This document shows, piece by piece, positions 1 to 64,000 of a stretch of 64,000 nt of DNA. The position numbers and the translations under genes were made by a program. The stretch is from the NCBI GenBank assembly GCA_030704615.1, contig CM060734.1, forward strand, positions 29,946,001 to 30,010,000, in the 5' to 3' direction. Below the pieces are notes generated by a model. The model made no database searches. It had not been told where the DNA came from and saw nothing but the letters and a program-made list of their open reading frames with translations. Each line of letters starts with the position of its first letter. Positions within the stretch are counted from its first letter, which is position 1. The stretch is from Takakia lepidozioides. Lineage: Eukaryota; Plantae; Bryophyta.

Positions 1-768
1 GCTACACCACAGGCAGTGCAGCTGCTGAATGAGTTGCGATTGGAAGGGCTGCTACGCAAAGAATGGTCCTTGCATCATCGAGGGTTCATGATTCAATTCA
101 TTCAGAACTTTGAGCCTCGGACAGGAGTTACACAGGTGAGGGGAGTAGATATAGAGATTACTCCCCAGTACTTGCAGCAACTGTTTGAATTGCCATCGGG
201 CCAGGTGAATGTGGATGAGCACAGGGCAAGATTGCAAATATGGGACTTGTTCCAAGAAACGAGTTTCTTTAAGATTTAGGGATACACCTACACCAAGGCC
301 GAGTACCCAGGGTTAAGAGAAGTTGGTCAAATACTGAACGTTCTGTTTGCCATGAAACAAAATCAACAGTACCTTAGTAGATCTTTCACGGAGGAGGTAC
401 TGAAAGCCTTGAGGGGAGAGGATGTGGCTTGGGCGGAGTTGATGCACAATGGTATGGTGGAGGAGATGAAGCAGTTACAAAATACTACTGCTAAGTCCCC
501 AATCATTGTCTCTGGCCCAATAATTGCACAAATTATCCTTGACTCTTGTTTGCTTGATGCGCGAGAACGCAAGGAGATGGGAGTGTTTGAGACAGTCACA
601 ACTGCAATTGAGGAGCATGGCTCTTCACAAGGTGAAGGGGGATTGGAGGGGCAGCACCAGTCCAAGAGACAGAAGTGGGATGTGATGGTAGTGGCAGATC
701 CACTAGCTACAAGGAAACCACCAGATGATGTTTCTATAGCTCTTGTGCAGGATGGGGAACAACAGCAG
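1..768 (+). pseudogene. Inverted internal piece of the gypsy post-integrase long ORF (plant-transposon 'Transposase_32'-like region)
   Basis: ORFs 16-279 and 352-819 are near-identical in protein to 48380-49262 (QLLxELRLEG...FEPRTG...LFELPSG...MKQNQQYL) and to the start of 44470-47838 (AKSPIIVSGPIIAQIILDSC). In-frame stop at 277-279. Confidence 0.8.
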
Positions 769-2995
769 AAGGCCTTGTTTGGAATAGCTGTAGGAAAGCT
801 TGCAGGGCGTAAAGCATGAAAGTATGGTTGGCACAGAAAGGAACGGGTAAGTGAGTGTAAGCCTGTGGGGCTTGCAAATAGTGAGTGAGAGAGAATGTCC
901 TTACAACCCGTCCATCCTTGCGCCACTGCATAAGAAGTAAAGCTAGCGTATAGTCTGTGATACCCGCCATAGCTACAAAGCTATAGCTTTGATTGCCCCT
1001 TCCGTCGAGATGTTGGTTATTCGGAGCAACCCCGACTCTTCCACTCATAACTTTTCTAATTTCTTGTTCTTGTTTCTTGGAGGGAACCACCTGCATGAAA
1101 TTCACGTTCCTGATTGGCTGTTGCCTCCTCGGATAACTTCTCAATTTTACCCCCATCTGCTTACATTCCCACTTGGAATGCCCACTAGGATAGCACATGT
1201 GGCAAAGGTCCCCCTTTGCTGTACGCGTAAAAGGTTTCGTTACCTGCTCCTTGGATGCATTAATGGGCCCCCAATTAATTTCGGCTGCTGTACCGGGTAG
1301 GTACTTCGACGGCCCAATTTGTCTTTTTGCATGATGACACCCGTTATTGCAGTACATGCAATGCGGAGTGCTTTGCCCCTTAGGCCACGTGTTTGAATTC
1401 AAACACTCTCCCGTCTCCCTCTGTCCGCGTGGCTTTTTCTCCGAGTTTGACTCCCAAGCTGACCTTACTCTTACCGGCCACTTTTCTGACGTTAACCCAC
1501 GTCCACCTGTCACTGACCCTATGGATTGTGCAACCCGCGTGGGCTGTGTTGGGCTGTGATAGGCTGTGTCAAACTGTGGTGAGCTGTGATAGGCTGTGTT
1601 ACGCTGTGATGGCCTGTGATGGCTGTGCGAACACCCGTGTTCTCCGCTCAGGCCATACACATTCGGCTTTACGACAAGTGCTTCATGCTCCGTTGGTATT
1701 ACCGGTGTAATCTGTGACTGCTTCTGTGTTTCAAAATGCAAATCATGCCGCAATGGTTTATCATGGATACCACTGTATCCTTTCAACTTATTGGCATTGA
1801 CTCTTCCAAACATCTCTTTGTTAATGGTTTGTAACATGGTTGTGTTGTTATCATACATCTTTTATATGACATAAGGTCATTTCCATGGTGACTTAAGCTT
1901 AGAAGCTTTAATCTTTTCCTTCTTTTGCAACCAGAGTACCAAATCTCCTGTCTTAAAAGTCTTCAATTTTCCTTCATCAAACTGATCCTTCCTCTTCATC
2001 TGAATTCTGGTCATGTTATCTGCTGCATCAGCACGTACTTCTTCCACATGATATAATTCATATTTCCTGACTTTAATTGAATCCTCCAATTCCATTCTTC
2101 TTCCCCATTCAGTTCTCATGGTAGGTAATAAGAATTCCACTGGAAGTAAAGCTTCCATACCATAAACTAATTGGAATGGTGTATACTTGGTGGTGACTTT
2201 ATATGAAGTCCTGTATGACCACAAAACTGTCAATAACTTTGTATCCCAATCCGTTCTGTTTGCATTGACTATATTTAGCCAAAATAGTGCATAGTATTTT
2301 GTTGGTGGCCTCTGCCTGCCCATTGCCCTGTGGGTAATAGGTTGTACTCTTCCTGTGCACAATCATGAACTCTTTAGTCAATAGTTCTATGGTCTCATTA
2401 ATGAAGTGACTTCCCTGGTCACTGATAAATTCCAAATGACAGCCAAATCTCGTGAGTATGTTCTCATACATGAACCTTGCTGTGGACTTAGCTGTGTTGT
2501 CTCTCAGAGCCTTAGCTTCCACCCACTTTGTAGTATAATCAGTGGCTGTGATTATATACTTTTTCTGTGTATTCTTGGCTGGTGGATTAATTGGTCCAAC
2601 AAAGTCTAGTCCCCATTTCTGAAATGGTTCAGTAGGCATCGTAGGATGCAAAGCCATCTTCTTTGCAAAGGTCCCAGCCTCTGACACTCATCACAACTCT
2701 TGTAATACTTGTGTACATCCTTGAACAAGGTAGGCCACCAGTAACCTGCAAGTAGTATTTTTCTACTGGTTGTCTCCTCTCCAAAATGTCCTCCAGCCAC
2801 TCCTTTATGAACTTCTTCCAAAATTTTATTTACTTCATGGTGGTACAAGCATCATTTAAGAACTCCACCAGGTCCTAGCTTATACAATCTGTCACCTATC
2901 ATAGTGTAGGGTAAAGCCTTGATAGCTATTCTCTTCCTCTGTTCCTTCCCATAACTGGGTGGGCACTGCCCATGAGTAAGGTAGTATCTGATTGG
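769..2995 (-). mobile_element. Ty3/gypsy (Athila/Tat-like, non-chromovirus) integrase, frameshifted, plus in-frame C-terminal extension with zinc knuckle
   Basis: HHCC (HKGVAGGHF...CDECQR), DDE core (WGLDFVGP, ISDQGSHF, GQAEATNK), KLKSPWK*PY (GPY/F motif), RVNANKLKGY, then CHMCYPSGHSKWEC. Confidence 0.9.
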
Positions 2996-3039
2996 CCATT
3001 GCCAATCTAACCAATCATCTGCACTTCCCTATACCTCCA

Positions 3040-3330
3040 CTGCAGAGTCTTGGCGACCACTGCCTCCACCAAGCGGTTGATGGAGTCTTCAGAAAGCTCC
3101 GTGGTCGCCGTTGTCATGTTCAACTGTCAGGGTTTCGGGCACTTTTTGGCCATGTGCCTAGTCTCCCCGCAATTAAAGTATACCCCATCAAAGGTTGCTT
3201 TCTGCCAGCCGTATGCCGTTGCACCTATTTTCCCTTTCAGAGCACCAGGTGCCGCCCTGGCGTGCGAAGGCCCTCCCTTCGATCTCCAATTGCCATTGCC
3301 ACCGTGTGGCTTATCCTAACAGGTCCAGGA
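3040..3330 (-). pseudogene. Degenerate gag fragment with zinc knuckle, joined directly to the pre-integrase region
   Basis: The minus strand reads GVYFNCGETRHMAKKCPKP (decayed CCHC knuckle). No protease, RT or RNaseH lies between it and the integrase. Confidence 0.55.
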
Positions 3331-3429
3331 GTCATACGAGATGAAACGAAATTCATTCGATTGGACAACGGATGGTTGACCTCATTTAAAAAAAAAAACA
3401 AAAAAGGAGCGATCGCTATTGGGCAGTCG

Positions 3430-3850
3430 CATCATCACAGCCTGTCACAGCCAGTCATAGTCTGTCACATCCCATCACAACCCCAAAGGCCACAGGGCAC
3501 AGTATCACAGCCCTACACAGGTCACAGGGTCACAGCCCCATAGGCCACAGCCTGTCACAGTCCGTCACAGCCCCAAAGGCCACATGGCACAGCCTGTCAC
3601 AGTCCATCACAGCCCCACAGGCCTCAGGTCACAGCCTGTCATAGCCCGTCACAGCCCCAAAGGCCACAGGGCACAGCCAGTCACAGCCCCACAGGCCACA
3701 GGTCACAGCCTGTCACAACCCCAAAGGCCACAGGGCACAGCCTGTCACAGTCCATCACAGGCCACAGGTCACAGCCTGTCACAGCCCTACATAGGTCACA
3801 GGATCACAGCCCCACAGGCCACAGACTGTCACAGCCCGTCACAGCCCCAT
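3430..3850. repeat. Degenerate tandem repeat of CACAGCC/GTCACAG units
   Basis: Dozens of cacagcc/gtcacag units. The same motif family occurs at 1540-1630, 38520-38780 and 44118-44390. Confidence 0.85.
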
Positions 3851-5800
3851 CCATGGCCGTTCATGGCAGTTTAGCCATTTTCCAAAGGGTTTAGCCACGC
3901 CAAGCTAGGGTTTGTGTCTCTTGGACTCTAGGCTTCTTTGCACTGAGCTATGGCGGCTGTGAGGAAATCAGCAAGGTATTCTTGCTCTTTATGGCTCCCA
4001 CACACCACCAATAGTAGCTCTAATTCATGAGGAAGATGGTTGCCACAAACCAAGCCTTCTTTCTCACTTGGACTCCCCAAACACGCCACTAAACTCAATG
4101 GCAAACAACCAAGCCTTGCTGGTTTCCAGCCTTTGTGAGCACTCATTCAAGCGCTCTCCTTGGCCATAACATGTGTCTTAGAGCCTATTCTAGCTCCTAC
4201 ACCTGCCACTTTAAGAGCCATGCTCTATCTAGGCTTGAGGTTGAAACCCCAACTCACATATGCCCTACAAGTGCTTTTCTTTCACCTAAGTGAGAACCAG
4301 CCCTAGCCTTCTAAAGCTTGAAAACAAAAGCCCAATGGACTGAAGGCATGCTCCACACATGCCCTACAGGGAAACCAGTCCCTTCCTTCCATTCTTGCAC
4401 CCCCAAACCTGAAAGTACAAGCCTTCAACAGGCTAAAAGCATGCTCCACACATGCATTGCCCTCACATAAGAGAAATCAGCCCTTCCCTCTTCCTTGCTT
4501 GCCCTCCAAGCTTGAAGATGGAAGCTTCAATGGGCTGCATGCATGCTCCACACATGCAACCCCTTCACACAAGAGGTATCAGCCCCCTATCTTGGCTCTT
4601 TGATGCTCTCTAAGACAAGACTAAGCACTCCACAGCCTTTGCCAAGCTCCTGAAACCCTAAGGCTTATATTTCCAGCCACAAGACACTCCTCTTGTGGTG
4701 CAAGAGCTCTTCTTCCAAGCTCTGAAACCCTAGGTGCACATTCCATGGACTTGCCGCACATCTTAGCTCCTGTTCCAGCCCTGCTCTTGCCATGTCAAGA
4801 GCCTTCATACCGCTGGAGTTTCAGATTGAAACCCCCAACTCAACATAGCCACAAATGCATTGGCTTGCATACAAGAGAAATCAGCCATCTTTCTTCACTC
4901 ATACCTCCTTATGAGCTTGAAGTTGGAGCTCCCGATAACTGTGACTTGCATCTAACACCCTCGCAGCTCCATACTCACCACACTTGGCTGCCATAGCGTT
5001 GAGCTATGCAACACTGCTCTTCAACACAGGCTGCCCGCCTCTATATCCATTGCAAACCTGAAACCTGTTCGCCATCGCACCCTTTCCGCTTTGGATAGGC
5101 TCATGCACTGATCCCTACACTCTAAGCTGAGTTGCTTCTCATCTGAAAACACACAAGTGCTAACAACTAACTCGTATCTAGCACTCACAGATACGAGCTC
5201 ATCTTTCTCGAGTGATAAAGGAGAAGAATACAAGCACAAGCTCATGCGAGCTCATAAAGCTGAAGCATAAACTCATGCATATATAACCTCATCACTCAAA
5301 TACAAGTTAAGCCAAGTGCACCCCACGCCATGGGGAATCCACACTACGGCGCCATAGCTAGGCGCGGTGAGGCTCAACTCGAGAAAGATGAGCCTCCCGT
5401 GCTTGCCGTGAAGATAACCACTCCAGGGCCTAAATCTGCCTTGACCCCTGGATTGACGCTTGGGCCAATCCCAAATATCAATATGTAAAAGCTAGCTATT
5501 TCCTAGCTAGTTTCACACTAGTGGTAAAATAACTTACAGGGGCTTTCCCCTTGTGAGTGTTGAGGAGGGCTCATCTTCTTGTAGTTGAGCCTCCATGAGT
5601 TTCTCTCACCTCTATAGCTCTAGGTATTGAGAGGGAGGTGGTGGACAACGATGTATGTTGTGGCACGATGCTTAGGTGCACGAGACTTTCTATACAGAGG
5701 TGCACCCTAGATTAGTGCTATAGATGCGCCTTTGTCAGAAGACTAGCATCTGTAGCAAAGTAAGAGATTTTTTAATTAGTTGATGGTTTAGGTTCCAAAT
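3850..5800 (-). mobile_element. Probable non-coding leader/LTR-like region of an LTR retroelement
   Basis: Non-coding, with internal repeats. The reverse complement of 3880-3935 matches 25900-25950 (ccaa-ga-cacaaaccctagcttgg--ggctaaac). Confidence 0.35.
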
Positions 5801-5879
5801 TTTTATTTTCTAAAGAGGCCCTGCTTGCAGAGCCCACCAAAAGGAGCTGGAAGAAACCAAACAAATAAATTGTATATCC

Positions 5880-7160
5880 CTTATGTGCTGAACTCATGGC
5901 TATACATGATGCCTTGAAAGCACCACCATGCCACCCTGATTCGACCAACTATTAACTCTTTATGGATAGCTTAGTCTCTTTGTATCTCCTCTCTAACCAA
6001 AACCTTAAACCCTCATCCCAAATTCATCACCCTGACCTCCACCTCATCAAGGCCATCATAGATATTGTACACTCATCCCCCATACAAATTCATCTCCACA
6101 AAGTTAGATCCCACATAGGTATCACGGGTAATGAGATAGCAGACCAACTTGCCCAACTTGGAACCATCCAACCTACTAAGCCCTACGACTGACCCTATTC
6201 ACTTGGCACACACATATCCGTTCTGGCTGACATCCACTAAAGCTAGATTCCCAGACATAGCCCCCATTCGGGACCTGCATGCACATATGGCAGAAGAAAA
6301 TATGGATCAAATCCGTGCATCGCCCACCTATCTAAAACCCTACATATCCAAATGGGTTACGTCACCTCACCTACTCCACGATATGTCTAATCACTTTTGG
6401 AAATCTCCAGTAATCACTGATGCCCAAATTAAACAAATGCTCCGATTTCGATACGGACAATACATGGGCAATCAACGACGTAATTTATTTTGGCCTCTAT
6501 TATATCCTAACAAGCACTGCACGTTATGCTATTCCCAACCCCCTCGGGTGGACACATGGCCGCATCTTCTTCTCCACTGTAAACATCCCATTATCCATGG
6601 ACTTCACATTACTCCGCATAGTCAAGGAATTTGGCAACTCCATAAACTTCTTCTCACACATTCTAAAACTAGATGGTACAACCTCATTAATGTAGGCACA
6701 TTTCAAGGTAGGCCACATGACCACACAATACCTTCATGGTTGCTACCGTGTACATGCGTCAACCACCCATGCCTCTGTCTGACAAGATTATGTCCAGGTA
6801 TTCTTCTTGTCCAAGGACTCCCCATCTCGTCGGCAGCACCAACAGGCCCACAACCCTCCCTCACTATTCACATCATTGAATTTGCCTTCTGTCATGACAG
6901 AGATCCCGATCAATCCATTTATGTTCAAACGTAAAAAATACAAACCCCTAGTTCTAGCCCTCCATCAATACGGATGGAACACTGCACCTCTGACAATCAT
7001 CACCACTGGTGTCAGAGGGGGAGCTCACTATCACAACAGTCTAATCCTAAAAGAAAACCTTAAACTACCTCAAAAATATACCCCCCCTATTACGAACATT
7101 GCATCTCACGGCCATCACTTCACTAACAACCATTATCCTCAACAAAAGAAAGATTGAAAG
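5880..7160 (+). mobile_element. 5'-truncated non-LTR retrotransposon: RNase H + CCHC finger + restriction-like endonuclease (Dualen/RandI-like)
   Basis: RNaseH HLHKVRSHIGITGNEIADQLA; CTLC...HLLLHC zinc finger; PGILL...IHIIEFAFC...KRKKY...GW...IITTGVRGG RLE motifs; frameshifted. Confidence 0.8.
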
Positions 7161-8106
7161 TGGCCAGCTTGCCGCTTAGTAACTGGTTCTTGTTACTATA
7201 GAGCCCACCCCCGAAAGGGGCAGTACCCACACGGGGAAGAGGCTCTTATTTACGCTAGCTTCGGCTGGCGTCATATATATATATATCCCTTACCCTCCTT
7301 ATATAGTCTCTCTAGGTGTGGTGGAGCCTTCAAAAAGGGGCCCACCGCCTCATCCTACTTCGGAAAGCTCTAGAAGCAGCAGGAGGGCCCACCGCTTCAA
7401 CCCATCCTCTATAAGGGTATAGACACACGAAAGGCAATCGAGATAATGGGAGACGACCATTGGTAGAGGGGAAACCGGCCACTAACACATGGGAGGAAGC
7501 ACGTTCTAAAGGAAGTTGATGTGTTTAATGACGTGGAAGGTTTTGGAAGCTGCAAGACTTCCAGGCACTTCCGGTTGGAAGTGTTGCGCACCTCTGAAAG
7601 GTTTTGTCGTGACGTGAAATGCAGGCCCCACCGTCTTCCGTCTTCCCGAACTTCTTTCACGCAGCTCTTCACTACAGAGATCTACATGGTCGATGGTTCC
7701 ACAAAATCAGGAAAATCCATGATTGATCACCAACGGAACGTCTATCTACTTCCACTCGTGTGTTTGCTGCAACATCCACCGTTGCCTATGTGTCACGTGT
7801 CTGCACCTGTCGACCCATTTCCCTCCTCTCCAAGTCTCTCAACGGCCCCACTGATTGGCTCTTCCCACAGTGTCGGGTTGCCTGACCTTCCCAAACTGGC
7901 CAAGTGAGTTGGGGGTACATAGTCTGTAGAATTGGGGATCACTTTACAACCAATTACAACAAGCCAAGGCTTGCATGAATTCCATGCATTTGTTTTTACT
8001 AAATAACCAGTTTATCAAATTTCTCCAAATTTATTGCCTGCGTAATATGATAGGTGTTATGGGTGGTCCACACGGATAAGATGAACGGATGAGATTGGTC
8101 ATGTCA

Positions 8107-8146
8107 TCAAACCCTAACCCTTGAGTGGAGAGATGGGTTAGGGTTG
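8107..8146. promoter_or_regulatory. Inverted pair of telo-boxes upstream of RPL14
   Basis: AAACCCTAACCC at 8109 and GGGTTAGGGTT at about 8135. Telo-boxes are typical of plant ribosomal protein promoters. Confidence 0.65.
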
Positions 8147-8224
8147 AGAGCGCAAGACCTCTTCCCTTTTGTACAGCTCGTCGTCGTCGTATCAGTTTTG
8201 TGCTCTCTCATTTTGCAGAGCACC

Positions 8225-8626
8225 ATGCCGTTCAGGCGCTATGTGGAGATCGGCAGGGTGGCCCTGGTAAATTACGGGCCACAGTATGGCAAGCTGGTCG
8301 TGATAGTTGATGTAATAGATCAGAACAGGGCGCTGGTGGATGCGCCGGAGATTGTAAGAACCTCCATTAATTTCAAGCGTCTGTCTCTGACTGACATCAC
8401 CATCGAGATCCAGAGGAATCCGAAGAAGAGGGAGTTGAAGAAGGCTATCGACGACGGCGAAGTGTACAAGAAGTGGGAGACTAGTGCTTGGGGCCGCAAG
8501 CTGGCGGTGCGCACCCGCAGGGCCGCGTTGAATGATTTTGACCGCTTCAAGGTTATGGTGGCGCGCGTGAAGAAGAGTGCCATTATTCGACGGGAACTCG
8601 GCAAGCTCAGGAGAGGGAAGGCTTAA
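8225..8626 (+). CDS. RPL14: 60S ribosomal protein L14 (eL14), intronless CDS, 133 aa
   Basis: [41 protein letters not shown]...NFKRLSLTD...[10 protein letters not shown]; ATG in caccATG context; intact stop. Confidence 0.97.
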
Positions 8627-10458
8627 GCAGGCTGAAAGTTTTCAGGTCATTCTCGATCACTGTTCACCCACTCTTCCTTTACCTAATTAATTTTCAGACA
8701 GCTTTGGCATACCTCTGGTCAGTCCTTTCTTTCTCTGTCCATTGTGCTTAAACTTGCTTTCCTGCGCTAATCAGCAGAATGCCAATTCACTCAGGTATTT
8801 CTGGTGAATCAACGCTTTCTCTCTAGCAAATTTCAGAAGTGACCTCGGGTTTGTATTGGAAATTTTCCTCAAAGCACATTTTCAGAATGTATGCGTCGCA
8901 TCTGGTCACGTCATCATAGTAATGGATTTGGTGTTTCTTACGTGGGAAGGATACAATGGTATCTTTTCCAGCAGCTTCAGAGGGTTGACGTTCGTTATCA
9001 GCCTTGTTGGCAGTATCAGGCCATTTCATAGTGGTTGAATACGGCTTAAGACAGATCAATTGCAATAGGTTCTTTAAGGGCTGTTTTGAAAGCAAGTGAT
9101 GTAAAGCCCACCACCTGCGAAAGATGTCTGCCTCCCATGCAGCTGTTTGCTTTCTTGAAATGGGATGCAGCACTAGAACACTTTGGTTAAATCTAGGAAG
9201 ATTCACAGCTTTCGTTTGGAGGGTTAAGTATCATTGTCTTATAAGCATTCGCTATTTTCAGTTTAGTGCTCTCGTGAAATGCAAGGGAAGGTGGAGAGAT
9301 GTGTACACCAGACCCATGCACCATACTTGCTACCATCCCAAATTCCGTTGAACCCAGGAGCTGCTAGCACTTGCGCTCCATACAAACCATCTGGAATAGG
9401 TCAACTTAGCTCAGAGATTTAAGATGCAAGACCAAGTAGAAGCTCTTGGTTCATCTGGATTTGATTGTCAGAAGGCAATCCCATGGAGAACACTTTCAAA
9501 CCCAGTCTCCATTTTTTTTCAAGCCAAGTATGTCAATACTTCTTATTTCGCGTCACTTCCTTTCTTTCCTACTCCTATGAGCAGTAAGTGTGTAATTTTA
9601 GTATGAATGTTTGACATTGCATCTGAAAGTGAGTGTATTTCATCTTTGTGGTACCTGCAATTTGTCACCATCTGACCCTATACTCCTGGTGCTCTGTGAT
9701 GTGCATTCAGAGGTCCAGGAAACATGCTTTGAGACAAGGCAACATTTTCAACCCCCTGAGAGGTTTTACAGCTCAGTCGGCTTGGCATGGTCATGCTGCG
9801 TTGACCAGATGAAATTATTTGGCAACTTAAGCCTCACTGGGGCCTATTCCTTCGTCTGTCTGCTTTTCCTGCCCAATTTTTTGATGAGTGGTAGGTACGT
9901 GTAGTTTTTAAATGGAATAGGAAGTTTGCGGTATGATGTGCCTGTACCTATTCGGGGGTAATGTCATTCACACAACCTCCTACACACAGATAGTAATCAC
10001 CTTCAAAGTTAGACTAAATGGCATGCATGAAGCACCAATAGGGTCCCTCACTGCCATTCATCCTACGTGGTAGGTGATGGTGCCTATGGTGTGTCAACCA
10101 ATCAACTATGCACATTTGCTTCCACTGCTGCTCATGTGGTAGCGCTCGAAGTGTTAGCTGGTGACAATTGCAAATCACAAACCAAAAATTAATCCTCCTC
10201 ATATACACATACTCTCATAAGGTAATCTAAAAAGCTCAAGTCTCCCGTTTATTTTATCTTTGGAGCATCAAATATGCAATATTGTCTTTGGTGGGTCTAT
10301 TGATATTGTGGAAAGTTCTAGTCCGAGGAATTTCCACTGTTTAAGAATAGAGAGAAAAGAAGACTCTTGCAGAAGGAAGCGTAACTTTTAAGGTGTACAC
10401 ACTTCACTTCACTCCCAAAGCCTACTAGGTACCTTCCATTTGGAAGGTTGGTTGTAAC

Positions 10459-11428
10459 CAGTGTTGGGCGGGTATATGAATTACCCTGATATACCCGCCG
10501 GGTATATCAGGGTATATTGATATATGTATACCCTGGTGTGGCAAGTTTAGGTACCCGGATGTATACCCTTATATCAGGGTATATTTTTATGATATACCCT
10601 TATCCTTATATTTACCTTGCATCAAGACCCTCAATATACCCTACTTTCCTGAAGGGTATATGTTAAAATGAAGGGTATATCTAATCAGGGTATATAAGGG
10701 CCTTTATGTGCCTTCATAGCCTTTATGTGCTAGGTCTTTTCTCTTTTTGTTGTGTTGTAAGGGAGCCTTGAGCTATAATAAAAGCTCCAATCACAGCTAA
10801 AACAAATGTTACATATATATCATTCCTTAAATGTCATATAACCCAGCCAATACCTCTTCAGATCTCGCATATATAAAGAAACCTGACAGCCCACAATTTA
10901 GGTCCTTGAGGGGTCTTTATTTATTTAAAGAAATCTGGGAGCGACAGCCCACAATTCAGGTCCTTGAGGAGGGGGGAAAGATTAACCCCCTTTCATTTAT
11001 GGGCATGAGACCTACGGTACGCCCAGACATATACCCTCACACAACAATCCCACACATGGGGCAGGGCAGCGAGTTCGAACCCCGAACCACCTAAGTGACA
11101 CACGCTGTGCACTTACCAGCTGAGCTACCAGGCGATGTGTTTTTTTTTTTTTTTTTTTTTTTTTTGGTTTTTTTTAATAATCTCAAACCTCCTCCATCTT
11201 GCATTGGAAATTAACACCAAACTATTCATACCCTCAGGGTATATTTTGGCATGTATATCCATACCCGGGGGTTATATAGAAATCTGAAAAGTTAATTTAC
11301 CCATAACCGGAGGGTAAATAATTTTTTGAGATTTCAATTTATCCATACCCGGAGGGTAAATGATTTGACAAAAATAATTTACTTATACCCTAAGGGTATA
11401 TTGAAATCAATATACCTGCACAACACTG
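10459..11428. mobile_element. Non-autonomous hAT-type element (MITE)
   Basis: TIRs CAGTGTTGGGCGGGTATAT / ATATACCTGCACAACACTG; 8-bp TSD GTTGTAAC / GTTGTAAG; many subterminal GGGTATA/ATACCC repeats. Confidence 0.85.
10975..11138 (-). mobile_element. tRNA-derived SINE nested in the hAT MITE
   Basis: Minus strand has box A TGGTAGCTCAGCTGGT and box B GGTTCGAACTC at tRNA-like spacing, followed by an unrelated tail; adjacent to an A/T run. Confidence 0.7.
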
Positions 11429-11639
11429 GTTGTAAGGGGGCAACCCTCCCAAAAGACTTGAAAGTCCCTTGACAGAGGGCGGCAAGGCTGGCAGCCAGCG
11501 AGAATTCCACGGTCAAGAACTTTCCGTAGCATAAAATAATGGACTAAAAATGTAATTGGCTACACCATCCGCCTTCCTAAGGTATAACCATGGTTCTACT
11601 TTCTCACCAGGTGGTTCCATGCTATGACCAATAACCACT

Positions 11640-13410
11640 CACTCCAACGACATCACCTCGTTCCGTGACACCAAGTGGGAGTTAAATCAACTGGAAGAAC
11701 TTCCTTGTCACCCAGTGTCAATCCGACACTAGTATCACCAAGGTGATGTCACATAGTTACGTGTCACTCCATCGTCTGGTGTCACTCCAATCTCTCTCCA
11801 ATCTCTGTCACTCTAAAGAAGGGGGAAGATTTGAGGCTGAAAACCGGCATGCCTTGCTGTTGGCGATCGCACGCTTGCATTAGATTCGTACATTATTGCT
11901 TTTGTTCTCCTTAAAAATACTTGGAATTTTTGATATTTCTGAGCATTATGTATAGGATGATGCCCTGAGTGGAGAGCATTTCCGGATTTGAGGGCCTGAT
12001 GCCGAGGTGGGTAGCCTGAGGGGAAGCCCGAAGATCTGCGAATGCCCGACACTAGGGGCATTACCATGCATAAGGAAATACCAATTTAAAAAAAAAACAA
12101 TCTAATGGTGGTGCATTCCGCATTTTGGAATGCACTCAAGGGAGCTGATGAGGTGGAATGCACCATGAATTCTGCTTTTTAACCCCAAAAGGACTAAGCT
12201 ACCCAAACTGGGTCGGTTAGGTTTAAAAAAGTGTCTGGTTATCACTGGGGTTAAGCCTGATTTGGGCATGTTTAGGCTCTTTGGATAGGTAATCGTGTCA
12301 GCTATGAGGTGGCATTTCCGTATTCGTCATTGGCCTGGCCCGTGGAACACCTAGAGTCTGCCACACTCGTGGTTTTCAGCCCCATTTTGGGCAGCTAACA
12401 TGCCCTCCATCCTACGTGTCAACTAGGGTCAGGTTAGGGAGAAATTCCACGCACCCCCCACCTGCGCAGGGTGGCGCGTCTCCCAACACCCTTTATTGCG
12501 CCCCCTCCACCCTAAAGCGCCCCCATTGGCAGGCAAAGGCACCCTCAAAACCCACATACCTTAGGGCTACCGGCCAAAAAGTATAGGCAAACATAGGTGC
12601 ACATGGAGAAGTCATGGGCAGCGGAAAAAAATCATATGAAGGAGAGCCCCAATTGGTGCGAATTTTTTTTTGTGCTTACACAAACCTGCCCACTACAGTA
12701 CAACCGGAGCGATTGAAAATTCAACGGTTCAGATCTTTTCACCGAATTTTCTAATACGGTTTTGTGCTTGCCCCTTTGAAATTGGGAAATTTGACCCCCC
12801 AAATTGGCCATACAAAGCAGCCCACATGAGAACATGTCAGAAATTTTCAGGGCAGGTGTGGTACCTGGCAGGGTACAAGATTATGGTTTGTGTCATGTCA
12901 AAAAATTTCACAGCTGGGAAATTCGATAAGAAAAGCTGTGTTTTTTTACCCCATTGTAAATAAGAAATTTGTTTTTGGCCCAACTTTCAACATGATAATC
13001 TTGGGAAGATAATAGGAATAATGTAAGAACTTAATGCACACGTGCAAACTCTGACAGGATGGTATGCCGGTTTCCGGCATGTCAAATCTTCCCCACCCGC
13101 TCTTGAGAGTGGAATGGAACTGAAGGAGTGTAAACTCGAGTCCGGGTTACACTGGGTTACAGGACGAGGTGTGTAACTCCACTTGGGGTTACATCAGGTT
13201 ACACGACGAGGTGTGTTCGGGGTTACACAGAATGGAGTGTAACTCCTCTCTGTGTAACTCACACTTGGTCTCGAAATTTGACTAAGTCCAAATTTGGTGA
13301 TGTATAAAATGGACTTACCAAAGTTACACGAAACCGGGGTTACAGAGGGTTACACCGATTGGAGGGTTACACTACCGGGGTTACACTAACCAGGGTTACA
13401 CTATAAGTGG
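11640..13410. mobile_element. Probable non-autonomous DNA transposon with subterminal repeats
   Basis: GTGTCAC/GTGACA repeats at 11640-11810 and GGGTTACAC repeats at 13130-13400 flank non-coding sequence. No clear TIR or TSD. Confidence 0.35.
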
Positions 13411-15465
13411 CTTCCATCAAGAATCGATCCCTGCACCTCGCCACCTACAACACTTCCACCTTACCACCATGCTACCCACTACAGCTTGCAACCTACTTGG
13501 ATTCTTAAGTATTTAATAGTGAAACCGAGGTAAGAGGGGGTGGGGAGCATTTGACAGGGGCCCCACCCCCAGGAGCCCAGGCTGCCGGCGAAAGTACTGT
13601 CAGATCACATGCGTCCATTAAGTTCTTACATTATTCCTATTGTCTTATCGAATCCTGCGGTTCGATTTGGACCAGACTTTCTGTGGTCATATCTGGGGTA
13701 GGTAGGAACATATTACAACGGTCAGTTCTACAGGGCCTGAGGAAATCTCAAGATAGAAATTATTTAGTGGGGAAGGGTCAATTTTTTTGGGGTGGACCCA
13801 AAAATTGGGGTTAGTCCTTTAGGGGTTAACTACACAATAAATACAAACAATTTTTTTTGGCTGTGCTTTACGAAAAACAAACGCCGGCAGCCCACAAACT
13901 ATCCCTAATTCTGGTCAGTCCACACCATGAAGCCAAACAAACGTCAGGATGTACACTAACTAACCATGTCACAGCATCACTTAATTATTCACTCTTCTAA
14001 TAATTAATCTGAGATTGCCAATCTTAAGGATCTCATTTCCTCCTACTAGAGATTAGGGAGAGATGCTGCCAATGGGAAGTATATCCTCATAGAGAATGAA
14101 TAAATTATACAACCATAAGCTAATGGAAAATCGATGGAACATAATAGAATATATGGTGTAGGTCAGTCAGGGTCAGATCTTAAGAGGAGAGTTTCATGCT
14201 AAACTCAATCCAAAGCAAGTAGGGGTCGCAGAGACTATTGCATGAAATGTATTGCAGTGACAGCCAGTGATGGGTTCTGATCAGTGACAGAGCTTCAAGA
14301 TACAACAGCCTTGATGAACTGACATCTGGGTCTGCAGGGCCTTACCCTGTTAGTTGAGGATAGGCGGACAGGTTAATGGGGACACTATTTCCCTTGTTGA
14401 CCCACAACTAAGCAGGTCTGTGTTCATTCACTGGTCAACCTTGTAATGTGACCCTGGCAATCACCACAGAATGCGGGGTGAGGGGGTTTGTAGCCACCGC
14501 AAATAGTGGAGTCTTGGGCTCCACGGTTCACATACAGCTCTATGACCTGCTAGCAAGTGTTTACAATCTCAACAACCTGCAACAGCCAGTGATCGAAGCA
14601 AAAAGGACAAACATCTCAAAGCCTAACTAGCTGGGGGCTGCCGGTAGCCACTGCTCTCAACATGTCACACATAGCAAAGCTCTCTGGCCTTGACCCCTGG
14701 AGTAACAAATGGCGACGTCATCCATGGGTGAGGGGGTCACATAGAAAGAGGCCCTAACTAAATTCGTAGGTCCAAGGTTCTATATTAAGTGCAGATACAT
14801 CTGTCCATCGGGCTATGTGGGGGGCACAAAAATTATCAGTCTGTAAATTGCTGCCAATTAGACTCTATACTACAAATACAATTCTCCTCTCCCCTTCTAG
14901 TTCTGTAATTCATTTTGAGATTCAGCTCCAAGAAGATTTCTGTGCCAGGAGCAGATTAAATGACTTGTGGTTGAAGCCAGGGCCAATAAACCACAATCCT
15001 TCCTGACACTTCAAGAACTGGCCGACCAATGACTGCCACAACTTTCCCTCATTCATCGGGGAGCACAAACTGCTGCGATACGACATGACAAAATAGGTGC
15101 GAGAAAGATTACACGCCATTAAGACTCTGAAGACAACCTAATGATGACACAATGAGAAAAAATGAAGGGAGTAAGCAACTAATCTTTTGCGCACATCTGT
15201 GCTTCAGATGATAACTCACTGTCAGTCTCCAGCCCCTGACAGCTCCTGTAGAAATTACACCCTGCACTAGCCTACCCAAGTGCAGGTCTGTCAATACACG
15301 TAAAGAATGATATCCAGGGTCTCAATGCTGCTAATAACATCCCATGAGTTCTAAGGGTGAGAGAATGTCCATCAGATTTTAAGCTTGTGACCTAAATTAA
15401 CTGGATTGTGGGAAATTACTCGGGGGTGTTACACCTGAAGAGTGATTGAGATGTTGAGTTCAACT

Positions 15466-18400
15466 TCAGAACTCAAACTCGCCGTTTGCCTGAACACCCA
15501 AAAATGGAGAGCATATCAGTTTTTCATTTTAATCAATTCATGTAGCTTCATGAGACCCTAGAGGTAATTTGTAATCTTGAACTCCTAGCACAATCAAGCG
15601 TCCATGTTTCAAGTTTGACCACAGAAACAAGCAATCCAAGTCCCTTGGCTTTCAAAGAGTTAGTGACAAAAGAAAAAGCAACCCAGAGGCCCAAATGACA
15701 ATACAGAACCCTAATGCCCCCCAAAAAAGAATCCCCCTTTGGTGACATTGACAGGGGAAGAAGATCGACCTTCACAAAAAGAATGTCGCGGTCATTCAAA
15801 TGCATGATGCCATCCTTAAGAGTGCACTTCCACTTGTTCTTGGATCTTGTGACCTTTCATTCAATACGCAATCACAAGGAGAGGAGTGATGAGTGTGCAA
15901 GGTTGCCAAAGGTTTAGCGGGTGAAATTCCCTAATACAATGGACTACCAACCAACTATGGAGCGCCTGGCATTGTGCACACACACTTTTTACACATTCAA
16001 CATCTGAAGCCACTGGACTACCCCAGCTGCCAGGGACCCCCAGAGAACCCCGGTATCTGACATCTTTGTCTTGCCGAACAATCGCGAAATAAAATATGTT
16101 TAGTATTCAAAAACTTTGAAAAGATAGAGACGTAGTATGCAATACCTGCTAGTTCTTTCAATCATACCTGCCAAACCATGTCTTGAAGCCAAGTGCACCA
16201 AGGATAGTCAACTGGTCTATGCAATAACAGTTGAGCATTCTGACATCAATTTCACATGTTCAAACTTTGGTGTTGACGATTAGAGGGAGAATGGGCACCT
16301 TATCAAAAAGGGCAAGCACAAGATGGTTGGTCTTTGGCTCCTCGTCACCTTGGTCATTCTCGTCGAGCTCATCATCATCATCTTCGTTCAAGGGAGGCTC
16401 TGAGCCATCGGATTCAGCAGGGTCTGGTTTTGCTGCAGGCTTGAGTGTCACATCGTTGGCTGGCTGGGGGTCTATGAATCACACAATACAATATTGTACA
16501 ACACCGTCACATTCATAGCCACCTAAGCTATTTTCCACAGTATAGACTAACCTTACATGGGTGACTACCTCAAAGGGGGGTCAATGTGGAGGCTGGCTCC
16601 TACTACTTTCAATTGACTTTCACTGAACAATGTTTGGGACCAAAACACTTTCCAAAATAATACTTTCAGTAAATCAAGCAACTCGATGGTACTTGCCTTC
16701 CTCGCCTGGCTCGTTATAGTCCTCTTCAGCAACAGCCTCATATACACAAAAAATGATGTCCATATGTTTAGAAGGCACTAAAGTGCGGCAAATGAATAAA
16801 GCACAACATCCCAAAACTTCACTATTTATCAGCAATTGTTGAAGCAGTGCAAGTAGTCAGATGCTGTAAGACCCCACAATGCGGCTCCTTCAAGAGTATC
16901 TGCCCCTAGCACACATGCTACAGATTACCACCATATGTTGCTGAATGAAGCATATGGCCGTCAGATATTCAAGCACTCATGTGGCCAGCCTCCAGCGTTA
17001 GGGATCGCTCTCAGAAGACCAACAGTTGAATAAGGCTGGAAACAGTCAGCACTGGTTGATCCTGTTTTAGCCAACACATGCATGCTTGTTCGACAGAGTA
17101 ATCAAAGCAAGAGGGTACGGCATAATGAATCAGGGAAGTACATCATCATAGTTGTCATCAATACCGTCCAGCTGGGGGATGCCAACTGAGCCAGGTGCAC
17201 ACCTAGCATCTGCAAGAAGTGCTATGGTGGAATCTGCATTCAATCTTTCTTGCAGCCATAGCTGAGAGTCGACACTCTTGCCAGCAACCCTCTGTGCTGC
17301 CCAGCTGGCATTTACTCCCACAGCCTAAGAAAGAGAACAAAAGAAGCTCATTAATACCTCTGATAGCCTCAGTAGACAGAATGACAAACATTTACTGTGG
17401 GGCACAACGATTGCCAAAAGGTTCTGACTTTCTGGCTATTCCCCTTATGAAATTCAGAGTCACGTCAATTTATACATACTATAGGCCTTAAAGCAAGACT
17501 TCCGAGTCGAGCAGGCACCAGACCTCGTGAAGGAGAGCCCATCACTTCAAAATCCCAGAGTTGCACCAGAGGTAGTCTATGCTGGAATTTTCCGGCTGTG
17601 TACAACCAAGGGGAGATGATACTTCTCAAGTGCAGTGCTGTCCCCTTTTACTGAAGACAGGTTCACCTAGCCAGATCATAGTCTAATAGCCAGACAGAGA
17701 CCAAGCACACAGCTAAGTACTTACTGGATGGCTGGAAGTAGAACCGCCTGCTGGAGCCAAATTAAGCTGCATATCCCCAGCCCCATCTCGTTGCGGAATA
17801 TAGTTCCCAGAAATATAACCAGAGGCTATTTCGTCATGCTTCCTCTTGCCTGTGGACAGGGTAAAGAAGTCCTGTGGCCAGCAGTAAAATATATTAGACT
17901 CCAAAAAACACATGACATGTCCCAGCATTGGACACCCACTCTACTAGAGTAGGCCACTTCAAATGTGACAGTCATAAGAAGCCGCCCACCCTAAAAAGTC
18001 TATCAAGTGATGCACCCATCCACCATAAAGAGCCAGATAATTCACTACTCCCATAGGGGACCCTCTATGTACCACTTATAGAATGCATGTACAAATAGCA
18101 AATTCAGGTGATTTTAAGGTCTGAGTTTCCACTACCAGCAGAGCTGTAGATCAACCATCTCCAAAGGGAGGTTCAATTCTGAGTTTAAATCCAAGTAGCC
18201 ATGTAGCATAAATCAATCAAATTGGTAGTACTACCTTTGTGACTGGTGGATTCAGAGGAGTGCTAGCCTGAGTGGTGATAGGAAGCTGTGAAAATCCATT
18301 GTCTTCCTCATCCCTTTCCTCATAGGCTGCAGAGAAGTGGTTCAGAAGATTCATGAATCAGCTAAAAGCATATATTTCTTACAACATGACACATATGCTT

Positions 18401-20569
18401 GTCGTTTGAATACAGGTGGAAAGATTGGACCGAGAATTGCAGGAGGACCAGACCACCTTGAAAATCAAACAGCTTTTCAACCTGAGAGTGCTGTGGTTGC
18501 AGATTACTCTTCAAATTCACTATTTGCAAGGCAACACTAAGTCCCTCAAGCCTCCCACCACTCAACCGAATTAAACCCTGACTACCATTAAGGTAGGAGT
18601 TGGGATTGAAATCAGGGTGCGAGTATGAGTATAGCTGATGTGATCTGGCATCCCCCGTCAAGCTTCAACTACTTCCTGCACAATGTTGACACAGGTTCCC
18701 TGACGAATATTGGGAGAGAGCTCAGAGCAAACACGGGACAAGGAAGGGCAGCCAAAACTTGAGAGCAAGGAGATTTACTTTCATTAACATTGATCTCCAC
18801 AACGCGAGGCTTTTGATTCATCCACGGAGCCGGCTGTTGCTGAAGCACACAGGGACATCCAACACCCCCCGACATCAACTGGTAGCAGATGTAAAAGGAG
18901 AGAAGGGAGAAGCATACTGCTCAATATGGCAGGAGTTAGAGAGATTTATTTGCCAATAATTTGATGTGAAAATGTAATGTGCCACATATCGTACAACTTT
19001 GGTCGTGAATGAAGAGGAAGTCTGTCATAACCCTTGACAACTCTGGATTGTTGCAAGCAAGCATTCTGGAGAAAGTTTCTTGATGCCAACAGGAATGACT
19101 GAGAGTCAGATGCCCGGATAAAAGCCAGCTATATGTCTAAGAAATCCTCACATACAACAACCCTACATAGGAGAAAATTCTGGGAGCCAGGTTCTGGGAG
19201 CCAGTAGACAACATCTGACTGGCTACGGACCACACAAAGTACTCCTCCAGAGTCGCTCCCCATGTGGACACATCGTCAGTGGCTAACAGGTGCAGCTCAG
19301 TTTATCTGGCAACCCCTATGTAAAGCTTTTTAATAAAGAACTTTCACAAGAGACAAGTCATCTCTACCATGTAGGGAGTTGGTCTTCCGAGCTTGACGTC
19401 TAAATGAAGCCCACTGTCGGGCAACAACGATGACTCACTGGGGCCTGGAGGCATGTACTGGTACATGACTGGTTCACCGGTGCTTGTCAGTGTAGGCACC
19501 TGCACACATGAGCAGCAAAAGGAACTGAAGGATTTCCTGGGACCTTTTGTTTTCTTTAACCCTCCTTTTGAGGTTCTCCCTGGCAGCAAAAGAGCAGAAC
19601 TAAACTAAAGAGGGTTCCTACTGCCGTCACGAGGCTTGTCAATTGAGATATCCAAGTTAGAAAGAGCTTGCCTGATCCCACCATAGAAATGCACCCAAGG
19701 AAAGGACACATGACTAATCCACTTACCGGTGGGAAAAGCATCTCAGCTGTAGGGGCCTCATATTCTTCAGTGGCCTCGTAAGGAACATTCAGGTCATGTA
19801 CAGGGGTGGCTGGGTGTGTCCCTGTCTTTGGTGGCAGGTTCGCAGGTGCTTCATGGACTGCACCTCCTTGAATAGCTCCAGATTGCATCATCTTGAGCTC
19901 CCATAGCTGGGTCACAGCAGACTCCAAGGTGAGTAGCTTATACTTTGCAGTTCAGAAGCACAAGGGCCTGAGGGTGTCACATACCGTATGCTGATGGTAT
20001 GCCATATCCCAAATACCCCAGGCTATGTACCTCTCTTTGTTCCCCTCTGGCCCTCATCTTTGTCTGTGCTTCTTCATCCCTACCTGCCTCCCAGCCTGAG
20101 GACATTCTGAGCTCTACCAGCTATACTCAACCAGTACATTTTGGAGCAAAAACCATATCGTCTTTCCATTATCTTCTAGACCAGAAGTGAAACTTCAAAG
20201 CCACATTTCTAGTGTCCACAATAGTGCACATGGAGGTCCCAGCCGCTGCAAAACAAATGAAGTGCACAAATACAACTGGTAACTCCATGGTGCAGCTTGA
20301 ACGAGAAAATAATTTAGAGACATTTTGCAGAAAAGGTAATCACAGTTCTGGAGAAACGCATCCCGCCTCTTACTGCAAAAGAAGGAGATGCACACACACA
20401 CAACCAAAGAAAAGCCCTTTTCCTCGTATAAAAGGGTGAGCGATACACTCACCGCCTGCAGCTCATTTAAAACACCTTCATCAATGCCTTCACTCTGGAA
20501 GTCAGCCCGTACATTGTTGATCACGTCCTCCACCACGTGTAAGTATACATTGTTCACATTTGTTGCCAT
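15466..20569 (-). CDS. TFIIA-L: Transcription initiation factor IIA large subunit (alpha/beta). Exons approx. 20569-20453, 19906-19727, 19499-19368, 18839-18779, 18326-18235, 17871-17725, 17324-17142, 16736-16697, 16471-16299, 15853-15770, 15489-15466
   Basis: N-terminus VYLHVVEDVINNVRADF...VLNELQA-LWELKMMQ; C-terminus NHLVLALFDK-VTRSKNKWKCTLKDGIMHLNDRDILFVK-ANGEFEF*; splice sites give consistent phases. Confidence 0.93.
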
Positions 20570-22294
20570 TTCCTTGTCCTTCCCTTGTGCCTTAACGAAC
20601 GCCAGGGTGCTCGAAGGGAATATAACGGCGATTGAGCTCGAACTTTGAACAATCCTACTGGAATCCTTCTTTTTCTACCAATATTTCAGACTGTTTTGTT
20701 TATTCTGTCACCACACACTTCCTCTCAATCCATTGTGGATAGAGAAAGTGTTTATAAATTTGGCCGACTCCACACCCGACTCCACCAAATTTCTGAAGGC
20801 TCCTAAGAGCTTTCAAGATGTTGTCCGATATGCCCAGGGCTGCTCCACATCACAAGCCCCTTCTGATCTCCCACTTGTCTGTCTTTTTTTTGCTGCTTTC
20901 TGGAACATCTTCTGCTCAACTGACTTCGCTTGCTTCCTTGCCCATTCACTATTGTGGGAACTAGAAAGACGAGAGAGGGAGATTAGTTGGATACACCGAG
21001 GCAAAAGAGAAAAACAGACAGGAGGCCGCTTTCTTACTTAAAGCTAGTATCCTCGACAAATTTACTGGCCTTGCCACTGCAGTAGTCCAAAGGACAGAAT
21101 CGACCAAGTCAGTCAAAAGGAAGGGCAAGCAAGGGTGGACTAACGATTCGACAAGCCGTTGATGAGATCTTTTGCTCAGTACAATTTACTTGCTTTGTTC
21201 CCAAGTATGGAAATGCCTTCAGGAGGGCAAAAGATACAAAAAAGCGCAGCAAGAGACACGACGAAGAGAAGGCTCGGATCTTGCTCTGGAATCTTCTGTT
21301 CAATGACATTCACCAGCTTTTGATACGAAAAACCACCGCCAATGTGTTCACCAAGAAGAACAAAGAGCACAAATACAGAGAGAAAGATATGAAGCGAATC
21401 ACGCAGTCTTGTCCAAACAGAAAGGTTTGCACTTTGAGATGAATGCCGAGGCTTCAACGCTCTCCTCACATCGGCATTCAAGAGAAGGTAGGTGGCACGG
21501 CAGCACATGCACATGTAGGAGAGCGAGCGAGAGAGAAGAGTAGCAGAAACGAGGGCAACGATACGAGGCAAAAGATGGTGCCCGACCTGCAAGCCCTAGA
21601 AGCCGGGTACCCACGCATATATATACCTACCTATGCCTTATGGCCCATGCCCCCATGCTCCCCCTCTTTATTCTTATTTTTATTTTTCAAAGGAAAGGGG
21701 ACAACCCTTGAAAAATCACATGCGGCCGCATGCTTGAAGGCCGGGGTCTGGTGTTTCCTTGGGGGAAAGAAAAAATAAAAAACAAAAACAAAAACAAAAG
21801 GATAGGTAGTGGGACCAAAAAAGGAGCAACTAGATCATTGATCTGCCGCCGGATGCTTGAGCCTAAGAGGTTCAAAATTGAGGTGGTTGGTGTTGCCATT
21901 CTTCCTAGGACACCAATTGCATCTAGAGAGGTCGGAAAGGCTCAGATTGTGACCCACAAATACCCCGAGTAGGGGAGGCCTTTCCAGCCCCACGAGAAGT
22001 CGAAATCTTGGAATGTTTGTAGGCATGTGCATAACAGTATTCCCAAGCTTTGTGTCATTCTCTTAGCAGATTTGTTGTGATGTAGCCAAGACAATGATAG
22101 GGGGAGGAGGGAGAAAAGTATTAACCCCAAGTCCATACCAAGATTAATTAGGGAATGGTACAACAAGCAACGTCAATAAGAATGGGTGGGATTATGGGGT
22201 TTATTTTTTAGGTAGCAAGAAGACAAGCGTAGGAAGGGGCACTACCCACTAGAGGAGAGGCCCTTATTTACGCTGACCCCGTTTGGGTGATATA

Positions 22295-23130
22295 TAATAG
22301 GGATGGAGGGAGGAGTGGAGTAGCTCGACCGACACTTGAATGGGTTGGGCCCACCCCCCTAGAAAGGTATCTAAAGGAGGGAAGGGCTATGCTCTCCATG
22401 GATCTCAAGCTCCTAAAAACCCAAATTGAAGATGGGGGGCTTTATAGAAAAAAAGATAAGTTGGTTTATGGAGTATGTAGGTTGGTTGCATTCAAGTTTT
22501 GTTTGTTGTTAACGATGGTGTGAGGGATCGGATTGCTACGAGGTGAATTTCATTGAAGCACTTGGAAATGTTTTTGAGGATCAATTTGAGGTCGGAATCC
22601 AAAGAATTAAGGCTTCATGTGTGGATGCCTCCACGCACGCCAAGCATGACAACTGTGAGTATACCAATATTCCATCCGTGGTGTCCAAGAGCAAGTATTA
22701 GCGGCGTGTATTTATCCCGTTTATATAACAAAGCTTGTTATGGATAGCAGTAGAAAGTAAATTCCATCAAATGAATGGTAATCTTTTGGTGGGGGTGGGC
22801 GTGGGTAATGGGAGAGGAAATGGGTAGTTTGGTCATTAATAAGAGTCTTGGCAATGACTCATAGGGCCCACCCTTGAAAAAGAGACATTAGTTCTTAGGT
22901 GAAGTGGCTACTTATTACGCGAGACATCTTTTCCAGTGTTGGTATGGTAGCTTGAATTGGAAATACCATAAGGTTGTAGGTCGCATGTAGGTTTTCCAAT
23001 AATGCAGCCCCTGATTTTTTTCAAGTATGAATTTGGTATGCATAGAGTGGTTTTAAAAAGAAATCAATCCGGATATGAGCAATGGTATCTGAATGTCAAT
23101 AACCTAGAAATATGAACTCGGATATGGTAT
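22295..23130 (-). mobile_element. Second, more decayed RLE non-LTR (Dualen-like) 3' fragment
   Basis: Minus strand 22620-22790 reads TIHLMEFTF...KRDKYTPLILALGHHGWNIGILTVVMLGVRGGIH, homologous to 6860-7030. Confidence 0.7.
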
Positions 23131-25084
23131 TAAGAAAATAATAAAATAAAAATGGTACTATTATTCAAATTCAAATTCAATATTGAAATGGCCATTTGAA
23201 TATTCAAGAATACCACAAGGGGAACGTGCTCATCTCATAGGATACCAACCCCCATGCAATTATACACTGAATCAGAATTGATGCATCCATAGTGTCTCGC
23301 AAATGAAGATCAAAGAGTCATTGTTATAATCAAATAGCTAGTATATGTCCCTAGCCCTAAATCTCTACTCTACATTACAAAGTACCCCATTGCATATTAA
23401 CATGATACCCGAACAGACCTGCAGCAACGAGTCGAGCTCTGGTAGGGGGCGGGGAAAGGAGAACCCTAACCGCCGCCTGTTAGGGTTTGGGGGGCCGCCA
23501 GGGAACTCGAGAACCTTCAGGTAGGGTACTACAAATGTTTACGGGAACAGAGAACAGTAGGTTAGGTTAGGAGAGACCCGGGTTGATGCCCGACGAAACC
23601 TAGATACCAGACCAACACTGGTCTTTTCTCTCTCTTAGCAAAGACTTGCAAGCATGAGCATGGAAGGAATCATTGTTGGATAGTATAGTTTGGAGGACGG
23701 CTTTGATACATGTTGACATTGATAAAGGTGAACCATCTAGTATTGTAGTGATAGTTTGTAGAGGGGTTATAGATGATATGATTGTGCCGAATAATGCCTA
23801 GACCATGGATGATTGCGTCTGTGCATAGACTGAACAAGTATGGCCCAGGTGTCTAGGGCGGCGGAATTGATATAGTGGCAAAAGGCGTAAAGGTGAGGGG
23901 TAAAGAGAACAAGCGGCTAGTCGCGTAATGGCTCCACCTTTTTTTTTTTTTTTTTTTTTTAACAAAACAGTAAAACCATAGGGGGGGGTTCATTTTTGTG
24001 CAGGGAAGCAGGCCTAAAGGTGCCCTCAACGGTAGCTCAATTCCGAACAGGGGCACATGACATTTCAACTCAGGGAGCACATGCATTACCGGTAAGTGAG
24101 TGTGTGGAGGGGCTGCAGATTAAGGTGTCGTCAACGACATCTTAATTCCCAGCCCTGTGCCAACCTGGTTGACATGTGCTGAAATGGGCTGCGAGTTAAG
24201 CTGTCGTCAATGTCTTCTTTCCTGCGCATGCTCATCCCTGATGATACATGTTGTTGCAGTCATCCATGGTTTACTCGTCTGTGCAATTTTTCATCCGATA
24301 ATCATCCAACGTTCATCCATTCCCGTTTGCGTTCATCCCACATACATTCATCCGAAACCTTTTTCATCGCATTTTCGTGCCACATTGTCGTCATGGAGTA
24401 TGTCTGTCTTCGATCCGATCGAACGGACACTGCATCCTTGTAGTGGAGTTCGCGTCCACGGCTATAGGCCCACTTGTTCCCTCGGTTTTGGGGTCCGCAT
24501 CAGTAATCTGCTCACGCTTTCAATCTGCTCACGCATTAGGGAATCTGCTCACGGGTTCTGCTCCACCTTAGCTGCCCTCTTCATTGTGTTCACTTTCATT
24601 ATCACTACAAGAAGATGTCTTTATGCTTGTGAGTGCGGAGTGTAATGATTAGTTTAGTACTTGTGTTGGTGTACACCAAGGAGTGAGAGAGCTAGGAAAA
24701 GCTCAAGTATCTCACAGACTTGCGAGATGTTGCAAGGAAAATGTGCTTGGTGAAGTTGGAGCAACGCTACGGCGTAAGCGGTGAGGCGTGAGCAGTGAGC
24801 GCATGCTTACGCGGGGCGGATGTGGCGTGAGCCCATGCTCAGGCCACATCAGCGTGATCAGATATCACGTCAGCGCGAACGAAGGTCATGTCAGCAAATG
24901 CCACAAGACGGGCGGTCGAAGAAAGAGTACATATTCCCGCTGGACCTATAACCGCGGAAATAGGCATGTACAGTATGATGAAATTAGACCCCATTATGAA
25001 ATAAGAGCTCATGGCTTCAACGAATAGGTAGGACTGTTAACTGCTGACTTATGTTGCATATTGCAAACAAGACGACACCATTTT

Positions 25085-25360
25085 GAGTGGCAATTGCCAA
25101 AAAAAAAACAAAAAACATATCCTCTCAAAGTGGTGGGCAGCACTGCACACCACTTTCAGTTTCAGTGGCATCTGTGGGCAAAAAAACCCTAGAAAAAAGC
25201 CCTGAAAGTGGTGTGCGGCACCGCACTCCACTTTCAATGGCATCTGTGGAAAAAAAAAAAAAAAAAAAAACTTTAAAAATCTCTTAAAAACCCAAAAAAA
25301 GAAAAAACCCCTGAAAAGGGGTGTGCGGCACCGCACACCTCTTTCAGTGGTATCGCACAC
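25085..25360. repeat. Cluster of three palindromic repeats (AAAGTGGTGTGCGGCACCGCACACCACTTT-like) with A-tracts
   Basis: Copies at about 25128, 25204 and 25313. Confidence 0.75.
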
Positions 25361-25399
25361 TTAAAAAAAACCCTAAAAAAATTAGGAAGCTCAAGAGGT

Positions 25400-26600
25400 T
25401 AGAAGGGGAGCATGTGGATGAATCTTCCAATGATGGTGGTGTGGAGCCAGCTTAGGGCATTGGAAGAGCTAATTGGAGAACAAATTGTGGGAAGTCCTTG
25501 AAGAGACATCATCATTCAAGCATGCTTCCCAAGTGTGGCTTCCAGCTTCAAGCTTGAGGAGAGCTAGAAGGTGAAGGGAGCAAGTTGATTCCCCTTGTGT
25601 ATGAGATGATGCATGTGTGGAGCATGCTTTTGGCTTGAGCTTTGCCTTTTCAAGCTTGAGAGGAGCGGCTCTTGAGCTAGCAAGTGAAGGGAGCTTGAAT
25701 GATCAAGGCTTGAGAGGAGACAAGTCTTGGTGGCTTGCCAAAGGAGGTACAAGCTTGATTTTGAGTTCTAATGAGTGATGAGCTTGTTGTGTGGCCAATG
25801 CATTGCTAGTTGAGTTGGAGACTAGCTTGAGGTGAAGAAGATCAAGGGAATTTGCCTTGGTATCCCATAGAATTCATGGATGCTTGAGGGAATTAAGCAT
25901 AGAGCTCCAAGAAGCACAAACCCTAGCTTGGTAAGGCTAAACTTCAAGGAAATAGAGGGGGAAGTGGATAAAGCTTAGGGGGAAATGGCTAAACCCTAGG
26001 GGGAAATGAACTATTCTATGAGGGGAGAAATGACTATTCCTAAGGAGAATACAAGGGGAATACAAAGAAAATACATATAGGCCTAGGGAAATATTGGGAG
26101 AATACTATATTCTCAGGAATATTCTTAGGGAACTTTGGGAACATATTGGGAACATATTGGGAACTCATTGGTAATTTGGGAACGCATTGGGAACGCATTG
26201 GGAACATAGTGAGTCCTTGAAGGACTGTTTGGAGTCCTTAGAGGACTATTTGGAGGACTATTTGGGGTCATTGGAAGATAATTTGGGGTCCTTGGAGGAC
26301 TATTGGGGGACCTTGGAGGCCAATATTTGGCGAGCTTGATGACTATTTGGAGTACTATTGGGAGTCCTTGGAGGACTATCTGGGGTCCTTGGAGGCCAAT
26401 ATTTGGCGAGCTTGAGGAGTCTTTGGCGACTTGTGTGAGGGACTATTTGATGTCCTCGAGGGCCAAGTTTTGGCAGGCTCTTGGGGCCTTGGTGTACTAC
26501 TTGGAGTCTCATTGTGCAAGGTTTGGGAGCCTTAGTGAGATTGTTTGAAAGACATCTTGAGGGCTCATGGAGAATTATTTGAGAAACCCTTGAAAAGTAG
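25400..26600 (+). mobile_element. Retroelement leader-like remnant with short tandem repeats (ATTGGGA, GTCCTTGGAGGACTATT)
   Basis: Local similarity to 3880-3935; degenerate tandem repeats at 26090-26460. Confidence 0.35.
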
Positions 26601-28174
26601 TCTTATCTATTGCTCCAGCAAGAGAGTGTGGAGATAGGGTAGTGGGATTCCCTTCAGATTTATCCCTTCAGCTGTAGACAGTTCTACACGATCCGGTATT
26701 CCATAAATGTTAGGTTGTGCGACCACACATTTTATATGTTTTATGTTTTTAACTCAAGAGAGGCCAAGAAGAGTGAGTGGAAAATATCCACCAAAGCTTG
26801 GTGGGGAGTCACCCCCAAAATTAAACCTTCTAAGCCTGTAAAAATGACCAGATCCGAAGAAAATTGTCAATTATATCTGACGACCTTTGGTGTATCCTTT
26901 TCAATGTATTGTGGCATATGAAAAAAGAAACATTGGTCACATTTCATGGGGGTACTTAGTGAAGTAGATGTGATAATATTTTCTTCTTTATTTGCTCCTC
27001 CCCAAGGAGAGACCACACATTGATTGTTTTCTCCTGATATACCTTTCCCAGTTAATACCTATCTATCAAGATCATACATTCCCCAATAAATAGCCATTTT
27101 CAGTATACTCTAGATTCTCATCCCTGTATTGTTACCTATTCATTCATAACTTGGTGGGTGCTATAATTTCATTATATTCAGTTCCTTTCAGATTTATCCC
27201 GTCAGTTCTATTATATTCATTTTCTCTCAGTTTTATCAGAATGACTTCCATTATATTCAGTTCCTTTCAGTTTTATCACATTCAATTCCATTATATTCAT
27301 CTCTTCAGATTTATCCCTCCAATTCCACATTCAAATTTTCTTTTCGCATTTGTCTCTTGCATTTAATTTATTATTATAATTTTCTATCGAGGTGAAAATA
27401 TAAAATATTTTTATTTTAAATTTCATATTTATTTGTTTGTTAATTATTATCCTCGGGGATTATTGTCAGTGCCGACGATTTTGATTTTATGTTTTAAATA
27501 TTTATCATTTTTATTTCAATAAAATCAAGACCGCCAGCACTAGCATTTCCGTTTTGTAATTAGGGAAAAAAATGAAAACAAAGGGGGGGTCGAGAGGATC
27601 CACGATATGAGCTCCGCATGTTGCGGTGAGGAGGCTGAGGACTTGGCGGTTTCGAGAGTCCTGCTCAACGAATGCGTCCTCCTACTCCCTTCGTCTCTCT
27701 CCCTTCATCTCCTACGACGAATGCCGCCTGTCCTCCCTTCATCTTCCCCCATCTCTCTCGTGGATGTATGATTTATGGCGTAAGAGACTTTCGAAAAACC
27801 TCCCCTAACTAGGGTTTTTCGCACCTTGAGTTCTCTCTATTCACTGCACTTGTCGTTTCCCCTTCAATCCTACTTCTCGGATTCCGCTTTCAATGCTTGA
27901 AAGACAAGCGGGGAAATCTCCTTCCAGCTCGCTGTCAAACTCTTCTGCACCACTGCTCAAGTGTGTCGCGATGCAGTGGACGATTACTCCCTCGGCGGAT
28001 TCCCTCTCATTTTTGAAGAGCTCATAGCGGCAGTTACTGCATGACCTTCAGATATGCAACCCTCTCCTTCCTCTCCCCTCCACTCTCATTGCTATCGCAT
28101 GGCGTCCTTGCTAAAGTCTTGCTCCTTTCCTCGTTGCCCCGTGTCTGCGAGTCTGTCTTTCTTGTTCCTTTTGC

Positions 28175-29489
28175 TATGGCCCCAGTGCATGTTGCTTCCG
28201 GTGGACCCCCAAGGAACTCGTCCTTCCGTTCATCTCGGCCGCACAGAGAGAGAAGGCGCAGTGGTAACTACAATAGGGCTGGCCCTGGGTTACTGGGCTC
28301 TGCTCCATATGTCTCATCTCCCCCTGGTAGACATGTTGAAGCATGGAGTGAAGCAGCAACAGCCTCCAGTGCTGAGCAACCTGTCTTGAACCTTGATATG
28401 GAGGTCATCAAAGGACACTCTAAGCTTTTGTCTGAACAGGGAATCCTCTTGCATTTTCCTGGGAGAGTAAGGGATAGACATTGGGCTACAATGTGGAGCA
28501 CCTTGGTGCAGATGGGGGCCTCACTGGCCATTTCTGCCACCCTCTGGGAAGGGGTTTTTTCTCTATCATGTTCAGTTCTCCAGAGTATGCAGCTAAAGCT
28601 CTGAAATTCAATGTAAGGAGATCTAGGTACAGGGTCCATCTGTTCCCTTGGTCTGCAGAGTGGGGAAATTGGGGGTCACTTGTAAACCAAGAATTATAGC
28701 TCTGGACCGTACCTGCCTGGGAACTATCTTTGTTCATTGCCCGAGATTGGGGCTCATTTTGGAGCTTACATTGGTTCTTTGAACATCAACAATATTGTGG
28801 AGGAGGATCTTCTGAGTATTGACTCAAACGGGCACCAGGACAACACTTGGGATTCTGGAGTCCCCAAAATAGTTGTATGGATGTCAGAAGCGTCGCAGAT
28901 CTCGGAGTCCTTGAAACTCCCTACCCTCAACAACTCATATATTACTGTTTCTGTCTTCGAGGAATGCCTAAGCATACTTTGCTATCTCTGCCACAAAGAG
29001 GGCCACATTAAAGCGGATTGCCCTCAAGCCAAGTTGGAGAAGAATGCTAACCCATCTGTTCCTGCTGTGGCAGCTTCCCAAAGTCATAATCAGGAGATGC
29101 GAGTCAAGGATTCCAGCCAGGTGGCTCCACACAGATCCAGAGATGAGGCGTCTCCCTCAGATATTCCTCCTTCTAAGAAACCGAGGGTCTTGGCCACTCC
29201 CTCCCCGGCAAGCACTTTCAATCCAAGGGAGTTCCTTCTCTCCCCTGTCAATCCAATTTCTTGTTCAAGAGCAGAAACTGCTTGTTTTGTGCTGGCTGAA
29301 AGAGAACCTGATAACTTAGGGGTCTTCTGTACCAGGCTGAAGTCCTTCAGAAATCTGGGTCTGCCGGATGATTTCAAGCCTGAAGGCCCCTTGATTGTTG
29401 CTATATATACATGTTACTCCTGTGGTGTTGGGGCTCCCACTCTGATTTCCACTGTATCACCCCTTCAGTCAAGTACAATTGTGGGCTGA
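28175..29489 (+). mobile_element. L1-type LINE ORF1 (DUF4283-like region + zinc knuckle), disrupted
   Basis: HPLGRGFFSIMFSS...LFPWS, then CYLCHKEGHIKADC (CX2CX4HX4C), lying upstream of an APE ORF2. Confidence 0.75.
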
Positions 29490-29698
29490 CTTCCCACCTA
29501 TGCCGGGTAGACCCCACTATCAGGAAATGGTGGATGGTCTGAGTAGCTACACGGATCAATGAATGAAGCAAGACACTTGCATCTTGCACTCAACAATACA
29601 TGATGGTCCGTACTTTCAGGAAATGGTGGATGGCCTGAGTAGCTACACAGATCAATGAATGAAGCAAGACACTAGCATCTTTCCAAGAAAACATCCTT

Positions 29699-29950
29699 TC
29701 ACCAGTAATCACCACAAGAACAAATCCCATCTTCAAAGTGGTGGAAAGTAGTTAGTAAAAAGCGTGTGTCAGGCACATACCCCGCCTCTTTCATCTGCCC
29801 AGACAATCTTCTCAGCTCAGCATGGATTTCCTTAATTCTGGGATGCAACTTGTCATCTGGCTCCTTTCTAACCCCTCTGACCTTCATCATTCTTCTCACC
29901 TTTGCAGCATCATCCCACCTGCCAGCTGCAGCATACATGTTTGATATAGC
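29699..29950 (-). pseudogene. PPR E/E+/DYW domain fragment with internal deletions
   Basis: SNMYAAAGRWDDAAKVRRMMKVRGVRKEP / HPRIKEIHAELRRLSGQMKEAGYVPDT / FHHFEDGICSCGDYW*; the HxE and CxxC deaminase motifs are missing. Confidence 0.9.
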
Positions 29951-31241
29951 AACTGGGTTATTGCCTTGCTTACTTCCTTGTGTAAGCTCTTCTCCTCTTG
30001 CCATGCCAAGCATTCTGGATCTTGTTTCCGGTCTTCGTCGGATTCAGGTTCCTTGTCTGGAGGTTTATATTTCTTGGCCTGATTTTGGGTTACCGCAAAG
30101 GTATCCACCACAGGTGTTACCACACTCACGGCTACACTTAGTCTTGCTTATATGTTTTCCAATTCTACCTCATGCTTAAGTCGTAATTGGCATTCGTGTT
30201 TCCAGTGCCTTCTTTCTTGCAATAGTGGCATCTCGTGGTTTCCTTGTTTCTGGATTGATCTTCCCTATCCCCTGGTGGATAGTCATCTCGTGGCCTCTAA
30301 TAACAATTTCCCGTATTTTGGCAACTGACAATGATACTTTTGCGGGCTCCTGGTTTTTTCCAGAGGATATCTAGTCTATGCAACCAGGGAAAGAGATGGA
30401 CATTATTCTGCTTAAAGTGCAATCTATCTTTTCCTCCCTCCTCCCTCACCTTGCTATCTCAAGCTCTACTCCTATCTATTTTGGGTCTTTCATGCACAGA
30501 TGCACCTCTGGAGATTTCTCAATTCAACTCCTCCCCACTATCAAACTTTCTGATGCCAGTCTTCATGATAGCTCTTAATTCTCATGCCTAACCTGGCTTG
30601 CTGGGAAACAGATCCCGGATGGATTCGGAGAAGCTGGAAACAAATCATTTATGGCCGCAATTTTCAATGCAGGTATGCTGATAGCGGAGCAAATCTTGTA
30701 CAATCAACGACATCCAAGGTCGGAGGTCTGATGACAAAATTTTCTCTCTATCGGATTTGAACATTGAGTCCCCTTCCCCGGTGAGCTCTGCCTTGACCTT
30801 CTGTGCACAAGAGTTTGTCCCTTCTCCTTTGTGTTCTGATGGGGTTTTCGAAGGTGTTTTCATCAACAGAATTGAAGGTCTGCTGCCGTTTATGCCCCCC
30901 AAATGTAGCAAAGGCTTGGCCAACACATATGATACCCCAGTCAAGATCCTCCTCAGCCTTGAAGGCAGATGTGAGTTGTTTTCCCTGCCTGTCTGCTGGA
31001 GACACCACCTGCTTCCATGGACATCCCACTTCCTCCCTAACTCCAATATCTGGAAGGGCAACACGGCTATCCTCCTGGAGTTGCTTGATGAATTCAACCT
31101 TGCCCACTCTTTTTCACTTTCAGCCTTCACCACCCGGTCTTTCTGCCACTATGAGTTGCCAATCTTCATATAGTACTGGTGCAGGAATTACCTACAGCTA
31201 TCAAATCATGGACCCCACTCCAGCTGCTTCTGGTTTCCTAC

Positions 31242-32310
31242 ATGACCTGGGCGCTGCATTCTTGGAACATGCGTGGCATTGGCTCGGATGCCACTATGCC
31301 TAAACGTAGAAGAGTCAAGCGTTGGGCCTCCTCTCTCACCTCGTCTCCGGCTGTTATCTTCCTTCAAGAAACGAAGCTGGATGCTCTCAAGATTGCCTCT
31401 GTTGGGAATACCTTCTGGCCTCCCAATCAATGCTGGTGGAACCCGACAGGGACGGCTTCCCATGGGGGAACGGCTATCCTAGTGATCTCTTCCCTGGCGT
31501 GTGCATTCAAAGAAGTTCGGACTTGGGTTCAAGGAAGGGTGCAATGCGCATTCACTGCCCGGCTTCGAGCCTTGGAAATTATGCCTTTCTCAACTATATG
31601 CCCCCAATTCTTCCCTCGAGAGAGCTGCTCTTTGGGATACCATTAGGGAACGAATTGTGGACCTGCCTCTCGTCACCAACCGGATTATTGCTGGAGACTT
31701 CAATATGGTTGACAGCTTCTCTGATCGCTTGACCCATTCTGAATCTCATTTCCTTTCTGAGGTGGAGCAGACAGCGACGTGGGACATGCTGTGCTTTTCA
31801 GTAGGCCTTGTGGATGCTGCTAAGGACTCAGAATCTGAGTTAAAGTTTACCTGGTCCAACCTTAGGCAGTCACCCAACTTAAGTATGGCTAGATTGGAGT
31901 CTAGTGCACACACTCCCCTCTTACCTGGTCCAGATGCCTTCCCCAAGGCCCTATCTTGCCAGATTTCGACCATGCTGCAGTTTCAGTACTGGCCTTCACT
32001 CCGCCGGGAGCGCACTCTAGAGGCCGTGGTTACTTCAAACTCAACCATGCAACCTTGGAGCTGCTGCTGCAGTTGAAGCAAACCTGGACTTCTTCGGCCA
32101 ACAACTTCACTTCACCCACCATTTCCTTTTTGCATAAGCTCCTGGCAAATAGGAAGGTTGCTCAGTCTCTATCCAGATCGCTGGCATTGGAAAGAACCAG
32201 AAGGGTCAAGGCCCTTTCAAAATGTCTCTCCCATTGCCAAAAAAGATTGGAGAGGGGATCGACCAATCCAGTGACTATGGATTCCTATCTGACTGCTAAG
32301 AGGAAATTTA
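31242..32310 (+). mobile_element. L1 ORF2 N-terminus: apurinic-like endonuclease, frameshifted and truncated before RT
   Basis: SWNMRG, FLQETKL, LYAPN, IIAGDFN, FTWSN, MARL, DH and FKLN motifs. Confidence 0.88.
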
Positions 32311-34783
32311 GGCTGCACAGTCATTCATACATGACAGTTTGTATGTGACCATTACGGTGAGGGTACCTGCACGATGATTGATCACAAAAGTCTGCTTACT
32401 ATTACCTTTGTGAGGGGCTCACTCCAGTAGTTGGAGCTACCTCGATATAAACAATTGGTTGCATCAATCTGCTGTGTCTGAGCTACCTAGCAATTAGACC
32501 CCAACAGGGCCAGGGCCTTAGGCTCAGAATCGATACTTTGAAAGTTAGTGAACAGAGGTGCAAGCACTATATGGTCCTGAAGAGGGTGGCTCTCTGATGA
32601 GAATACCCGGGACACTGTTTTAGAAAATGGGTATTGCCTTCAGCGCGCCCACACATCGAGCATTGACAATCTCCCTTTCCTGTCTGCATGTGTTATTTGT
32701 TCAAGAATTGACCCCCCGCCCTGGGGTTAAATTGTAGTTTAATGCTGAGGATAGGTAGGCCTTTCAGCCTAAGGTTCACCCATGTCACAAACTGGAAACA
32801 AGTTCAGGGATGTTTATTCCTAACTTATTTTTGTTCAAGCATTATTCATGCTTCGGACGTGGCTTTAGACACTTCAGCCTCCAAGTGAGCTTCATCCAAC
32901 AGGGTCAGTTCTTCCTGCCCAAACTTCAGGTACTTGAAACATCTCCTCTACATTTTTTTGCCATGACTTCAAACTATTTAACAGGACGGTCTTGCTTCTG
33001 GCAAGAAATAGAGTCTGTCATCTTAGGGTATCTGGTATTAGGCACTGAGCCCACCATCTGACCTTGAACTAACTCATGACTTTGAGAGCTCGAGGGTGGT
33101 GCGCCAAACTCGCCTTGAACAGCCGCATTAGCTATTGTAGAGCACGCTGACATGCTCTCTTTGAGCACCGAAAGCTGAATGGATTTTAAAGTTTTAGGCA
33201 TGGTTGAAGTTGCTCTCCCACACGGCAATGCCTACTCCAAGGTAGGCCAACATGGTAGTTGTAACTTCAGTATTAATCCGTCTGCAGTGGAAACATTTGA
33301 GTGAGAATATCCAAAGTTTGTGTTTAGTTGTTTGACCTGTTTTGTGTATGTTCATCACAGTTACAACTGGAGGAGAACTCCACAGCAAGATATGTGCTGG
33401 AAGGGAGCACACAATTGTGGCATTTAATGATCGTGGGGAGGGATGAGGGGATCTGGCCTAATCTGACCTACCATGCAGACTTGTGAACTGTTGTCACTGA
33501 CTGGTTTCAAGTGAGACTGCATGCCCTTTTTTGTCAAGTTGCATTTGTATATGGCTTGTACCAAATATGGTCGTTGTTATAAAAGGGACGATATCAGCGA
33601 GGCAGGGGAAGAGTAGCAGATGTAGCATAGGTAGCTGAATGTAAAGTTTGTCACACTGGTAGTGGGTACCAAGTCCAGTCTATTCAAACAGGTGAACAGA
33701 CCCCTGAGTTTGTGTCACTTATCTTTGTTGTTATGACTTCAAACTACTCTCCAACGAGCTACCCTTTTTGTGTTATAGTGAGGGGGGCAAGTGGATCCCA
33801 TTTTTGGAGACCTGGACAGTAACCTATTTTCTAGTGTGCAGAAGAAGGGCCCAACAGTGTGATTGTTGATTGCCAAGGAATTTTGAGTGTCTGTGTTGAA
33901 AATGTTTGGTTTCTCTTGCTGCCATGTTAGTCCTTGAAGAATTTACATTTTACTATCCTCTGATTCCATCTGTTTGCCTGCATATGTTGTCGCATTTGTG
34001 GGGCTACTATTCAACAAGTTTCAGCTGTTTGTGCAGCTGATTTGCGGGATGGCAGGTGGCCTGCGGCTCTCCCTCACGCTACCTCCCACCACATCTTGCA
34101 AAAGCATTACAAGTGTGGCACCCCCTTAGCTTATGTGCAATCTGGTGTTCCCTACTCATATTTTCACTTTTATTGCGTACCTCATAGCCTAGGTGGGGTA
34201 GAGGGGTAGAGTAGTCTCTTGTTGTTGTAGCACGTGACAACCCAGCTCATCCTTGCGTACCTAATTACCTAAATTGAACCATGACGCTAGATTGAAGGAA
34301 CTTGTCCCTTCTGTCAATCATTGGTTGGGATCGAAGAGGAATATGGTAATGCATATCATCAATATGTGAATGTTGATTCTTTGAAGCTTCACCATGTGGG
34401 GGAATATAGAATTTGGAAACATGTGGAAAGCAGGTTTGTCATCTATGTGGATCACTTGCACTTCTTGAAGGCTGCACTTGCGTTAACCATAGACGATCCA
34501 GACTTGGCCTCTGATTGAAAAGGTAATTTCATGTCAGAATTAGGTAGTATGGTTGTCATGAAGCTGGAAATATCAGTAGGGTTTAGGGTTTGTTGGTTTG
34601 TTGTTTTGTTGGTTTGTTGGTTCTCATGAAGCTGGAAATGTCGGTAGGGTGTTGGTTTGTAGCTCCATCCTTGCCCCCTCATGTTGCTGTCTCTGTACAT
34701 AACCAACCTGGAGTTGTAAAAAACTAGTTTAATGGGAATGTGGGGCTGGGAGTATGTAGGGCACTCAGGAAGCGGTTCAAAAC

Positions 34784-36290
34784 AATGGTGCAGTCGGGGA
34801 GTAAGTTACAGAATTCACCTACGAATGGGAAGAGTTCCAATGCAGCATCTGAAGATACTATGGGCGAAAGAGGGGGGCACAAATCAGCAGATTACTTCAG
34901 GGATGTCCTCAAGCTAAATGCGAAAGGCAAGAATCCCAAACAACTTCTCTTAGACAAAGACATCACCAAAGAACAATGTGCAAAGTTGTTTGGACAACCT
35001 GCAAACAAGAATGGCTACTTTTACATGGGTTGTACTGACAAGAGTATGATTCCCAAAATCGAGGACCTGTGGAGTAAGGTTCATGGGTATGATTGTAAAC
35101 CAACCGGTGGTATCATTGCAAACTTGATGGCAAGGGGCATTGTCTATGAAAAAAAGACTGGACAAAAACTCAATTGGGCAGCATACGCGGCATGGACAGC
35201 TAAGCAACAAGAAAGAATGAAGGAGCATCGAGAAGCAAAGGACCCTGGCAGCACAGACAGTAAGCCAAAGCTAGGAGTTTGTGAATTGAAAGACAGGCTA
35301 CACAAAACCCCAGGTAGAGGCAAAGAAGGACTGAAACAAACGCCTGAGCAAGTGATTGCAGAGATGGAAAGGAAAAAACATGAGCAAGAGTATGTGGCAA
35401 CTGCCCTAGCGAGTCTTCAAGAACTACATGATTTGAAGTATGAGGAGATGTGTGGGGCAAAGGAAGAGTTGGAGAGGTTAAAGAAAGGGAAGTTGGACTT
35501 GATGGAGAAGACGCGGACTGTTCGGGTGCAAATGGAAGACAGACAATGGTGTCTTGCAGAGTGTCGGAACAAGATTGCAGACCTAGAGGCCAAACTCTCC
35601 CACGAGGGTGCCACAATCCGAGCCGGGGAAGAGACCTTAATGCAAAAAGGGGAAGAAAGTGTTGGGTTACTGAATTGTGGAAAGGGAAGACAGTCTGAGA
35701 TGCAAAGGGAACTTGACCAGAAGAAATCAATTGAAGCAGAATTTTGGCTCAATGCTGATAAGACCGAAAAAGAGTTCAATGCTTTGTGTGATGCAGGGGA
35801 CCAGGAAGACATGGACATTAGAGTGGCAGAGAATGTGGTCGATGTTGCTGACACAGAGAGGAGTCTTATCCAAGATCAGATTGAGGCCTTGACAAATGGG
35901 GACAAAGACTCGCCATCTATCCTATGCCTATATGTCATCCTCAAGTGATCAAAGATAGTACGTCCATCAAGGATTTCCTGAAGGTCTCTCCTTGCCCTGT
36001 TTGCCACAAAGGTTTCCACTGTTGGGACATGGTGGTGGCATCTTGTAAGCACACTTACCATCCTGGTTGTATGGCATCCCATATGAAGACGTCAAACAGG
36101 TGTAGGGACTTCAGCTGTTCAGAGATCATGCATCCTGATTGGTGTTCTAGTTTTGGGTTTAGGATTCTTGACCCAGAGGTGCAGGCACTTGCGGAAAAGC
36201 TGAGAGTGGTTGGGCTGCGCCAAAGGTGGATGTCAAAGCAACTTCACAAAGCCAGGGTTAGAAACACCCAAGTTCCAAGTAAGATTGATT
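34784..36290 (+). pseudogene. Coiled-coil protein with C-terminal RING-H2-like finger, frameshift near 35930; probably transposon-borne
   Basis: Long E/K-rich heptads in 34740-35948, then CPVC-x13-C-K-H-x2-H-x2-C-x10-C-x4-C in 35924-36664; no introns; embedded among TEs. Confidence 0.55.
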
Positions 36291-37164
36291 GCAACATTTC
36301 CATGTTTTCTTCTTCAGAAAACTTGTGTGGTCCAAGGCTGTACCTCTTCATGTCCAATCCTCAGGACTGTAGTCCCAAGATTGGACCTTCAACCCCTTCA
36401 ACTGACTATGAGTCTGAATGTGGGACTGCAAATGTTATTATTTGTCCTTTTAGTGGAGTGAATCCTTACTGGGGAGTCCTTGAAGTCTTGTGCACATGCA
36501 ATCGTACTGCCGAAATTTTATTTCATCGGGAGAATGATAGTGTAGCATTTCCTACATTTTTTACTTTACTGTACAACTGGTATACGGTCTACAACCCTCC
36601 GGATTGTGGAGTATATGTGTACTGCAGGTGTTGGGGCACCAGCCTTCTTCCCTGTTTTGCGTAAGACTCTGGGTCGCATTTTCCATGCCTCAACGAAATC
36701 CCGTTTCCTTTTCAGCGACATATTGTTGTTGTCATTTACAGGACGGAAGCTCTTTGCTGCCGCAGGGTGTAACATTCATGCAGCACTCTTGGCGAGAATA
36801 TCAACAAGCTGCCCCCTACAGATTCGAAGAGAAGACAACACGTGTTTCTCCAGGTATTTGTCGTCACCAACAATACGAAGTATGTCTGCAAATTCTTCGT
36901 CCATGGAGGATGGTACGAAGACAGGCTCCGCATCATAGGGGAAGTCATCTGTGGAAGGGCCCTTTGTTGCATTTCCCAAACCCTCTTCGTCGCCGCCACT
37001 TGCATGAACCCTAAACACATTATGCAATCCTCCATGAATGGTTCCCAACGCCGTGCCACAAGCGCGCACTATGAGTCCATCCTACAAGTGTGGATGAAGC
37101 AACTTCAGGACTCGGACTTGATGCTTGCACAAATTGCCCTTCATTGCCCATGGGCGGGGGCTGC

Positions 37165-37870
37165 TATTAAATGGAGCGACCGCCAAGGTGGCAGTCGCTT
37201 CTACGAGGTGTGCCCTGCCCATGGAGCGAGGAGTGAGGCGGGGGGAGGGGGGCATATAAGCTTGGACTCATTCTCCCCTCACTTCCATTACTGGCGGTCG
37301 CTTTTATTTTTTTATTTTTGCGAAATGGAGCGACCGCCATTTGTGGCGGTCCCTTTTTTTTGTTTTTAAATGGAGCGACCGCCAAGGTGGCGGTCGCTTC
37401 TACGAGGTCTGCCCTGCGCGTGGAGCGAGGAATGAGACGGGGGGCATATAAGCTCCGAGTCATTCTCCCCTCACTTCCATTACTGGCAGTTTTTATTTTT
37501 ACAAAATGCAACGACCGCCATTTTTGGCGGTCGCTGTAATGGTTATTTTTTAAAATGCAATGACTGCCATTACTGGCGGTCGCTTTTATTTTTTTATTTT
37601 TGGAAATGGAGCGACCGTCATTACTGGCGGTCGTTTTTTTTAAAAAAAATAGAGCGACCGCGAAGGTGCCGGTCGCTTCTACGAGGTCTGTCCTGCGCGT
37701 GGAGCGAGGAATAGAGGGGGGGGATATATTTTTGGTACATGCAGCGACCGCCATTACTAGCGGTCGTTTTTATTTTAATTATTTTGGAAATGAAGCGACC
37801 GCCGTTACTGGCGGTCGGTTTTTTGTTTTTTGGATGAAAATCGAGCGACCGCCATTAGGGGCGATCGCCG
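37165..37870. repeat. Array of palindromic GCGACCGCCA-nnnn-TGGCGGTCGC units separated by T-tracts
   Basis: About 10 copies, plus a triplicated TCTACGAGGT...GGAGCGAGG block; the array ends at the LTR insertion at 37896. Confidence 0.85.
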
Positions 37871-37895
37871 CTATTGTTGTTTTTTGTAACTGCAG

Positions 37896-38924
37896 TGTCG
37901 AGCAGCTTTTACTCACCCATCCCTTCGCTATCCGAGGTGGAAACTCCAAGATAGAAGAGTTGGATATCTCTAAGCACTCAGCCTGCTCAGAACAATCAGT
38001 CATGACCTACAGCTAGTGAATCATGGTCGTGCTTCCTATTTGTATTCCTTCTTGCCTTCATGTTATCAATTTACCTTACCGTGTATACTGAAGCATCAGA
38101 TTGCTTCAGTATCTACTAAGTTCCAATTAATCATGCATTCATTCTACAGCTTCTCTCATATCTCTCTACACAGTATGTTTGTATCGATTCAGTATCGGAT
38201 TAAGATTAATCATGTATCATGCCTATGCCATGGTGTCCATAATCCACCCTACTGTATAATTTTACAACTTGCATGAATTAAGCCTCAATCAAGTCATCAT
38301 CTCCTCTTCACTGTTTCCGCTCTCCGTTACGTCTCCTCCTCTCCTGAACAAGTCGCCCTCCTCAAGAAGTGATCCTCTTCCTGTTGCCGCCCTGCCTAAT
38401 CTACCCGCAAGCTGTTCTAACCACTAACTAACTAACCGTCACCCCTGAAGTAACACGTTCCCTCTGCAGATGTTGTTCCCACACAGTCGTTTCCTATCAA
38501 TGATAACTGTTCCCCATGTACACTGTGACAGGCTGTGTCAAGCTGTGCTGAGCTATGACTGGCTGTGTAAAGCTGTATCGGGCTGTGACTGGCTGTGCGA
38601 AGCTGTGTCGGGCTGTGTCTGGCTGTGATAGACTGTGACGGGCTGTGTAAAGCTGTGTCGGCTGTGTCAGACTGTGTCTGGCTGTGTCAGACTGTGTCTG
38701 GCTGTGATAGACTGTGACGGGCTATGTAAAGCTGTGACTTGGCTGTGCGAAGCTGTGTCGGGCTGTGGTAGACAGTGACAAGCTTTCTACCCCCCTTAAA
38801 GCCTGCGACTGCCACCCCTAAGGCTCCTGTTGGTCTCAGTCTACCATTCATAAGTCTGCGCAAAAATTAAGGGTACCCCACAGAACCCGTAAAAGTGTCT
38901 AAGTCCCAAGCAGCCCCTCTAACA
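37896..38924 (-). mobile_element. 3' LTR (about 1.03 kb) of gypsy copy A
   Basis: The minus strand begins TGTT right after a polypurine tract and ends GACA; homologous to 43461-44494. Confidence 0.85.
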
Positions 38925-40923
38925 TTACCCCTCCCCCTCTAAAAAAACCGTGTCCTCACGGTTTACTGTTTGGGATCAGCAAACCTTTGTGAGCGAGCAC
39001 CTTTCTGTCGGTGAGAGTCTCGTGAAGGACTCCGTGTGCGAGCCCGAGTCTTGTCACTGGCTGATGGAGGCGATTGAGCACTACCTGGAAATGTTTGACC
39101 CTCCTTTGGCTGATAACGAGGTAACCTCTCAGGCATAGGAGATCTCCGTCGTTTCTTCTCTGCCATCTGAAGTGCATAGTCCTCTGCCATGTCAAAAGAG
39201 TCCTCTGAAGAACCAGTAGTATCAGAATCCTCGTCCTCCCTTAGGTGTTTTAACGGCCGAACTTTAAGTGGCTTCTCGGGAATCCTGCGTGGCATACAAT
39301 GTGGGCCCACCATGTCTGGAAGTTTAAATTGTACGACTTGTTGTAAGCGCTTGCAAGCAAAATTAGTGAACGCCCTGAACTCCTTAGCCGTATAGGTGAG
39401 AGGTGTGTCAATGACTTTGGAACAGTGTAAGTATTTCCAGGCTTCATGTCCCTTAAATAAAATATCATCAGGGCCGAATTTCTCTGTTGCCAAATTGTTC
39501 CAAGCCGAATTAAACCAAGAACAAAGTTGGGAATCCTTCTGCATCATAACTTTTGCATCATACAGGTACATATGATGTGGCACTAAAGGTAAGACCCAAT
39601 GATCCCCACTGGAATAGCTCAGAAATCGTGATTGCATCTTCTGCTGCTCAATGTGATAACGTGCCATTAAACAAGCAGCATAGTATAATCCACAGCCCAT
39701 GACAATACTAGATACCTCCTTGGTCTTGGTATAGATGTACCCATGTACAACCTGGAAGGCAATTAATTCCTTCAGCATGGTACCTGCCTCAGACCAGTAC
39801 CTGCAAAGTGATGATCCTCAATGGGTCGATTGTTCGGAAGAACCTTAGTCCGAGTTGCCACTGACAACCAAATGCGCATGATCTGGTAGTAATGTGCCAA
39901 CGACTGTGGAGGACTAAATTCCTTCCAAGCCAAATCCAGCACAATGGGAATTTGGTTGAAGGGCATAATCATAGCCCGACTGTACTCCCGTGCAGCAGGA
40001 GTTCTAGGTGGGTTAAAAGCAGCATCCCCCCATACCTCAGGCTGTGGTTTTGTTGTAGTAGCAACAGGGTCAGCTACCTGCATAGGCACTTGCTGTGGTA
40101 TTGGTACCACTGACATCTCCTGCACCTCCTGCAAAGAAGACTGAAAAATTAGAGTCCTGACATATAAATAAGTAGCCATCAGCTGCTCCTCAGGAACAAA
40201 GACTTTCTTGTCAATATTTGAACTCAGGTCATCCACTTGAGTCTGCAGGCCTTCCACATCCTCCTGTAGCTCCGCTGTCCTACTATAGACATTGTCTATA
40301 GTAGTTGTGGCAATATTCTGCACCTGCAATCTGAGCTCATTCATCTCGCCTTGGGTGAGCTTCCTTGGTGCTTTGCCTTTTACCGGCCCTTGTGCTAACC
40401 ATACCTGCATAAGATGGTTATCCACCAAGTCCTGTGTGGCACCCCTGAGAGTTTGCTCCTCCGTGAGTCTGTACACATCTAACTGCTGCTGTAAAGCTCC
40501 ATGTGCTTTGCATGAGGTTCAACCAGGCCCGCATAGGCAGCAGCCAGATTATTGGCTTCCTTCCAAGCCTTGTTAGCCGCAGATAGTTCATTTCTATTGA
40601 CCATGACTGTTTGTTGCAACTCCAGGATGTACCTCTCCTGGTCAGCCTCAACCTGTCTGTACTGTTGGAAAGTATTATCATTGCGACAGATTGTAGCCTG
40701 CAAATCAACAATGAGTCTCCCTTGCTCTATTATCTCAGTTTCTTCCATCATACATCTCTCCCCTTGTCTGTTAACTTCTAATGCAGTTTGCTCTAGAGCA
40801 GTTGTTAGTGTAGCACATTGTATGGTCATCCTCTGATGTACTGCCTCCAACTCTGTATGTAGTACGTTCACTTCTTGCAACTTGCCCTCATGCTTCACCT
40901 GCAATTGGTATAACTGTTGCTTA
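38925..40923 (-). pseudogene. Frameshifted 3' part of the gypsy long ORF (copy A)
   Basis: ORFs 38963-39778, 39772-40476 and 40479-40904 align with the C-terminal ~690 aa of 44470-47838. Confidence 0.9.
38927..38940 (-). other. Polypurine tract
   Basis: AGAGGGGGAGGGGT-AA-TGTTAG on the minus strand; identical arrangement at 44497-44510. Confidence 0.85.
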
Positions 40924-41400
40924 CACTAGAAGCATTCGTGTCATTTACTACTGGGGTAACGACTCATTTTGAGTCGTAAAAGTCAAAAAACTGGGATCGA
41001 CTAGAAGTTACAAACGACTAGTTACAACAGACGTGGAAGTTGGGTCGGACATCCAATGATTGGAGTGGTAAAGGACGCAGACGCGCGAACAACTGCTCAG
41101 CGATTATTGCAATTAATGCTGAAGAACCACGTGGCGTAACCAGGCGGGCCGCCCGTGTGTCTGACCTTTTGTGCTGACTTTGACTTTTCCCTCCGGATGA
41201 GTGGACTGACTCACCGGAGTGCGGTGACACATGGATGCGGACGTGGACGACGATGTGGACGCCGACGTGGCGGCGCCACGGCGAGCAGCACTGCTGCCAC
41301 GTGCCACTGGGCATGTAGCACTGCAAGTTATGTGGTCAACTACCACGTGGCGTCCTGCAACTGCCGAAGTCGGCGCTACCACTGTTTTACTACTTTAAAT
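40924..41400 (+). mobile_element. Putative CACTA/EnSpm terminus truncating gypsy copy A
   Basis: Homology with copy B stops exactly at ctgttgctta|CACTAGAAG; subterminal AACGAC/GTCGTA repeats follow. The other end was not found. Confidence 0.55.
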
Positions 41401-41779
41401 GAAGTGCTCAAAATTACTTGAACAATCACTCATAGTGGTTCATGCTTTGAAGTTTTGGTGTTTGTAATGAGCCGACTAGTACATATGCATGTAATGCCAT
41501 ACAAGAGAACTAATCATGTCATTAGAAATGCGAAAACAATGAAAGACATGCCATGAAACAAAACAAAATGAAAATGAAATGAAATGAAACAAATGGTACT
41601 TTCTTACATCTGCGGAAAGCTCAAAGAGCTTATGATACAAAATGAAAAAATCAAAGTAAAAAAGCAGCCCAAAGCTACTACTGCTTTGGGGATTGCCTAA
41701 GGGTCAAGGCCTCATGCAGGTAAGCTGCCAAGCAATTGTGATCCTCATAATGCAAGGCTTAGTGTCAGATTGAGTCCCA

Positions 41780-43460
41780 TGGAATAGACCATCTACCCAT
41801 GCAGGTTTCTTGTAGCTATTGATCCACAGGGAATCATAGGTAATCTTGTGCTTGAAATCTAGCCCTTTTGGATGAATGTGGACCCACACTCTCTTTGCTC
41901 CTTCAACTATACATGCCTCTGCACAAATCATGCATTCATCCTTGCCTCGCTGCTAGTAGCTGACAATGACAGCCTCGATTTATTCTAGGAAGTATCCAAC
42001 TCAGCTTCTCACACTAGTTCTTATGCTGAATGCATCTGTTAGTCTATGAAATGTAACAGGTATTCACCTTTTTGCCTTGGTTGTCCCATCATTGACTGGG
42101 GCAGAATAGTATTCATTCCACAACTTCTCCTCATCTCTGTTACTTGTTTTTTGATACTTTCCTGTTGTCACATTGGCAGTATCATGTCAAAGTCACTCCA
42201 AACTAGATTCACTCAACCAGCTAACTTGCAGAATTCAACATGGAAATTTAGGGCCAATTCTGATTAGAGGGAAAAACAAGGTGAAATGTGTTGAATAAGA
42301 TGTCTTCATTAGCAGTGTCTGATTTTATAAATTGTGCCGCTGCTGCCAGTTGACCATCTACCCATGCAGGTTTGTTGTAGCTATAGAGTCAATCTGGAGC
42401 TTGAAGCCCGGCCCTCTTGGGTGAATCTACACCCACACTCTATCCCTGCTCCGTCAACTATCTATGCCTCAAATCATGCATATATCATTGTCTTGCTGCT
42501 AGCAGCTGATGATGACAGCCTAGATTTGTTCATACACCCCAACCCTATTTGGAAAAACAGGCTGAAATATGTTGAGGAAGGTGCCTTCATTAATTAGCAG
42601 CACCTCATTCTATCAATTGTGTTGCCGCTACTGTTTCCACTTGCAACAATTGACCATCTACTCCAGCTGATTTCTTTTAGCTATTGATCCCTCAGCCTGA
42701 ACCTGAACATGAATCTGGACCTCTATCCCTGGTCCCTCAACTATCCTTGCTCGCGTACAGATCATGAATACATCCCTCAGCCTTGCTGTTAGCAGCTGAC
42801 AGTGACGGCGTGAAGTTCTTTCAGAAAACACCCCAACCTAGGACTTAACAGTAGTTCCAATTCTGAATTGCAACTGCTTCTCTCTGTAGTCGAACAAGCA
42901 CTCACATTTTTGTCTCCATTGTCCCCCCACTGACTGGGGTCGGAAAGTGTTCATCCCAAAGCTTCTCTTCATCTTGTTATCTGTTTTTGGGTACTTTCCT
43001 GCTGCCACATCAGCAGTAACTTGTCAAAGTCACTCCAAACCACCCCACATCCACCCAACGAGCTAACTTACAACATTCAATATGCAAATTCAAGGCTGGG
43101 TCTGATGAGAGGGAAAAATAGGCTGAAATAGGTCGAAGAAGAAGGTGCCCTCACCACATTGTCCTCAACCTTGTGTCATGACCCATGGAGGATTTGACTG
43201 ACCATGCACCCAAGATGACCTCTTGTGTGTGCGAGGTGTGTGCTGCTTCCACAGGGAATTGTAGGCGATCTGGAGCTTGAAATCCGGCCCTCTTGGATGA
43301 ATCTGGACCCACACTGCTCCCTGCTCCTTCAGCTATCCATGCCTCTGCACAAATCATGCATACATCCTTGCCTTGATGCTAGCAGCTGACAATAACACTC
43401 TAGAATTGTTCCAGCAAACACCCCAACCCTACTTATCACACTAGTTCCTATGTTGACTTG
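41780..43460. repeat. Four diverged copies of a 200-700 bp non-coding unit
   Basis: Shared blocks (gaccatcta..., cttgaa...ccctcttggatgaatctggaccc..., aatcatgca...gctagcagctgac) at about 41790, 42350, 42650 and 43250. Confidence 0.7.
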
Positions 43461-44494
43461 TGTCAAGCGGCTATTACTCACCCATCCCTTCGCTATCCGA
43501 GGTGGGAACTCCAAGGTAGAAGAGTTGGAAATCTCTAAGCACTCAGCCCGCTCAGAACAATCAGTCATGACCTACAGCTAGTGTATCATGGGGGTGTTTC
43601 CTATTTGTATTCCTTCCCGTATTCATGTTAGTTAGTTACCTTACTGTTGGTATTTAAGTATCAGATTGCTTCAGCAATCTATCGGATTCCATCAACTCAT
43701 ACATTCATTTCACAGCTTCACTCAGATCTCTCTACACATGGTGAGTATGAAGTATGTATCAGATTAATATCTATCAAGTATCAGGCTGAAGCCATGGAGT
43801 CTCTAATCTGCTCTACATTACAACTCTACTCCTTGCATTCATCAAGCATCAACAGATCGTTCTCCTCCTACTCCGTGCTCTCCCTCTTTCTACTCAAAGA
43901 TGCGCTCCCCGCTTCATTTCCCCCTCCGTGATGCCAGCAGTCCCCCAAAGAAGTAGTCCCCAAGAAGTGCTCCCCCCAGATGTCCCCACTTCTCGCTTTA
44001 TCTATTTACAAGCCGTTCTAACCGCTTTCCTAACTAACCGTTATCTCTGTAGTACACGTTCTTTTTTTCAGATGTCGTTCCCCCACAGTCGTTCCCTGCC
44101 AATGGTAACTGTTCCCCAGCTGTGCCGAGCTGTGACTGGCTGTATCAGGCTGTGGCGGGCTGTGACTGGCTGTGTCGGACTGTGTAGGGCTGTGCGAAGC
44201 TGTGGCGGCTGTGTCGGGCTGTGACGGGCTGTGTTGGCTGTGCGAAGCTGTGACGGGCTGTGCTGGCTGTGACTGGTTGTGTTGGACTGTGATGGGCTGT
44301 GTTGGCTGTGACTGGCTGTGTTGGACTGTGACGGGCTGTGACGGGCTGTGATGGACTGTGTTGGGCTGTGTATCTCCCCCCCTAAAGCCTGTTGCTGTCA
44401 CCCCTAAGGCTCATATTGGTCTTAGTCTGTGTCAAAATTAAGGGTACCCCACACATCCCGTAAAAGCGTCTAAGTCCCAAGCAGTCCTCTAACA
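43461..44494 (-). mobile_element. 3' LTR of gypsy copy B
   Basis: TG...CA ends, preceded by a PPT, internal GGCTGTGAC repeats; homologous to 37896-38924. Confidence 0.85.
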
Positions 44495-47400
44495 TTACCC
44501 CTCCCCCTCTCAAAAAGCCGTGTCCTCACGGTTTGCTGTTTGGGATTTGTAAACCTTTGTGAGCGAGCACCTTTCTGACGGTTAGAGTCTCGTGAAGGAC
44601 TCCTTATGCGAGCTCGAGTCCTGTCACTGGTTGACGGAGATGATTGAACACTACCTGGATATGTCAGTCCCTCCTTTGGCTGATATCGAGGTAATCTTTT
44701 AGGCATAGGAGACCCCCGTCGCTTCTTCTCTGCCATCTGAATTGCATAGTCCTCTGCCATGTCAAAAGAGTCCACTGAAGAAACAGTAGTATCAGAATCC
44801 TCGTCCCCCCCGAGGTGTTTTAACGGTCGAACTCTAACTGGAATTCTTTGGGGCATACAATGTTGTCCCACCATGTCTGGAAGTTTAAACTGCAAAACTT
44901 GCTGTAAGCGCTGAATGACAAAATTGGTGAAGACCCTGAACTCCTTGTCTGTCCAGGTGAGTGGGGTACCAATGACTTGTGAATTGTGCAAGTTTTTCCA
45001 TGCCTCATGGCCCTTAAAGAAAATATTGTCAGGCCCGAATTTCTGTGTTGACAAATTGTTCCAGGCCGCATGAAACCATGAATGAAGTTGGGAGTCCTTT
45101 TGCATCATCACCTTTGCATCATAGAGGTACATATGAGGTGGCACTGAAGGTAAGACCCAATGATCCCCACTGGAATAACTCAGAAAGCGCGATTGCATCT
45201 TCTGCTGCTCAATGTGATAACGTGCCAGAAAACAAGCAGCATAGTATAACCCGCAGCCCATGACAATACTTGCTACCTCCTTGGTCTTGGTATAAATGTA
45301 CCCATGTACAACTTGGAAGGCAATTAATTCCTTCAACATGGTACTTGCCTCATGCCAGTACCTCGCAAAGTGATGATCCTCAATGGGTCGATTGTTCGGA
45401 AGAACCTTAGTCCTAGTTGCCACTGGCAGCCAAATGCGCATGATTTGGTAGTAATGTGCCAACGACTGTGGAGGACTAAATTCCTTCCAAGCCAAATCCA
45501 ACACAATGGGAATTTGGTTGAAGGGCATAATCATAGCCCGATTGTACTCCCGTGCAGCATGAGTTTTAGGTGGGTTAAAAGCAGCATCCCCCCATACCTC
45601 AGGCTGTGGTGGCTGTGGTGTGGCTGTAGTAATAACAGGGTTAGCTACTGTCACAGTGACTTGTTGTGGTCTTGGTGGCACTGGCTCTTGTACCACTGGC
45701 ATCTCCTGCAACCCCTGCGAAGAAGACTGAAAAGCCAAAGTTCTGGCATGTAAATAAGAAGCCACCAGCTGCTCCTCAGGTGCAAAGACTCTCTTGTCGA
45801 TATTTGAAGTGAGGTCCTCCACCCGAGTCTGCAGGCCGTCTACATCCTCCTGTAACTCCGTTATCCTACTATAGACATTGTCTATAGTAGTTGTGGCAAT
45901 GTTCTGCACTTGCAGTCTGAGCTCATTCATCTCGCTTTGGGTGAGCTTTCGTGGTGCTTTGCCCTCCACCGGCCCTTGTGCTAACCAGACCTGCATAAGG
46001 TGGTTATCCACCAAGTTGCTTGTGGCACCCCTGAGAATCTGCTCCTCTGTGAGCCTGTATACATCTATCTGCTGCTGTAAAGCCTCCATGCGCTTTGCAT
46101 GAGGTTCAACCAAACTTGCATATGCAGCAGCCAGATTATTGGCTTCCTTCCAAGCCTTGTTAGCTACAGAGAGTTCATTTCTATTGGACATGAGCGTTTG
46201 TTGCAATTCCAGGATGTACCTCTCTTGGTCAGCTTCAACCTGCCTGTATTGCTTGAAAGTATTCTTGTTGCGACAGATTGTATTCTTCATATCAATAATG
46301 AGTTTCGTCTGCTCGAGATTATCAGCCTGTGCCTTCATACATCTTTCCGCTTGGTTGTTAACTTCTAATGTAGTTTGCTCAAGCGTAGTTGTGAGTGTAG
46401 CACATTGTATGGCCATCCTGTCATGCACTGTCTGCAACTCCGTATGTAGTGCATTCACTTCTTGCAACTTGCTTTCATGCTTCACCTGCATTTGGTATAG
46501 CTGTTGCTTATGTGCTTCGTGCAACTGGTCTTGCGCGAGGCCTGCCTCAATCAATTGTTTCTTGGCCAATTGCAAAGCAGCTTTTGTACTCTCTAAGTCT
46601 TGCTGCATCTTGAGTGTGACCTCCTCATCAACCTTGTTTGCACACTCAGTGGCAAGTCGAGCCTCAAACTCCTTCCTGAGTTCCTCCCTCAAAGCTGTCA
46701 ATTGGGTAGTTGGAACATGGGATTTGACATAAGTGCCCAACAAATTAAGTGTCCTACTTATGGAACTCATAAGCATGGTCTGTTGAGGGTCATCATGGTG
46801 AGCTTGCTGCTGTTCTCCCTGATCCTCAACAGTGTGATGCCTCACGAACCATTCAGGCCATTGCCCCACCATATTTTCTTCCTGAACCACTTCATCCGTC
46901 ACAGGTGCTGCAGTGTCTTGACATTCTACCTGTGGTACCTCCGTTACAGGTGTGGGTATTATATGTACAGCAGGGTTTCCCCTGGACAACCACTGTACCT
47001 CTGGAATCATTGTTTCCCTGACCAAGCCAGAATTTTCATAGAGAAGGTCCCCCTTCTCAATTTCTGCCACCACCTGTTCTGTAGTGGGGATATCTAACCC
47101 TTCTTTCTCCAAATCAATTATTTGTGGTGGAACTGCATGGACAACTTGTGGTAACTCTGTGACAAGCCGATCATCTGGCTGTGATGGCTGTGATACTGAA
47201 GTAACATCCTGTTCTCTCTCCACATGTTGCGTTGTTTGTACCCACATCTCTCTGTGCTGTTGTGCCCCCTCTTGCACAAGAGTATGAGTAACTTCTTCCT
47301 CTAGCTGTCTCCTAGCCAATGGTTCTGCTTCTAATGTGATTGCTTTTCTCTGCCTCTTAGGCTGTTGATGCTCTGCCAATCCCCCTTCACCCTGTGAAGA

Positions 47401-47613
47401 ACCTTGCTCTTCTATGGCAGTGGTTGTTGTCTCAAACACTCCCATCTCCTTCCTTTCTCTCGCATCAAGTATGCACGAGTCTAGAATAATTTGTGCAATG
47501 ATTGGCCCAGACACTATGATAGGAGACTTTGCGGCAGTGCCTTGTAATCTCTTCATCTCCTCTACCAGTGCGTTGTACATTATGTCCGCCCATGCTACCT
47601 CTACTCCTCTCAG
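44470..47613 (-). CDS. Uninterrupted ~1050-aa portion of the gypsy post-integrase long ORF (copy B); function unknown
   Basis: Open frame from LRGVEVAW to the stop inside the LTR; Q/E-rich and coiled-coil regions and an aromatic-rich C-terminal domain. The first ~75 aa of the predicted 1122-aa ORF come from unrelated sequence across a breakpoint. Confidence 0.75.
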   Translation of the reverse strand: MRGVEVAWADIMYNALVEEMKRLQGTAAKSPIIVSGPIIAQIILDSCILDARERKEMGVFETTTTAIEEQGSSQGEGGLAEHQQPKRQRKAITLEAEPLARRQLEEEVTHTLVQEGAQQHREMWVQTTQHVEREQDVTSVSQPSQPDDRLVTELPQVVHAVPPQIIDLEKEGLDIPTTEQVVAEIEKGDLLYENSGLVRETMIPEVQWLSRGNPAVHIIPTPVTEVPQVECQDTAAPVTDEVVQEENMVGQWPEWFVRHHTVEDQGEQQQAHHDDPQQTMLMSSISRTLNLLGTYVKSHVPTTQLTALREELRKEFEARLATECANKVDEEVTLKMQQDLESTKAALQLAKKQLIEAGLAQDQLHEAHKQQLYQMQVKHESKLQEVNALHTELQTVHDRMAIQCATLTTTLEQTTLEVNNQAERCMKAQADNLEQTKLIIDMKNTICRNKNTFKQYRQVEADQERYILELQQTLMSNRNELSVANKAWKEANNLAAAYASLVEPHAKRMEALQQQIDVYRLTEEQILRGATSNLVDNHLMQVWLAQGPVEGKAPRKLTQSEMNELRLQVQNIATTTIDNVYSRITELQEDVDGLQTRVEDLTSNIDKRVFAPEEQLVASYLHARTLAFQSSSQGLQEMPVVQEPVPPRPQQVTVTVANPVITTATPQPPQPEVWGDAAFNPPKTHAAREYNRAMIMPFNQIPIVLDLAWKEFSPPQSLAHYYQIMRIWLPVATRTKVLPNNRPIEDHHFARYWHEASTMLKELIAFQVVHGYIYTKTKEVASIVMGCGLYYAACFLARYHIEQQKMQSRFLSYSSGDHWVLPSVPPHMYLYDAKVMMQKDSQLHSWFHAAWNNLSTQKFGPDNIFFKGHEAWKNLHNSQVIGTPLTWTDKEFRVFTNFVIQRLQQVLQFKLPDMVGQHCMPQRIPVRVRPLKHLGGDEDSDTTVSSVDSFDMAEDYAIQMAEKKRRGSPMPKRLPRYQPKEGLTYPGSVQSSPSTSDRTRARIRSPSRDSNRQKGARSQRFTNPKQQTVRTRLFERGRGNVRGLLGT

Positions 47614-48359
47614 TTTCTGCTTCTGCTGGTATTGACATTTTTCAAGTGGATTTGTTCTTACTGTAGGATGCCAAGTACTGTAGGAGGGACGTCTACACCG
47701 CAGTTCATGGGCAGGAGGAACGTGCATTTTTTTGCCAGGGGGGGTTTCATGCCTAGTCCAGAAAGGGACTACATCCTTCCTACTTATGTTGCTCGGCTTG
47801 CTTCGGTGTCCATTAGGAGGTGTTCCGAACCTAGTCATGTACAGCAGATTTTAGACGAGGCAAGCCTCAAGAAAATGAAGATGAGGGAGGAGGTAGCAGC
47901 TATTAGAGCCCGTCAGGCTCGTAGATTTGTCTTGGATTCAGCTGAGGAAAGTGGGGGAGAAGATGCAGAAGATTCCCAGGAGGTGAGGTGGACAGTCCCC
48001 CAAGAGGACGAGATTTTTGAGAGGCATAGTGGAACTGATGCATCACAGAGCTCGGAGGATGAGGGGGATGAGGGGGATGAGGAAGAAGGTGGGGCAAGTT
48101 CCTTGGAGGGTGTAGGAGAGTAGTGCCCATTCCGGCTATGACAGTTAGAACACACTTGTATAGACGTGGCTTGCCACAAAATTTGCAATAAAATGTTGCA
48201 TTTCAAGTCCACTGGTGCCACATTTCAACTTCACATGACCCTATTTTCGTGCCTCCTAACCCTATTTCCGTGGACACACAATGGTCTGCTCATGTTTTTT
48301 TTTTTTTCCGCTCATGCTCATGCCGCTCATGAAATAGCAGCCCCCCTTTAAAAGTACCG

Positions 48360-49262
48360 AAAAGCGAAATCCATGTCACATGTGTTATCCTAGTGGACAG
48401 TCCAGAGTGGAAAATCCATGGAAGGAAATTAAATCTAAAATCCAGTTACAGCCAATCATAAGCCAGAAGCAGGATCAAGAAATTGGAGGGATTTTAAGTG
48501 CAAGAGTCGGCGTCGTTCCAAGTAACGGGCGTCTCGACGGGACAGACCATCAATGCTATAGCTTTGAAGCTATGGAGGAACTAACAGACTATACGCTCGC
48601 GATACTATTTACGCAGTGGCACGTGGATAGAAGAACAGAGAGTATCTTTTCTCTTAATCGATGCTTGCAAGCCCCGCAGGCTTACAAGAAATTACCCATA
48701 GCATTTTGTGGCAACCATACGTTTATGCTTTGTGCCCTGCAGGCATTTCTTCAATTGTTACAGCCAAAACCTTTCTGTGGGTCTAGAATGAAGAGAGTGA
48801 GAGGAATGGAAGAAATCAGGGTGAAGAGCACCACAATCCTGCAGAAACAAACGATTGCTACTCCACAGGCGGTACAGTTACTGAAGGAGCTGCGATTAGA
48901 AGGATTGCAAAGCAAAGATTGGACATTGCACCATAGGCAGTACATGTTACAATTCTTGCAGAACTTTGAGCCTAGGACAGGAGCAACAACGGTGAAGGGA
49001 GTTGAATTAGAAGTTACTCCCCTATACCTACAACAACTGTTTGAATTGCCATCAGGTCAGGTGCATGTGGAGGAGCACAGGGCAAGACTGCAAATAGGGG
49101 ACTTATTCCAAGAAGGGAGTTTATTTAAAACTCAGGGTTATGCTTGTACCAAGGCCGTGTACCCAGGGCTAAGGGAGGTAGGCCAGGTATTGAACGTTCT
49201 GTTTGGCATGAAACAGAACCAACAGTATTTGAGAAGATCCTTCACAGAGGAAATACTAAAGA
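48360..49262 (+). pseudogene. Inverted upstream part of the same long ORF (copy B)
   Basis: Homologous first to 734-1210 (minus) and then to 1-410 (plus). It ends ...FTEEILK, which continues as LRGVEVAW at 47613 on the minus strand. Confidence 0.85.
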
Positions 49263-49344
49263 GCGAGGGGAGGTGCCTTACAAAATCAGGAGGCAACTTA
49301 CAATGCGACCACTCACTCGTAAACCATTTTTGGTACCATTTTCC

Positions 49345-50020
49345 TAGGTTGGGCCCGAATATGGCTAAGTCCCAGAACTGACTGGGCGCGGAACTAGAAA
49401 AATGGCGCCGAATTTCCGGTTGCAGTTCCATCCACCCTAGGGACTTAGCCATTTTCGGGGCTGAAAATGGCTAAGTCCCAGATCTGACTGGGTCCGGAAC
49501 TAGAAAAATGGCGCCGAATTTCCGATTTTGCTGCCAGCCACCCTAGGGACTTAGCCATTTTCGGCCCCGAAATGGAAAAATGGCGGTTTTTTTTTTTTTT
49601 TTTTTTTTTTTTTTCTCGGCGCCATTTTTCCAGTCGGGGCCGAAAATGGCTAAGTCCCAGATCTGATAGGGCGCGGAACTGGAAAAATGGTGCCGAATTT
49701 CCAGTTGCGGTTCCAGCCACCGTAGGGACTTAGCCATTTTCGGGGCCCTGAACTGGAAAAATGGCGCCATTTTTCCATTTCGGGGCCGAAAATGGCTAAG
49801 TCCCAGATCTGATTGGGCCCAAAACTGGAAAAATGGCGCCGAATTTCCGATTTTGGTGCCAGTCAGATCTGGGACTTAGCCGTTTTCGGCCCCGAACTGG
49901 AAAAAATGGCGTTTTTTTTTTTTTTTTTTTTTTTTGGCGCCATTTTTCCAGTTCGGGGCCGAAAATGGCTAAGTCCCAGATCTGACTGGCACCGAAATCG
50001 GAAATTCGGCGCCATTTTTC
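49345..50020. repeat. Fold-back repeat block (AAAATGGCTAAGTCCC / GGGACTTAGCCATTTT, AAAATGGCGCC) with T-tracts
   Basis: Multiple direct and inverted copies; the same motifs recur at 53450-53620 and 54410-54690. Confidence 0.85.
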
Positions 50021-50022
50021 CA

Positions 50023-51000
50023 GTCATGCAGGTAATTCGAAGAGCAGATGGATGGAAATCCGGCGCCGGATTTCCATCCGCCAGGTAAGTCGGCGCGCAA
50101 AATTTCCGTCATGCAGGTAATTCGAAGAGCGGATGGATGGAAATCCGGCGCCGGATTTCCATCCTCCAGGTAAGTCGGCGCTGCAAATTTCTGTCATGCA
50201 GGTTACTTGTGAGCGGATGGATGGAAATCCGGCGCATGATTTCCATCCGCCAGGTACAAAATTTCCGTCATGCAGGTAATTCGGAGCGCGGATGGATGGA
50301 AATCCGGCGACGGATTTCCATCCTCCAGGTAAGTCGGTGCACAAAATTTCCGTCATGCAGGTAATTCGAAGAGCGGATGGATGGAAATCCGGCGCCGGAT
50401 TTCCATCCGCCAGCTAAGTCGGCGCGCAAAATTTCCGTCATGCAGGTAATTCGAAGAGCGGATGGATGGAAATCCGGCGCCGGATTTCCATCCGCCATGT
50501 AGGTCGGCGCGCAAAATTTCCATCATGCAGGTAATTCGGAGCGCGGATGGATGGAAATCCGACGCCGGATTTCCATCCTCCAGGTAAGTCGGCGCTGCAA
50601 ATTTCCGTCATGCAGGTAATTCGAAGAGCGGATGGATGGAAATCCGGCGCCGGATTTCCATCCGCCAGGTAAGTCGGAGCGCGGCCGGATGGAAATCCGG
50701 CGCTAAATTTCCATCCTGTAGGTAACTCGGAGCGTCGAATTTCCGTCAGGCAGGTAATTCGGAGGGCGGATGGTTGGAAATCCGGCGCCGAATTTCCATC
50801 CTGCAGGTAACTCGGAGCGCCGAATTTCCGTCATGTAGGTAATTCGGAGAGCGGATGGATGGAAATCCGGTGTCGAATTTCCATCCTGCAAGTAATTTGG
50901 AGCCTGGATGGACGGAAATCCAGCGCCGAATTTCCATCCAACAGGTACCTTGGATTGCTGGATGGAAATTCGGCGCCGAATTACCATCCTGCAGGTAATT
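50023..51000. repeat. Tandem array, ~85-bp unit, each with a palindrome up to 30 bp (GGATGGAAATCCGGCGCCGGATTTCCATCC)
   Basis: Unit starts at 50023, 50108 and 50193; shorter degenerate units after 50700. Confidence 0.92.
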
Positions 51001-51119
51001 TCTGAGCGTGGCCGCTAGGTTTTTGGTCTAAGAAGACACTAAACCTTTAGTTTTTTTGGCTGAAGTCCACTTTTAGACACGTTTTTCAGGGAATTCTCGA
51101 TTGCTAGGGGGAAATCCGA

Positions 51120-52230
51120 ACGGCCCTGGACGGAAATTCGGTGCCGTTTTTCCATCCTGGGAGGTTTTATGTCGGCCTATTTTCAGCCAGACCCCCTGAC
51201 ACGACTTCCTTTGGGGGGCCCGGATGGAAATTCGGCGCCGAATTTCCATTCGGGGGATGCTCTCTGTCGGACAGGTGCCGGCCTCTCTGCCCGAAGCGAC
51301 TTCATCCGGGCGTCCTCTGTTGGAAATTCGGTGCCGAATTTCCGTCCGGGGGTTGTAATTTGACAGCCAAGTGCCGCCCTCTCCCCCCGAGCCGACTGCA
51401 TCTGAACAGCCCCGGATGGAAATTCGGCGCCGTTTTTCCATCCGGGGAGGTTTTTATGTCGGCCACTTTTCGGCCTGACCCCCCGACAAGACTTCCTTTG
51501 TGGGGGCCCGGATGGAAATTCGGCGCCGAATTTCCATCCGGGAGATGCTCTCTGTCGGACAGGTGCCGGTCTCTCCGCCCGAGGCGACTTCATCCGGGCG
51601 TCCCCTGTTGGATATTCGGTGCCGAATTTCCGTCCGGGGGTTGTAATGTGACGGCCAGGTGCCGACCTCTCCCCCCGAGCCGATTGCATCCGAACGGCCC
51701 CGGATGGAAATTCGGCGTTGTTTTTCCATTCGGGGAGGTTTTTATGTCGGTTAGTTTTCGGCCTGACCCCCCGACAGGACTTCCTTTGGGGGGGCCCGGA
51801 CAGAAATTCGGCGCCGAATTTCCATCCGGGGGATGCTCTCTGTCGGACAGGTGCCGGCCTCTCCGCCCGAGGCGACTTCATCCGGGCGTCCCCTGTTGGA
51901 TATTCGGTGCCAATTTTCCGTCCGGGGGTTGTAATGTGACGGCCTCTCCCCCCGGGCCAACTGCATCCGAACGGCCCCGGATGGAAATTCGGTGCCCAGG
52001 GAGGTTTTTATGTCGGCCAGTTTTCGGCCTGACCCCCCGACAGGACTTCCTTTGGGGGGGCCGGATGGAAATTTGGCTCTGAATTTCCATCTGGGAGATG
52101 TTCTCTGTCGGACAGGTGCCGGCCTCTCTGCCCGAGGCGACTTCAACCGGGCGGCCCCTGTTGGATATTCGGTGCCGAATTTCCATCCGGGGGTAGTAAT
52201 GTGACGGCCCGGTGCCGGCTTCTCCCCTTC
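51120..52230. repeat. Four tandem ~288-bp units with GGAAATTCGGCGCCGAATTTCC palindromes
   Basis: GTCGGACAGGTGCCGG recurs at about 51266, 51554, 51842 and 52107. Confidence 0.9.
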
Positions 52231-52489
52231 AGCCGACATCATCCGGACGACCCCCCACTTTCTGATTGCATACCATTGGCAGTTATTGCGCAAAGACCAG
52301 GGGCCGCATTCCGGAGACAAGGTTCATTAACACTCTGACTGTGGATTTTTGAGATAGTTGGCTCCCTGGATTTGGATCAGGCTTCGTTGCACGGACAAAT
52401 CGGCACCGCATTCCTTCCCATCACTGCATCCCCCTTCTACCAGGGAGCTTGCCCGCACGCCATCCTGGCTGTCTTGTGTGCACATCTCC

Positions 52490-53300
52490 CATGGCGGAAA
52501 ACCCGAGCGCTACAGTGTACAACCCTCCTCACGAGCATAGAGCTTCATTTCCGTGCAGAGGGGACATCTGCCGTGTGATGGAGAAATATCTGTGCGTTCG
52601 ATACCACGTGAAACCGGGGGTCGGTTTTTTTGGAGGAGGAAAGAAGGACTCAAACGGCGTTGTTGTCGAGAGTATTGTTGTGCTCCACGATGATTTCGGC
52701 GATGGCAGGGAATGACGAGTTCCACCATCGGACAGCGTCATATACAGGGCTGTTGGGGACTTCATTTGCTCGCCAAATGCACCTTCTATCCTGGCGCCTT
52801 CCACGAAACAATTCGCGAATCAGAGTGTGGGTACCTCAAATAGAGAAGTCCGCAACGAAGTAAATCCAGAGCTGAACCCATCAATGAAGACGAGCGAGAA
52901 CCGGGTTGTTCACAACCTGTCCGACTCAGACGAGGTCATGGAAGTTCCGAGATCGTCCTGGAGATCAGGCAAGTCCTCAATGGACGTCAGTGGACGAGGG
53001 AGTCATATTCCCAGCACGAGCACCGCAGTTCGATCCATTCTTGAAATTCTGCGAGGGCTTCACATGCAGGGACACCGCTCGGAGCTGGCCGGGCTGGACT
53101 ATAGCAAGTTCGCATTTAAATCGGTTACATGCCTTCCTGCAGACGTCGACGGTAATATCTTCTTTGAGTTCCCTCCTCGGGCGGCCTTGCGAGAGGGCCT
53201 TTGGGACACGCCATTGCTTCGAAGAGGCCAACAGCCGATGCGTTGAGCGTGAACGAGCTGCACAAACTCCTCCTTAGGGATTCCAGAAATCATTGATGGG
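52490..53300 (+). mobile_element. Internally deleted copy of a SWIM-domain DNA-transposon-like gene
   Basis: The ORF ...VTCLPADVDGNIFFEFPP is followed by sequence matching 55950-56005 and then 54845-54900 in inverted orientation. Confidence 0.5.
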
Positions 53301-54843
53301 GCAAAGAGAATCCTCCATATGGATATTTTCAATTGCATTTTCAGGTATCAGACTTTTTTTTGCAGTGTAATGAAATGCACCCCAAAACTCCTGGAATGAG
53401 GCAATATTCCATTCAAACTGAGATCCAACAGAAGCAGTTGTGGGGCCATTTCTGGAAAAATGACGCCGAATTTCTCTATTTTGGGCCGAAAACTGGCTAA
53501 GTCCCAACATGCATTGGTCTGGATGTGTCTGGAAAAATGGCGCCGAATTTCCCTATTTTGGGCCGAAAACTGGCTAAGTCCGAACATGCACGGGAACGAT
53601 GTCTGGAAAAATGGCGCCGAATTTCCAGTTACATGACCCAAGAACTGCCCAACATCTGTGCAATCCCCGGCACACCATGTACAAAAATTCGGCGCCACAT
53701 TTCCAAATTTTGGGCTTACACACCTGTCATGAGGGGACCGATAGCCGCGGAATTCCGCACCATTTTTCGCCAGAGAGACCTATTACCGCGAAATACGTCG
53801 CGGATTTTTCCGGTTACGGACCCTATTACCGCGAAATTCGGCGCCATTTTTGCACATGTCGCTGGGAATTGGCATGAGCGGAAGACGAAATATCATGAGC
53901 ACAACTCTCAAAACTACAATTTTCCCTTCAAGGTGCCGAATAATATATTTGTTTTTTTCTGACACATTGCATTAAATTAATGTTTTTTATTTTCGAAATT
54001 TGTACTTCTGCTCATGAAAACGAGGTTTGCTATTTCATGAGCATGAGCGGCATGAGCAGAGTAGTAACACAATCGGTTTTCATGAGCAGAAGTACAAATT
54101 TCGAAAATAAAAAACAATAAAAAACAATAATTTAATGCAATGTGTCAGGAAAAACAAATATATTATTCGGCCCCTTGAAGGGAAAATTGCAGTTTTGACA
54201 GTTGTGCTCATGATATTTCGTCTTCCGCTCATGCCAATCCCAGCGACATGTGCAAATATGGCGCCGAATTTCGCGGTAATAGGGTCCGTAACCTGAAAAA
54301 ACTGCGACGTATTTCACGGTAATGGTCTCTCTGGCGAAAAATGGTGCCGAAGTCCGCGGCTATAGGTCCCCTCATGACAGGTAATTCGGCGCCATTTTTC
54401 CAGTGCATGTTCGAACTTAGCCAGTTTTCGGCGCAAAATAGGTAAATTCGGCGCCATTTTTCCAGACACTGTACCAGTGCATGTTGGGACTTAGCCAGTT
54501 TTCGGCCCAAAAAAGAGAAATTCGGCGCCATTTTTCCAGACACGGTACCAGTGCATGTTGGGACTTAGCCAGTTTTCGGCCCCAAAAAGAGAAATTCGGC
54601 GCCATTTTCCCTGACACAGGTACCAGTGCATGTTGGGACTTAGCCAGTTTTCGGCCCCAAAAAGAGAAATTCGGCGCCATTTTTCCAGAAATGGCCCCAC
54701 AACTGCTTCTGTTGGATCTCAGTTTGAATGGAATATTGCCTCATTCCAGGAGTTTTGGGGTGCATTTCATTACACTGCAAAAAAAAGTCTGATACAGCAA
54801 AATGCATTTGAAAATATCCATATGGAGGATTCCGTTTGCCCCA

Positions 54844-56034
54844 TCAATGATTTCTGGAATCCCTAAGGAGGAGTTTGTGCAGCTCGTTCACGCTCAACGC
54901 CGGTGCATGAATAAAGTCATCAATAGTCACGTTCATCCTCAACCTCTTCAGGTAGATGTAATATAGATGCTTGCACGGATAATACTTCGAACCCTTCTTT
55001 GCTTCCATCAACGAGAAGTCCGTACAATTGCAAGTCGGCTCCACTCCAATCGTAATTGTATACATCGTCGCGTACAGCCGAGCCGGCCGTTGCCATCCGA
55101 TACACACGCCCAAGGCCGGGTGGGGGTACGTCCACGGAGCTCTGAATAGTGCAAACCATCCCAAGAGCATTGGCAATCCGAGTCTCATTCAACTTGTTGG
55201 GAGGGTGTCGTCTCTTCACTCTTCCGAATCGCATTGTGGGATGTGCAGAATTGTCCAATCCGTCTCTACTGGACCGAGCAGTCTGCAATGGCTGGGTCTG
55301 AGGAACCGGAAATGCATGGGCCGGGATGTCTGTGCGTTGCACCATTTGAAATCCTGCTGCAGATAGAGCATCCGCCTCATTCTGAGAGAGGCTGCAACCC
55401 GGTGCAACAGGCCAGACGCCGGAGGCTCCGGCATTCCCTGAATCCCGTACTTGGGCTTGCCAAATACACAGGTCATTATGTCGTGCCTACAGAACCAAAA
55501 TGTCTGCGTTGTGGCGTGAGCAAATGTGGGAGTCAAAAATCTGCCGCTGAAACAAGGTGCAGGTACAACACCGTGTGGGTTCCTCCGAATCATCTCACCA
55601 CAACGTGCTCTCGTATCCACCCGGATGGCGCAGCACTTCCCTCGAAATGCCGGCAATGTTTTCGCAATTCTCCACTGTGACTCCGACACTCTTGTCTCCA
55701 CAATGGGAATGTTGTACTGCTTTACTACAGATGGCTCGTTATGTTGCCGGGGCACGCGCCCTGTGCTCAAAGGAGATGACGATCTTGAACGTGCAGGACT
55801 TGCGGTGCTCGACGAGACCTCCTCGGGCAACATCACGGGACCACGAGGGAGCGTGCGAATATTCTTGTCAGCTCGCCATGAATCCTCTTCTCCGCCAGGT
55901 GCCTCGTCAAGTCTTCGTCTCACTGGACGGGTATGAACATCTCCTTCCAAATGTTGGCCTCTTCGCAGCAATGGCGTGTCCCGAAGGCCCTCTCGCAAGG
56001 CCGCCGCCCACTTCCGAGGATTCTTCGATCTAGA
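54844..56034 (-). pseudogene. SWIM zinc-finger protein C-terminus (MULE-like transposon gene), frameshifted, cut by the gap
   Basis: YTITIGVEPTCNCTDF...YPCKHLYYIY matches the SWIM CxC...CxH pattern. Confidence 0.65.
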
Positions 56035-56534
56035 NNNNNNNNNNNNNNNNNNNNNNNNNNNNNNNNNNNNNNNNNNNNNNNNNNNNNNNNNNNNNNNNNN
56101 NNNNNNNNNNNNNNNNNNNNNNNNNNNNNNNNNNNNNNNNNNNNNNNNNNNNNNNNNNNNNNNNNNNNNNNNNNNNNNNNNNNNNNNNNNNNNNNNNNNN
56201 NNNNNNNNNNNNNNNNNNNNNNNNNNNNNNNNNNNNNNNNNNNNNNNNNNNNNNNNNNNNNNNNNNNNNNNNNNNNNNNNNNNNNNNNNNNNNNNNNNNN
56301 NNNNNNNNNNNNNNNNNNNNNNNNNNNNNNNNNNNNNNNNNNNNNNNNNNNNNNNNNNNNNNNNNNNNNNNNNNNNNNNNNNNNNNNNNNNNNNNNNNNN
56401 NNNNNNNNNNNNNNNNNNNNNNNNNNNNNNNNNNNNNNNNNNNNNNNNNNNNNNNNNNNNNNNNNNNNNNNNNNNNNNNNNNNNNNNNNNNNNNNNNNNN
56501 NNNNNNNNNNNNNNNNNNNNNNNNNNNNNNNNNN
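56035..56534. other. Assembly gap (500 N)
   Basis: Run of N. Confidence 1.
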
Positions 56535-56977
56535 GTGTATTGGTTAGTAGGTAGTGAACTATAACTCTTATAGTAAAGAGGTTGGAGGTTCAAACTCCTC
56601 TAAGTACAATCAAATGGATAAGATGGCCCTAAGGTTAGTAGGCGAGCTAGGGATAGCACGTGGCACCTTAGATGGGCTGCCACGTGGTTTTTTCATTATT
56701 ATAAAATGTATTATGCCACGTGACACAACGCAGTACGACGCGGCATTTGCCATTTTTTATTTTTTTATTTTTTGAAAAAAAATATATATTTAATTTTTTT
56801 AATCAATTGCGCCTCGCCACGTGACGGGGCAGCGGCGACTGCAGTATGGTATATATGAATGCAGTGAGAGATATCACTTGGTTTATCTGACTATAGTCAT
56901 CCGGACCGTACCATCCTGTACTCATTGTATTCACTTGGTTTGCACGACTTATAGTCATATAACTGTTTACGCTTTTT

Positions 56978-58400
56978 ATGGCGTGGAAGGGGCTGTTTCA
57001 GCACCTTGAGGGGCCGCCAATGGTCAATTACCATGAGTTTAGGCGGGGACATGAGGTGGAGATTGAGGAATGGCGGGAGTATTGGTCACCTGACTATATC
57101 TCCATCACCAAAGGCACAAGAGCAGCGGCGACACCAGCAGCTACACCAACATCCCCAACTGCAAGCACTAGTAGTGGGACAAGTGGTACAGGAACTGGGA
57201 AATCTACTCAAGCTCCTGTTGCATCACCATCATCCGTGCCTGCCTTTAACCCAGTTGTGGAGTTCTTCGAGGAGTTGAGGAGAAACTACCAGGGGATAAG
57301 AACAGAGAAGTTGCCCACGGAGCTTGCAAGAGTTCCAACGGAGGCCTACTGAGAGTTTGAGGGAGGCTTACACGCGCATGAGACGCTTGATAAATGTAAC
57401 CCAAGGGGTTACGGAAGCTCAGGCAGGCCAATTCTGGTATGGGAATTGGACAAGGAGTTGAGGAGAAGGGTGCGGGATGCAACTCTCCTACAAGTGGCCC
57501 AACCCACCCTAGCAAATGTATTTTTGCTAGCAGAGCGGATAGAGCTCAACATGGTGGAGGAGCGAGTGGTTATGGTGGGGTTTGGCAAGGAGACACAAAG
57601 AAGTGGGGTTCCTAGCCAACAACAATAAACCCCCCAACTTGCTCAAGGCAACAAGGGGGGTCAGACAAAGCCCAGGGAAGGTCAGAGGGGATCTCAGATG
57701 CAAAGGTCTCTTCTTTCATTCTCAGGCCAACAATAGACGAGTGGGTCATGAGGGCAGAGAGGACCTCAGATGCAGGGGTCTCTCCCTTCATTTGCTGGCC
57801 AACAACGGGCGGATGTGGTGTGCTGGACATGTGGAGGACCCCATGTCAAGAAGGATTGCCCAGAGGGAGGCAAAGGGTCGGCACATGCACAGCCTGCACA
57901 GTTGCAGTGTGGGCATTGTGGCAAGCACGAGCATGGAGAGGCCCAGTGTTATGGTTTGCATCCTGAGTTGCGCCCAGGCCAGTTCCAAGGGAACAATGGT
58001 GGCCGGGGGCAAGGTGGAGCAGCCCAGAGAGGACGAGGTGGCCAGCCACGAGGTGTAGGCCAAGGGCAAGCTCAACATGGCCAAGGGCGCGGAGGTCAAG
58101 GTGTTGACCAAGGCATGGCCAACCGGCTTCAGCAGCTAGAGCAGAGGCTCGCTGCCATGGCTACAGCTCAGGTGGTACCGGCTCTAAGGCCGGATGGTCC
58201 ACCTCCTGCTCCTGAGGGAGGAGATATGGGAGGCATGGGATTCATGTGTGGAGCAGCACTACCACTAGTGCAGGTGGAGTCTGCTGCAGCCGTGACTCGA
58301 GGAGCAGCACGAGTTCCTGAGCCACGAGGTGCAGAGGTGGAGTTGGATCCATAGCGTGGGGAGGCAAGCCGTCAGGCTAGGCTTTCAGTCATTCACATTG
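56978..58400 (+). pseudogene. gag with two zinc knuckles and an RGG/Q-rich tract
   Basis: CWTCGGPHVKKDC and CGHCGKHEHGEAQC; split over several frames. Confidence 0.75.
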
Positions 58401-58859
58401 GCGGAGACAGTGTCGACGCCATCCATGGCACCTAGTTCTCGCCCGACGGTTACCGAGGCGGAGGTTACTATGCCATTGGGGAGAGCTACACGGGTAGCAC
58501 CACTACCTAGTGTTGCCAAGGCTACGGCAGCGAGTGTGCTGCTAGGAGCGGCCACATCTGTGTGCCAGGCTCCATTGTTCTCGGCTACCATGATTGCGAC
58601 GCCGGGGGTAAAACCAGCTGAGGTGTTCAGGCTGGCAGCTACACTCTGTGAGAGTGGGGAGGTTACTTCATCTTCTGCGGAGATAGTGGGAGGTGTAGTG
58701 CCGGAGGGATCCTCGGATTTGAGGGTCAAGACTGCCACGGCGGCGCCATGGCAAGCTGCAGCTGCCAGGTTGATGGAGCTACCAGCCATTGAGCGCGCCA
58801 TGGTGACACCTGGAGTTGTCATGTTAGACAACCAGGATGGCATTTTCTGTTTGAGTGGA

Positions 58860-59200
58860 CCGGCAGGCAAGAGGTACCGGCCACTGCGGGTCTTGTTGGA
58901 CTCGGGAGCTCAGCCATTGATGCTGGGCAGAGCTGCTATTGCAGGCTTGGGCCTCACGGAGGCGGATATGGAGCCTTGTCCTTCCAGATACAGACGTCTC
59001 TAGGAGGATCGGAGCAGGCTCGGGGCATGACACGGCGTGAGTTGGCTATCAGACTACGGCCGGATCACCCTACAGATGGCTCAGTGATGCGAGCCAAGGC
59101 CATTGTGACAGACGCAGTCTCATACGATGTCCTGGTTGGTGGGGCAGTGTTGTACCCCATGGGCTTCACCCTGGATTTTTGGGAGGAGTCAGCTTCCTAT
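58860..59200 (+). pseudogene. Retroviral-type aspartic protease
   Basis: RVLLDSGAQ catalytic motif at about 58899 and YDVLVG motif; frameshift near 58980. Confidence 0.8.
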
Positions 59201-59611
59201 AGGCCTGCATGGCAGTCAGGGGAGGGCCGGCGTGTGCAGCTCCCTGTGACGTTCATAGGAGGAGTTGCGGTTGCCCAGCGAGGCAAGATGCCGACACTAG
59301 CAGCATTCACAGCGGCAGTGAGATGGCCTAGAGAGTTGCTTGAGGGCAATGCTCATTCAGAGGATGTACCACCTCCGGGAGAGCAGGATGACATGTATGG
59401 TATGGCGGAGTTGCCTACCATGGTTGCTCAGACTCCATTGTGGGGCACGAGCAAGGATTTGCAGCGGGATGCTGATCGACGGGTGCAACAAGCCTGGGTG
59501 GAGGCTTTTGTACCGTCAAGAGAGGAGGAGAGTGTGGGGATTGCACCAGGACCACCTCAATTGTCTCCATTGGACACCACACCTATTGTGTGGCAGTATC
59601 CGGATGAAGGC

Positions 59612-60560
59612 ATTTGTCTTCTGGACTTGTTTGGCGGGATCAGCACCGGATTGGCTGCTGTGTTACAAGCAGGTGTACGAGTTCGGCGTTACCTGTATGT
59701 GGAGAGGGATGAGACTGCACGACGCGTTTCACTTTGCCATGTTGCTCAGTTGGTGCAGCGGTACCCTGAGTTGTTGTCGGTGTCTGCAATTCGTGGATAT
59801 CAGCAGGCCTTGCCAGCAGACATTTCGTTGCTGGGGGCGCAGGATTTGGAGCGGGTTGGCTCCATTGATCTGGTAGTGGCAGGTTGGCCCTGCCAAGGGC
59901 ATTCATCAGCCGGGCATGGCAATGGATTGCGAGACTCGAGGTCGGGTCTGTTTTGGGAGATGGTGCGGGTTTTGCGCCACTTGCAGCTTCATCAAGCTGT
60001 ATCTCCAGCATACATCTTGGAGAATGTGCCACTGATGGGCGATTCTCGGGCCAGGGTGATGGCCAGTGTGCATCAAGTCCGGTCGTGGCTTGGGTCAGCA
60101 GTGTTGCTAGATGCAGCTACAGTGGGGTCACGGGCTCATCGTCCACGGCTATGGTGGACTAACTTGATGCCACCCGCACTGCTCAAGCGTGCATTTGATG
60201 GGGTGCAGCGGCCAGCACATCTCACAGTGGATAACATTTTGGACACAGGGAGGCAGTCTCAGCGTGTGAGACACGATGACCATTCGCCTTTGGCAGTGGT
60301 CAACAAGGTGGGTCAACCACGAGCAACATTACCTACACTGCTCAGCTTCCCAGGATCGCATGCTTTCCGGATAGTGGACCTGGCCTCCTGTGGGATGCTC
60401 AGTTGCAGCAGTTAGTGGAGCCTAATGCTGACGAGCGTGAGCGGGCAATGGGTTTTACCACTGGTACCACGGCGGTGTCGTCTCTTTCTGAGGCATCACG
60501 TCGTCAAGTGTTGGGGCAAGCAATGGATCTCAATTGCTTGACCTGGATTATCAGCTTGGC
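59612..60560 (+). pseudogene. DNMT3-like cytosine-5 DNA methyltransferase domain embedded in pol (one frameshift near 60370)
   Basis: Motif I LDLFGGISTG, II YVE, IV DLVVAGWPCQ, VI ILENV, VIII AHRPRLWWTN, IX ERAMGF, X RRQVLGQAM, in canonical unpermuted order. Confidence 0.93.
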
Positions 60561-60989
60561 TCTAGCTGAGCAACGCAGAGTGCGGAGTACACTTCCCTCA
60601 ATGGTCTCTCTGCCTACCGAGACGGTACAGGCAGTGAGTGGGGGCGAGCATGTGAGGACCACGGGGTGCATGCATCCATGGCACACGTGGGAGGTGCTCG
60701 AGGTTCAGAGGGAGTTGGCAGCCAAGGCGGCTGTGATGGATGAGGTTGGGGATTCTTCTCGGGTTGAGGAGGTCCTCAAGGATGAGATGATGGGGCAGGA
60801 TGAGGCCTTGTCATTGACTGAGCAGGCAGGGAGTACTGCTCAAGAGGTTGCAACATAGCAACCACTGGACGCGTCCTCTACCTCTAAGCCCACTGGACTT
60901 AAGGTTGCAGTTACGGAGGACAATTGGGAGCCTGACATTGGACCCATTGTCACCGGAGGAGAGAGACGACGTATACGGCGGTTCCTGAG

Positions 60990-62360
60990 GGCTTACAGGA
61001 ATTGCTTTGCCTTCAGTTTGAAGGACTTGGGAGCACTGAAGGGTCAAGAGATCCGTATTGAGTTGGCCACTGACACGCCAATCTTTCGGAGACCCTATAG
61101 ATACAGTGACATGGAGAGGTCTTTGATTCAGATGAGGACTCAAGATCTCTGGGAGGCAGGTTTGGTGGAGCTCTCTGGTGGAGAGTATGCTTCAGCCACA
61201 GTGATGCCAGCCAAGAAGGATGTCTATGGCAATTGGACGGAGAGACGTATGTGCGGTGATTACCGGCCTGTAAATCGTCAGACCAAGTCCGATAAGTATG
61301 CCATGCCAACACCAGAGGAGATCTTTGATGCCATCGGGCATGCTAAGGCCTTTAGCACTTTGGATTTACGATCCGGATATCACCAGTTGCCAATCAAGGA
61401 GGCGGACAAGCAGAAGACGACATTCTGGGGGATCAATGAGCACGGCAAGGATTGCCTATATCAGTGGCGGTTCTTACCATTTGGGCTTAAGAATGCTCCT
61501 GCAGAGTTTCAGAGAGTCATGGATAGGATTCTAGCAGGGGTGGACTTTGCTCGGTGCTACATAGATGACATCATCATCTTTAGTGTTACGATGGAGGAGC
61601 ATGAGAGACACCTTCAGGTGGTATTGGAGCGCTTGAGAGCGCACGGATTGAAGTTGCATCCGGGGAAGTGCAAGTTTTTCCACAACCAGATTGAGTATCT
61701 GGGTCACATGATATATCCTGGAGGATTGGGGGTACAGCAGACTAAGGTAGAGGCCATTGCACAAATTCCACGCCCCACGGATGTGAGCCGAGTTCGAGCT
61801 TTCATGGGGTTGGCAAACTATTATAGACGGTTTGTCAAGGGATTTAGTACCATTGCAAAGGCTCTAACCAAGCTGACCAAGGTGGACCAGGAGTGGCAGT
61901 GGGAAGATGAGCAGGAACGAGCTTTTCAAGAGCTCAAGGCGAGGTTGACCTCGGCGCCTATCCTGAGACGACCTATCAGGGGGCGTCCCTTTCAGCTGCA
62001 TACGGATTGGAGCATGTTGGGGCTTGGAGCGGTGCTCACACAGGTGGATGATGAGGGAAGAGAGTTCGTAGTGGCTTATGCTAGCCGCTCGAACAACGCT
62101 GCAGAGGCTAAGTACAGCTCATATGAGGGAGAGTGCTTAGCTGCAGTGTGGGCCGTGGCACACTTCAGGTGCTATCTATACGGCAATCTTTTCACCCTTG
62201 TCACGGATCACCAGCCACTCAAGTGGTTGATGGAGTCAGACAAGCTTACGGGGAAGCTTGCACGGTGGGCACTCATACTCCAGGAGTATGACTTTCAGGT
62301 TGTGCATCGACCAGGTTTGGTCAATCGGGATGCGGATGGATTGAGTCGCAATCCATGCAT
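60990..62360 (+). CDS. Reverse transcriptase + RNase H (open frame)
   Basis: RMCGDYRPVN, LDLRSGYHQ, LPFGLKNAP, CYIDD; LHTDWS, YASRS, TDHQPL, RWAL, DADGLSR. Confidence 0.97.
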
Positions 62361-62459
62361 GAGCCAGCAGGATGACACAGGAGCTCGGTGGCATGGTGAG
62401 ACGGACGAGGAGATGGTGCCGGGATGGCACGCATCTGTTTTTGTGTATCTTGGCATCGG

Positions 62460-63991
62460 GAGGTCAGGTTGGACCTACAACAGGGATGACTGTAGACGGA
62501 GTGTCTGAGGACCCTGAGGCTAGTGATGAGCCAGGTGGTGCCAGAGATATACATGAGGATTCGGCTGTGTTGGACTACCTCCGCACGGGAGACACGGCAG
62601 CCACTGTGACTGCCAGGGAGAGGGATCGGATCCTGCAACGAGCCAAGAGGTTCAAGTGGGAGGGGATACACCTACTTCGAGTGTGGGAGGATGGTCGGGT
62701 GAGGATTGTGCCTCACCCCACACAGCGTGCACGGTTAGTGCGGCATGCCCATGAGGAATTGGGGCATTTTGGAGTGCGACGCACTCACAGTTTACTGCAG
62801 GGGCAGTATTGGTGGCGTGGTATGCATACAGAGGTGCAACAGTTCGTGGCTAGGTGCATGGTGTGTGACAGGGTGCGTGCTTCATTCAATGCCCCTACAC
62901 CACAGTTGCATCCTTTACCAATCATGGGATTGGGCTACAGGTGGAGTCTTGACTTCGCAGGACCGTTGCCACTGACTATGCGCCACCACAGATATGTGTT
63001 GGTGATGGTGGAGCACTTCTCCAAGTGGATTGAGTTGGTTCCATTGCGTGACAAGGCTAGTGAGGGGGCTGCGTATGCATTCTTGGATCGTGTGCTTAGC
63101 CGATTTGGTGCTCCAGCTGAGGTACTCACGGACCAAGGGAGAGAGTTCTTGGGGGAGTTTCAGGCTTTGTGTGATAAAGCCTTGATAGACCACCGCACCA
63201 CTTCTCGGGATCATCCTGAGGCCGATGGCTTGGCAGAGAGAGTTGTTCAGACGATGAAGAGGGGTTTGCGCAAGTATGGCTTGCAGAAGGGACACCTAGG
63301 AGATTGGGATCTTCAGGTTCCTTGGTTAGCCATGGGCTACAGGTTCAGCAAACAAGCATCACTTGCCTCCTTCTCACCATATTTCCTTCTCTTTGGCCGA
63401 GAGCCGGATTTGCCTGCAACCATTCGTAGGGACACTGCTCAAGTCCTTAACCTTGACGATCCGGACGTGTGGGTACGTGCATGTGATCAGCGTGCAGAGT
63501 TGTTCAAGAAAGTCATGCCCATGGCTTTTGAGAACCTTGCCATTGCACAGCACCGTGATACGTTGAGGTATGCCACTATACGTGGTGGAGGATATCGTCC
63601 TGGGGTTCGGAGGTTTAGCCCTGGTGACTATGTTTATTTGCAGCAGACTGCTCCTACGACTCTGGATGTTACTGCAGGGCGTGTTATTCTGAGGGTTCGA
63701 GAGGTGTTGCCCTCAGGGGTCCTGATCTTAGAGGGTCGGGATGGCATGACTTGGAAGGACCATGTGCGTAATTGTGCGCCATGTCACCTTCCCAATGTCG
63801 ATGGCAGAGTTGACCCAAACTTGGCAGTGGTACCTGCAGGTTTGAGGTGCATGCTCTGTGGGTCTGCCAAAGGGGCAGCCACCATGCTGGTGTGTGATCG
63901 ATGCTCAAGGGGTTGGCATATGGGATGCTTGACACCACCTCTTGAGAAGGTTCCTGACGGAGATTGGTTGTGTCCACACTGCTTGGGATAG
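62460..63991 (+). CDS. Integrase with C-terminal PHD finger
   Basis: HEELGHFG...CMVC; SLDFAGP, TDQGREF, LAERV; PHD CMLC...CDRC...HMGC...WLCPHC (C4HC3) at 63848-63982. Confidence 0.95.
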
Positions 63992-64000
63992 TGGCAGTGG

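Follow-up and report, generated by a model that had tools for sequence, protein, structure and literature searches.

The locus raises the question of what purpose a DNA methyltransferase serves in a retrotransposon of a land plant. In the window, i.e. the whole 64-kb stretch of DNA that was analysed, a Pfam profile search recovered a match to PF00145 (E 7e-13) and, further 3', matches to RVT_1, RNase H, integrase and PHD. The order GAG-PR-RT-RH-INT, by which Ty3/Gypsy elements are defined (PMC6317226), is present in the element, and with relatives in other bryophytes this bears out the proposal of a Gypsy element carrying the enzyme in land plants. The TFIIA gene of the host is nearest to those of mosses, and the genome is likely to be that of a moss or liverwort. 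The copy in the window is a dead, decayed member of an abundant Ty3/Gypsy family, in whose coding region the frame changes six times and four stops occur prematurely.

All coding features lie on the + strand. The ATG at 56978, formerly taken as the start, is not the start, because homology to Gag of the Marchantia protein P0001 begins already at 56963 (residue 44 of P0001). The place of the 5' end of the element and of the first ~43 Gag codons is occupied by an unrelated repeat after the assembly gap (56535..56962, no strand assigned), which has no Gag match 5' of 56963 and a summed depth ~30-fold below that of pol in run X2. The 5' flank gave no tRNA and no Rfam match, and no terminal repeats are visible within the 64-kb window, the element having lost its 5' end beside an N gap and extending past base 64000 at its 3' end. 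The 5'-truncated Gag capsid region (56963..57592; segments 44-78% identical to P0001 in tblastn), the counterpart of which in the relative L022 scores as Retrotrans_gag/Ty3 capsid, has frame changes near 57314 and 57441. It is followed by two zinc knuckles of a nucleocapsid (57821..57949), flanked by the premature stops at 57626, 57734, 57749 and 58352, and by an aspartic protease (58782..59257) with LLDSGA at 58893 and a frame change near 58982; the Pfam Asp_protease_2 score in L022 is under the curated cut-off.

The 3' half comprises a reverse transcriptase (60990..61713; RVT_1 E 4e-33, YIDD at 61558), an RNase H identified by profile match (61900..62289) with a frame change afterwards near 62437, and an integrase (62717..63793; profile match and alignment) made up of an HHCC zinc finger, a DDE core and a C-terminal part. 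A PHD finger at the integrase C-terminus, with the stop behind it (63848..63991; PF00628 E 2e-10), takes the place of the chromodomain, the absence of which after the integrase excludes a chromovirus. The nearest PHD fingers of solved structure are those of CHD4, PHF12, KDM5A/B, ATXR5 and PHF21A. These relatives read histone H3 unmethylated at K4 (H3K4me0).

Between protease and reverse transcriptase, on the same strand, lies the complete C5 methyltransferase catalytic domain that the sequence-only reading had described (59582..60594), with motifs I to X in canonical, non-permuted order: LDLFGGISTG (I, 59621-59650), YVERD (II, 59696), AGWPCQG (IV, 59879), ILENV (VI, 60014), RAHRPRLWW (VIII, 60131), ERERAMGF (IX, 60433) and LGQAMD (X, 60511). 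The catalytic PC, ENV and RxR are all kept, and one of the six frame changes falls inside the domain near 60368. Profile E values of 2e-26 for DNMT3A, 8e-15 for the best DRM-type entry and 4e-8 for DNMT2, together with best solved-structure matches to DNMT3A/B, agree with the earlier assignment to DNMT3 rather than DRM; for the model of the L002 domain (pLDDT 92.8), DNMT3A/B/C make up 30 of the 30 structure matches listed. The predicted fold is thus of DNMT3 type, and an enzyme of DRM or DNMT2 type is excluded by profile ranking and structure matches. Host DNMT3 sequences were not identified among the homologue matches. An intron is unnecessary, as had been proposed, because the whole region aligns collinearly with L022, which has two open frames. 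The placement of the enzyme inside the Pol polyprotein had to be given up, because the methyltransferase is the last domain of the Gag-protease frame, ahead of a conserved stop.

This stop (codon 60856-60858) separates methyltransferase and reverse transcriptase throughout the family and is part of a predicted readthrough site, TAG CAA CCA (60856..60864), of the leaky UAG-CAR-YYA type known from TMV (PMC2754532, PMC3159437). Since it is in frame, conserved and 3' of the methyltransferase, it closes an ORF1 that consists of Gag, protease and DNMT. Positions 60856-60864 show no variant at 3% or more in any of four runs (1,132 contigs in run X2), whereas at the neighbouring positions 60853 and 60866 most of the depth has a different base. 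As 27 of 33 related loci have the stop, the remaining six not containing the site, a private mutation of the window copy is rejected. The exact UAG-CAR-YYA is found in the window copy and five of the 27 stop-bearing loci; in the other 22 the stop is followed by CAA CCC, which departs from the consensus at a single base, and as these are near-relatives the loci represent about five independent lineages, not 27. The hexamer consensus is held while the encoded residues vary (QP, QL, QS), as do the bases 5' of the stop, and the chance probability of CARYYA at a single site is 0.0013. In L022 both sides are open, with 1,369 codons, TAG CAG TTA and then 1,047 codons. Five Marchantia and two Calypogeia proteins terminate 77-82 residues past the methyltransferase, matching the stop position. 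Four bryophyte gene models (P0004, P0006, P0012 and P0026) span the junction, which at the level of the protein models we read as probably due to predicted introns.

A possible RNA stem 3' of the stop (60865..60985, + strand; z -2.1) is a weak hint: single folds of the window copy and five relatives range from z -0.7 to -3.3, in five elements a duplex test, with the arms picked after viewing the folds, ranks the stem site among the best 0-11% of control positions, and the consensus fold 3' of the stop is weak (-2.9 kcal/mol) and does not recover the same stem. RT, RNase H, integrase and PHD are likely to be made by readthrough of the UAG. This would set the methyltransferase at capsid stoichiometry, and the enzyme is accordingly likely to be as plentiful as the capsid protein.

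Relatives of the element occur in Marchantia, Calypogeia and Sphagnum, with many copies in Marchantia polymorpha, and 41 + 109 homologues were found, so that the methyltransferase is carried by other copies as well. Summed depth over the methyltransferase equals that over RT; since summed contig depth is not copy number, the family is called only highly repeated. The dN/dS of the DNMT domain is 0.119 in the pair L022/L023 (dS 0.26) and 0.09-0.22 between lineages, and 1.2-3.4 times the RT value in those pairs where both could be estimated. Neutral decay of the domain, named beforehand as a possible refutation, is not seen at these values, and its decay is not faster than that of the protease; purifying selection, as estimated from the substitution ratios, is a family trait. 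The stop-bearing clade is recovered in the RT tree (97; 100/99) as well as in the DNMT tree (99); the trees agree, and DNMT and RT co-descend. In the unrooted RT/RH tree, which left out DNMT-free Gypsy rows, 13 PR-DNMT-RT rows, the Klebsormidium protein P0032 among them, fall together on the same side of a branch with 100/99 support. Klebsormidium-type proteins pass from DNMT to RT without a stop, and in most distant relatives the DNMT is located between RNase H and integrase, so that a supply at the level of Gag is not required everywhere. With respect to the ends, relative L019 possesses a complete A-coding-B-A-B arrangement instead of plain LTRs. It has TG..CA units, a PPT and a duplication of 4 bp, and its A is not followed by a TGG-type PBS; the B|A junction is also present in L022 and L025, and L010 and L011 end after B.

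Active members of the family therefore probably produce Gag-protease-DNMT3 in large amounts and RT-RNase H-integrase-PHD only through occasional readthrough, and the methyltransferase would methylate the element's own cDNA, a proposal to which, taken as a whole, we give an even chance. A minority of ribosomes would pass the UAG-CAR-YYA; the methyltransferase would be carried into the particle as a Gag fusion, in a ratio of about one to each capsid subunit, and subsequently be freed by the protease; the double-stranded cDNA, once made, would receive 5mC from it, probably at CG sites; and the PHD finger would direct integration to nucleosomes with unmethylated H3K4. Methylation of the cDNA combined with such targeting would deliver a new copy that is pre-marked and resembles silent chromatin at its landing site. 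In yeast, de novo methylation of CG has been demonstrated for the related DNMT3 domains of SymbioDIRS; the Klebsormidium domain gave no methylation there, a result called inconclusive by its authors (PMC5890265). As a trace of self-methylation, no extra CpG loss is seen in the element (o/e 0.51 vs 0.32-0.46 in three other stretches of the window). More tentatively, and with some doubt on our side, this ancient and widespread bryophyte lineage could be a self-contained epigenetic machine, in which recoding loads one DNMT3 per capsid subunit for methylation of the cDNA before integration and the H3K4me0-reading PHD of the integrase plays the role of the ADD finger in animal DNMT3. If so, the family would contribute, unnoticed so far, to de novo methylation in mosses and liverworts, the model plant Marchantia among them.

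With the same anatomy and readthrough, the abundant DNMT3 might instead exit the particle and act on chromosomal DNA, i.e. the integration site, existing copies in a self-limiting silencing, or host loci. Expression at the level of Gag would provide enzyme far beyond the need of one cDNA, in Physcomitrium the host's own DNMT3 is chiefly responsible for de novo and CHH methylation (PMC10952607), and self-restraint has been raised as a possibility (PMC5890265). We nevertheless regard chromosomal action as unlikely, as fusion to Gag favours packaging, the position between RNase H and integrase in algal-type elements points to work on the cDNA or the integration complex, and the methylome of Klebsormidium is ordinary (PMC5890265).

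It is quite unlikely that the stop, although real, is bypassed not by readthrough but by splicing with the TAG as 3' splice site, by reinitiation or from an internal promoter. The TAG is indeed a YAG acceptor, before which Sphagnum-type copies are rich in T (T fraction 0.45-0.50) and after which they have an ATG, located two codons 3' of the stop in both CAA CCC loci checked (2); furthermore, Ogre elements splice their gag-pro/pol junction (PMC6317226), and the stop junction of Tca2 gave internal expression in yeast tests (PMC2194720). On the other hand, conservation lies 3' and not 5' of the stop, the window copy has only 41% pyrimidines 5' of it, and a Met ahead of the RT core is lacking from the window copy and from L022, the first Met 3' of the stop falling within RT in both. 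No joint ending at the TAG is found among those listed, and one contig spans the TAG unspliced in run X12, whose RNA nature is only guessed.

We consider it distinctly improbable that the domain is kept for nucleic acid binding, a structural role or methylation of RNA rather than DNA, which the absence of observed activity of the Klebsormidium domain in yeast (PMC5890265), the EC in place of PC in motif IV of 71 of 138 distant representatives and the absent CpG depletion would fit. The catalytic Cys, the ENV-type motif, RxR and the SAM-binding motifs are, however, all kept in the window copy, GWPCQ is kept in all ten stop-bearing loci of the tree set, and the fold is of DNMT3 and not DNMT2 type. 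That a fragment of a host DNMT3 was captured in a single event and the stop arose by chance in a dead copy would suit the ten other lesions of the window copy but is refuted to a negligible residue by the many homologues, the equal depth of DNMT and RT, the invariant stop, the dN/dS of about 0.1 and the congruent trees.

New here is that the DNMT is out of the open frame of RT, split off by a conserved stop; DNMT-bearing Gypsy elements as such were published in 2018, and the stop is a first mechanistic clue since then to the purpose of the stolen DNMT3 of a retrotransposon. That the enzyme is kept on the high-abundance side of an expression switch suggests a task on cDNA or chromatin that calls for large amounts of it, and the many copies in Marchantia polymorpha make the question accessible in a plant for which genetics and methylomes are available. 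A literature search found no description of land-plant DNMT3 retrotransposons, in line with the earlier view that they are not a characterized feature of these genomes. In bryophyte annotations Gag-PR-DNMT proteins figure among the ordinary genes, in some cases under the label DNA (cytosine-5)-methyltransferase, and inventories of DNMTs can be confused by them.

Among known systems, the leaky stop of TMV has the same in-frame UAG followed by CAR-YYA (PMC2754532, PMC3159437), and MuLV, Tca2 and SIRE1 likewise have stop-separated frames with the stop ahead of the polymerase frame (PMC2194720); here, in contrast, the stop follows the protease and a captured enzyme instead of Gag or Pol. The plant chromoviruses Tcn1 and Chlamyvir share a chromatin reader at the Ty3/Gypsy integrase C-terminus, which is a chromodomain instead of a PHD finger (PMC6317226, in the main text of which the words PHD, methyltransferase, Marchantia and Sphagnum do not appear). 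EpiLTR and DAM-LTR are also LTR elements with a DNA methyltransferase and a chromatin-reader domain, but their DNMT is sister to DNMT4, is accompanied by DAM and a chromodomain, and is called distinct from streptophyte Gypsy-DNMT3 in the source paper (bioRxiv 10.64898/2026.05.21.726589). SymbioDIRS-Dnmt3 of Symbiodinium is a retrotransposon-borne DNMT3 with the CG activity mentioned above, but has a tyrosine recombinase where the present family has a DDE integrase, and is described as an independent capture (PMC5890265).

The closest counterpart is KnitGypsy-Dnmt3, a Gypsy element with DNMT3 in Klebsormidium nitens (de Mendoza et al., 2018, PMC5890265). It shares the Gypsy domain set, the side of the RT/RH tree and a non-permuted DNMT3 that has no introns and lies between protease and RT; the DNMT is under purifying selection in both (Ka/Ks below about 0.2 there, 0.09-0.22 between lineages here). 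The DIRS-like A-coding-B-A-B repeats of KnitGypsy-Dnmt3 have a counterpart in the relative L019. Different are the land-plant hosts of the present family, highly repeated in the genome of the window, and its C-terminal PHD, none being mentioned in the text of PMC5890265, Fig. 4c apart. Above all, DNMT and RT (and RNase H) share an ORF in KnitGypsy-Dnmt3 and are parted here by a conserved stop of leaky type, and the present family is therefore filed as a variant lineage of KnitGypsy-Dnmt3 and not as a strict member.

The element at the 3' end of the window is a Ty3/Gypsy retrotransposon encoding, on the plus strand at 56963-63991, Gag with two zinc knuckles, an aspartic protease (PR), a C5 methyltransferase (DNMT), reverse transcriptase (RT), RNase H (RH), integrase (INT) and a PHD finger. 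The sequence-only reading of a methyltransferase within Pol stands insofar as the domain lies collinearly and on the same strand between protease and RT, but a stop codon at 60856 cuts it from RT, and in the related locus L022, open on both sides of the stop, a Gag-PR-DNMT frame of 1,369 codons is followed by RT-RH-INT-PHD with 1,047 codons. The window copy is dead, as Gag has lost its 5' end (the first 43 Gag codons of the Marchantia protein P0001 are absent) and six frame changes (near 57314, 57441, 58385, 58982, 60368 and 62437) and four premature stops (57626, 57734, 57749 and 58352) have accumulated on the plus strand; of these lesions, five of the frame changes and the stop at 57626 are contradicted by contigs of other copies among the matches listed. 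The window contains no terminal repeat inside it. The 5' end of the element is replaced by a repeat (56535-56962), tRNA-like by eye and with three GCCACGT boxes, which found no match by ARAGORN or Rfam.

The stop, TAG CAA CCA, is located about 110 codons after motif X of the methyltransferase, and the same frame continues into RT. When four sequencing runs were aligned to 60790-60930 (run X2 with 1,132 contigs; X2 and X4 being one sample, possibly the one from which the window derives), no variant of at least 3% was observed at 60856-60864, and 60853 and 60866 on either side differ in most of the depth. A stop is found in 27 of 33 related loci, as TAG CAA CCC (15), TAA CAA CCC (7), TAG CAG TTA (2), TAG CAA TCA (2) and TAG CAA CCA (1); of the six without it, four end short of the site, one carries a deletion there and the last is a weak match. 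As the 22 CCC loci, which resemble Sphagnum fallax P0026 around the junction, are close relatives, about five independent lineages are represented; in trees, the elements with the stop group on a single branch. Seven proteins, five from Marchantia and two from Calypogeia, terminate at the corresponding position, four bryophyte gene models (known as protein models, not DNA) cross the junction with a shortened linker, and in Klebsormidium-type proteins (P0032, P0019 and others) the DNMT runs through with no stop.

In the five lineages, bases +1 to +8 match UAG-CAR-YYA and the six bases preceding the stop vary. UAG-CAR-YYA is described as the tobacco mosaic virus readthrough consensus (PMC2754532; PMC3159437), with readthrough from about 20% to nearly 40% in the plant reporters of PMC2754532.

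The methyltransferase motifs I, II, IV, VI, VIII, IX and X follow the canonical, non-permuted order that had been claimed, and a DNMT3-like enzyme is favoured throughout: the closest solved relatives by sequence are DNMT3A/B (E 1e-9 from the single sequence), a 42-sequence profile yields 2e-26 for DNMT3A/B, where DRM-type entries reach 8e-15 at best and DNMT2 has 4e-8, and with a structure model (pLDDT 92.8) of the stop-free domain of locus L002, 69% identical to the window domain, all 30 Foldseek matches listed are DNMT3A/B/C. Among distant relatives (P0271-P0408 and others), 71 of 138 representatives have EC in motif IV, where PC is otherwise nearly universal; this may represent an unusual catalytic loop of algal-type retro-DNMT3s.

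The DNMT is a family trait. Homologue searches tiled over 254-2310 residues recovered 41 and 109 homologues, with Marchantia polymorpha, Calypogeia fissa, three Sphagnum species, Klebsormidium nitens, Cymbomonas and one weak bacterial match among the named sources, and no vascular plant. In X2, 83,597 of 3,038,600 contigs fall on the 7.5-kb stretch, and the summed depth, which is not a copy number, of 0.9-1.3 million for DNMT is on par with 1.0-1.2 million for RT, indicating a highly repeated family whose other copies, as the sequence-only reading had asked, do carry the DNMT. Among 14 chosen pairs from 10 copies, the unsaturated pair L022/L023 shows a dN/dS of 0.119 for DNMT, 0.049 for RT and 0.114 for protease, and DNMT values between lineages are 0.09-0.22. 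Neutral decay of DNMT beside a conserved RT was not seen, with decayed Sphagnum-type copies drifting alike in all domains (DNMT 0.37-0.68, RT 0.34-0.62). The main groups agree between RT and DNMT trees (one with all 15 PR-DNMT-RT rows and 30/60 others, another with 25 rows).

A second layout, RT-RH-DNMT-INT-PHD, emerged from a profile search (602 clusters at E <= 1e-30): the best 150 included 138 new proteins, of which 32 show it in full, and the remaining multi-domain proteins of these are mostly pieces of it. Cymbomonas P0033 displays this layout, likewise P0018, P0024, P0025 and others; this second lineage is apparently the larger, and no description of it was found in the parts of the literature consulted.

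Locus L019 is a complete relative (L019:1676-10805), a DDE-integrase element with DIRS-like ends. After repeat A (1676-2017), the coding region and a polypurine tract come B (10238-10350), a second A (10350-10691) and a second B (10693-10805); a 4-bp duplication, AAGG, borders the element, which has no TGG-type primer site. The B-A junction recurs in L022 and L025, and L010 and L011 stop after the first B. The closest solved relatives of the PHD finger are those of CHD4, PHF12, KDM5A/B, ATXR5, PHF21A and BAZ2, most of which read unmethylated H3K4, as animal DNMT3 does via its ADD finger.

Mechanistically, most ribosomes would end at the stop past the DNMT, with readthrough by a minority, and the methyltransferase would consequently be produced and packaged at capsid level. 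Its likeliest substrate would be cDNA of the element itself, and the PHD finger would steer integration to silent chromatin, a reading to which we give an even chance. Against it stand the inactivity of the Klebsormidium domain in yeast (as reported in PMC5890265), the CpG o/e of 0.51 for the element versus 0.32-0.46 elsewhere in the window, and the other lineages that do without the stop. That the enzyme instead acts in trans on chromosomes is unlikely. Splicing or reinitiation as a way past the stop appears quite doubtful. In Sphagnum-type copies, the last base departs from UAG-CAR-YYA and an ATG lies two codons past the stop in both copies checked (CAA CCC at L019:6940-6952 and L009:9231-9243), which weakens the case for readthrough there, and a switch to reinitiation is possible in these copies. 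A non-catalytic or RNA role of the domain is improbable; motif IV PC is retained by all ten stop-bearing loci of the tree set.

Elsewhere in the window, a multi-exon TFIIA large-subunit gene (15764-20605, minus strand) matches best Sphagnum and Ceratodon, followed by liverworts and, lower still, a lycophyte, in a comparison with 120 of 230 homologues, and points to a land-plant host, likely a bryophyte. A remnant of another integrase-bearing retroelement (737-3200, minus) is about 29% identical to the element's integrase; a DYW/E-motif PPR fragment (29702-30043, minus) and a decayed LINE-type endonuclease (31155-32345, plus) follow. A tandem duplication at 37300-48300 (about 5.57 kb spacing, 81-97% identical) includes an open frame of 1,126 codons (44473-47850, minus) of no Pfam family. 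Arrays of 74-96 bp palindromic repeats (49340-54900) and an inverted repeat of about 1.6 kb (53240-54900, arms 94-96% complementary), adjoining a SWIM-finger fragment (54847-55188), possibly constitute a Mutator-type end.

With respect to known systems, this kind of element is described in PMC5890265, and the A-coding-B-A-B order of L019 matches the DIRS-like repeat layout reported there for KnitGypsy-Dnmt3 of Klebsormidium nitens. A term search of three of its supplement files gave no occurrence of Marchantia or Sphagnum; later papers, in the parts seen, speak of 'streptophyte' elements (PMC12344493; bioRxiv 10.64898/2026.05.21.726589), and bioRxiv 10.1101/2021.11.30.470311 reports many PHD-transposon fusions, its Supplementary Table 6 possibly listing these elements. 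In the openly accessible literature searched, no account of land-plant members, the stop or the PHD finger was found. The retrotransposon DNMT is a real feature whose occurrence in land plants was foreseeable, and what is likely new to specialists is the conserved, putative recoding site that places the captured DNMT3 on the Gag side.
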